In this document: piece by piece, positions 1 to 37,598 of the stretch
Layout of the letters: every line of letters starts with the position of its first letter
How positions within the stretch are numbered: the stretch's first letter is position 1
Assembly: GCA_003663045.1 (NCBI GenBank)
Contig: QMZG01000001.1
Coordinates: 1 to 37,598, forward strand
From: Candidatus Altiarchaeales archaeon
Lineage (GTDB): Archaea; Altiarchaeota; Altiarchaeia; IMC4; QMZM01
DNA length: 37,598 nt
Direction of reading: 5' to 3'
Notes under the pieces: model-generated
Seen by the model: only the letters and a program-made list of their open reading frames with translations
The model's database searches: none
Told to the model about the DNA's origin: nothing
Program-made: the position numbers and the translations under genes

Positions 1-117
1 ATAATAATCCCTTTTAACCTTGTGTGCAGTGCCATAGCCTCCCGAGTAATCCCTGTTGACATCCATATTCGGGGGGCTGGGTAGATTCAGAATTAATATT
101 TTAACATTCTTTACCAT
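1..117 (-). CDS. 5' end of a gene running off the window (39 codons); N-terminus resembles B12-binding-domain radical SAM enzymes
   Basis: My own reverse-strand translation from the ATG at 117-115 gives MVKNVKILILNLPSPPNMDVNRDYSGGYGTAHKVKRDYY, open to the window edge. The pattern 'ILILNLPSPP...' is typical of class B radical SAM N-termini. Not in the ORF track because it is under 60 aa. Confidence 0.3.
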   Translation of the reverse strand, partial: MVKNVKILILNLPSPPNMDVNRDYSGGYGTAHKVKRDYY

Positions 118-190
118 TTTATTAAATACCCTATTCTATATTTATAACTAGTATATACAATATATGGATTATATGTAAATATAATATAAG

Positions 191-1219
191 ATGTTTAAAA
201 TGGATGATTTAGCAGATAAAAAGTTTATATCTTTCATTATTATAACAAAAAATGAAGAGAAAAAAATCGGGGCATGTATCGAATCTGTATTAAAAGCCTC
301 AGAAAGATTTGATAGTGAGGTAATCCTTGTGGATTCTTTATCCAGCGATAAAACTATTGAAATAGCTAAAAGATATCCAATAAAAATTCTGCAATTGAAA
401 CCATATCAGGAGATATTCCCCTCTACAGCTCGTTACATTGGATTCAAATATTCAAGTGGAAGATATATACAATTCTTGGATGGAGATATGATACTGAACT
501 CACAATGGATTAATAATGCCATACCTATAATAGAAAAAAATGAAGGTATTGCTGGAGTGGCAGGTGGATTAACGCAGGATCAGACTAAAAGTCCCATGTT
601 GAAGCAATTTTCCAAATATTTAGAGGGCATGAGAGTTGATAAACCTGTGAAGGTTAGAAGTTTTGTAGGTATGTCATTGTTTAAATCAAGTGTACTACGG
701 GAGGTAGGTACCTTTGATCCCTACCTAATTGCTATAGAAGAGGGCGAACTATGTGATAGAATAACAGCAGCCGGTTATACGCTACTCTTGCTACCCTTCC
801 ATTCTGCCCATCATCAAGTTAGTAAGGAGTACAGTATTCTAAAAGAGCTGAAAAAGAAGATCAGATACACCATAGGTGAAGGACAGGTTTTTAGGAGATC
901 CACCTTTAATAAAAAAATTTTTCTTTTTCGTCTGGATTTATATAAATTTTATCTTATTTTTGCGGTACTGGAGATTCTGGGATTCATAGGTTTATCGACG
1001 CTCTCGGAAACAGATAAGGGACTATTTGGTTTTGTTTGGATTACGGTGGTGGTATTTTCATTACTCTGGGTTTTATTGGAGAAGAAAGGGGTATTTTATT
1101 CTGTAACAAGAACCCTGACGGCCTCACTGCTTTGGCCTGTCTTCTCTTATGGGTTTCTAAAGAGTGTAAAGAATCCAGACACGTATAACACAGATGTGTC
1201 TTTAATAAAAGAGTATTAA
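191..1219 (+). CDS. family 2 glycosyltransferase with C-terminal transmembrane segments
   Basis: N-terminal 'SFIIITKNEEKKI', 'VILVDSLSSDKT' and 'FLDGDM' (DxD) fit the GT-A/GT2 fold. The C-terminal ~100 aa are hydrophobic. Confidence 0.8.
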   Translation: MFKMDDLADKKFISFIIITKNEEKKIGACIESVLKASERFDSEVILVDSLSSDKTIEIAKRYPIKILQLKPYQEIFPSTARYIGFKYSSGRYIQFLDGDMILNSQWINNAIPIIEKNEGIAGVAGGLTQDQTKSPMLKQFSKYLEGMRVDKPVKVRSFVGMSLFKSSVLREVGTFDPYLIAIEEGELCDRITAAGYTLLLLPFHSAHHQVSKEYSILKELKKKIRYTIGEGQVFRRSTFNKKIFLFRLDLYKFYLIFAVLEILGFIGLSTLSETDKGLFGFVWITVVVFSLLWVLLEKKGVFYSVTRTLTASLLWPVFSYGFLKSVKNPDTYNTDVSLIKEY

Positions 1220-1245
1220 TCTTAGTCTTTCAGACAAAATTCATT

Positions 1246-4200
1246 TCATGAATTTTCTTGTTTTATTATCCATATGCTGTTTTTTGGTAACACCTTTTTA
1301 GGGTTTAAGTCTGTATCGAATACCATCTCAACAGATTCCGTTGATGAGATATAGCTGAATATTACTTCTTTTTCGCCTGATTTTAACCCAATATCATTCC
1401 ACATCATAGGCATTGAAACAGAGGTGAATCTGAATTCCTGACCGTCGAAGCTGACATCCTTTATTGCCCCGTCAGACCAGGTTATCCTCGGTTCATCAAT
1501 TCCTTCACCCACATTCAGGATCAGTTCATGCTCCCCTCTATTCAGCTTCTCTGACAACACTACTATGCCATCGATATTATTTCTTATAAAGTATATCTCC
1601 TCTCCGTCAAGGTATGCGGAGGCTATTCTACGTCCAATAACCCTTATTCCTGCACCTCTTACTGGAACTTCATTGCTTAGTTTTATTTTTATGGTTCCAT
1701 TTCTGTAGTTTTTTTGCTCGTCTAGGCTCAAGTTCTGTACGTTAAGGTACTTGTAGGCATACGCGGGTAGGAATTGAGGGTGTATCTCTAAAAGACCGCC
1801 CGTGTCAAGGTCATTTAGTAAGGTCATTGTTTTGTTCCAGTTATTGAGGTTCTGGTGAAAGTCATAGTGGTGGTCATAGAAATAGTATGGGTATCCAATG
1901 TTGATATAACTATTGTATATGTCCAGTTTATCCATTCTCAGATTTTCTTCATCAAAACCTGTTATAAATCCTTTCGTAAATCCGCTGCCGTCAACTAGTG
2001 TTCCATTCGGGCCATAGTGCCTGCCCCATGTCAGTTCATGACTATTATCAAATGCGAAGGCTTCACTTCTGTTTTCCATATCCACGAGGATACCTACCCT
2101 CTCTATGGCGCTGGTAACATTATTGTTAACAGAATGTTGCGGGGTTGTCCAACAGTATGGCCTATAGCCGAAGAATTCCGTGTAGCTTTCATAGGCTGTT
2201 TTAACCCTGTTGTATACGGAATCGTAGCTAAACTGGGATCCATATCCATCTGAGTAGCCACCGGAATCATGCAAGCATGTTTGTATTCTCCTATCCTCTA
2301 TGTACTTTAACAGCATCTCTTTAAGGATGGAGTTTGTTTGGAACACAGAGTCTGCTCTGATATATATCTGGTGCGTGGATCTGGGGAATATATTTGTTAT
2401 ATCCTCTAGAAACTTTATGTGATACTTGTCTATGCTGCCGTTGATCAGCCATGGACCACCGGTATCATCTATTCTTATCCCCACATCCAGGCTTTCACCG
2501 AATGTTTTTTGTACACAACCCTCGCAGAGGTAGTATAGTATCCGCGTATTCAGTCTTCCTATGCCAATGTGGTATTGGTCCTTGGATCCAGTTATTCCAT
2601 CACCTCTCCCAGCATGTGCGATAATCTTGCCTTTCCCATATTCTCCATAGATCAACCATGGGCCCCATTCATCTGTCCCCATGATTCTTGCATTGATGAT
2701 GGGTTTGAAAAACTTAGGTAGTTTCTCATACCTCCAAAAATAGAACTGTGAATCCTCAGATGAAATGTTCTCATTCTTTGATTTGTATATGTAATCAGTA
2801 TCTCCAACTAATGCAGCTGGAAATATCTCTGATTCATTATTAAATCGAATCTCATGTGAAAAATTCCAACTCCCAGTGACATTGAATTCAGGACCTAAAA
2901 AATTAACTGTCGAAAAGTAGATAAAGAAAGCATTTGTGCCCCTCTTTATGGCATTCCATAATGCCTTCTTTTCAGTAGAGTTCAGAAGATCACTTCTGTC
3001 AAGTGTAGAGTCCAAGACTATTAAAGAATAGTCTCTCAGAATCTTGTCTTCATCTGGTAGGTCTTCTTTTTCCACATCCAGTAGGTCGTATTGAAAATTT
3101 CTGAGTGGTTGAGAATCCCAAAAAATCCCATACATCCAATTATCCCTACTAGAGCCCTTTGTCAGAACAAGTATCTTACCACCCATAACATCTGTTCTAA
3201 CACTCTTTTTTATGGGGTGTTTGGGTACTGCTATAATCTCATATATTGTTATCGCCTTGTTCTTGAAGATGCTGTCGAACTTGATGTCTTCTTCAAATTT
3301 CCCGATTTGCTTTTCGGTATAAATTCTATCAGAGAGGGCTACACTAGGTACTCTGGTCAGATACCTGTGGGTTACAATGTAGGTGATATTCCCAGCCCTT
3401 AGACTTTCCATAATTGATTCATTAATATAGTCTGATCCGAAAACCGCCATGGTTAGTTCCGGATTATACATATTAACGTTGGACATCCCAAATCCCCCCA
3501 ACGCGTCATAGATCAGACCATCACCAAGCACACTACCCCCTTTGTAATTATTTTTAAACCAGATACTTGCTTCATAAATATCAGGCGTTAAAAAAAGAGG
3601 ATTATCGCTGGATATAATCGATCTGTCGACGTAGTAGTAACGAAGTGAATTATTCATGATGTGGCCACCCCCCAAGAGTATAATCAATGACAGTGGGATG
3701 ACCATGTTTCTGTAGACTCTCCCCTTATCACCTATGGCTGTTATTCCGAGAAGTGCTATTGGTATGATACCAAGATAGGCGAATTCAAATATCCTGAGAA
3801 GTATAAAATAGTACCCTGTCGTCCATAAACTGACGGATGCAACCACTAGTGCAACACAGAAGATAAAGTTGATAACGAAAAACATTGGGATTTTTCTATT
3901 TTTATGCATGGATTCCTTTCTGAGAATTACTTCCAGACATTTTTTTGCACCTACTAGCGTATAAAATCCCATGATTATTATGGCACCATATATGAGGATT
4001 TTCTCGTAAGATCTGAAGCTTATTCCTGCTGATGATGGCCTGATCGAGTAACTAACTGGGGATAGGATACTTGGGAGGATCCTTCCTATATCTATCATCT
4101 GAGAGAATAGATATAGATTCGCGACATATACGCCCCATGAGAGAAACGCTACCAGAAAAAAGAGGAGATAGCTGCTTGATATATAGATGTATCTTTTTTG

Positions 4201-5025
4201 GTCAATGTTGTATTTGTTAAGGAATCTTTTTGAAATTTTCGAGGAAATAAATAATGCTATTATCCAGAACAGCCACACATATGCGGTGAAATGGTGGCTT
4301 AGAACCAGGATTAAACCGAAAATCAGGTTTACGATAATCAGGGATATGGTGGTGGTTTTCATTAATTTGACTGCAGTATAAAAGCTTATCAGGAGAAAGA
4401 TTATTGCGAATCCTTCATGGTGTATCCAGTTTATGAGTGAGGGGTTTGTGATGTAGAGGAATACAGCTAGCATAGCTAATTTTTCTTCTAAGAATTCACG
4501 GAAGATCAGGAATATCAATGAGGGTATTAAAAATAATCTCAGTAGAGGTAGTGTCCAGGGAAATATCTTGATTAATGGAATACCTGTCACCTTTGATACA
4601 GTTACAATGAAAATATGCATTGCCGGATAATGGGTGTATTGCTTTGCTATGCCAGTTGCTGCACTAACATTCCAGTGTTCATCTGAGTATACAATATTAC
4701 ATAACTGATAGGAATATATTGAATCCCTACCAACAGGATAACCATAGGTTGTAGAAAATAGAGGGTAAGTAAGAAGTACACATACCGAGAGTAAAGCAAC
4801 ACTAAATATTCTGATTTTTCTATTAACGTCCTGAAACAGTGAGGGGAGGGTAACAGATAGGATACCCAGCCAGTATATGACTTGGCTTGGAAGCTTGTTT
4901 AATGGAATTGGAACCTGATCGCTATTAGCGATTGCATTATTAAATAGGGATATGAAGTACATCAATAATAGAAATCCAATAATTACTGAGATGAATGATA
5001 TGCAATTAAGTATACCTTTATTCAT
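1246..5025 (-). CDS. 1259-aa fusion protein: polytopic N-terminal membrane domain (~460 aa, GT-C/polymerase-like) plus ~800-aa extracytoplasmic region with a NodB/CE4-like (polysaccharide deacetylase-like) segment
   Basis: Long uninterrupted ORF with about 12 or more hydrophobic helices in the first ~460 aa. The soluble part carries 'IRIDDTGGPW' (about 2455-2480), 'CLHDSGGYSDGYG' (about 2240-2280) and 'FFGYRPYCWTTPQH' (about 2134-2178). These resemble NodB motifs 1-3 (DD, H-x, RPY). Gene is firm; function is inference. Confidence 0.6.
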   Translation of the reverse strand: MNKGILNCISFISVIIGFLLLMYFISLFNNAIANSDQVPIPLNKLPSQVIYWLGILSVTLPSLFQDVNRKIRIFSVALLSVCVLLTYPLFSTTYGYPVGRDSIYSYQLCNIVYSDEHWNVSAATGIAKQYTHYPAMHIFIVTVSKVTGIPLIKIFPWTLPLLRLFLIPSLIFLIFREFLEEKLAMLAVFLYITNPSLINWIHHEGFAIIFLLISFYTAVKLMKTTTISLIIVNLIFGLILVLSHHFTAYVWLFWIIALFISSKISKRFLNKYNIDQKRYIYISSSYLLFFLVAFLSWGVYVANLYLFSQMIDIGRILPSILSPVSYSIRPSSAGISFRSYEKILIYGAIIIMGFYTLVGAKKCLEVILRKESMHKNRKIPMFFVINFIFCVALVVASVSLWTTGYYFILLRIFEFAYLGIIPIALLGITAIGDKGRVYRNMVIPLSLIILLGGGHIMNNSLRYYYVDRSIISSDNPLFLTPDIYEASIWFKNNYKGGSVLGDGLIYDALGGFGMSNVNMYNPELTMAVFGSDYINESIMESLRAGNITYIVTHRYLTRVPSVALSDRIYTEKQIGKFEEDIKFDSIFKNKAITIYEIIAVPKHPIKKSVRTDVMGGKILVLTKGSSRDNWMYGIFWDSQPLRNFQYDLLDVEKEDLPDEDKILRDYSLIVLDSTLDRSDLLNSTEKKALWNAIKRGTNAFFIYFSTVNFLGPEFNVTGSWNFSHEIRFNNESEIFPAALVGDTDYIYKSKNENISSEDSQFYFWRYEKLPKFFKPIINARIMGTDEWGPWLIYGEYGKGKIIAHAGRGDGITGSKDQYHIGIGRLNTRILYYLCEGCVQKTFGESLDVGIRIDDTGGPWLINGSIDKYHIKFLEDITNIFPRSTHQIYIRADSVFQTNSILKEMLLKYIEDRRIQTCLHDSGGYSDGYGSQFSYDSVYNRVKTAYESYTEFFGYRPYCWTTPQHSVNNNVTSAIERVGILVDMENRSEAFAFDNSHELTWGRHYGPNGTLVDGSGFTKGFITGFDEENLRMDKLDIYNSYINIGYPYYFYDHHYDFHQNLNNWNKTMTLLNDLDTGGLLEIHPQFLPAYAYKYLNVQNLSLDEQKNYRNGTIKIKLSNEVPVRGAGIRVIGRRIASAYLDGEEIYFIRNNIDGIVVLSEKLNRGEHELILNVGEGIDEPRITWSDGAIKDVSFDGQEFRFTSVSMPMMWNDIGLKSGEKEVIFSYISSTESVEMVFDTDLNPKKVLPKNSIWIIKQENS

Positions 5026-5031
5026 CGTATT

Positions 5032-6216
5032 CTATGATATCATTTCTTTTATAAGGCCTATATACTGCTCCTTTATAACATCATTACTAAATCTCTCCCT
5101 TATAGTAAGGACTGCGCTCTCTCTTAGTTTATCCAATGTATTTCCCCCCGAATTAAGAAGATCATGGATTTTATCCATAAAACCATTTTTATCATGATGG
5201 GGATTTATCAAAAATCCATTCACTCCATCATCTATTACCTCGGCTATACCACCCACATTCGTGCTTATAGGAACACAGCCGCAGGACATGGCTTCCAGCA
5301 ATACTGTGGGTATATTCTCATAGACCGAAGTTATCAGCAGGAAATCCGAAAGCGAATATACCTCTGGTAGGAGATCATTATCAACCCTGCCTAAAAAAAG
5401 AACCCTATCCTCTTCTATTCCATTAGTATAATCTTTAATAAATCTATCATCCTGTCTCATGCCGATTATGATAAATTTGACCCCATAATCTCTCATGTCA
5501 TTGATTATCTCAAATAGAAGCTCTGGATTTTTTATGGCGTGTGGTCTTCCCACCCATACCCCTAGTAAATTGTCTCCTTTAAAATCTTTAATTTTTTTAC
5601 CTATCCCTGAGTCTATTTCACTATACCTTTTTCTATTAAAGAAATCAGGATCTATGGAATTATAAATGACTTCAATCTTACCTTTATCGATACCATAGTT
5701 ATTAACTATACTATCTTTTGTATAATGACTGATGGCTATGATCCTATCTGCTTTTTTCATCATAGCCCTTTCACCTCTCACCAAGATTCTCCCCAATCTA
5801 GAACACATAAGTCTTTCACTGTATTCCTTTCCCTTCAGATTACTTATGGCAGATATCTGGTCATTGAGTACACATTCACTCACAATTAATTCAGGAATTC
5901 TACTATTATAAAGGTGAAAATAAAACGGTGGGAGATTTTTTATCACTAACTTTGGTTGTTCTTTATCTGTTTTTAAATGAAGAAAAGAAATCAATTCAAA
6001 GAGTGGATTAAACTTATCAAAACCTGGAAAAGATTTAACTATAGACTTTATTTTCAAATTAGGGTGTTGAAACACGGTAAGCCCTTCACTCTTGTTGTTA
6101 GTATATACCTCTACTCTAAATCCTTTTTCCAGAAGAAATTTTATCCTTTTCAAAGCATTAATGCCGATGCCACCATATCCCAATTCCGGAGAAAGAACCA
6201 ATATCTTTGAATTCAT
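5032..6216 (-). CDS. GT4-type (GT-B fold, group 1) glycosyltransferase
   Basis: C-terminal 'ENIPTVLLEAMSCGCVPISTNVGGIAEVIDDGVNGFL' is the canonical GT1/GT4 E-x7-E region. It overlaps the upstream gene by 4 nt (6213-6216). Confidence 0.85.
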   Translation of the reverse strand: MNSKILVLSPELGYGGIGINALKRIKFLLEKGFRVEVYTNNKSEGLTVFQHPNLKIKSIVKSFPGFDKFNPLFELISFLHLKTDKEQPKLVIKNLPPFYFHLYNSRIPELIVSECVLNDQISAISNLKGKEYSERLMCSRLGRILVRGERAMMKKADRIIAISHYTKDSIVNNYGIDKGKIEVIYNSIDPDFFNRKRYSEIDSGIGKKIKDFKGDNLLGVWVGRPHAIKNPELLFEIINDMRDYGVKFIIIGMRQDDRFIKDYTNGIEEDRVLFLGRVDNDLLPEVYSLSDFLLITSVYENIPTVLLEAMSCGCVPISTNVGGIAEVIDDGVNGFLINPHHDKNGFMDKIHDLLNSGGNTLDKLRESAVLTIRERFSNDVIKEQYIGLIKEMIS

Positions 6217-7394
6217 TGTTTATACCTTCTTGTTCCCTCTATCTTCTCCCAGGAGTAGGAGGGTCCTCTAAATATGTATGTGAAAAGCCCTTTCAGGCAG
6301 GAGTATTGTGAATGAAGAAACGTAATGATGATATATCGGCTTTTTGACATTATACTTAGCAATAGGAGAGCGGTCAATAATATAAGTGCTACATGAATAT
6401 GTAATGAAAAAAATGTTAAAAAGAATAGAAGTATTAAAAAAGGGGATATGACATGCATAAAAAATTCTATTGGGAATATCAACATCCCGAATAGTCCATA
6501 ATTTCTATTGAAGAAAAATACTTTGAAAAATCTGAGGAATAACTGAATTAAACCCTGTGCCCTCCTATACTTCTGTTTTGTTCTTTCTTGCATACTGGAC
6601 GCTGCAAATTCCCAGAAGATTGCATCATCTACATGTATTGTCCTATAACCTTTTTGTCTGATCCTCAATGCAATTTCGGAATCGTCTGCTACAGAATCAT
6701 TATATATCCTGCTTATGAGGGTCTTTCTGAAGGCAGTAAATGGACCATTAAAGATAAATGTTGAATCAAGTATAGACTCAGCATGACGTATCATGTGATA
6801 AAGATTCCTGTATTCAATCTCAATTATGGACATATCACTATCTCTATCACCCAGAACTACGTGCCTACCTGTCAGAGCACCAACTCTCTGATCAGCAAAA
6901 TAGGGAATTGAAACATTCAGGATGTTCTTATTTAGTCTGGAATCAGAGTCTGTTATTACTATAATCTCACCATTGGAGTATCTAAGAGCACGATTTAGTG
7001 CGACGGCTTTGCCCCTTCGTTCCTTTAATTTAAGTAATTTAAAATTACGGTGGTTTTTTATAAATCCTTTAACAATTTCAACCGTTTTGTCATTAGAGCC
7101 GTCATCTATTATAAGGACTTCGAGTTTGTCTTTTGGATATTCCAAATCAAGGGTATTCTCTAATTTTCCTTTAATAGTATTCTCCTCATTCCAGGTGGGG
7201 ATAATAAGGGAGATAGTTGGTTCATAATCTGGATCACTTCTAACATCTAACTTTCTATAGGATACTATGTACTGGCATAATAGAAAGTAACCCCCATATA
7301 CTATACCTATACTCAATATACTGAACCAGAATATTATCTCAGCCAAACTCATTTTTATCTTATTTGAGACAATCAATTCTAAGAAATCAGACAC
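6213..7394 (-). CDS. membrane-integrated processive-type GT2 synthase (PgaC/IcaA/NodC/chitin- or cellulose-synthase-like)
   Basis: Motifs are 'IIPTWNEE', 'LIIDDGSNDKT', 'ITDSDS' (DxD), 'ADDSE', and 'QKYRRAQG' in the position of Q(R/Q)xRW. There is an N-terminal TM helix and C-terminal TM helices. Confidence 0.75.
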   Translation of the reverse strand: MSDFLELIVSNKIKMSLAEIIFWFSILSIGIVYGGYFLLCQYIVSYRKLDVRSDPDYEPTISLIIPTWNEENTIKGKLENTLDLEYPKDKLEVLIIDDGSNDKTVEIVKGFIKNHRNFKLLKLKERRGKAVALNRALRYSNGEIIVITDSDSRLNKNILNVSIPYFADQRVGALTGRHVVLGDRDSDMSIIEIEYRNLYHMIRHAESILDSTFIFNGPFTAFRKTLISRIYNDSVADDSEIALRIRQKGYRTIHVDDAIFWEFAASSMQERTKQKYRRAQGLIQLFLRFFKVFFFNRNYGLFGMLIFPIEFFMHVISPFLILLFFLTFFSLHIHVALILLTALLLLSIMSKSRYIIITFLHSQYSCLKGLFTYIFRGPSYSWEKIEGTRRYKQ

Positions 7395-7397
7395 AAT

Positions 7398-9143
7398 TCA
7401 CAACCTGTCATATACCTTAATATTGGCCTCTTCGGCGATCCTCTTAGCCTCTGGGTTCTTTATAAAAAGTCTGGCTTTTAATTGCTTCGCCAAGGCAATG
7501 GACTCAGCACTATTGTCATCTAAGCCCTTTGAGATCAGTTCATTGACAAAGTTCCAGTCTTTAATCCAGACGATCTCCACCTTTCCCTGATCTATAAATT
7601 TCTTAAGCCTTCTCAATTTTCTGCTGGTACCGGCTACAATATATGGGTTCCTTTTATTTATAAAATCCTCTAATTCATCACCTTTAATATCCTTTAGGAA
7701 ATCCATTGCTGCTACATATCTCCTCTTTTTGTGCATATAGAAGAATAACAAAGCTAATAAGAAGAGTATTATGAACAGCATTACTATCCCTCCCGGGCTT
7801 CTGGAAAATGCAACTATGTAACCAATTACCCCCACTGGAGTACAGGGCTTACATGGACCACCACAGTCAATACCTCCCTCACCCTGATTCTGAATCCCAT
7901 CAGAGCATGTTGGTATCCTGCAGGTATTATTGTAACAATAATTACTTAAGCAGTCTGAATTCACCAAGCACCTTTTACCTTCACCACAGGGTTTACAAGG
8001 ACCTCCACAGTCTATGTCTGTTTCATCCTGATTTAGTATTTCATCATAGCATGTTGGTATCCTGCAGATATTTTCATAGCAATAATTACTTAAGCAGTCT
8101 GAATTCACCAAGCACCTTTTACCTTCACCACAGGGTTTACAAGGACCTCCACAGTCTACATCACTTTCATTCTGATTCTTTACTCCATCAGAACAGGTTG
8201 GTGTTCTGCATACATTATCATAACAAACACCACTTAAACAATCTGAATCTACCATGCATTTTTTACCATCGCTACAAGGATCACAAGGACCTCCACAGTC
8301 TACATCACTTTCATTCTGATTCTTTACTCCATCAGAACAGGTTGGTGTTCTGCATACATTATCATAACAGTATCCGCTTTTACAATCTGAATCCGTAAGA
8401 CAGGATTTACCATCTTCGCAGGGTTTACAGGGGCCTCCACAATCTACATCTGTTTCACCATAGTTCTTTATACCATCATAACATGCAGATATTACCCTGC
8501 CTTTTCTGGGAGGATAAGTTCCACGGCCCCTACGATGTTTCTTCACCGTGGTAGTTGTGGTACTAGTTGTGGTAGTTGTAGTCGTTGGCACAGTTGTTGT
8601 TGTGGCAGTTGATATAGTGGTTGTTGTAGTACTTGTGGTAGTTGTAGTAGTGACGCATACCACCTCAAATTCTGTGTCTGCGGTAAAGGTTTTACATCCA
8701 GAGGAAACTATAATCCTTGCTGTATATTCTTCTTTTTCATTAATGCAATCCTCTGGCAAATTCCATAGAATTTCATAGTCGATAGTGTTACCACCACCAT
8801 AGGCATAGCAATTTTCGGGATTGGACTCGGTTACAGTTACATCCAGATCACAATTCCCATATTCTGGATAGTATCCATAATGTTTGGGCAGGGAACAACT
8901 TAAATGAACCCGATTATCTATATCTAAGTTTACATCGTCTACCTGCTCGCATTCTGTAAGCTCTACGGTAGCGTCAAAGGTCACTATTTCTCCTGGAGAA
9001 TAGGTTTTCTTGTCACTGTCTATAGAAACCGATATGTCTGCAGAGGATAACGAAGTCAGAAAGATCAAGATGATGGTTACTATAAATACAGATCTCAAAA
9101 TCCCACCAAAAATGTTCACACCACCCATTTTTATTACCCTCAA
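7398..9143 (-). CDS. type I membrane surface protein: signal peptide, beta-rich N-domain, poly-Thr linker, 4.5 Cys-rich 48-aa repeats, TM helix, ~115-aa cytoplasmic alpha/beta tail
   Basis: Signal-like 'FIVTIILIFLTSLSSADIS'. Thr run 'VTTTTTTSTTTTTISTATTTTVPTTTTTTTSTTTTT'. Repeats follow 'C(S/Y)DGxxNxxExDxDCGGPCxPCxxGKxCxxxSDCxSxxCYxNxCRxPT'. TM 'IVMLFIILFLLALLFFYM' is followed by 'HKKRR'. An alternative start is Met-6 (9128). Confidence 0.8.
   Translation of the reverse strand: MRVIKMGGVNIFGGILRSVFIVTIILIFLTSLSSADISVSIDSDKKTYSPGEIVTFDATVELTECEQVDDVNLDIDNRVHLSCSLPKHYGYYPEYGNCDLDVTVTESNPENCYAYGGGNTIDYEILWNLPEDCINEKEEYTARIIVSSGCKTFTADTEFEVVCVTTTTTTSTTTTTISTATTTTVPTTTTTTTSTTTTTVKKHRRGRGTYPPRKGRVISACYDGIKNYGETDVDCGGPCKPCEDGKSCLTDSDCKSGYCYDNVCRTPTCSDGVKNQNESDVDCGGPCDPCSDGKKCMVDSDCLSGVCYDNVCRTPTCSDGVKNQNESDVDCGGPCKPCGEGKRCLVNSDCLSNYCYENICRIPTCYDEILNQDETDIDCGGPCKPCGEGKRCLVNSDCLSNYCYNNTCRIPTCSDGIQNQGEGGIDCGGPCKPCTPVGVIGYIVAFSRSPGGIVMLFIILFLLALLFFYMHKKRRYVAAMDFLKDIKGDELEDFINKRNPYIVAGTSRKLRRLKKFIDQGKVEIVWIKDWNFVNELISKGLDDNSAESIALAKQLKARLFIKNPEAKRIAEEANIKVYDRL
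7838..8486 (-). repeat. tandem 144-bp (48-codon) coding repeats, 4.5 copies, inside the surface-protein gene
   Basis: Two perfect DNA identities lie at offset 144: 7936-8014 = 8080-8158 (~79 nt) and 8147-8225 = 8291-8369 (~79 nt). The match 7907-7923 = 8051-8067 has the same offset. Confidence 0.9.
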
Positions 9144-9229
9144 AGTACTAAATTACACTCAATATATGGATTTTATTATACAATATTTATAGATTATATG
9201 GAATTTATAGTATAAATATCAATTTTTTG

Positions 9230-9374
9230 ATATTTAAATAATAAAAACATAATTAATATAATTAAACTATAATCAAAATTTAAAACCTAAATAGTTCATA
9301 TTTAAATAATAAAAACATAATTAATATAATTAAACTATAATCAAAATTATAATCAAAATAATCTATAGTTCATG
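9230..9374. repeat. imperfect tandem duplication (~68-nt period) in a divergent promoter region, each copy carrying a palindromic TATA-like element
   Basis: 9230-9280 and 9298-9348 are identical (51 nt). Each copy starts with 'tatttaaata', which is its own reverse complement and contains 'tttaaata' (9233-9240, 9301-9308). Both units end in 'atagttca'. A nested 12-nt duplication 'ataatcaaaat(t/a)' lies at 9337-9360. Confidence 0.85.
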
Positions 9375-9614
9375 AAGATGATCACCACAGTAACCACCAC
9401 TACCGCGACTACCGGAGTAACAAATTTTTTCCTGTATGCGGGGATAGTAATAGTAGCACTAATAGCATTTCTGGGTCTAAAAGAGATTCTGGATACGGTA
9501 AAGATGAGAAGGCATCACTATAAATCTTTCTTGTCTCTATCGAATGTTGTAATATCCGCCCTGTTCTTGGTCTTTGTATTTCTGGTGGTATATAAACTAA
9601 CTGTCTTATTCTGA
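9372..9614 (+). CDS. small hypothetical membrane protein (two predicted TM helices, Thr-rich N-terminus)
   Basis: 80-aa ORF with hydrophobic stretches 'FFLYAGIVIVALIAFLGL' and 'VVISALFLVFVFLVVY', directly downstream of the duplicated promoter. No recognisable family. Confidence 0.4.
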   Translation: MKMITTVTTTTATTGVTNFFLYAGIVIVALIAFLGLKEILDTVKMRRHHYKSFLSLSNVVISALFLVFVFLVVYKLTVLF

Positions 9615-9637
9615 CCTTTTATTCTTCTAAGATTCTT

Positions 9638-10504
9638 CTAAGACATGAAAAATGGCGCGATCAGAAATAGAATAATATTGGTAATCCCATGGGATAGTGT
9701 TATGCCCCAGATATTTCTGGTTCTCTGAAATACATATCCATAGAAAAGCCCCACGAGGAACACAAAGATAAGATCTGGGGCAGATTTAAAGCCGATGTGC
9801 ATCAACATAAACAGAACACTGGAGAATAATAAGCTGGCATTTTTCCCCATCACCCCCTCAGCCCTGGTCTGTACAATCCCCCTGAAGGTCAATTCCTCTA
9901 AGAGACCTGTGAATATCAGTAAAATAAACCCGGGAATGATTAAATTCATTACTATTAATTCATCAATCAACGCCTCTGGCTTCAGGATCATGTACTCAAA
10001 AAATCCAAAGAGAATTCCGGTCAATGCTATAAAAAACTGAATTAATGGAAAATTAGAAACAAAGCCTATATCCTGTAAATGCATCTTCATGTATCTGATA
10101 AGAAGGATTATTGCCACCGTGAGAGGAATCCCAATAATAATAAACCAATAAATGCTCTCAAATATCTTCAATGGCATGGAAAATCTGATTATTCCAATCA
10201 ATGGAATCAGGATCAATGAGTTCAACATATATGACATATCCTCAATCTGCCATGCCCTTCTCAATGAATATGCCCTGGTTCTAATAGATTCACGATAGAT
10301 CAGTGATGAAAAAATCATCAATGAAAAGAGAAATATCATGTGTATCAGAATCCCCAACATAATGTCAAAATAGGTAGAAACAAACTCTGCCGACCCCACC
10401 ATAATGTAGGTAAATAATGGAACAATAAACCTGAGATTAATCCCAGAAACCTTTCCATTCCACTCGTCTTTTTTCTCTAAATCCCCTTTTTCTCCTTTTC
10501 CCAT
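9638..10504 (-). CDS. CPBP-family (CAAX/Abi) intramembrane glutamic endopeptidase
   Basis: Motifs 'LLEELTFRG', 'FSSVLFMLMH' and 'LSHGITN' in a polytopic membrane protein. Confidence 0.8.
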   Translation of the reverse strand: MGKGEKGDLEKKDEWNGKVSGINLRFIVPLFTYIMVGSAEFVSTYFDIMLGILIHMIFLFSLMIFSSLIYRESIRTRAYSLRRAWQIEDMSYMLNSLILIPLIGIIRFSMPLKIFESIYWFIIIGIPLTVAIILLIRYMKMHLQDIGFVSNFPLIQFFIALTGILFGFFEYMILKPEALIDELIVMNLIIPGFILLIFTGLLEELTFRGIVQTRAEGVMGKNASLLFSSVLFMLMHIGFKSAPDLIFVFLVGLFYGYVFQRTRNIWGITLSHGITNIILFLIAPFFMS

Positions 10505-10571
10505 TCTCTTGGCGATTTTTATTTATAATGAATGATTATCCATTTATATTAACTCACCCACATTTCAATAT

Positions 10572-11531
10572 ATGAACGAGATATTTTTCATAACATTGGG
10601 TCTGCTGGGCCTCTGGTTTGGAAGCGATTTTGCAGTAGAGGCCGCCAGAAGGATTGCCGTAAAACTAAAGGTTTCCGATCTCATCATCGGATTAACAATA
10701 ACCTCGATTGGAACATCACTTCCCGAGATCTCAACCAATATCTTGGCAGGATTCAGCACACTGGCAGAGAAAGATGCATCCGGAATAGCGGTCGGAAATA
10801 TTATTGGGAGTGATCTGGCCCAGATCACGCTTCTTTTAGGTATTGTGGGTTTTCTGGCTACTTTAACAATACCCATGAGATCACTCAAGCGAGATGGCTT
10901 CATGCTTTTTATAGCACTGATACTGATGTATATAACTGCTATTGATGGACATGTAAGTCGGGGTGAAGGGGTTATCCTTGTCCTTGCATACATTATCTAC
11001 CTGATATATCTGCTCAACCAGGAGAGGGTTTTAGAGAATAAAAAAACAAAATCCAAATCCGAAAAAAGGGATTATAAAATCGGTATTGATTTGATTAAAA
11101 CCATTGTAGGACTAACCGTTGTAGTTGTGAGTGCCTATTTAATTGTTGAAAATGGTGTTTCCATGGCATTACAGATTGGGATAACAGAATCAGTTATTGG
11201 AATCTTTGTCGGTCTTGGAACGAGCATCCCAGAACTTACCGTCTCATTGAGGGCCATAAAAGAGAGGGCTGGGGAACTCTCGCTTGGTAATCTGATCGGC
11301 AGCAACATCACTGATCCTTTATTATCCTTTGGTCTGGGTGCCTCTGTTGCCGGGGTTACCATATCACAAAGTGTTTTGCAATTCGACTTTGTCTACTGGA
11401 TGGCTGCAACGACAATCGCACTATTCCTCATCTACAATCACATGAACCTAAACAGGAAGGAATCCTCGGTGCTGATAATACTCTACCTACTGTTCATCTA
11501 CCTGAAGCTAACTTTCTTCCTGACTAAATGA
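10572..11531 (+). CDS. Ca2+/cation antiporter (CaCA / YrbG-type sodium-calcium exchanger)
   Basis: Two alpha-repeat signatures, 'SIGTSLPEISTN' and 'GLGTSIPELTVS', with about 10 TM helices. Confidence 0.85.
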   Translation: MNEIFFITLGLLGLWFGSDFAVEAARRIAVKLKVSDLIIGLTITSIGTSLPEISTNILAGFSTLAEKDASGIAVGNIIGSDLAQITLLLGIVGFLATLTIPMRSLKRDGFMLFIALILMYITAIDGHVSRGEGVILVLAYIIYLIYLLNQERVLENKKTKSKSEKRDYKIGIDLIKTIVGLTVVVVSAYLIVENGVSMALQIGITESVIGIFVGLGTSIPELTVSLRAIKERAGELSLGNLIGSNITDPLLSFGLGASVAGVTISQSVLQFDFVYWMAATTIALFLIYNHMNLNRKESSVLIILYLLFIYLKLTFFLTK

Positions 11532-11657
11532 AGCCACTTGGATATCTTTTATATCTTCACCCCATAATCTTTAACAATAAAAATCTGGCCCAGATGACAT
11601 TGAAGGATTTTATAGAGGATACCATAAAGAAGAATGTGCCCGAGATAAAAAAGATGG

Positions 11658-12434
11658 ATGCTATATAGATGGAATAGAGAAAAAATGAAAGATTCAATAG
11701 AAATAATAGAAACTACCAAATTGGTAACGGAGAAGCCGGTTGTGATAATTGGAATTCCAGATATAGGCTTAGTGGGTAGTATAGCCACCTTCCATATCCT
11801 AGATAAATTAAAACTAGAGGAGATAGCACACCTAGAATCGGATAAATTCCCACCAGTGATTGTGGTTCATGATAAAAGACCTAAGTCACCTATCAGAATT
11901 TATGGAAATAAAGATATCCTAATTTTGATTTCGGAGATCCCCATAAACTCCTCTTTAATACCGGAGATTTCTCGTTCATTGATCGAATGGTTCAAAACAA
12001 AGGATGTTTCTCTAGTAATGTCCCTGGGGGGAATTGCCCATCCAGACAGGCTGGAGATCAAAAAGCCTACCGTCTATGGTCTTGGAACTGATGAAGAGAC
12101 CGATGAAATTCTGAAAAAGAATGATATAAATATCTTTGAAGAGGGTCTGATTGTGGGACCGAATGGTATTATCATCAGAGATTGCATGAAGAATGGAATC
12201 CCATCTTTATATCTCATGACAGAGTCGCATTACAGATACCCGGATCCAGGGGCGGCTGCCTCTATAATTGAGATAATTAATAAGATATTGAATCTTAACA
12301 TTGATGTAAGGGAACTCCTGGATAAAGAAGAGGAGATAAAGATTAAAGCCAGGGACTTGATGAAAAGGACTGAGCAGTCCATGAAAGAGATGCAAAAGAT
12401 TCGGGAAAAGGAGATTCCAATGATGTACAGATAA
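11658..12434 (+). CDS. PAC2-family proteasome assembly chaperone homologue (PbaB-like; C-terminal HbYX-type motif)
   Basis: 'VVIIGIPDIGLVGSIA' is typical of PAC2. The C-terminus '...IPMMYR' has a penultimate Tyr (Hb-Y-X). The likely true start is Met-10 at 11685 (MKDSIEII...). Confidence 0.75.
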   Translation: MLYRWNREKMKDSIEIIETTKLVTEKPVVIIGIPDIGLVGSIATFHILDKLKLEEIAHLESDKFPPVIVVHDKRPKSPIRIYGNKDILILISEIPINSSLIPEISRSLIEWFKTKDVSLVMSLGGIAHPDRLEIKKPTVYGLGTDEETDEILKKNDINIFEEGLIVGPNGIIIRDCMKNGIPSLYLMTESHYRYPDPGAAASIIEIINKILNLNIDVRELLDKEEEIKIKARDLMKRTEQSMKEMQKIREKEIPMMYR

Positions 12435-12435
12435 A

Positions 12436-12822
12436 ATGTCCAGAAAGAGATTTTTAGATATATGGGAAGAATTTGAAGATTGGGCCTGGAGTTTAAGGAA
12501 TCGTTGCTTAGAACCTTTATGCTATATTGAGGATAGGGGAGACCATCTCTTAGTTAGTGCAGATCTCCCCTTTGTGGAAAAGGAAAATATAGAGATATCA
12601 CTAACAGAAGATCTATTAGAAATAAATGCCAGGATGAAAACATCATACAGATTCAACAGATTGGGTGTTGTGCAAAGGGGGATAAAATTTGAATCATTTC
12701 ACAAGATTCTCAGGCTTCCTTCAAGGGTTGATACAGAAAAAGCAAGGGCCAGATTTAGGAGCGGGATTCTTGAGATAGAGTTGCCTAAGAAGATTCAGAA
12801 GAAAAGTATTGAGATCGATTAA
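12436..12822 (+). CDS. small heat-shock protein (Hsp20 / alpha-crystallin domain)
   Basis: 'LLVSADLPFVEKENIEISL...LEINA' and 'GILEIELPKK' are alpha-crystallin-domain hallmarks. The start lies 1 nt after the PAC2 stop. Confidence 0.8.
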   Translation: MSRKRFLDIWEEFEDWAWSLRNRCLEPLCYIEDRGDHLLVSADLPFVEKENIEISLTEDLLEINARMKTSYRFNRLGVVQRGIKFESFHKILRLPSRVDTEKARARFRSGILEIELPKKIQKKSIEID

Positions 12823-12828
12823 GTCGAG

Positions 12829-14013
12829 ATGAATCAAAATCAAAAATCTGAGAAGGATAGATTTCTTCAAGGAATAAGCATTAATGTTCTCCTCTTGGGA
12901 GTAGTGAGTTTTCTTACCGATATGAGCAGTGAGATGATCATCCCTATCCTACCTATGTTCATTATGAATCTTGGTGGGACGGGATTGATAGTGGGCTTAA
13001 TCGGTGGTTTGGGCGACAGTGTAAGTAGCATAGTGATGGTACTCTCTGGCTACTGGTCCGACAGGGTTGGGAAAAGAAAACCCTTCATATTCTCGGGTTA
13101 TGGTATCTCCTCTGTTGCAAAGTTGCTATTCGCCTTCTCAACACATTGGTGGCACATTCTTGTTTTGAGACCATTGGAAAGATTCGGCAAGGGATTAAGA
13201 ACTGCCCCGAGAGATGCCATAATTTCAGAAGCTAAAAAGGATGTAAGAGGAAAGGCATTTGGAATTCATAGAGCCATGGATAGCTCTGGGGCCATTATCG
13301 GTTCTATCTTAGTGGTTATCCTCATTTTCTATATGGGTTTAAAATTTACAACCATATTTCTAGTTGCGAGTTTTATTGGCTTCTCAGCATTGATTCCCAT
13401 TCTATGGGTAAGGGATGTAAAGAGAAAGTCCCAGGGGATAACCTTGAAAATCGGCATCGGTTCTTTGCCAAGAAAATTCAGAATCTTCCTCTTAATAGTA
13501 ACGGTATTTGCATTGGGAAATTTCACCGTTTTTTTCTTTATACTAAAGGCACGTGAATCATTTGTTGATTCTGGAATTGCAGATGTTTTGGCAATACTTT
13601 TATATGCGTGGTATAATGTCTCTTATACCGCTTTTTCCATCCCATCGGGAATTCTTTCCGACAGGATCGGAAGAAAAAAAGTCCTCATCCTCGGCTATCT
13701 GACCTTCAGTATCACCTGTCTTGGTTTTGCATTTTTCCAGTCATTCTCAGTATTCTTCATACTCTTTGCCCTCTATGGCTTATTCATGGCATTGATTGAT
13801 GGAACACAAAGGGCATTTGCTTCTGATCTCGCTCTAAAGAAATTGAAAGCAACGGCCTTGGGAACATTTCACACCGTTATTTCCATAGCAACCCTACCGG
13901 CAAGTTTAATAGCTGGTTATATCTGGCAATTTATAAGCCCCGAGGCAACATTTCTTTATGGTGCGTTTATGGGGATATTAGCTATGATCCTTTTTATCTT
14001 GGTTAAAATTTAA
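12829..14013 (+). CDS. MFS transporter
   Basis: 12-TM layout. 'GYWSDRVGKRKPF' and 'LSDRIGRKK' are the MFS loop 2-3 and 8-9 motifs. Confidence 0.85.
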   Translation: MNQNQKSEKDRFLQGISINVLLLGVVSFLTDMSSEMIIPILPMFIMNLGGTGLIVGLIGGLGDSVSSIVMVLSGYWSDRVGKRKPFIFSGYGISSVAKLLFAFSTHWWHILVLRPLERFGKGLRTAPRDAIISEAKKDVRGKAFGIHRAMDSSGAIIGSILVVILIFYMGLKFTTIFLVASFIGFSALIPILWVRDVKRKSQGITLKIGIGSLPRKFRIFLLIVTVFALGNFTVFFFILKARESFVDSGIADVLAILLYAWYNVSYTAFSIPSGILSDRIGRKKVLILGYLTFSITCLGFAFFQSFSVFFILFALYGLFMALIDGTQRAFASDLALKKLKATALGTFHTVISIATLPASLIAGYIWQFISPEATFLYGAFMGILAMILFILVKI

Positions 14014-14023
14014 CAATGGAGGT

Positions 14024-14791
14024 TTATCTAATATAAGTCGGGGTCTCATTCAAGAATTCTTGCTGTCTCTCCACCGCCTTTTTCTGTTCACTGATCATTT
14101 TACTCACCCTGCTCATCTGTTCTTCTGTTTCTTTGGCTTTTTCTGTCAGTTCTGTCATATCTATCTCGATCCTCAAAACCTTCGTCAATACCCTCAATAC
14201 AGCTTCTGCAGATTTTGCATCAATTATCTGACCATGAGTTTCTCCCATCAGACACGCTCCCGGAATATTTCTCTGCATTCCTAAGCCAATAAGAAGACCT
14301 GCAGCACCAAAGATCGCACCACCTCCCTTGAAGATCACCTCGTATTTCTTTAATTCCTTAACCAGATTTTTATCGGTAGCGGCTCCAAATACCTTTGGTG
14401 TTCTTACGATATTTCCAGTTCCTAAGCCACCCAGGGTAAAAATTTTCGAGAGATTAAATTTTTCTCCTATTTCCAGAGTCTTTTCAGAGATCCGATACTG
14501 ACCATCTGGGGTAATCCCCTGAAAGTCTCCCAAAAGGAGGATTAGGTCATTCTCTTTCCCCTTCCAGTAATAGAGTTCATTATTTACGAGGTGTATGGTT
14601 CCATCGTCTCGAATGGAAACCTGTGGAGGCAGATAAGGGGAATAGAGTTCTGCAAACTTTTTGGCCTTTAATTCATCCAGCATATGATCTGCTGCCAATT
14701 TCCCAACTAAACCTATCCCCGGAAGACCCTCTATCAGGATAGTATCCCTCAATTTGGGTTTTTCCAGTATCCTAACTTCTACATCATCCAT
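14024..14791 (-). CDS. second PAC2-family proteasome assembly chaperone homologue (PbaA-like)
   Basis: 'ILIEGLPGIGLVGKLAADHM' with a coiled C-terminal tail. The C-terminus '...PTYIR' has Tyr one residue out of HbYX register. Confidence 0.75.
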   Translation of the reverse strand: MDDVEVRILEKPKLRDTILIEGLPGIGLVGKLAADHMLDELKAKKFAELYSPYLPPQVSIRDDGTIHLVNNELYYWKGKENDLILLLGDFQGITPDGQYRISEKTLEIGEKFNLSKIFTLGGLGTGNIVRTPKVFGAATDKNLVKELKKYEVIFKGGGAIFGAAGLLIGLGMQRNIPGACLMGETHGQIIDAKSAEAVLRVLTKVLRIEIDMTELTEKAKETEEQMSRVSKMISEQKKAVERQQEFLNETPTYIR

Positions 14792-14885
14792 TTTTATAAT
14801 GGCAATGATACCGTGCTATTAATATACCTTAGTATTTTAGTATTGAGAGTATTTAATAAAAATTTAATTATAATAGAATTAGAAT

Positions 14886-15758
14886 ATGAACCATAAAAAT
14901 GCCCTGAGCAGGTATATTGGCATATTGAAGGGTAAGGAAAAGGCGAAATATCTTTTATGTGAAGATTTGAAGGACAGGGTGAGGGATGCAAGAGAAATTA
15001 TGAAGTGCTGTCATTTCTGTGAAAGGAGATGCTCTGTTAATAGATTGGATGGGGAGAAGGGTTATTGTGGGGTTCTTGAGTCAAGAGTGGCATCAGAATT
15101 TATTCACATTGGAGAAGAACCCGAGCTGGTGCCTTCATACACAATATTCTTTTCTGGATGTACCTTTTCTTGCGTATATTGTCAGAACTGGGATATCAGT
15201 CAGTATCCGGAAAGGGGCACCTACATTAAGCCGGAGATACTGGCAAAGATGATCTCTTCTGTAAATGCTAAGAATGTGAACTGGGTGGGTGGAGACCCCA
15301 CACCAAATCTCTCTTATATCCTGGAGGTTCTAACCCATTTGAATAAAAATATCCCCCAGGTATGGAATTCCAATATGTATCTTACTGAAGAATCCATGAG
15401 GTTATTGGATGGCGTCATGGACATATATCTGACAGACTTTAAATATGGGAATGACAAATGTGCTGAGAGGCTCTCTGATGTAAAAAACTATTTACAGATT
15501 ATCGAGAGAAATCATAAGTTGGCAGAGGAACAGGGTGAAGTGATTATAAGGCATTTGGTATTGCCAGATCACCTTGACTGCTGTACAAAGCCCATATTGA
15601 AGTGGATCTCTGAAAATATGAGTAATTTCAGGCTAAATATCATGGATCAATACAGACCAGAATATAAAGCCATGGAATATGAAGAACTCCAGAGAAGGCT
15701 TAGCTTTGATGAATATCAGGAAGCATTGAAATTTGCACGGGATTTGGGATTAATCTAA
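14886..15758 (+). CDS. radical SAM enzyme, PflX / pyruvate-formate-lyase-activase-related
   Basis: CX3CX2C 'CTFSCVYCQNW', plus an N-terminal Cys cluster 'CCHFCERRC...YCG'. Confidence 0.75.
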   Translation: MNHKNALSRYIGILKGKEKAKYLLCEDLKDRVRDAREIMKCCHFCERRCSVNRLDGEKGYCGVLESRVASEFIHIGEEPELVPSYTIFFSGCTFSCVYCQNWDISQYPERGTYIKPEILAKMISSVNAKNVNWVGGDPTPNLSYILEVLTHLNKNIPQVWNSNMYLTEESMRLLDGVMDIYLTDFKYGNDKCAERLSDVKNYLQIIERNHKLAEEQGEVIIRHLVLPDHLDCCTKPILKWISENMSNFRLNIMDQYRPEYKAMEYEELQRRLSFDEYQEALKFARDLGLI

Positions 15759-16166
15759 GTGCTTAGAATTTCCAATAAATGCTCCCAACGAAGCACCAAT
15801 ACCATTAGCTAATACATCCAAAATGCTGGAATCCCTGTTTGGAACGAAGAACTGATGAATCTCATCTGTTATTCCGTAAATTGTTGCTGTTAAAATTGCG
15901 ATTAAAATTGCCTTTTCCCGCATCCTCCCATTCCCGCTTCTAAATCCAGCCAATAAAAGAAATCCCAGAATGGAATACTCAAAGATATGTTCAATAGTTG
16001 TTATCAGCATCCTTATAAATTCATCCTCAGCTTCAACTGGCTGTGGCGGGCAAGGCATTGAAGAGAAGATAAAGATAATCGATGCATAAACCAGAATCAG
16101 TGTCCAGGTGAGCATTGGTCTCTTTTCCAGCCAATTTATGGGGTGAGAATTAGAATTCATACCCAT
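15750..16166 (-). CDS. VanZ-like membrane protein
   Basis: 'ITDEIHQFFVPNRDSSILDVLANGIGASLG' matches the VanZ signature. Four hydrophobic helices. Confidence 0.75.
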   Translation of the reverse strand: MGMNSNSHPINWLEKRPMLTWTLILVYASIIFIFSSMPCPPQPVEAEDEFIRMLITTIEHIFEYSILGFLLLAGFRSGNGRMREKAILIAILTATIYGITDEIHQFFVPNRDSSILDVLANGIGASLGAFIGNSKHLD

Positions 16167-16169
16167 CTT

Positions 16170-16580
16170 TTAAGCCCCCTGCATAGAAAACTCCCTCAGG
16201 ATATTTTCCACAGAAGAAGAGACATCCTCTACAACATTTTTTGCAGCGCGTTTTATAGCCTCAATCTGATCCCTATGGATTACCACACGAAAATCACGCT
16301 CATTAGTTACATAAAGTTCATTATCTATCAGTCTAATTCTTAAACCAGAAGAATCGGCAAATGTGCTCTCAGTTTCTCCATTTAAATAGAGTTCAAATAT
16401 CCGCCAGGGGATAACTACCTTTTTGCCAATATCCGGTCTGTAGATGATTATGGAGGTAATTCTTTTTTCCAAATCAGCCGTATACTCAAAATCCAACTCT
16501 ACTTCATAGGTAGTCTCCCAATCCTTATAGCCTCTTTTGAATTTGAGTACGTTCATTTTCAGCCAACTATGGATAATCAC
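16170..16580 (-). CDS. hypothetical protein, no recognisable family
   Basis: 136-aa ORF packed between the histone gene (4-nt gap) and the VanZ gene (3-nt gap). The likely start is Met-9 (MNVLKFKRGY). Confidence 0.5.
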   Translation of the reverse strand: MIIHSWLKMNVLKFKRGYKDWETTYEVELDFEYTADLEKRITSIIIYRPDIGKKVVIPWRIFELYLNGETESTFADSSGLRIRLIDNELYVTNERDFRVVIHRDQIEAIKRAAKNVVEDVSSSVENILREFSMQGA

Positions 16581-16584
16581 AGCA

Positions 16585-16794
16585 TCATTGCCCTATTTTA
16601 GATGCCAATTCTACATCCTCTTTTGTTATAGTTTTCCTTCCAGCATGCTTAGAAAGTCTAATGGATTCCACTGTTAATTTTTCTATCAGAATCTCTGCCT
16701 TATCCGCTATTGCTTTTACCGCATCATTAGAAATTCTCTCTGCACCAGCCTTTCTCATAACTCGCTCCACGGGAGCTAATGGTAACCCGGCCAT
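16585..16794 (-). CDS. archaeal histone (HMf/HTk-type histone fold)
   Basis: 69 aa. 'LPLAPVERVMRKAGAERISNDAV', 'KHAGRKTITKEDVELA' and the length match archaeal histones. Confidence 0.9.
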   Translation of the reverse strand: MAGLPLAPVERVMRKAGAERISNDAVKAIADKAEILIEKLTVESIRLSKHAGRKTITKEDVELASKIGQ

Positions 16795-16940
16795 AATCCA
16801 TCACTAAATTCACTGGATTAAATTATTAAGTTTAGAGTATAAAAATATAGAAGAATAGGGAGCAGTGTATTAGTTTTAATTGAAGTTTTAAGAAATTCGG
16901 AGATAAAATATTAACGTATTTATATAAGATTGTGCAATAG

Positions 16941-16950
16941 TTTAAAAAAT
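16941..16950 (+). promoter_or_regulatory. TATA-like box upstream of the 16968 start
   Basis: 'tttaaaaaat' ends about 18 nt before the ATG at 16968, and 'ggtgat' (SD-like) lies 3 nt before that ATG. The spacing suggests a very short leader or a leaderless transcript. Inference only. Confidence 0.3.
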
Positions 16951-16955
16951 ATGGA

Positions 16956-17975
16956 GTGGGTGATAATATGGATAAAAAAATTGCAATAGGTGTGATTATA
17001 GTCTTGATAGTGCTTGGCATAGGCGCCTTCTTGTTTTTAAGCAAAGAAGCAAAACCAGAATGGTCGGACTTAGTTCCCGACTCCAATCTTGTGATGATTT
17101 TTGATATGCAAAAAGCATTGAAGGTGTTAGATGATGAAGATATACGGGAACTCTATAAATCCCTGGGTGGAGAAGAGGTAAATCTGAGGGAAAAGGCTGA
17201 GGAGGAGATCAATAAACAGTTGGGGAAGGTAGGTATAAGAGCGGGAGATATATCCAAGATTGTCGTCTTCGGGGATTTCCCCACCTCTGTTGGTATCACA
17301 TCATCAGAAGTTGGTATGCTCGTTACCGGTAAATTTGATAGGGATAGGATTATTTCTGGAGGCAATCTGGCATCTGAGGAAAGCTATCTGGAGGAGAATA
17401 TCTATAAGTGGGTTGAGGAGAAACCCTATGGGGGACCGAAAGAGGTATTTATCGTCTTTTTGGATGACAAGATAGTTCTTTCTGAGAAAAGGGATATAAT
17501 AAAAAAGGTTATAGATGTGAAAAAAGGTAAAGAGAAACCTCTGAAAAAGGAGAAGCTATCCCTTCTAGAAGAGGTGGGGGGAAATGAAGCCATTTTTGGT
17601 ATAATTCTCACCATATCAGAAGAAATGAAAAGAGAATGGAAGGAGAGTATGGGATCAATACCAATTACTGGAATGTTTAAGACAGAATCTTTTACCAAAT
17701 TAGAGAAGATGGCTTATTCACTGGATAAGAAGGATAGTATTATCTCCCTGAATTCGGTAACCTACTATGAAGATAAAGAAACCGCCGAAAGTGCTGCCAA
17801 AACCACTAGGGGAGCAAGAGATATGTATTCTGGAACCATAAAAGGTTTAGATAAACTGTTCAAGGATATGGAGATAAAGGTGGAGGGCAAGAAGGTTAAA
17901 ATGAAGTGGGAGATTGAAATCCAGGTGATAATGGAATTGATCCAGGAGTATAAGAACATGTATAAAGATGCTTGA
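16956..17975 (+). CDS. membrane-anchored hypothetical protein (single N-terminal TM helix, Lys/Glu-rich ectodomain)
   Basis: The ORF opens on GTG at 16956. The ATG at 16968 (MDKKIAIGVIIVLIVLGIGAFLFLS) is the more likely start. No family recognised. Confidence 0.6.
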   Translation: MGDNMDKKIAIGVIIVLIVLGIGAFLFLSKEAKPEWSDLVPDSNLVMIFDMQKALKVLDDEDIRELYKSLGGEEVNLREKAEEEINKQLGKVGIRAGDISKIVVFGDFPTSVGITSSEVGMLVTGKFDRDRIISGGNLASEESYLEENIYKWVEEKPYGGPKEVFIVFLDDKIVLSEKRDIIKKVIDVKKGKEKPLKKEKLSLLEEVGGNEAIFGIILTISEEMKREWKESMGSIPITGMFKTESFTKLEKMAYSLDKKDSIISLNSVTYYEDKETAESAAKTTRGARDMYSGTIKGLDKLFKDMEIKVEGKKVKMKWEIEIQVIMELIQEYKNMYKDA

Positions 17976-18147
17976 GCCTAGTATTCGGTATACCGGTTCA
18001 TCTCTCGAGTTTGAGGTATTGAATGGTGCGGGGGAACGTGTTGGTAACGTCATTTTGGAACCTTCAGGTGATTGTGCTACCGCTTCACGTGTCAACATCG
18101 ATTCTATCCGCGCTGGTGGTACTGCTCAGAAAGGTACTGCAGAATAG
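17968..18147 (+). CDS. 59-aa ORF with foreign composition (missed by the 60-aa ORF cutoff)
   Basis: My own translation: MLEPSIRYTGSSLEFEVLNGAGERVGNVILEPSGDCATASRVNIDSIRAGGTAQKGTAE. The ATG overlaps the upstream stop (ATGCTTGA). All four Arg codons are CGN and 7 of 8 Gly codons are GGT. My hand count gives 84 G+C in 172 nt (17976-18147), in an otherwise AT-rich window. Confidence 0.4.
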   Translation: MLEPSIRYTGSSLEFEVLNGAGERVGNVILEPSGDCATASRVNIDSIRAGGTAQKGTAE

Positions 18148-18167
18148 TTAAAATTTTGACTTAATAC

Positions 18168-18896
18168 TTACTTAATACTTTCAATTATCTCCTTGATCTT
18201 GCTACAATCCTCCTCGGTTGCCGTACCATTGACTATCACATCCGCTCCCGCTCTTGTTTTTTCCCTTGCGGTTTTCCCATCCCTGATCCCTCCACCAACA
18301 ATGATCGGGATTTCTATTTCGGCTCTAACTGCAGAGATCATCTCATTGGGAACGGGGTTTTCTGCACCCGAGCCCGCTTCAAGATAGATGCACTGCATAT
18401 TGAGATATTGAGCAGTTAATGCATAATTAATAGCCTTCTGAATTTCATTTCCCTCAATTCTATCCAAATTACAGACCCTTTCCACCATAGTGGGTTTCCT
18501 ACTAGTGCTTATTACTATGTACCCCATAGATATTGGCTTTATATTCCACTCGTTTATTAATGAAGCCCCTTTAATCTGTTCTTCTATTAAAAATCTTCTA
18601 TCGATGGAATTCATGAGCATCATAAAGAATATATAATCCGCATTTTCTGATACAGCTCGTGAGGAATTTGGGAATAATATTGTTGGGATATCTACAGATC
18701 TCTTTATTGATTCTACTGTTCTATAAACCAGTTCTCTGTCATCAACAGTAGAACCTCCAATCATAATGGCGTTAGTTCCATATTCATAGCAGATTTTTGC
18801 CCTTTGACCCGCTTCTTTGGGGGATTGATTCTCTGGATCAATTAGGGTAAAATGAAGCTTTTTTTCCTTCTTCAATAATTCTTTTATTAAATCCAT
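18168..18896 (-). CDS. geranylgeranylglyceryl phosphate synthase (PcrB/GGGPS family)
   Basis: 'HFTLIDPE', 'IMIGGS', 'IYLEAGSGA' and 'IIVGGGIR' fit the TIM-barrel GGGPS signature. Confidence 0.85.
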   Translation of the reverse strand: MDLIKELLKKEKKLHFTLIDPENQSPKEAGQRAKICYEYGTNAIMIGGSTVDDRELVYRTVESIKRSVDIPTILFPNSSRAVSENADYIFFMMLMNSIDRRFLIEEQIKGASLINEWNIKPISMGYIVISTSRKPTMVERVCNLDRIEGNEIQKAINYALTAQYLNMQCIYLEAGSGAENPVPNEMISAVRAEIEIPIIVGGGIRDGKTAREKTRAGADVIVNGTATEEDCSKIKEIIESIK

Positions 18897-18918
18897 TTTA
18901 TGATGGTTTTCAAAGTTT

Positions 18919-19719
18919 CTAAAGATCTTCCTTTTTGATCAACCTAGTGGTAATCTCCACCAGAGGGTGCTGCGCATAATCTATTACCTTGATATCATCC
19001 AATGTCAATAAACCCGATTCTCTGGCAGATTTTTCCATTCCTATCTCAATATCTTCCTCTGGCTCCAGAACGTGAGCCATTATCTCTTTAATTCCCAGCT
19101 CTCTGGCCGCGATAACCCTGTGATGTCCGTCCACTAACACAAAATAATTCCTCTTCTTTATCACAATTAACGGCTCGGCAAGACCCTTTTTTAATTCATA
19201 TTTCCTTCCCTGAAGTTCATCTGCATGTATTCTCCCCTGAGTTGGACGTAAGTTATCCAGGGGAACGGAATACTTCCTTACATTAATCCTTACCCCAGAT
19301 TTTGATTCCAACAGGTTCTTGATCATATTTACCTTTCTAGGGGTTGCCCTTTCTATATGGGATCTAATAATGTCGGTATTGGTAATTATACCAATCAACC
19401 TACCCTTTTCATCAACCACTGGAAGCTTCCGCATACCATGTCTGAACATTACCCTCGCTGCATCATCTAATGCAAGATCGGGTCTAGCAACTATCAATTT
19501 ATCCCTTATAATATCCTTAATCAATCTTTCCGGGTTATTATAATTTCTCAATAATTCCTTTGCAGTAATAAAGCCCACAAGGTTACCATTCTTAGTAACC
19601 GGAAAATTTTGATGTACCGAATTGACAAAGATCTGTATGGCCTTCTTTACGGTAGTATCATAGGGGATATAATCTACCTCTTTGGTCATATAGTCTCTAA
19701 CCAATGCCTTTTTTGCCAT
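18919..19719 (-). CDS. CBS-pair domain fused to a ParB/sulfiredoxin-like domain
   Basis: Two CBS motifs ('FPVTKNGNLVGFITAKELL', 'LPVVDEKGRLIGIITNTDII'), followed by 'LRPTQ...' and 'FVLVDGHHRVIAARELG'. Confidence 0.75.
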   Translation of the reverse strand: MAKKALVRDYMTKEVDYIPYDTTVKKAIQIFVNSVHQNFPVTKNGNLVGFITAKELLRNYNNPERLIKDIIRDKLIVARPDLALDDAARVMFRHGMRKLPVVDEKGRLIGIITNTDIIRSHIERATPRKVNMIKNLLESKSGVRINVRKYSVPLDNLRPTQGRIHADELQGRKYELKKGLAEPLIVIKKRNYFVLVDGHHRVIAARELGIKEIMAHVLEPEEDIEIGMEKSARESGLLTLDDIKVIDYAQHPLVEITTRLIKKEDL

Positions 19720-19787
19720 TTTAATTTCAGGTATATAAAACTGTTTTGTGTAATAGTTAATATATCACATTAAAAATCAATAATAAA

Positions 19788-20522
19788 ATGAAGCGGGATG
19801 TAAATTTTCTTTTATTTGGTCTCTTGATTCTACTTTTAATTGCCATGGTGGCCATGGCTATTTATGCCCAATATGAATATCAACGTTGCAATACAGATTA
19901 TTTAATTGCATTAGAAGATATAGAAGAGAAAAATTCTCAATTAAATAAAAAGATTGCGGAGATTAACAAAACAAGAGAGGAGTTGAAAAGTAAGGAGAGG
20001 GCATTGGTAGACGTAATAAGGGAGTTAAACCTATCTGAGCAGAGAGAGGTCTCATTGAGTGGGCTTTTTGAGGATATAAAAGGGGAAAAGGAACTATTGG
20101 AGGAAGAACTAAAAATAACCACCGAGGAAAGGGATAGATGGCGTTCCAACTATACTGCTGTTAAAATGGATCTCGATATGTGCGAGAAGAATTATGAACT
20201 CAAGGAAAGACAGTTGGATTTAGCAACAAAAAAGATATCCCAGATAAGCCTTAATGTAAAATATCTCGGTATTAATGTAAACAAATCAAAGGATCAAATA
20301 GGGGATATTGAAGAGGATATAGAGGATATCGATGATGATCTCTCTTCTTTATATCGAAAGGTAGGTGATGTGGAGAATGAAACCACGATGGGTGAGTTAA
20401 AGGAGGAATTGAGGGATGATATAAATGATATTCGGAGTCTAATCGCCGAATTAAAAGAAACTATCGATAATTTGAGAAATACTATCGATAGCATGGAAAA
20501 GAAGGTTAAGGAGATAGATTAA
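19788..20522 (+). CDS. N-terminally anchored acidic coiled-coil protein
   Basis: TM 'FLLFGLLILLLIAMVAMAIYA', then about 200 aa of heptad-like, Glu/Lys/Asp-rich sequence. Confidence 0.6.
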   Translation: MKRDVNFLLFGLLILLLIAMVAMAIYAQYEYQRCNTDYLIALEDIEEKNSQLNKKIAEINKTREELKSKERALVDVIRELNLSEQREVSLSGLFEDIKGEKELLEEELKITTEERDRWRSNYTAVKMDLDMCEKNYELKERQLDLATKKISQISLNVKYLGINVNKSKDQIGDIEEDIEDIDDDLSSLYRKVGDVENETTMGELKEELRDDINDIRSLIAELKETIDNLRNTIDSMEKKVKEID

Positions 20523-20531
20523 AAGATTGGA

Positions 20532-21452
20532 ATGGATTTAATCACTCCAAGATTGGAAGAGGTCAGAAAGGTCGTTAGTAAGTTGAAATTGTTCACCATT
20601 GTATTGGATTCTATTATAGTTTTTATTCTCTCATCCATCTTTTTTGTACTTTTTGGTATTGAACCGGTCCTGGCAATAATCCCAAGTTTGATCTATTTTA
20701 TCTTAAGGTCGATCTCTGTAGTCAGAGATGGCAGAGACAGGAATGTAATAGAGAAGAGGATAACTCAGAGGTACCCTTCCTTAGATGAAAGGCTGCAAAC
20801 CGCTTATGATAACAGAGAAAGATCCAACCTTATTATAAACAGGTTAATCTCTGACGTCTCACAGAGAATGGATAACATCTCCTATTCATCATTTGTAGAA
20901 AGTAAAAACATATCTTTAAAGGTATTTATAATTATATTCCTATTGTTCGCATTATTAACTATAAATTTTTTTCATATCAGAGAAGTTAGTCTTAATTTTC
21001 AAAAAGATTTATCCAAATTCATTGATACAGCATTATCAACTTCGACCGAGAACGATAAAGGTTTTTTTGGAAATAGAGATGAATGGGAAATGAGTAAAGA
21101 AAGTTCGAAAAATGAGCAGGAAAAGATCGGTGGTGAATCTGGGGGCAAAATTCCGGGCTTTAGCGAGGGTCCTATCCCCGGGATGGGTGGTGGTGCCGGA
21201 GAGACGCCCGGTGGTGATATATACGGTGCACCCAGTTCAGCCAGGATAGAAGGTCAAGATATAGAGATGGAAGTCCATCCAGAATATGGTGGTGAGATTG
21301 ATATCAAGGATGTGAATGAAGAAGTAAATGCCGTTGAGTTTAAACTTCCAGAGGAGATAAAGTCTAGCAATATACCAGAACAGGAGCCCATAGAATATGA
21401 GGAGATCATTAGGAGATATTTTGAGAAATTATCTTGTGAGGAGGTAAAATGA
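20532..21452 (+). CDS. membrane protein (TM hairpin plus third TM) with a Gly-rich/acidic C-terminal tail
   Basis: Hydrophobic segments at about aa 20-60 and 125-145. The tail is 'GGESGGKIPGFSEGPIPGMGGGAGETPGGD' and ends 'YEEIIRRYFEKL'. Its stop overlaps the next start (ATGA at 21449-21452). Confidence 0.6.
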   Translation: MDLITPRLEEVRKVVSKLKLFTIVLDSIIVFILSSIFFVLFGIEPVLAIIPSLIYFILRSISVVRDGRDRNVIEKRITQRYPSLDERLQTAYDNRERSNLIINRLISDVSQRMDNISYSSFVESKNISLKVFIIIFLLFALLTINFFHIREVSLNFQKDLSKFIDTALSTSTENDKGFFGNRDEWEMSKESSKNEQEKIGGESGGKIPGFSEGPIPGMGGGAGETPGGDIYGAPSSARIEGQDIEMEVHPEYGGEIDIKDVNEEVNAVEFKLPEEIKSSNIPEQEPIEYEEIIRRYFEKLSCEEVK

Positions 21453-21862
21453 TTGGGAAAAAACGTAATGTAGTCATGGTTGAGAAAGATATCTATGAAG
21501 CAATGACAGAGGCATTTCGTAAGGTCAAGGCCGAAAGGGATAGGAATAAGGAACTTGCGGATAAATTAAAAAAGGATTTGAAGCTATTGGATTTTGAATT
21601 AACCAGGATTGGGGCCAAGATATCCGAACTACTGATTAGTGTCAACACCTTGGAAGAATCTATAAGGCATTTAAGTGAGTATTCTATAGATTATTCCATG
21701 AGTTCCATAAGAGATAAATTATCTAAGAAGATGGAACATACAATGTATACGATAGATGGGATGGAAAACAAGATCCATAGACTGAGAGAGATTATGGATA
21801 TTATCAAAAGGGATATAAAGCCATGGGAAGAGAGCTATGAGCAAAGGATATTTGAGGAATAG
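21449..21862 (+). CDS. small soluble coiled-coil protein
   Basis: 137 aa, charged and heptad-like. It is translationally coupled on both sides (ATGA overlap upstream, 2-nt gap downstream). Confidence 0.55.
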   Translation: MIGKKRNVVMVEKDIYEAMTEAFRKVKAERDRNKELADKLKKDLKLLDFELTRIGAKISELLISVNTLEESIRHLSEYSIDYSMSSIRDKLSKKMEHTMYTIDGMENKIHRLREIMDIIKRDIKPWEESYEQRIFEE

Positions 21863-21864
21863 AA

Positions 21865-22884
21865 ATGAAGGTCGGAGGAAGCCTTTGGGAAGGGATCAAG
21901 GAAGAAAAGAAAGAGAAGGGGAGTAATCTGGAAGAACTCTGTTCTAATATGAAAAAGGTCTATGAAGAGATACTCTCCGAAATGGGTAATGTTATAGCGG
22001 GTCAGAAGGAGGTTATAGAGCAGATTTTGATTTCAATCTTTACCAAGAATCATGCCCTGCTGGAGGGCTTTCCCGGCTTGGGAAAAACCCTAATTGTGAG
22101 TACATTGGCTGATATAATGGATCTTAAATTTAAGAGGATTCAGTGCACGCCAGATTTAATGCCCTCCGACATCACTGGAACATATGTTGTAGAAGAAGAA
22201 GCTGGGAAAAAGACGTTCAGATTTGAAAAAGGACCAGTATTTACCAATATCCTTCTTGCAGATGAGATCAATAGGGCAACGCCAAAGACCCAGAGCGCTT
22301 TATTGGAGGCAATGCAAGAAAGACAGGTAAGTGTTGGCACCTCCACATTCACACTTGATAAACCCTTCTTTGTTTTAGCCACGCAGAATCCAATAGAGAT
22401 GGAGGGCACTTATCCATTGCCAGAGGCGCAGGTGGATAGATTCATTATGAAGATTCTAGTTAAATATCCAGAATTAGAGAATGAAGATCGAATAATTGAT
22501 CTCTATACTGGAGGAGAAACACCCAATGTTAGGAAAATTTTAGGTAAAGAGCAGCTTTTAGGAATTCAAGAGTTAACCAGAATGATGCCCATTTCCAATG
22601 AAATTAAAAAATACGCGTTAGACATTGTAACCAGGACCAGGCCCGAGAATGGTGGAATTGCAAAAGAATTCTTAGACTATGGTGCTTCACCCAGAGCCTC
22701 CATAGGACTTATACTCGCCGGTAAGGCCAATGCCCTGATAGATGGAAGAGATTATGTAAGTAAAAAAGATATACAGAAGATGGCATATCCAATCCTGAGA
22801 CATAGATTAATTCTAAACTTTAACTCTGAAAGAGAGGGGATAACTACAGATGATGTAATTGAAAGGATATTAAAAGAGGTTTGA
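21865..22884 (+). CDS. MoxR-family AAA+ ATPase
   Basis: Walker A 'GFPGLGKT', Walker B 'ILLADEINRA', 'VLATQNPIE..GTYPLPEAQ.DRF' and 'GASPRA' are typical of MoxR. Confidence 0.9.
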   Translation: MKVGGSLWEGIKEEKKEKGSNLEELCSNMKKVYEEILSEMGNVIAGQKEVIEQILISIFTKNHALLEGFPGLGKTLIVSTLADIMDLKFKRIQCTPDLMPSDITGTYVVEEEAGKKTFRFEKGPVFTNILLADEINRATPKTQSALLEAMQERQVSVGTSTFTLDKPFFVLATQNPIEMEGTYPLPEAQVDRFIMKILVKYPELENEDRIIDLYTGGETPNVRKILGKEQLLGIQELTRMMPISNEIKKYALDIVTRTRPENGGIAKEFLDYGASPRASIGLILAGKANALIDGRDYVSKKDIQKMAYPILRHRLILNFNSEREGITTDDVIERILKEV

Positions 22885-23801
22885 ATTTATGGAAAATGAT
22901 TGACCCCACATTTTTGGATCAATTAAAGAAACTAAATTTTTTGGCCAGGAGGAAGATTTCCAGTATATACATGGGTAGCAGGAGGTCTATAAAACAGGGG
23001 AGGGGTATGGAACTCTATGATCATAGAGAATACTACCCAGGTGATGATTTCAGATATATTGACTGGAAACTCTACAGTAGAACTGAAAGATTATACATCA
23101 GAAGATTCGAAGAGGAAAAGAATCTTACCCTACACATACTAGTGGATTCTAGCGCTAGTATGGATTTTTCAACCGTCAAGATGAGAAAGTTTGACTATGC
23201 CGGAAGCATCGCTGCTGGCTTTGCCTTTATTGCCTTGAATAGATATGAAAAATTTGCACCAGTTCTTTATTCTAATAGGATAATGGAAATTATGCCCCCA
23301 AGGAAGGGGAAGATGCATTTCTTTCGAATGATCAATTTACTGAATGGTGCAAAACAGATTGGAGAGACCAATCTTGAGGAATGCATGAGTCAATACTCGG
23401 GATTTATTAAAACCAAGTCTTTTTTGATTGTAATCTCCGATTTCCTGGAGCCCATTGATTCTCTAAGGGAGGGGATTTACAGAATAGCAAGGAGATCCAA
23501 GGAGGCAATTCTTATCCAGACCCTCGACCCGGGAGAGATTAATCTAAAATGGACAGATGATATAAACTTTGAAGATATGGAGACATCAAAATTTGAAAGG
23601 GTATATCTAAGCCCAGATTTTAGAAAGAATTATATGAATAGATTGAGGGAGCATATCTTTAATATCCAGGAAATCTGTGATGATACCGGCATTGAATTCT
23701 TTTCCGTTAGCACCGACATACCTCTATTTGATACCTTTGCTGGTATCGTAGAAGGGAAAATTCTGGAAGAAAGAGTCAGATGGGGGATGGAGACTACGTG
23801 A
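22881..23801 (+). CDS. DUF58 (vWA-like) protein, canonical MoxR partner
   Basis: 'DHREYYPGDDFRYIDWKLYSRTERLYIRRFEEEKN' and 'LVDSSASM'. The track start is TTG and overlaps the MoxR stop. The in-frame ATG at 22896 is an alternative start. Confidence 0.85.
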   Translation: MNLWKMIDPTFLDQLKKLNFLARRKISSIYMGSRRSIKQGRGMELYDHREYYPGDDFRYIDWKLYSRTERLYIRRFEEEKNLTLHILVDSSASMDFSTVKMRKFDYAGSIAAGFAFIALNRYEKFAPVLYSNRIMEIMPPRKGKMHFFRMINLLNGAKQIGETNLEECMSQYSGFIKTKSFLIVISDFLEPIDSLREGIYRIARRSKEAILIQTLDPGEINLKWTDDINFEDMETSKFERVYLSPDFRKNYMNRLREHIFNIQEICDDTGIEFFSVSTDIPLFDTFAGIVEGKILEERVRWGMETT

Positions 23802-23803
23802 TC

Positions 23804-24475
23804 TTAGTCTATTGTTTCCAAAAATTCTTCAGCAATTTCACTTACATTTTCGTCGGATCTTATTCCTGTCCAAGGATCTTCCGATGTTACAATATTTACT
23901 ACCACGATATTCGCTCCATTAAAAATTGCACTTCTCGCCTCTTTTAAGTCTACACCACCGGCAGCAGAAATGAGAACATCATATCTACTTCTTATCCTGT
24001 TGATATGTTTATATTTTATTACACTACCCCTTGTAGTTTCTTCATCCCTCCCTCTGTGAAGTACAACCACAGATGGTGGCTTTTTTAATCTTAAAAGAAC
24101 CTTTAGCGGATCTTCAACACCCAGCATATCAATCATCGAATCTAAGCCGAATTCTTCACACTTTTGAATAAAGAGATCTAATGTTTCAACCGGTGAACTT
24201 CCCAATACGGTAGCTGCTGTGGCTCCAGAAGAATATGCCAGTTCTACCTCCTCAATTGCACCATCCGTTGTTTTTAAATCAGCCACTATCTTACCGTTCC
24301 AAATTTTTGCCATCATTCTTATTCCATTAGAACCTTCTCTTTTAATAAATGGTGTTCCAGCCTCTATAAGTATCCTATCATTGTGTGGAATCGTTGGTAA
24401 AATTCTCTTAACACTATCTACATCGTCATTGAAGGCTATTTGCAGGTATCTTGTTTTTTGTTCTAACATAGTCAT
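23804..24475 (-). CDS. 3-hexulose-6-phosphate synthase-like protein (OMP-decarboxylase/HUMPS superfamily)
   Basis: 'YLQIAFND', 'IEAGTPFIK', 'VADLKTTDG' and 'VLHRGRDEE' match the HPS/KGPDC motif order. Confidence 0.65.
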   Translation of the reverse strand: MTMLEQKTRYLQIAFNDDVDSVKRILPTIPHNDRILIEAGTPFIKREGSNGIRMMAKIWNGKIVADLKTTDGAIEEVELAYSSGATAATVLGSSPVETLDLFIQKCEEFGLDSMIDMLGVEDPLKVLLRLKKPPSVVVLHRGRDEETTRGSVIKYKHINRIRSRYDVLISAAGGVDLKEARSAIFNGANIVVVNIVTSEDPWTGIRSDENVSEIAEEFLETID

Positions 24476-24479
24476 AGCC

Positions 24480-25235
24480 TTATCCCTTCTTTATAATTGA
24501 TCTTATCATACTCTCTGCTTCAGAGGGTAAAAATATAACTATTTTTTCTGAAGGATCCGCGGCAATATCCCTGATCGTCTGCAATGTTCTCAGATGTAAC
24601 GCTCCCCCACTCTTCGACAGATTCTCTGCAGCCTTCATTAGATTTTCCGAAGCTGATAATTCTCCTTGAGAGGCTATTATAACTGCTCTTCTCTCTCTTT
24701 CAGCTTCTGCCTGTTTTGCCATCGCCCTCTTCATTTCTGCGGGAAGTTCTATCTCCTGAATCTTAATAGATTCTATGTCAATACCCCAGCCGGATGTTTC
24801 GGTATCTACTATCTTCTTTATACTATCTGCAATTTTCTCTCTTTCGCTTAGAACAAAATCAAGTTCATGATTACCAACGATGTCTCTTAAAGCAGCTTGT
24901 GTGTACTGCCTAACTGCAAAAACATAATCCTCTATTTTTATAATTACATCCTCGGGTTTCACAACCTTAAAATATACAACAGTATTTATGAGAAGGGTAA
25001 TATTATCCTTTGTTATAACCTCCTGTCTTGGTATATCTGCAGTTTTAATACGCATATCAACCTTACTCATGGTCTGAATTACCGGAATTATCCAAGTCAA
25101 ACCAGGATTGCGAACATTACTAAATCTACCCAATGTGAATACTACTCCTCGTTCATACTGATACAACAATCGAAGACCAGATGCAATCAAAAATATCACA
25201 ATCAAAATACCAAAAATCAAAATACCAAAAATCAT
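24480..25235 (-). CDS. SPFH / band-7 (stomatin-prohibitin) membrane protein
   Basis: N-terminal TM, then 'YERGVVFTLGRF', 'DMRIKT.DIPRQEVITKDN' and 'AEAERERRA'. Confidence 0.85.
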   Translation of the reverse strand: MIFGILIFGILIVIFLIASGLRLLYQYERGVVFTLGRFSNVRNPGLTWIIPVIQTMSKVDMRIKTADIPRQEVITKDNITLLINTVVYFKVVKPEDVIIKIEDYVFAVRQYTQAALRDIVGNHELDFVLSEREKIADSIKKIVDTETSGWGIDIESIKIQEIELPAEMKRAMAKQAEAERERRAVIIASQGELSASENLMKAAENLSKSGGALHLRTLQTIRDIAADPSEKIVIFLPSEAESMIRSIIKKG

Positions 25236-25322
25236 TTTTATTTCACCTCTTTTTTATAAAAATATAACATATTATCCTTTAAATAAGTTCATCTTTTAAC
25301 TCCAAAATTTAAAATCTATACT

Positions 25323-26588
25323 ATGTACAGAAGTTATGAAGAGATGCCCAAGATCAGGTTGCCTCATGGCCAAGAGATAAAGATTTCAGACTCTACCATA
25401 AGAGATGGTTCTCAGATGCCTGGCATAGTGATGACCAGAAAGCACAGACTAAGAATTTATGAATATCTTCATGAGATCGGAATAGAAAAACTGGAGTGCT
25501 TTCTCTATAATCAAAGAGATAAGGATGTAGCAAGGGAGATGCTAAATATTGGTTATGAATTCCCGGAGGTTACTGGATGGGCCCGTTCTAACAGAGATGA
25601 CATAGACCTAGTTCTTAAAATGGATGGGATTAAAGAGACGGGAATACTTATGTCGGTCTCAGACACCCATATCTTTGATAAACTTGGCTTGAAAAGCAGG
25701 GAAGATGCCGAGAAAAAGTATCTTGATGCTTTACAGTATTCGATAGATCATGGCTTGAAGGTGAGATGTCACCTGGAGGATCTGACGAGGGCAGATTGGG
25801 AAGGCTTCATAATCCCATTTGTCAAAAAAATTATTTCAATAGACAAGGATGCAATCATCAGAATCTGCGATACTCTTGGCTTGGGAATACCATTTCCAGA
25901 GGCCGAGCTTCCCTATGGAATTCCAAGGATGGTTCGGGAATTAAAAAGGATCGGCGTTAGAAATATTGAGACACATACCCATGACGACTTTGGTTTGGGG
26001 GTTGCAAATTCTCTTGCTGGCTACTGGTATGGGGCAAACTGGTCTAACCTCACTTTCCTTGGAATTGGGGAAAGGGCAGGGAATTCGGAACTGGAAAAAA
26101 TTCTGATATTTTTCATAACCAGGGTGGATGGATTTGAGAAATACAATCCAGAAAAATTGACGGAATTTGCTCGATATATGGAAAAAGAGGTAAGGATTCA
26201 TGTTCCTCGAAACAAAGCAATAGTTGGTGAGAATATCTTTGCTCATGAATCTGGAATTCATACCGCTGGGGTTATAAGAAATCCATTCACCTATGAACCA
26301 TTTCCTCCAGAGTTGGTGGGTGGGAAGAGAAGGTTAATGGTGGGTGATTCCTCTGGAAAGGATGTGATAAGACAAAAGGTAGAGGAAGTAGCAGAAAGAC
26401 TGATGGGGCTAAAGGTTAAAGTAGAGAAGGATGATCCAAGGATTCAAGAAATCTATAAGGATATTCACAGATTGTATGACGAAGAAGGTAGAAGATCAGC
26501 TATCTCAGACGATGAAATAAAGAAGTATGTAGAGAAATATTTCCTATTTGAGCCGGTGATTGATGAGGTTAAGGTCGAAGAAAACTAA
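25323..26588 (+). CDS. HMGL-like acyl-CoA:2-oxoacid condensing enzyme (isopropylmalate / homocitrate / citramalate / Re-citrate synthase family)
   Basis: 'ISDSTIRDGSQMPG' and 'ETHTHDDFGLGVANSLAG' (metal-binding HxH) fit the DRE-TIM fold. Substrate cannot be assigned from sequence by eye. Confidence 0.7.
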   Translation: MYRSYEEMPKIRLPHGQEIKISDSTIRDGSQMPGIVMTRKHRLRIYEYLHEIGIEKLECFLYNQRDKDVAREMLNIGYEFPEVTGWARSNRDDIDLVLKMDGIKETGILMSVSDTHIFDKLGLKSREDAEKKYLDALQYSIDHGLKVRCHLEDLTRADWEGFIIPFVKKIISIDKDAIIRICDTLGLGIPFPEAELPYGIPRMVRELKRIGVRNIETHTHDDFGLGVANSLAGYWYGANWSNLTFLGIGERAGNSELEKILIFFITRVDGFEKYNPEKLTEFARYMEKEVRIHVPRNKAIVGENIFAHESGIHTAGVIRNPFTYEPFPPELVGGKRRLMVGDSSGKDVIRQKVEEVAERLMGLKVKVEKDDPRIQEIYKDIHRLYDEEGRRSAISDDEIKKYVEKYFLFEPVIDEVKVEEN

Positions 26589-27648
26589 AATGCAAGTTGC
26601 ATGGATTTCGGATTCATTTGAGCAGATTAATGGAGTCTCGACATATATAAAAAACATCCTGCCTCTCCTGAACAAACAACTGGATATCAAATTATTTACA
26701 GGAAGGGTCACCAATGATTATGAATTCCCAGTTTTTTCTATGCCCCACATCTCCTTCCCCTTTCTGCCAGAATACGATATAATCTCCCCTTTTTTTAAAA
26801 AGATTGATGCGAATCTCATTCATGTTCATAGTGCATATCTCTTGGGATTGCGTTCATCAAGGCTGGATATGAAAAAAATTGTAACTACTCATTTTCACCC
26901 ATACAATTTTTTGGAATCCTTTTTTGGACAGAATCAGCCGAAGATATTTCGAGATCTGATGTGGAGATACATAATATGGTTCCTGAATCAATTCGATATC
27001 GTGATAACTCAGACCAGGGCAAAGGAAAAGACATTCAAAACCCAGGGTCTGAAAACAAGGATCGAGGTAGTACCCAACGGGATGGATATGTCCAAATCAA
27101 TTGAACATACAGAATTGAAGGTTGATTTTAGAAAGAAGTTTGGTATCAGGGGCGATTTCGCATTATTTCTTGGACGTTTGGATGCATCAAAGAGGCCAGA
27201 TTGGGTTATAGAGGTTGCTAAAAGACTCCCTCACAGACAGTTTGTTATCATAGGTAGGGGGACACTGGAGAAGAAGTTACCCCATCCAAAAAATGTCCAT
27301 TTCATCAGGGAGTATATCTCGGCGGAAGATAAGATCGGTGCTTATCACTCCGCTTCAATGATACTGATGCCTTCAGCCGTTGGTGTTGAGATGGAGGGTC
27401 TTGTTGCTCAGGAAGCGATGCTCTGCAAGACGCCCGTACTGCACTCAGATGATGATGTTCTTAACGAGGTAGTTGGAAAGGGGGGTATCGCATGTAGATC
27501 TATTGAAGAGCTAAAAGAAAAAACCGAACTTCTATTTGAGGATAATGAGCTTCGAGAAGAATTGGGGGAACGCGCACTGGAGGCAGTTGGTAAAAGAGAC
27601 ATCAACAAATCTGTTGAAAAATTAATAAAGATTTATGATTCTCTATAA
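26560..27648 (+). CDS. GT4-type glycosyltransferase
   Basis: 'GRLDASKRPD', 'MILMPSAVGVEMEGLVAQEAMLCKTPVL'. The likely true start is the ATG at 26590 (MQVAWISDSF), 1 nt after the upstream stop. Confidence 0.8.
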   Translation: MMRLRSKKTKMQVAWISDSFEQINGVSTYIKNILPLLNKQLDIKLFTGRVTNDYEFPVFSMPHISFPFLPEYDIISPFFKKIDANLIHVHSAYLLGLRSSRLDMKKIVTTHFHPYNFLESFFGQNQPKIFRDLMWRYIIWFLNQFDIVITQTRAKEKTFKTQGLKTRIEVVPNGMDMSKSIEHTELKVDFRKKFGIRGDFALFLGRLDASKRPDWVIEVAKRLPHRQFVIIGRGTLEKKLPHPKNVHFIREYISAEDKIGAYHSASMILMPSAVGVEMEGLVAQEAMLCKTPVLHSDDDVLNEVVGKGGIACRSIEELKEKTELLFEDNELREELGERALEAVGKRDINKSVEKLIKIYDSL

Positions 27649-27673
27649 GGCAATAATAACATAGACAGATAAG

Positions 27674-28735
27674 ATGATCAAGAAATCTATCATATCTTTT
27701 TTAATTGGCATAGGTATAATTGTTTTGGTATTGTACATCGTGGACTTTAACGAGGTTGTCCCTCAGATTCAACAATTGTCTCTGGGATATTTCTTATTAT
27801 TGCTTTTAATAGAGTTGATTTCAATTGTTTTATCTGCATTGAAGTGGAGATTGATACTACGTTCATTTCATGTACCCATGAAGGATATACTACCCACAAT
27901 ATTTGTCGGCTATCTGGTGAACAATATAACCCCCATGGGTTTTGCCGGAGGTGAACCGGTTCGTGCATGTATCATATCAAAGAAGAGGAATATTCCATTA
28001 ACGAGCTCTGCTGCGAGTGTGATTGTAGATCTCTTTTTAGAGATATTCCCAATGTTCCTCCTGAGTGGGATAGCGATCTACCTAGTTTTCATGAGTGGAA
28101 TTCCCATAGAAATCGCAATATTCTTGGGAATCATCTCTCTGACATTATCCATACTGTTTTTTATATCAATAACCTTAGTAATGAATAAAAATTTTTCCCT
28201 GAAGGTGATTCAGATATTTATTGAAATCATATCAAGAATTCCGATCTTAAAAATCTATTCGCAAAAACTGAGAGAGGATGTAAATGAGATATGTGATAAA
28301 TTTAACTACGCTATGAGAAGGCATATGATGGACCCCCATGTCCTATTTTTCGGAACCCTTATCTCCTCCTTCGTTTGGGGCCTAAGGTTGTTGAGGACGT
28401 ATGTGGTTTTCATAGCCCTTGGCTATCCTGTTTCAATAGATACCGTAATAGTGGTGGAAATTGCCGTGTCCGTACTTTCATTCTTGCCACTCCTTCCCGG
28501 ATCACTGGGGATATGGGAAGGTGCTAGTGTCATGTTTTTCGTACTGGCGGGTGTAGATAAGGCCTATGCTATGTCGGCTACGCTAATAGACAGGGTCCTT
28601 TTCTATCTGATCCCGTCCATCATTGGTATCATCTCTGCATTGTATCTGGGCATTAGTGTCTCAAGGCTGGTGAGTGAGAAGATCGGAGATGATAAGATAG
28701 AACTGGAGAAATTGTCGAAAATTATAGGTTCCTGA
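27674..28735 (+). CDS. flippase-like / UPF0104 (lysylphosphatidylglycerol-synthase TM-region) membrane protein
   Basis: Polytopic, with 'ITPMGFAGGEPVRA' and 'LPLLPGSLGIWEG', characteristic of this family. Confidence 0.7.
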   Translation: MIKKSIISFLIGIGIIVLVLYIVDFNEVVPQIQQLSLGYFLLLLLIELISIVLSALKWRLILRSFHVPMKDILPTIFVGYLVNNITPMGFAGGEPVRACIISKKRNIPLTSSAASVIVDLFLEIFPMFLLSGIAIYLVFMSGIPIEIAIFLGIISLTLSILFFISITLVMNKNFSLKVIQIFIEIISRIPILKIYSQKLREDVNEICDKFNYAMRRHMMDPHVLFFGTLISSFVWGLRLLRTYVVFIALGYPVSIDTVIVVEIAVSVLSFLPLLPGSLGIWEGASVMFFVLAGVDKAYAMSATLIDRVLFYLIPSIIGIISALYLGISVSRLVSEKIGDDKIELEKLSKIIGS

Positions 28736-28782
28736 TTTTATTTTTTATGCCATGAATACCTATTAATATCAACCTCAACACT

Positions 28783-28807
28783 TTTCTTTCTTTTCCAAAG
28801 AAAGAAA
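28783..28807 (+). promoter_or_regulatory. perfect 11-bp stem / 3-nt loop hairpin in the rpl44e leader region
   Basis: 'tttctttcttt' (28783-28793), loop 'tcc', then 'aaagaaagaaa' (28797-28807). A TATA-like 'tattaatatc' lies at 28761-28770. Confidence 0.4.
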
Positions 28808-29127
28808 TGAGGGTTTTGGATGATAGCCAAAAGACCATATTCAAAATGAAATTCCCAGATACTATAAAGACATACTGTCCCTATTGTAAAGCGCATACAG
28901 AGCATGAGGTTAGGCTTAGTAGAAAGGGAAAAGAAAGGACAATGAATAGGGGCAGGAGGAAGTATAAGGAAGTAAAGAAGGGCTATGGTGGTTCTCCAAG
29001 GACGCCTAAAAAGGATGTGTACAAGATAGGAAAGAGGCCGGTTTTTATATTAAAATGCAAGGTCTGCAAAAAGAAACAGCAGAGGGTTCACAAGGCGAGA
29101 ACTAAGAAGACCGTGGAAGTTAAATAG
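28807..29127 (+). CDS. rpl44e: 50S ribosomal protein L44e (eL42)
   Basis: '[15 protein letters not shown]...' plus 'LKCKVCKK' (zinc ribbon) and a basic composition. The likely true start is Met-14 at 28846 ([11 protein letters not shown]). Confidence 0.9.
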
Positions 29128-29144
29128 GTTATGTAGCTTTAAAA

Positions 29145-29342
29145 ATGTCAAAGAAAATCAGGAAAACCAATAGCAGATTTTTAAGGGTAAAGTGTAGTGA
29201 TTGCGGCAACGAACAGGTTATATTTGGCTGTGCCGCCAGTACCGTAAAGTGTCTGGTATGTGAAAAGGTTTTAGCGATTCCAACCGGTGGTAAAGCGATA
29301 ATAAAGACTGAAATCTTAGAGGTTCTGGATAAAAATCTCTAA
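29145..29342 (+). CDS. rps27e: 30S ribosomal protein S27e (eS27)
   Basis: 65 aa. The C4 zinc ribbon is '[29 protein letters not shown]'. Confidence 0.9.
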
Positions 29343-29345
29343 AAG

Positions 29346-29774
29346 ATGCCCCATAAGGATTTTGAATTTCTAGAACATATCGCCGATCTAAAATTTAGAT
29401 CTTATGGTAAGACCCTCGATGCATGTTTCGAAAATGCTGCCAAGGCTATGTTCTCCTCGATCCTTGATCTTAACTCCGTAATTGTAAAAACAGAAAGAAA
29501 AATAGAAATCAAATCGGATTCTCTGGAAACACTCCTTCATGATTTTTTGAGTGAGATCCTCTTTCTCTTTGAAACAGAAGATTTGGTCTTTGGGGAATTT
29601 CATGTTTCAATTAAAAAAAATGAAGGATATCAAATTTCTGCAAAATTAAAGGGCGAGAAATTTAATCCAAAAAGGCATGTTATAATGACGGATATAAAGG
29701 CGGTTACATACCATGAAATGCGAATTGAAAAAAAAGATGGTGAATGGGTTGTAGATGTCCTTTGTGATATATAG
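29346..29774 (+). CDS. archease (RtcB tRNA-ligase cofactor family)
   Basis: 'FEFLEHIADLKFRSYG', 'IKAVTYHEM' and a length of 142 aa. Confidence 0.85.
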   Translation: MPHKDFEFLEHIADLKFRSYGKTLDACFENAAKAMFSSILDLNSVIVKTERKIEIKSDSLETLLHDFLSEILFLFETEDLVFGEFHVSIKKNEGYQISAKLKGEKFNPKRHVIMTDIKAVTYHEMRIEKKDGEWVVDVLCDI

Positions 29775-29825
29775 CAAAGTATAGATGAAGAATTCTTTAA
29801 AATTCGATCTTAATACCTTATCAAA

Positions 29826-31190
29826 ATGAATCCTTCAATATTCCGTGCATACGATATCCGGGGGATTTTTGGTAAAGATCTGACAGAGGAAACTGCGGAG
29901 AGGATAGGAAAGGCATTTGGAACCTATGTTGATGGGGGGGACATAGTAGTGGGAAGGGACTGCAGATTGAGCTCTCCCGTACTTATGGATTCCCTAATTA
30001 AAGGACTGATCTTTACCGGTTGTAATGTGACAAACATAGGAATGGTTCCCACCCCCGTACTTTATTTCTCTCTCGTTCATTACAAAAAGGATGGTGGCAT
30101 CATGATTACTGGATCCCATAATGCTCCACAGTATAATGGCTTCAAGATCTGTAAGGGGTCGCATACACTTTATGGAGACGAGATTCGGGAGATTGGAGAG
30201 ATAGCAGAATCTGAGGATTTTAAGAGAGGTAAGGGGAGGGTTGAAGAGATGAATGTACTGAAGGATTATCTAAATTTTATCAAAGAAAGAATCGAGATCG
30301 AAAAGGAACTGAAGGTTGTGATAGATGGTGGAAATGGAACCGCTGGGAAGCTGGCATCAAAACTCTTCGGGGATTTGGGCTGCGAGGTAACAGAACTCTA
30401 CTGTGAGCCAGATGGAAATTTCCCCAATCATTTTCCAGATCCCACCATAGATGAAAATCTGATGGATCTAATCTCCTTAGTTAGGGATGAAGGTGCAGAT
30501 ATGGGAATCGCTTTTGATGGGGATGCCGACAGACTTGTCATAGTTGATGACACCGGAGAGATAATTAGGGGGGACCAGACCTTGATTCTTTTTTCCAGAG
30601 AGATCTTGAAGGAAAGGAAAAATGCAAAGATAATCTTTGAAGTGAAGTGCTCTCAAGCATTAATAGAGGATATAAAACAGCACGGTGGGATCCCAATAAT
30701 GTACAGAACGGGACATTCATTCATAAAGAAAAAGATGAAAGAGGAGAATGCTTTATTAGCTGGTGAGATGTCCGGACACTTCTTCTTTGCAGATAACTAT
30801 TATGGCTACGATGATGGAATCTTTGCTGCCGTGAGAATGGCCCAACTGCTTTCAAAAAGTAAGGAAAAACTATCGGAGATGATAGCAAAAATTCCCCATT
30901 ACTATTCCACACCAGAGATAAGGATTCATTGCCCGGAAGATGAGAAGTTTAAAATCGTGGAGAAAATAACGGAAAAATTTCAAATGGATTATGATGTAAT
31001 TAAAGTTGATGGGGCAAGGATCCAGTTTGATGATGGCTGGGGTTTAGTGAGGGCATCTAACACAGAACCGGCACTAATTCTGAGATTTGAGGCAAAAAAT
31101 AGGAAGAGGGTGGAAGAGATTAGAGAAATAATTATGGATGAATTAAAAAAGTTTCCTTCTGTAGCAAGGGGATTGGATGTTGTAAAATAG
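29826..31190 (+). CDS. phosphomannomutase / phosphoglucomutase / phosphoglucosamine mutase (alpha-D-phosphohexomutase)
   Basis: Active-site 'ITGSHNAPQYNGFK', Mg site 'FDGDADR', sugar loop 'GEMSGHFFF'. Confidence 0.9.
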   Translation: MNPSIFRAYDIRGIFGKDLTEETAERIGKAFGTYVDGGDIVVGRDCRLSSPVLMDSLIKGLIFTGCNVTNIGMVPTPVLYFSLVHYKKDGGIMITGSHNAPQYNGFKICKGSHTLYGDEIREIGEIAESEDFKRGKGRVEEMNVLKDYLNFIKERIEIEKELKVVIDGGNGTAGKLASKLFGDLGCEVTELYCEPDGNFPNHFPDPTIDENLMDLISLVRDEGADMGIAFDGDADRLVIVDDTGEIIRGDQTLILFSREILKERKNAKIIFEVKCSQALIEDIKQHGGIPIMYRTGHSFIKKKMKEENALLAGEMSGHFFFADNYYGYDDGIFAAVRMAQLLSKSKEKLSEMIAKIPHYYSTPEIRIHCPEDEKFKIVEKITEKFQMDYDVIKVDGARIQFDDGWGLVRASNTEPALILRFEAKNRKRVEEIREIIMDELKKFPSVARGLDVVK

Positions 31191-31386
31191 ATTAATTATC
31201 TAATTGTTCTAAGATACATCTCATCAACCGAACCCAGAAGCATTCAAGAGAAAAGAGGTGAGGAAATGAAAACGGAGTAGTTACAACTGGAATTCGGGAA
31301 GATTAAAGAACATAAGCAATATAAATTTATAACCTCGTGGCTTGCACTGAACGAGGAAAATTATGAGCAAAAAACAGATACATAGT

Positions 31387-31686
31387 TCATTTCCTACTGC
31401 TCTTTTTTTCATATCTCTCAAATGCAGCATACCATTCTTTTTCCATATCTATGTCAAATTTATTCGCCAGTTTCAATGTTAGGTAGAGTAGATCTACCAA
31501 CTCCTCAGCAAGTTCCGCCCTCTTAAATTTCTCTGTTTTATAGCCCTCCAAACGCAGAATTCTCCTTGAAATTTCCCCCAGTTCTTCGCTCATATGAAGT
31601 ACTATATGGCTTTCCTTGTCTTTGTTCCAGCCATATTTCTTATCATAGTCCATGACTTCTTTCTGCAACTGAGTTAAATTTGTCAT
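31387..31686 (-). CDS. MazG-like all-alpha NTP pyrophosphohydrolase
   Basis: 'MSEELGEISRRI' and 'ELAEELVDLLYLTLKLAN' give the EExxE...ExxD pattern in 99 aa. Confidence 0.7.
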   Translation of the reverse strand: MTNLTQLQKEVMDYDKKYGWNKDKESHIVLHMSEELGEISRRILRLEGYKTEKFKRAELAEELVDLLYLTLKLANKFDIDMEKEWYAAFERYEKKSSRK

Positions 31687-31703
31687 GATAATAATTATTT
31701 AAG

Positions 31704-32912
31704 ATGGATGAAATAAAACCCCCAGAACTGGAACAAGAACTTGGTATGGAGGTCTATGCTTCCAGAACAGAGGGTATTGGTGGAAGGATAAAACAGATCC
31801 CAGAGGATTTTATTGTTGAGGAGATTACTCCAGATGGGAAGATTCTGGAGATTGGTAATAGAGGTATTGAAAACAAAAACCAGGAAGAAAAGGAGTATGT
31901 GCATTTTACGCTGCAGAAATATAACTGGGATACTATGAAGGCAATAAAAGAGATTTCCAGAAGGCTGGGGATTAGTCATAAGAGGTTTGGATTTGCCGGG
32001 ACTAAGGATAAAAGGGCGCTTACGACGCAACGAGTCTCTTTATGGAATAAAAAAATCGAGGATTTGGAGAGGGTTAGAATTAAAGATATAAAGTTGAAGG
32101 ATTTTCGATATGAGGATGAAAGGATAAATCTCGGTGATCTCTTGGGTAATAGATTTACTGTTGTTATCCGAAATCTGGAATATGATGAAGAAATCATAAG
32201 AGAGAGAATCTCATCCCTAATGAATGAATTAAAGGGTCAGATCCCTTCATTCTTTGGAGTACAGAGATTTGGGACTGTCCGACCAATAACTCACTTAGTT
32301 GGAAAAGAAATCCTGAAGAAAAATTTCAAAGGTGCCGTAATGATCTATCTTTCAATGGAATTTGAGGGAGAAGATGAAGAAGTAAAGGAGGTAAGAAAAA
32401 CCCTGAGGGAAACGGGAGACTTTAGAGAGACACTAAAGAATTTCCCCAAGCACCTTGGTTACGAAAATGCTATGTTGAATTTCCTTGTAAAAGAACGAAA
32501 AAAGGAGAATTTCATTGGTGCTCTGAGAAAATTGCCAAAGAAACTTCGACAGATGTTTATTCATGCATATCAGGCATACATATTTAATAAATCGTTGAGT
32601 GAATACATAAAAAGGGGTATTGTTGTTGAAAGACTTCCACTGGTTGGTTATAAGACAGAGATTGATGAAATAACTTCGAGGATTTTGAATGAGGAGGGAA
32701 TTTCTCAAGAGGATTTCAGGGTGGATTCTATGCCGGAGTTAAGCTCTAAAGGCGAGTATAGGAATTGCTTTGCCATCGTGGAAAATCTTGAGATCATTAA
32801 TATTAGGGATGATGAATTGAATGAGGGAAAGAAGAGATTAACAATCAGGTTTTCACTTGGGAAGGGAAACTATGCCACTGTGTTTTTGAGGGAGGTGATG
32901 AAATCCCCATAA
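31704..32912 (+). CDS. truD: tRNA pseudouridine synthase D (TruD/Pus7 family)
   Basis: The catalytic motif is 'FGFAGTKDKRALTTQRVS', with 'VQRFG' and 'FIHAYQAYIFN'. Confidence 0.9.
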   Translation: MDEIKPPELEQELGMEVYASRTEGIGGRIKQIPEDFIVEEITPDGKILEIGNRGIENKNQEEKEYVHFTLQKYNWDTMKAIKEISRRLGISHKRFGFAGTKDKRALTTQRVSLWNKKIEDLERVRIKDIKLKDFRYEDERINLGDLLGNRFTVVIRNLEYDEEIIRERISSLMNELKGQIPSFFGVQRFGTVRPITHLVGKEILKKNFKGAVMIYLSMEFEGEDEEVKEVRKTLRETGDFRETLKNFPKHLGYENAMLNFLVKERKKENFIGALRKLPKKLRQMFIHAYQAYIFNKSLSEYIKRGIVVERLPLVGYKTEIDEITSRILNEEGISQEDFRVDSMPELSSKGEYRNCFAIVENLEIINIRDDELNEGKKRLTIRFSLGKGNYATVFLREVMKSP

Positions 32913-33005
32913 CTTGGATGCGATGCATCTATTTTTATCTGTATCTCTTCCAATATTATAATTAATGTATTATATGTAGCATTTTAATGTATTGGGTGAC
33001 AGTTT

Positions 33006-34226
33006 ATGGATGCGATAATTTTAGCGGCGGGTGAAGGTACCAGGCTGAGACCATTGACCTCCACCAGACCGAAGCCCATGTTGCAGGTTGCTGGAAAGAC
33101 CATATTGGAATGGGATCTGGAAGCATTGGCCAGGAACGGATTCAATAAAGCGATAGTTGTTGTTGGTTATAAAAAAGAGGTCATAGTTGATTATTTTGGT
33201 AAAAAATTTAATGGAATCAAGCTGGAATATGTAAATCAGAGGGAGCAACTTGGAACTGCTCACGCCGTCTCGATGGCTGAAGGTAAAGTAAAAAAAGAAT
33301 TTCTGGTTATGAATGGTGATCTCATCGTATCCGAAAAACTGATCTCTAATTTTATCAAGGATCATAAAAAGAATAAATCCGAGAATAGCATGTGCTTGGT
33401 TGATGTCAAAGATCCTTCTGAGTTTGGAATTGTGCAATTGAGAGGGTTCTTAGTAAAAAAAATAACAGAGAAGCCAAGGGAATCAAAGAGTAGATTGGCA
33501 AATGCCGGGATATATGTCTTCAATGAAGAAATCTTTGGTGCAATAAGAAATGTAAAGAAATCAAAGCGCTTGGAATATGAACTGACCGATGCTATTAAAA
33601 CCTTAATTCCGGAGAAGAGGGTTCATGGTTTTAAAGCAAAGGGTATGTGGATCGACATAGGAAGACCCTGGGATCTATTGGGGGCAAATGAAACCATTCT
33701 CAATGAAATGAAACTGAAAAAGGATAAAAGGGTAAAGATCGAGAAATTTGCGGTAATCAAGGGGGATGTTCATATCGGAAATGGAACCCTGATAAGATCG
33801 GGTTCATACATAGAAGGCCCCTGCTATATCGGAGAAAATTGCATCATAGGACCCAACTGTTACATAAGACCCTGCTCCTCGATAAAGGACAATGTGCATA
33901 TCGGAAATGCAGTAGAGATAAAGAATTCCATTATCATGTCTGGAACTAATGTTGGACATCTATCTTATATAGGAGACAGCATTATTGGAGAAAATTGTAA
34001 CTTCGGTGCTGGAACCAAGGTAGCAAATTTAAGGGTGGATAATGATGAGGTCAGAATAGAGATAAAAAATAAACTCACAAGATCTGGGAGGAGAAAATTC
34101 GGTTGCCTAATGGGGGATAACGTCAAAACTGGAATTAATGTTTCCATAATGCCTGGAAGATCTATCTATCCCGGGGCGTATGTTGAAGCCGGTAGTGTTG
34201 TTAGAAATACTATTTATAGTGAATAA
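33006..34226 (+). CDS. bifunctional sugar-1-phosphate nucleotidylyltransferase / left-handed beta-helix acetyltransferase (archaeal GlmU-like)
   Basis: 'AIILAAGEGTRLRPLTSTRPKPML' at the N-terminus. Hexapeptide repeats fill the C-terminal half (IGNGTLI..., IGENCII..., IGNAVEI..., IGENCNF...). Confidence 0.85.
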   Translation: MDAIILAAGEGTRLRPLTSTRPKPMLQVAGKTILEWDLEALARNGFNKAIVVVGYKKEVIVDYFGKKFNGIKLEYVNQREQLGTAHAVSMAEGKVKKEFLVMNGDLIVSEKLISNFIKDHKKNKSENSMCLVDVKDPSEFGIVQLRGFLVKKITEKPRESKSRLANAGIYVFNEEIFGAIRNVKKSKRLEYELTDAIKTLIPEKRVHGFKAKGMWIDIGRPWDLLGANETILNEMKLKKDKRVKIEKFAVIKGDVHIGNGTLIRSGSYIEGPCYIGENCIIGPNCYIRPCSSIKDNVHIGNAVEIKNSIIMSGTNVGHLSYIGDSIIGENCNFGAGTKVANLRVDNDEVRIEIKNKLTRSGRRKFGCLMGDNVKTGINVSIMPGRSIYPGAYVEAGSVVRNTIYSE

Positions 34227-34240
34227 AAAAGCTAATAAAA

Positions 34241-34717
34241 ATGCAATTCAGAGACCTAAACAAGATCCTGATTACATCAATCTTGATTTTATACCTGAGC
34301 AGTTTTGCAGCCGCGGAGGATAAACTAAAGCCCGTTTTGGATGAAATCTATGGTGTTATAAAAACAATTGCTGGAAAATTGAGAGATATATTCTTTTCTT
34401 TCTTTCCCTCATTTGAAGATTATCTAATCGAGACAATGGATTTTATTGATAAAAATTTTCCCATTATGAAGGACTTTCATTGGATAATCTATCTGGCAAT
34501 ATTTTTTGCTGTAATGGCGATACTTTCAAAATTATGGGAAATCTCGAGGTATTATATAATAAATTCGGTCATTGGTATAATTCTGCTCTTGATATTGATC
34601 CATATCTTGGAGGTAAAAATTAAGATAACACTACTGACATTGATCATTGCAACCCTCTTCGGGGTTCCAGGGATTTTATTTATCCTGATACTGCATTACT
34701 GTGGGATTGTTATTTAA
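34241..34717 (+). CDS. small membrane protein; the C-terminal half is BofA-like
   Basis: Signal-like N-terminus. 'INSVIGIILLLILIHIL...LFGVPGILFILILH' resembles the BofA family. Weak call. Confidence 0.45.
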   Translation: MQFRDLNKILITSILILYLSSFAAAEDKLKPVLDEIYGVIKTIAGKLRDIFFSFFPSFEDYLIETMDFIDKNFPIMKDFHWIIYLAIFFAVMAILSKLWEISRYYIINSVIGIILLLILIHILEVKIKITLLTLIIATLFGVPGILFILILHYCGIVI

Positions 34718-34773
34718 TCCGAGTGGTAATTCATTTGAAATTGCTCAATAACTTGTGGGATTAATCATTGCTT

Positions 34774-35725
34774 TTATGCTATTCTTCCGTACTCGCTTCT
34801 CGTTCCGTAGCTGATCTTCTTCTTGATTACGAGTTCTCTTAACGCTATCTCTACCGGATTATTATGCAGTGATATCGTCAATGCTATCCTTTTGTCCAGT
34901 TCCTCATAATCCGTTCTGGTGGAAAATAACTCCTCAAACTGTCGTTCCAGAAACTCCTTTTGCCTATCATCTGGATTTTCCTTGTATTCCTTAAGTTGTT
35001 CGTAGAACTTCCAGATATCTGTAAGGAAGTCGTGGAGTTTGATACGGCGCCATTCTAAAAAGGGATTAAGCTTCCTGTAGTACCTTATTTCATGTATCCA
35101 ACATAATGCATGTAAGATTGCAACACCCCAGAACTGTTTTGCATCGTCAGAGATCATGATCTTTTCGATCTGTTCATCCTTGCTCAACCCGAGGATAGCA
35201 TGCACATAATGATTCATACCCTTGTGTCTTGCACCTATGTCATCTATATGAAAATACTCTGAGGATTTCATTCCAGCCTTGAGAATATTATCCTTTTCCA
35301 TCCTTTTCCAGGGTAAACTCCTCTCTATTCGTCTTGGTTAGAAATTGGATATCTGACCCTGGGATATAACGGCTCCGTTTTCGTTTAACATCTCCCAGAT
35401 TTTCTTTTCAGAAACTCTGCACGCAATAGAGATAGACTACGAATGCCTTTATTTAATAACGCTCCAACCTGTATTCTGTGTTATTGGTCTCAAATATGAT
35501 ATCCTGTACAACTACGCTTCTATAACCCTTATGTTTTGCATCCGGTGGAAGTATGCCTGGATCAACCCTTCTAACAGCTTTCTTATCCTCAAAATCTATT
35601 CTTCTGAATTAAGGGATAGTATTTCTTTGGGTATAACCAAGAGACTGCGGCTTAAAACACCGCATTTGGATTTATCTTTAAAACGATGAAGTTTCTGCGG
35701 CTTCCTACACTCTATCAGATGATAC
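34774..35725 (-). pseudogene. decayed IS66-like (ISBst12-type) transposase
   Basis: The intact C-terminal ORF (34774-35301) has 'DDAKQF...LCWIHEIRYYRK' and 'HNNPVEIALRELVIKKKISYGTRS', resembling the IS66-family CWAHxRR and NNxxER...RK regions. My translation of the upstream reverse strand gives three broken fragments. They are '..ECRKPQKLHRFKDKSKCGVLSRSLLVIPKEILSLNSEE*', 'FRRIDFEDKKAVRRVDPGILPPDAKHKGYRSVVVQDIIFETNNTEYRLERY*' (stop at 35453-35455) and 'GAVISQGQISNF*'. The fragments lie in different frames, and no intact start codon was found. Confidence 0.6.
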
Positions 35726-35884
35726 TAAATAGTATTTTTGCTTCGACACTTAATAAATAATACAACTTCTCCCCAAAATAGGAGAGGAGCCTATATTTTT
35801 GTACATTCAAGTTAAAATACTTTTAGTCCACTGGATATTGAGCATGTTCAACTAGATAGTATTTGTCGCAAAGAAAAATGGCAA

Positions 35885-37108
35885 GTGGTACATCGTGCGG
35901 GGAATATGGTAATCAACTTCCAAAATTGGAATAACATGAAATCTAAAATTCTAATCTTCGGGGCAGTCTATCTGTTAGCTTTTACTTTAGGGTGTGTGCA
36001 ACAACCGGTGGAGAAGACAATCACTACTATACAGACGACAAGCACAGTAAGCATCCAGAGTTCACTCTGTCACATACATATAGAGGAATTCACCTCAAGA
36101 GAGAAGCCAGAATACTATGTATTCGAAGGTATAAATCAAAAGGAGGTAATATTGAATGCTATCAATGAAATTAAAAAGAATTCAAAGAGAGATTATGATA
36201 TGGTATGCAGATATGGAAATAAAATCCTGATTAGACCAGATGAGATAGTTTTGAAAAAATGTTCAGTGCAAGGAACGCCATCAGAAGCCTGCTATGATCA
36301 AAAAGAAAAGGCAATTTATTTAAGTTATCGTCCGCTGCTAAACCCTAAACGATTACCCTCTATATTAGTTCACGAGTCATGTCATGGAATGGAACTTGAA
36401 ACAACAGGCCATACCAGCGAAGGATCATGCATAAAAAGGGAGATGCTTTACAAGGCATCTTCCGAGAAGAAATCCTTTTATTGCGAAAAAGAGATTGTTA
36501 CCAGCAGTTATTATCATGATAAGGGCCATATTTGGCATATTAAGGGTGTATGTACCTTCATTAACGATGAAAATAAAGATAGAACAATCTGCGTTGTGGT
36601 ATACTCTAAAGATGGTGAAAAAGTTGTCAATCAAACTAAGGTATGTTCCTACACACCCGCAGGTAAAACCTCCAAAAAGAAATTCTATATAAGTAGTAGG
36701 TCAAATTCGTTGGAATTCAGGGAAGTTACGAAGGATACAGAAACATCAACTCAAACGACAAGTACAGTAGAAACTATACATGTCGTTAGCACAGCACTTG
36801 ATGTCTCTGGGTGTGAGAGGATAGATAACCAGGAGAGTAGATATATGTGTTATTATGCTGTGGCAAAAGTACAAGATAACCCCGCCATATGTGAGAAAAT
36901 AAGCGATCAAAATCTGTTATACTGCTGTAAGGCCGTAACAAAAAAAGACCCAGATATATGTGAGATGATAGAAGATCAAGAGAATAAATACTGGTGTTAC
37001 TCCAGAGTAGCAATAGTAAAAAAGGATCAAAGTATCTGTGAAAAGATAAAGAGTCAAGAAGGGAGAGATCACTGTTATCAGGATGTGGCAAAGAGTAGGT
37101 TAACATAG
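35885..37108 (+). CDS. secreted/lipoprotein-like protein with an HExxH metallopeptidase motif and four C-terminal Cys repeats
   Basis: The likely start is Met-18 at 35936 (MKSKILIFGAVYLLAFTLGC, lipobox-like). 'LVHESCHGME' lies at 36371-36385. The C-terminal 36812-37105 encodes 4x 'CExIxxQxxxxxCYxxVAxxxxDxxI'. Confidence 0.65.
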   Translation: MVHRAGNMVINFQNWNNMKSKILIFGAVYLLAFTLGCVQQPVEKTITTIQTTSTVSIQSSLCHIHIEEFTSREKPEYYVFEGINQKEVILNAINEIKKNSKRDYDMVCRYGNKILIRPDEIVLKKCSVQGTPSEACYDQKEKAIYLSYRPLLNPKRLPSILVHESCHGMELETTGHTSEGSCIKREMLYKASSEKKSFYCEKEIVTSSYYHDKGHIWHIKGVCTFINDENKDRTICVVVYSKDGEKVVNQTKVCSYTPAGKTSKKKFYISSRSNSLEFREVTKDTETSTQTTSTVETIHVVSTALDVSGCERIDNQESRYMCYYAVAKVQDNPAICEKISDQNLLYCCKAVTKKDPDICEMIEDQENKYWCYSRVAIVKKDQSICEKIKSQEGRDHCYQDVAKSRLT

Positions 37109-37156
37109 CCATCTTTGGATGAATAGGTATCACCCCTTAGTTTTTTATTATGATCA

Positions 37157-37573
37157 TCACATATAAAACGCTAATCCAAACAATGCGATCATGATCAGAT
37201 AGATCACAACACCGATAATAATGCTAACAATCCATGTGATAACTGCTTTAGTATATGTTGTATAAAATACTGATTTGATGATCCACACACTTAAAGATGC
37301 AACTAAAAGAAATCGTAATATTAACAGTATCCATGAAATTGGGGTAATTAAGCCAATGGAACCACCCATAAAGAAGAAATCAATGGACAATAAACTAAAT
37401 ATGATTGATGAACCAGATAAAACAATAACCTCGGCGACTGCGCATGTAATCCCTTTGCTGTATGTAACTTCTTCGATACTGGCAATGTAGGCACCTACCC
37501 ATAAAATAGCTGCCCTTATGAGTACTCCTATTATTAGTACTATCGGAACTAACAGTAGATAAGATAGCAGCAT
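37157..37573 (-). CDS. hypothetical polytopic membrane protein
   Basis: 138 aa with four hydrophobic helices. No family recognised. Confidence 0.5.
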   Translation of the reverse strand: MLLSYLLLVPIVLIIGVLIRAAILWVGAYIASIEEVTYSKGITCAVAEVIVLSGSSIIFSLLSIDFFFMGGSIGLITPISWILLILRFLLVASLSVWIIKSVFYTTYTKAVITWIVSIIIGVVIYLIMIALFGLAFYM

Positions 37574-37598
37574 ACCTTTGAATTGAGCAGGTATAGAC

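Follow-up and report, generated by a model that had tools for sequence, protein, structure and literature searches.

A predicted GT-C glycosyltransferase fused to a deacetylase-like extracellular module in a probable archaeal surface-glycan gene cluster

Introduction

The oligosaccharyltransferases STT3, AglB and PglB, together with DPY19, ArnT and AftA, are GT-C enzymes that act outside the membrane and take their sugars from polyprenyl-phosphate-linked donors. In three-component extracytoplasmic glycosylation, represented by AglD, AglR and AglS of Haloferax, such an enzyme works with a polyprenyl-phosphate-sugar synthase and a flippase (PMC3871713), and in the bacterial GT136 system the GT-C enzyme carries a C-terminal CBM that binds the substrate (PMC11127046). 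The PNAG systems PgaC/PgaB and IcaA/IcaB follow another logic, combining a membrane GT2 synthase with a deacetylase. A further membrane GT2, PcManGT of Pyrobaculum calidifontis (PDB 6YV7-9), is a mannosyltransferase according to the title of Gandini et al. 2020, as cited in PMC8993221, and is described as having three TM helices (PMC10569066).

Here we analyse a four-gene operon in a stretch of 37,598 nucleotides from a Candidatus Altiarchaeales archaeon (contig QMZG01000001.1; hereafter the window), which the first-pass annotation had read as a PNAG- or chitosan-type synthase and deacetylase system in an archaeal context. The archaeal context is corroborated by a GGGP synthase scoring above its curated cut-off and by the presence of PAC2 and prefoldin domains. 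The functional interpretation has to be revised, as discussed below.

The operon and the extent of the cluster

Exactly the four minus-strand ORFs named in the first-pass annotation were recovered (table 1), with the same three spacings, i.e. a 3-nt gap (7395-7397), a 4-nt overlap (6213-6216) and a 6-nt gap (5026-5031); this spacing argues for a tight operon read as one transcript. We regard the four genes as real, because the 1259-aa product is identically encoded on four independently assembled metagenome contigs and has a full-length orthologue (P0002, 51% identity) in another sample.

The cluster exceeds these four genes. The second GT2, which has a 39%-identical homologue inside the orthologous cluster L001, is a member of the same cluster. 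Over its 33 aa the radical-SAM fragment shares 70% identity with the corresponding protein of L001, such genes being present in both L001 and L012; since this gene is cut at the window edge, the cluster runs on past the window. The CPBP protease is probably associated as well: it has a 41%-identical homologue in the GT-C cluster L012, Rce1-like genes occur in L013, and it weakly matches Mrt-type sorting proteases in NCBIfam. Neither a flippase (Wzx) gene nor an exosortase gene was found within the window, whose edge cuts the cluster.

The first gene more likely starts at the ATG at 9128, which is preceded by GAGGGT, than at the TTG at 9143. Its product has an N-terminal signal or TM segment (residues 11-29), an N-terminal domain (~36-162), a mucin-like linker in which 31 of 39 residues are Thr or Ser (163-201; nt 8541-8657), four full 48-aa Cys8 repeats with one half repeat (221-434; nt 7842-8483), a second TM segment (452-470) and a 111-aa cytoplasmic tail (nt 7401-7733). 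This layout matches the Cys-repeat type I membrane protein proposed earlier. Searches of Pfam, NCBIfam and PDB families returned nothing above threshold for it, and at its C-terminus, where the TM segment is followed by the tail, we could recognise no sorting signal.

Table 1. Features of the cluster within the window.
Feature	Position	Strand	Details	Basis
B12-binding radical-SAM gene	1..99	-	N-terminus only, cut by window edge	
Second GT2	191..1219	+	342 aa, C-terminal TM segments; convergent with 1259-aa gene	Pfam Glycos_transf_2
1259-aa fusion protein gene	1246..5025	-	fourth and last gene	ORF listing
C-terminal mostly-beta domain, predicted	1246..1800	-	residues ~1076-1259, then stop codon	low-confidence model secondary structure
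Divergent CE4/DUF2334-like (beta/alpha) barrel, predicted	1801..2490	-	residues ~846-1075	homologue P0152, hhalign
Linker and first domain of fused module	2491..3225	-	residues ~601-845	homology to P0063, P0152
GT-C glycosyltransferase module, predicted	3226..5025	-	residues 1-~600	AlphaFold model, Foldseek, profile search
GT4 gene	5032..6216	-	394 aa	ORF listing, Pfam
Membrane GT2 gene	6213..7394	-	393 aa, GTG start	ORF listing, Pfam, PDB search
Type I membrane surface protein gene	7398..9143	-	581 aa, TTG start 9143	ORF listing
CPBP/Rce1-like intramembrane protease	9638..10504	-	upstream of operon	Pfam Rce1-like

A predicted GT-C module in the 1259-aa protein

The first-pass annotation recognised a multi-TM domain of ~460 aa in the 1259-aa protein. 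Both a hydrophobicity scan and the structural model have the hydrophobic segments stop at residue ~457, the remainder being soluble, but the conserved N-terminal module reaches residue ~600, with ~13 helices followed by an alpha/beta external domain (~470-600). An AlphaFold model of residues 1-605 (pLDDT 92.3, pTM 0.92) was compared with the PDB by Foldseek, and all 18 matches at E <=1.4e-3 were GT-C proteins, including STT3 (E 1.6e-8, TM ~0.5), DPY19, PglB, AftA and ArnT; the next match stood at E 0.19. The polytopic domain is thus predicted to be a GT-C glycosyltransferase, an identity that the first-pass annotation had not noticed.

The likeness in predicted fold, shared with nothing else in the PDB, extends to the arrangement of a polytopic N-terminal part with a soluble domain outside the membrane behind it, and to an acidic residue in an external loop, Asp101 (codon 4723-4725, motif PVGRDSIY), which is invariant in 53 of 53 relatives. 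Further conserved positions are Y130, P134, F210, H244, H245, R411, R462, W489 and D502. The protein differs from the known enzymes in several respects: it has no Pfam or NCBIfam match, and so none to any curated GT-C family; the module lacks a WWDYG motif and does not match STT3 in Pfam; the TM-scores are only ~0.5; and all of the known enzymes lack its added extracellular module of ~650 aa. Some relatives weakly match PMT_2 (four members), DUF2206 or DUF6541.

A profile search gave 273 matching proteins at E <=1e-3 in a representative protein library. Most of the 150 listed are standalone proteins of ~560-680 aa, and all but P0002, P0063 and P0147 cover only residues ~72-600. The match of P0147 is a repeat artefact. 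The sister allele of the locus encodes an unfused, 603-aa version, and the C-terminal module stands alone in the membrane-anchored proteins P0063 and P0152. These comparisons indicate that two modules are fused in the 1259-aa protein and that the GT-C family usually occurs unfused.

The fused extracellular module

The C-terminal half of the protein gave a structural model with a pLDDT of 38.8, which is unusable. In sequence, this half matches P0152 with 105 bits over 584 residues, and P0152 itself scores above the Pfam cut-offs of Polysacc_deac_1 (34.3 bits), DUF2334 (27.6) and GH57 (28.4); P0063 stays below threshold. Four sequences of ~25% shared identity all have D853, D854, H919, H964 and H1052. 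Transitive homology via these two proteins therefore supports the prediction of a deacetylase-superfamily domain. The first-pass annotation had placed NodB-like motifs at nt 1990-2560 (residues ~822-1012) and raised the possibility of a CE4 or DUF2334 barrel. Such a barrel is supported via P0152, but the barrel region of the 1259-aa protein finds no Pfam match even at E 10, and hhalign aligns it with a real CE4 domain at E 3e-4 with a probability of 39%. Three conserved motifs do lie inside that stretch, but the CE4 motif set is incomplete: the barrel keeps the DD motif and three His residues, lacks the second His of motif 2 and has Thr961 at the position of the motif-3 Arg. The motifs of the whole barrel are IRIDDTG (850-856), CLHDSGG (917-923), CWTTPQHS (958-965), VDMENR (981-986) and YFYDHHY (1048-1054), the last falling just past nt 1990-2560.

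Residues ~601-845, preceding the barrel, show an alternating beta/alpha pattern (GGKILVLT...) and might tentatively be assigned a flavodoxin/ThuA-like fold, to which the low-confidence model gave a single weak ThuA-like match (E 0.04). The segment ~1076-1259 recurs in P0002, and part of it is also conserved in P0063 and P0152.

The operon glycosyltransferases

The membrane GT2 matches Glycos_transf_2 and Glyco_trans_2_3 in Pfam. It carries the motifs IIDDGS (95-100; DDG 97-99), TDSDS (148-152; DSD 149-151) and VADDSE (235-240; ADD 236-238), the last aligned with VTED of E. coli BcsA. Its QKYRRAQG (274-281; QKYRR 274-278) aligns with QRIRWARG of BcsA, so the tryptophan of QxxRW is replaced by arginine. 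The alignment with BcsA (E 2.7e-20) spans the catalytic and membrane regions and conserves D, DxD, the catalytic D and Q..R. The best NCBIfam match is PgaC_IcaA (E 3.9e-41, residues 20-364), followed by CelA and NodC, and its 141 bits compare with a cut-off of 422 bits. The best solved relative is PcManGT (PDB 6YV7; E 1.2e-40, 143 bits, residues 48-290), with an identity of roughly 40% by a hand count on the printed alignment of the catalytic domain. The two enzymes share the RRAQ version of QxxRW, with Arg for Trp, and few TM helices, but the first Gln of that motif, retained in the window GT2, is Trp in PcManGT. A hydrophobicity scan scored two segments (15-33 and 331-349), and in our reading of the sequence more hydrophobic stretches may lie past residue ~298; we assign it a single TM segment at the N-terminus and a C-terminal region of hydrophobic character. 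The enzyme is of a cellulose-synthase-like or PcManGT-like membrane type within the broad PgaC-like clade. The DxD, ED-like and QKYRRAQG motifs reported earlier are present, but with the altered QxxRW and with PcManGT as its closest solved relative it is not clearly the processive synthase that it had been taken for.

The GT4, matching Glycos_transf_1 and Glyco_transf_4 in Pfam, is of the GT-B type, cytoplasmic and without a TM segment, and matched no NCBIfam equivalog at its cut-off.

Related loci

Most of the related loci examined have a GT4 gene next to that of the GT-C homologue. Polysacc_synt genes of the Wzx-like kind are found in L001, L013, L014, L015, L020 and L028, and exosortase homologues in L013, L014, L018, L019 and L028; CPBP proteases, B12 radical-SAM genes and extracellular carbohydrate enzymes (GHL15, GH39, CE4) also recur. 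L001 preserves the order GT2, GT4, fused GT-C; its GT2 is 32% and its fusion protein 46-56% identical to the counterpart in the window. The sister allele apart, no homologue of the surface protein turned up in the other GT-C loci examined. Besides the window, only the sister allele and L001 pair a membrane GT2 with the GT-C family, L027 giving a weak match. A canonical CE4 is encoded separately from the fused module in L001, and also in the sister allele, where the fusion is absent.

Several likenesses to described systems emerge. As in the three-component systems, a membrane GT2 and a GT-C protein are encoded together, and Wzx-type (AglR-like) flippases occur in related loci; the differences are that the window GT2 is not of the DPM1/GtrB type, that no flippase gene was found in the window and that the operon adds a GT4, which suggests an oligosaccharide donor. 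The GT136 enzymes likewise have a substrate-directed extra domain at the GT-C C-terminus, but theirs is a CBM and not CE4-like. With exosortase/PEP-CTERM-type exopolysaccharide loci and Wzx-dependent glycan clusters the family shares the proximity of several GT4s, an exosortase homologue, CPBP proteases and a flippase of the Polysacc_synt family. Of these the window carries the protease and GT genes, whereas neither exosortase nor Wzx was found in it, nor a recognisable sorting signal on its surface protein.

Synthase-dependent or lipid-linked?

We lean towards the view that the locus works through a lipid carrier, with a dolichol-linked glycan, GT-C transfer outside the cell and processing or binding by the fused domain, rather than through a processive synthase. 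The GT-C identity of the polytopic domain points to a lipid-carrier pathway, and neighbourhoods with GT4s and Wzx-type flippases fit it. Counted against it are the nearly equal scores of the GT2 on PgaC/IcaA (nearly full length) and PcManGT, its rarity beside the GT-C family, the lack of a flippase in the window, and a barrel with incomplete CE4 motifs and no Pfam match. The competing scenario, in which the GT2 polymerises and exports a GlcNAc-type polymer, the external domain deacetylates it and the polytopic part provides a channel or a partner subunit, seems to us rather unlikely. It draws on the PgaC_IcaA match, the catalytic residues conserved with BcsA, a CE4-superfamily domain encoded, as in PNAG operons, together with a GT2 of the same broad clade, and the recurrence of canonical CE4 genes in the allelic and orthologous loci. 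PNAG systems nevertheless lack the GT-C domain to which the deacetylase-like domain is fused here, with its invariant external Asp, and we know of no synthase system that needs a GT-C transferase. The GT2 falls far under the PgaC/IcaA cut-off, has lost the acceptor-stacking Trp and is closest among solved structures to a mannosyltransferase; the GT4 and the Wzx-type partners indicate a lipid-linked route, and separate canonical CE4s besides an incomplete one in the fusion further undermine the PNAG-type logic of the first-pass annotation.

The cluster could instead be a cassette for protein glycosylation, in which the GT-C domain modifies the surface protein (O-linked on the Thr-rich linker or N-linked at its few sequons) with a donor supplied by the GT2 and GT4. 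We consider this unlikely, though not negligible. The mucin-like linker, the 3-nt distance between the surface gene and the GT2, the protein-modifying enzymes among the best fold matches (STT3, DPY19, PglB) and the weak PMT_2 matches speak for it, and the sister allele retains the surface gene and GT genes together; at 98-100% identity in that part, however, the allele is no independent evidence. In the other loci examined no homologue of the surface gene was found; the GT-C relatives lie in GT4-rich clusters with Wzx and exosortase homologues, resembling polysaccharide loci, and WWDYG and an STT3 match are lacking. A different doubt concerns the fused module, which might be a non-enzymatic pseudo-CE4 that binds or scaffolds the acceptor glycan for the GT-C domain. 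The missing motif-2 His and the Thr961 substitution, the canonical CE4 beside the fused module in L001, the CBM precedent and weak matches of the low-confidence model to CE4 pseudoenzymes such as BA3943 agree with this, yet D853, D854, H919, H964, D982, E984, R986 and H1052 show no variation among homologues of ~25% identity, a pattern suggesting a conserved active or metal site beyond a binding surface alone, and we hold the pseudoenzyme reading to be quite improbable.

A proposed lipid-carrier scheme for surface glycosylation

Under the lipid-carrier interpretation, the GT2 and GT4 would assemble a dolichyl-phosphate-linked sugar or short oligosaccharide at the cytoplasmic face, which the second GT2, perhaps along with the radical-SAM enzyme, would extend or modify; PcManGT reportedly depends on dolichyl phosphate. 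The lipid-linked glycan would then be flipped, possibly by a Wzx-type protein such as those encoded in related loci, and the GT-C domain may transfer it, via Asp101, to an acceptor outside the cell. The CE4/DUF2334-like module, judging by homology, may deacetylate, trim or hold the product beside the transferase. The acceptor would be either a glycan polymer of the surface or a glycoprotein. One candidate is the co-transcribed surface protein, which has the Thr-rich linker.

The locus is strain-variable and probably belongs to a surface-glycan cluster of an uncultured archaeon. As a kind, such a glycosylation locus is ordinary; what is new is the fusion of a GT-C domain to a deacetylase-like outer domain.

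Layout of the predicted operon and genomic context

The four minus-strand genes are as tightly packed as the first-pass annotation had described, the ORF calls returning the same coordinates (see table): along the predicted operon, 3 nt separate the first two genes, the second and third overlap by 4 nt, and 6 nt precede the last. The identical 1259-aa product is encoded on four independently assembled metagenome contigs, and a full-length orthologue with 51% identity (P0002) comes from a different sample, so the four ORFs are real genes and did not arise by chance. The ATG at 9128, preceded by GAGGGT, is the more likely start of the first gene. A scan for bacterial-type promoters and terminators, which is uninformative for an archaeon, did not detect any terminator-like site on the strand that carries the operon.

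Judged from gene content, the genomic context is archaeal: the window encodes a GGGP synthase scoring above the curated cut-off (TIGR01769, 221 bits against 161.6), two PAC2 proteasome-chaperone genes and a prefoldin-like protein. These same genes led us to reject a bacterial origin, to be considered because one contig carrying a sister allele of the locus (L006, GenBank QNBN01000133.1, 7.7 kb) is filed under a MAG labelled 'Spirochaetes bacterium'; that label is probably a binning error.

Features of the window discussed in the text
Feature	Position	Strand	Remarks
Radical-SAM gene, B12-binding	1-99	-	N-terminus 70% identical to the copy in the orthologous locus L001
GT-C fusion ORF	1246-5025	-	1259 aa, ORF call
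Recombination breakpoint	3290-4640		Compared with L021/L022, also L006 and L020
GT4 ORF	5032-6216	-	394 aa, ORF call
GT2 ORF	6213-7394	-	393 aa, ORF call
Surface protein ORF	7398-9143	-	581 aa, ORF call
Tail of surface protein	7401-7733	-	111 residues
Antisense ORF	7808-8398	+	196 aa
Direct repeat, AT-rich	9227-9348		Two 54-nt copies, 98% identical, 68 nt apart
CPBP/Rce1-like intramembrane protease	9638-10504	-	MrtJ sub-threshold, 42 bits against a cut-off of 75
GT4 beside LPG_synthase_TM-family membrane protein	26560-28735	+	GT4 best match weak and far below the cut-off of 460 bits (E 2e-23, 83 bits)
Phosphoglucomutase/phosphomannomutase	29826-31190	+	
GlmU-like sugar-1-phosphate nucleotidyltransferase	33006-34226	+	Hexapeptide repeats
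ORF with transposase match	34774-35301	-	175 aa; IS66 family, C-terminal part, 36 bits, short and sub-threshold

The left edge of the window opens inside a radical-SAM gene, so the glycan cluster runs past the window. The direct repeat lies between divergent genes, in the intergenic region that precedes the operon. Each of its copies contains TTTAAATA-like boxes, and this stretch is the sole part of the flank in common with the sister allele where identity is lower (85%). Farther along the window, the best match of a second GT4 is to LTA-anchor/diacylglycerol glycolipid synthases (IagA/BgsA), and together with its neighbour it is possibly a separate membrane-glycolipid module; the mutase and nucleotidyltransferase genes may supply sugar nucleotides, and the 175-aa ORF may be a transposase remnant.

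In the surface protein, the transmembrane segment is followed by HKKRR, where a sorting signal would seem to finish, and then by a further tail. No family or PDB match was found for this tail, the C-terminal part of which (…NSAESIALAKQLKARLFI…AKRIAEEANIKVY) resembles PIN/DUF3368-type sequences by eye. The ORF antisense to the Cys-repeat region mirrors a 144-nt tandem repeat and is most likely a repeat artefact, not a gene.

The N-terminal module of the 1259-aa protein is a GT-C glycosyltransferase by predicted fold

An exhaustive profile search with the 1259-aa protein against a library of 1.84 billion representative proteins yielded 273 matches at E ≤ 1e-3. Nearly all of the 150 matches listed cover only profile positions 1 to ~530, equivalent to residues 72 to ~600, and most of these 150 are standalone proteins of 560-680 aa. 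The AlphaFold model of this module, built on an alignment of 53 relatives, is of high confidence (pLDDT 92.3, pTM 0.92); after about 13 helices, residues 470-600 form a small alpha/beta domain. When it was compared with the PDB by Foldseek, the top 18 matches were all GT-C enzymes (E 1.6e-8 to 1.4e-3), namely STT3 from human and yeast OST, DPY19, PglB, AftA and ArnT, and the next match had an E value of 0.19. The sole invariant column of the alignment is Asp101 in the motif PVGRDSIY (53/53 relatives), which the model places past three transmembrane helices, between predicted helices 86-91 and 100-115. Asp101 would thus correspond to the acidic catalytic residue that enzymes of this class conserve in an external loop close to the N-terminus, its outward orientation following from the predicted topology. 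Y130, P134, F210, H244, H245, R411, R462, W489 and D502 are each shared by 41 or more of these relatives.

The 1259-aa protein matches no Pfam or NCBIfam family; sequence searches of Pfam, NCBIfam and the PDB with the whole protein and with three sub-regions returned nothing, and a word-indexed homologue search with the whole protein retrieved only itself and one orthologue. Some GT-C relatives weakly match DUF2206 (six), PMT_2 (four) or DUF6541 (three), and literature searches on DUF2206 and DUF6541 gave nothing. We considered an oligosaccharyltransferase of the AglB/STT3/PglB type and rejected it, given the lack of an STT3 family match and of a WWDYG motif (searched as WW[DE][YFW]G in residues 1-605). 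On the evidence of the modelled fold, residues 1 to ~600 are a GT-C glycosyltransferase of the GT-C_A class that lies outside the curated families and is not AglB.

The C-terminal module and its putative CE4-like barrel

The remaining ~650 residues, at the C-terminus, make up an extracellular module of their own. In the listed part of the matches, the only standalone protein matching this half is P0063 (E 2e-17), which is 656 aa long and has an N-terminal membrane anchor. A homologue search with P0063 added only P0152, a protein of 801 aa that is 49% identical to P0063, carries extra PKD domains and a PGF-TM-basic tail, and aligns with the C-terminal half of the window protein at 105 bits over 584 residues. 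In a single region, P0152 exceeds the Pfam gathering cut-offs of Polysacc_deac_1 (34.3 against 23.1), DUF2334 (27.6 against 26) and GH57 (28.4 against 21.2); P0063 is sub-threshold for Polysacc_deac_1 and DUF2334, and the C-terminal sequence from the window has no Pfam match at E up to 10. P0152 (L010, 2913-5318) ends in ...APGFPYES, a hydrophobic stretch and basic residues, resembling a PGF-CTERM archaeosortase signal, and its neighbours include a cellulase with a faint dockerin match and a gene with a weak polysaccharide-lyase match.

A four-sequence alignment reveals as invariant R851, D853, D854, G856, W859 and H919, and further W959, T961, Q963, H964, D982, E984, R986, F1049, H1052 and Y1054. 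When the module was compared by hhalign with the canonical CE4 protein of L001, the locus carrying P0002 (E 3e-4, probability 39%), H919 was paired with the first His of HSxxH and WTTPQH with FRAPMF; the comparison with the canonical CE4 of the sister allele was not significant (E 0.22). Of the CE4 triad, the motif-1 DD (D853, D854) and the first motif-2 His (H919) are present; the second motif-2 His is absent four residues on (LHDSGGY), and the position of the motif-3 Arg is occupied by Thr961. The invariant H964 and H1052 might substitute for the missing residues. The NodB-like character proposed in the first-pass annotation therefore probably stands as regards descent, since homology via P0152 would place the putative barrel in the CE4/DUF2334 superfamily and the motif-1 DD is kept, but not as regards an intact site, the metal triad and the motif-3 Arg being incomplete.

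The structure model of the C-terminal half, based on a three-sequence alignment, is poor (pLDDT 38.8). A fold search with it gave scattered weak matches, including several CE4 enzymes (E 0.01-0.07) and one ThuA-like protein, which at best corroborate the assignment weakly. Profile searches of the PDB that started from alignments of this half gave no relevant match, and a metagenome scan with the module found no relatives.

The fusion, its sister allele and the orthologous locus

The only full-length match among those listed from the library is P0002, and the fusion of a GT-C with a CE4-like module is thus rare. In the locus of P0002 (L001) the order GT2, GT4 and fused GT-C is kept, and beyond the fusion there follow a GT4, a canonical CE4, a second GT2, a B12 radical-SAM gene and a Wzx-like flippase.

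A second allele occurs in the same population; in it the GT-C is unfused and a canonical CE4 is encoded as a gene of its own. Between 13020 and ~4640, the contigs that represent this allele (L006 and L020-L022) share 99-100% identity with the window. The stretch takes in a Na/Ca exchanger, the CPBP protease, a small ORF, the genes for the surface protein, GT2 and GT4, and the N-terminal ~130 residues of the GT-C. Identity is ~70% from ~4600 to 3290 and is gone below 3290, which marks an abrupt breakpoint of recombination within the gene for the GT-C. The GT-C of the sister allele (P0003) has 603 aa, and on the opposite strand lies a membrane-anchored CE4 with the motifs TFDDG and HTVTH; a Wzx-like fragment on that strand marks the end of the contig. 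Also on the opposite strand, between the GT-C and the CE4, is a 388-aa ORF that is GNAT-like by eye, and a 264-aa ORF in the orientation of the GT-C, a methyltransferase by eye, lies between the CE4 and the Wzx-like fragment. The pair of fused and unfused alleles suggests that the transferase and the deacetylase act in concert, and that surface variation is concentrated at this locus.

The membrane GT2 and the probable glycan pathway

Pfam places the gene upstream of the GT4 in GT2. Its best match to a solved structure in a PDB sequence search is 6YV7-9 (E 1.2e-40, residues 48-290), followed by E. coli BcsA (E 2.7e-20). According to PMC12595478 and PMC10569066, and to a title cited in PMC8993221, 6YV7-9 is PcManGT, a membrane mannosyltransferase of Pyrobaculum calidifontis. 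The GT-A motifs D, DxD and catalytic-base D are kept as DDG (97-99), DSD (149-151) and ADD (236-238), in alignment with BcsA and PcManGT. The synthase motifs noted earlier are thus confirmed with respect to DxD, the ED-like motif (VADD pairing with VTED of BcsA) and QKYRRAQG at the Q(R/Q)xRW position, except that the tryptophan is replaced by Arg, as is evident when QKYRRAQG is paired with QRIRWARG of E. coli BcsA. In processive synthases such as BcsA, the Trp of QxxRW stacks on the acceptor sugar. PcManGT has RIRRAQ at this position, and was reportedly found by Gandini et al. in 2020 to be a GDP-mannose-, dolichyl-phosphate- and Mn-dependent transferase. A hydrophobicity scan of the window GT2 scored one N-terminal and one C-terminal segment; three transmembrane helices are described for PcManGT (PMC10569066).

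The combination of a synthase with a deacetylase had been read as the logic of PNAG systems (PgaC/PgaB, IcaA/IcaB), and the GT2 does score about equally against the PgaC_IcaA model and PcManGT. However, its score of 141.4 bits is far short of the cut-off of that NCBIfam model (TIGR03937, 422.3), the QxxRW Trp is missing, the operon includes a GT-C, and the CE4 triad is incomplete. The PNAG logic fails on these four points, leaving a PNAG-type synthase system with only a small residual likelihood. The gene combination fits a lipid-carrier pathway instead, with GT2 and GT4 at the cytoplasmic face, a GT-C that would use a polyprenyl-phosphate-linked sugar donor and whose catalytic loop would lie outside, and flippases in related loci. 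A known analogue of such a pathway is provided by AglD/AglR/AglS of Haloferax (PMC3871713), and another by the bacterial three-component systems, the GT-C of which can carry a C-terminal substrate-binding module (PMC11127046).

A more specific version of the lipid-carrier pathway would make the operon a self-contained protein O-glycosylation cassette, in which GT2 and GT4 provide a dolichol-linked donor, the GT-C, as an archaeal protein O-glycosyltransferase of an uncharacterised family, decorates the Thr-rich linker of the surface protein and the fused CE4-like domain edits the glycan on site. We consider this version improbable. The surface protein, probably co-transcribed, is solely by adjacency a candidate acceptor.

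Neighbourhoods of distant GT-C relatives

Loci of distant GT-C relatives (L012-L019 and L024-L028) were surveyed. GT4 genes adjoin the GT-C in most of them; Polysacc_synt (Wzx-type) flippases occur in L013, L014, L015 and L028, and Exosortase_EpsH homologues in L013, L014, L018, L019 and L028. L012 further has a B12 radical-SAM gene and a GHL15 gene overlapping the start of the GT-C, and L013 a GH39 gene. Rce1-like/CPBP proteases are found in L012 and L013, and because the copy in L012 is 41% identical to that of the window, the window protease, whose sub-threshold matches are Mrt-type C-terminal sorting proteases, may belong to the system.

In the loci examined, the membrane GT2 is confined to the window, the sister allele and L001, apart from a weak match in L027, and the surface protein was not found beyond the window's own population. 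In some loci the GT-C has a separate CE4, GHL15 or GH39 as its external partner; in the window the partner is fused to it. That this GT-C family is repeatedly paired with a carbohydrate-active enzyme on the outside suggests extracellular editing of the transferred glycan.

Surface-glycan gene clusters are an ordinary and already known type of system. The GT-C family at its centre is uncurated: it has ~270 representatives (at the 50% clustering level) and no Pfam or NCBIfam model, none of its members was found in the literature searched, and it recurs in archaeal glycan clusters beside Wzx flippases and exosortase homologues. The fusion would combine transfer and editing of the glycan in a single extracellular polypeptide. 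Archaeal O-glycosylation has no identified enzymes so far (PMC8241124), and the locus is a testable candidate for unassigned steps of archaeal surface glycosylation, O-glycosylation included.

Follow-up and report, generated by a model that had tools for sequence, protein, structure and literature searches.

A short open reading frame in an Altiarchaeota genome is probably a decaying remnant of a type IV pilin-like gene

Here we show that a 59-codon open reading frame (ORF) in a 37,598-nt stretch of Altiarchaeota DNA (the window) is derived from a larger pilin-like gene, and argue that it is very likely an ordinary pseudogene, what is left of an archaeal type IV pilin-like gene of the class III signal peptide type that no longer functions and is decaying. 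In the ~160-aa class-III-signal (type IV pilin-like) proteins of Altiarchaeota, its counterpart is residues ~57-112 together with the final five, and parts essential to a pilin are gone: the signal peptide, the hydrophobic helix and 40 codons of the globular domain. An initial annotation had singled out the ORF for its foreign-looking composition, and its position, its 59-aa peptide, its overlap with the upstream stop and its G+C count past that stop (84 of 172 nt, 48.8%) were all reproduced exactly. Among the explanations offered there, a remnant of a foreign gene came closest: the remnant part holds, as a 5′-truncated and internally deleted pilin-like gene, whereas the foreign part is half-supported, the codons being un-host-like and the family native to the lineage. 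A recently acquired small gene, also proposed, found no support, since the ORF is a piece of a larger pilin-like gene.

Pilin homology and the missing parts

In a six-frame search of related genomes, the ORF peptide matched the middle of 155-200-aa ORFs from five genomes of the same family (43-48% identity, E down to 1e-9), where these pilin-like ORFs are multi-copy and often arranged in tandem; BLASTP gave E 3e-12. The N-terminal sequence of the matched proteins is KGQGAMEYLMTYGWAILVVMIVGVVLW, which, by the known features of archaeal type IV pilins, is a class III signal peptide with a cleavage site between KG and Q, a Glu at +5 and a hydrophobic N-terminal helix; intact pilin-like relatives open with KGQGAMEYLMTYGWAILVV. 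The alignment with the ORF begins just past this helix ('IKPFEPSIKYTG...'), leaving the ORF with neither signal peptide nor helix. The two N-terminal hallmarks of the family, a class III signal peptide ([KR]G, then Q/A..E at +5) and a hydrophobic alpha-helix, are thus absent from the ORF, which starts at the equivalent of residue ~59. In intact pilins the position of its ATG is occupied by an internal Pro codon, and the DNA upstream codes for the 335-aa gene, not for a signal peptide.

The family is well represented in the lineage. Best named matches were to Candidatus Altiarchaeota MAGs, the nearest intact relatives are Altiarchaeota pilins with 40-42% identity, and the subfamily is widespread in Altiarchaeota and DPANN, with at least 579 loci; no closer intact relative of the remnant was found in a collection of 5.8 billion proteins. 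Class III signal peptide pilins are substrates of PibD/EppA/FlaK-type prepilin peptidases, and the window's genome (1.17 Mb, 81% complete), from an uncultured Altiarchaeota member of hydrothermal or marine sediment, encodes processing and assembly machinery in the form of a Peptidase_A24 prepilin peptidase (50 bits, contig C78) and five T2SSE (PilB-type) ATPases above cut-off. It also carries three intact pilin paralogues, only 21-31% identical to the remnant. In addition, a 415-aa polytopic membrane protein on contig C10 of this genome (G000, ~6690-7932, + strand) contains two tandem C-terminal pilin-like globular domains (weak matches, E 1e-3), indicating that the pilin domain is also used outside classical pilins in the same genome.

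Profile searches were less informative. The ORF peptide matched nothing in Pfam or NCBIfam, a single-protein scan of the genome contigs with it gave no match, and a length-restricted homologue search returned nothing but a near-identical 63-aa form. For the intact relatives, NCBIfam and a PDB profile search yielded no match, and Pfam PF04021 (Class_IIIsignal) reached E 0.18, below cut-off. An AF2 model of an intact homologue (34-sequence alignment, pLDDT 85) comprises a helix at 10-37 and seven strands, of which the ORF covers only those at 57-90 plus a loop. Foldseek searches with this model placed Aap, Haloferax volcanii and Natrinema pilins in the top ten, with weak scores (E 0.007-0.013, TM 0.26-0.31).

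The internal deletion became apparent through an exhaustive HMMER search, which recovered an 82-aa protein (P0004) that is 84% identical to the ORF peptide and sits on a syntenic contig, L024, from a different sample. Gene order on L024 runs 136-aa protein, histone, 340-aa gene, 82-aa ORF, GGGPS and CBS. Between '...GGTAQ' and the terminal 'KGTAE' with its stop, L024 holds 120 nt (40 codons, in frame) that are missing from the window; conversely, a 35-nt stretch of the window, its ATG included, is absent from L024. Encoded in the 120 nt are the C-terminal strands and the second Cys that the family conserves, and when these 40 residues are added to the window ORF, the composite can be aligned along its whole length to residues 57-159 of an intact 161-aa pilin (42% identity, E 1e-26). 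The ORF thus lacks a complete beta-sandwich, the 120-nt deletion having cost it the strands that correspond to 112-157 in the modelled homologue (Table 1).

We propose that a rearrangement brought the interior of a pilin gene, starting near codon 57, to lie immediately after the 335-aa gene, at the cost of the pilin promoter, the signal peptide with its KG/QGAME cleavage motif (slash, cleavage site) and the hydrophobic N-terminal helix. In the window's clade, another deletion, of 120 nt, would then have eliminated the second Cys along with three of seven beta-strands, so that codons ~57-112 run straight into the native final five codons and stop. That the frame is still open would be due only to the youth of the decay, the ATG would be a mutated internal codon whose overlap with the upstream stop is accidental, and any product would presumably be a cytoplasmic half-domain, neither exportable nor assemblable.

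Table 1. Features and structural alleles of the remnant locus (window coordinates)
Feature	Position	Strand	Carrier	Remarks and evidence
59-codon ORF	17968..18147	+	Window	
Pilin remnant, main body	17962..18129	+		Residues ~57-112: strands 2-4 of the beta-sandwich, following loop, conserved 'GDC' Cys; E 1e-9, BLASTP 3e-12, alignment, AF2 homologue model
Native C-terminus: last five codons (KGTAE) and native stop	18130..18147	+		Family C-terminus G[VT]AE plus stop; identical in L024 past the 120-nt segment
Junction of 120-nt deletion	18129..18130	+	Window clade	Lost piece: last three beta-strands and partner Cys, kept in L024; pairwise and population alignments
5′ breakpoint zone, rearrangement hotspot	17955..17961	+		335-aa gene meets pilin remnant; 35-nt deletion, 65-nt insertion, 12-nt duplication
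35-nt deletion, start removed	~17955-17989		L024	
98-nt deletion	17993-18090		X6, X7	In X6 at depth 12.4 of ~31 (~40%)
65-nt insertion	between 17961 and 17962		X2, X5, X7	
1-nt deletion	18144		Most strains	Replaces the stop, giving the commoner 63-aa form
12-nt duplication	5′ breakpoint zone		P0023	Tail of the upstream gene
335-aa membrane-anchored orphan gene	16968..17975	+		dN/dS 0.18 against L024; codon score 0.086
~1.37-kb segment (335-aa gene and remnant) between histone and GGGPS	16795..18167			L017 gene order
Convergent GGGPS (PcrB family)	18168..18896	-		PF01884, E 5e-49; stop 20 nt past the remnant's stop

Source of the unusual composition

The compositional anomaly is real. Over its whole length the ORF has a G+C content of 48.3%, compared with 39.2% in the genome and 37.9% in the window; of all 180-nt windows, only 3.2% genome-wide and 1.3% in the window rank as high. 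The neighbouring GGGPS gene also contains G+C peaks similar to that of the ORF. The excess lies at codon positions 1 and 2 (0.58 and 0.52, versus 0.46 and 0.34 in genes), and GC3 is 0.35, lower than the genome's 0.39. The genome's own pilins have a G+C content of 40-46% and related pilins 46-47%, and across 79 family members the pilin globular domain exceeds its own locus by a mean of 3.6 G+C points. The lost 120 nt are 38% G+C, and the reconstructed 99-codon relic would be at 44%. Because pilin domains are G+C-richer and the lost segment is comparatively AT-rich, the raised G+C mostly reflects the Gly/Ala/Thr-rich amino-acid composition of pilins together with the deletion; a genuine compositional anomaly can therefore stem largely from these two sources.

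Codon usage is a separate matter, and here the claim that it departs from that of the host proved well founded. All four Arg codons are CGN (CGG/CGT/CGT/CGC), whereas long ORFs of the genome use 89% AGR, and Gly is GGT in 7 of 8 cases, against 29% genome-wide. Among 22,893 59-codon windows of long ORFs, only 4 contain at least four CGN codons without AGR (~2e-4) and 35 contain at least seven GGT codons (~1e-3). Third positions are T at a frequency of 0.51 (genome, 0.30), and the mean log-RSCU of -0.10, compared with 0.093 +/- 0.030 for genes, falls in the lowest 0.3% of random 59-codon windows. The reported preference for NNT codons stands for Ala (4/6) and amounts to only half of the codons for Thr (2/4) and Ser (3/6); the LEPS repeat (two copies) and the single Cys are present in the peptide as described.

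Two native sources for this bias were considered and rejected. Host high-expression bias does not account for CGN and GGT, as AGR and a mixture of Gly codons are found in the genes for EF-1alpha, thermosome and histone, and a trait of the pilin family fares no better, as the genome's own and related pilins use AGR. Codon usage is host-like in the genome's own pilins, in the 335-aa gene and in highly expressed genes. No donor with the odd codon usage was found in the genome contigs, the 5.8-billion-protein collection or the nearest named relatives. Since the CGN, GGT and T-ending bias is un-host-like, the simplest reading is a lateral origin of the pilin copy, without amelioration, from another and probably related genome within Altiarchaeota, a proposal for which we consider the chances evenly balanced.

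Strain variation and alternative explanations

The locus, with the same flanks, was present in at least 20 vent or sediment metagenome runs from many studies, which allowed its structural alleles to be compared across natural populations. The remnant ORF is 59, 63 or 82 aa long depending on the strain, and the 98-nt-deletion allele would encode a frameshifted product of ~33 aa. Indels in the remnant measure 35, 98, 65 and 1 nt, versus 3, 21 and 12 nt, all multiples of three, in the adjacent 335-aa gene; frame-disrupting indels, as in a pseudogene, are thus carried by the remnant in natural populations. The in-frame polymorphisms of the 335-aa gene lie near 17301 (3 or 21 nt) and near 17621 (12 nt).

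The junction with the upstream gene is equally variable. In the window, the ATG lies inside ATGCTTGA and overlaps the upstream TGA (17973-17975), an arrangement that had been read as coupling to the preceding gene. Across strains the start is ATG in some and GTG in most, the window's own ATG is deleted in L024, the overlap reads ATGCTTGA, GTGATTGA, GTGCTTGA or TTGA, and the frame relation to the upstream gene shifts from +1 in the window to -1 in L024. Because overlap and frame relation change between strains, the apparent coupling is accidental, and an overlap of start and upstream stop does not count as evidence for translational coupling. The same change of frame relation rules against a programmed frameshift joining the 335-aa protein to the pilin domain.

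In one 86-nt unitig, from a single metagenome, positions 17939-17991 are fused to 33 nt that match the organism's own pyrD exactly; the source of the 33 nt is the dihydroorotate dehydrogenase gene on contig C41 of G000 (= L026 3088-3120). Judged from this one unitig, the 65-nt insertion suggests templated filler DNA plus a 23-nt duplication. An interpretation of the 65-nt allele as an in-frame ancestral fusion was rejected, as the readable part of the insert has a TAA in that frame and copies the organism's own pyrD.

The upstream gene itself shows the features of a maintained gene, namely purifying selection and host-like codon usage. It was initially described as a membrane-anchored protein of 339 aa; the membrane anchor holds and the length does not, as 339 aa is obtained only when counting from GTG 16956, and the most likely start is the ATG at 16968, which gene callers choose and which has a GGTGAT motif in front. 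Domain profiles gave only a weak DUF3352 match. No homologue was found in 25 related genomes, and outside those relatives the homologues are all at least 92% identical and belong to the same species-level clade. The last 4-10 residues of the protein vary between strains (NMYKDA, NMYKGA, NMYKGD, NMYKGMYKGA or IPVHLSSLRY) because the gene reads into the remnant.

Downstream, the convergent GGGPS gene named in the initial annotation was confirmed by its Pfam family (Table 1). On L017, from a genome of the same family (G006), the GGGPS, histone and 128-aa protein genes (the last a homologue of the 136-aa protein) are contiguous, with a GGGPS-histone gap of 157 nt; compared with that arrangement, the 335-aa gene and the relic are therefore inserted. 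The additional segment is bordered by imperfect AT-rich inverted repeats (16820-16842 and 18148-18181), which are probably chance matches, since nine similar pairs occur in 1.6 kb. Positions 18158-18180, in the 20-nt gap between the convergent genes and the first bases past the GGGPS stop, hold two tandem copies of the 11-nt repeat ACTTAATACTT, kept in all strains. The histone gene (16585-16794) has a called length of 57 or 69 aa depending on the strain (comparison with L025, L108 and L117), indicating that its N-terminus or start codon differs between strains.

Substitution patterns give a more nuanced picture. Relative to L024, the remnant has accumulated 0.5 synonymous and 5.5 non-synonymous differences (Sd and Nd), small counts that nonetheless show no synonymous excess, as would befit a pseudogene; the 335-aa, GGGPS, histone, 136-aa and CBS genes have dN/dS values of 0.16-0.22 in the same comparison. 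Within the window's clade, the remnant is equally diverse at third positions (0.0138) and at first and second positions (0.0115), and these values resemble those of flanking fourfold sites (0.010-0.024), in keeping with a neutral rate. Between clades, the remnant core (17990-18129) differs from L024 at 6 of 140 sites (4.3%), compared with 24 of 181 flanking fourfold sites (13.3%; P ~4e-4), and since the clades separated has thus evolved more slowly than the full neutral rate. All six differences fall in 63 nt (18026-18088), two are common to a strain of the other clade, and codon 23 exists as three alleles across strains (GAA, GGA and GCA). This slow divergence could reflect recombination in the recent past, function that was lost only recently after diversifying selection, or some constraint.

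In one rival reading, the ORF encodes a functional micro-protein of pilin ancestry whose translation is coupled to that of the 335-aa gene. The core of the ORF is less diverged between clades than neutral sites, several annotation pipelines and gene callers predict it as a gene, and all 15 assembled haplotypes retain an open frame whose start, a usable ATG, GTG or TTG, adjoins the stop of the upstream gene. Among the RNA-seq runs searched, none contained the locus. We nevertheless consider a working micro-protein unlikely. Such a product would have neither signal peptide nor hydrophobic segment and would keep three of seven strands and a Cys without its partner; length and both termini vary among strains, with the frame-breaking 98-nt deletion at ~40% in one population; the frame relation on which coupling would depend flips; and the changes are almost all non-synonymous. 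Shine-Dalgarno motifs, uninformative in this genome, lend it no help.

Clustered polymorphism of this kind also raises the idea of a silent pilin cassette, a promoterless, 5′-truncated donor for gene conversion into an expressed pilin, as with Neisseria pilS. In the ancestral form, spanning codon ~57 through the native stop, precisely the conserved N-terminal portion is missing and the variable domain is retained, and the substitutions are few, clustered, non-synonymous and partly shared across clades, with the three alleles at codon 23. If the remnant is, or recently was, such a donor, a conjecture to which we give very little credence, the clustered trans-clade polymorphisms and un-host-like codons would be traces of exchange, and Altiarchaeota would have Neisseria-like variation of a surface appendage. 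However, the remnant is single-copy, and the rest of the 81%-complete genome shares only chance 12-14-mers with it (blastn, tblastn). The intact paralogues show only 21-31% identity, no close intact allele exists among the 5.8 billion proteins, and frame-breaking deletions segregate freely, all of which makes a silent cassette highly improbable.

A structured RNA that happens to be open, which nothing beyond the raised G+C would favor, is still more improbable: a tRNA scan found none, Rfam gave no match at the gathering threshold and nothing relevant at E<=10, fold energy on the two strands is no better than shuffled (z -0.37 and +1.09), and protein-level homology fully explains the sequence. 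An assembly chimera or a vector or spike-in contaminant, suggested by compositional oddity only, can be dismissed with near certainty, as both junctions, left and right, recur unchanged in independent Logan, ENA, JGI and NCBI assemblies of many studies and in more than 20 independent metagenomes, contigs of 2.7-9.6 kb span or abut the locus, and blastn against phage and plasmid sequences gave no match, nor was there a vector match.

Comparison with known systems

Collectively, these results favor a decaying pilin pseudogene. The ORF is deposited as a hypothetical protein in NCBI, JGI and ENA, where a pilin-pseudogene label would be right, and the case illustrates how comparison of strains across metagenomes can tell a relic from a gene. 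The piecemeal deletions, together with the apparent pyrD-copy insertion, would represent a small snapshot of relic erasure in a streamlined archaeal genome.

Solved archaeal type IV pili include those of Sulfolobus Aap and of Haloferax and Natrinema PilA. As in archaeal type IV pilins, the remnant is homologous to a globular beta-sandwich domain, intact members of its family start with KG/QGAMEYL followed by a hydrophobic helix, and the window's genome encodes a Peptidase_A24 and PilB-type ATPases; unlike them, the window copy lacks the signal peptide, the helix and 40% of the domain, and even its intact relatives resemble the solved pilins weakly (Foldseek E ~1e-2, TM ~0.3). Neisseria pilS loci are likewise promoterless pilin copies without the conserved 5′ coding part, whereas the remnant is single-copy, has no homologous expressed locus that we could find and is being deleted piecemeal. 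The closest parallel is with pseudogene remnants of prokaryotes, which share the loss of essential parts, the frame-breaking indels, substitutions that do not favor synonymous sites and the annotation as a hypothetical protein; the remnant differs from them in being still open with a start, in a between-clade divergence below that of fourfold sites, and in its non-host codons.
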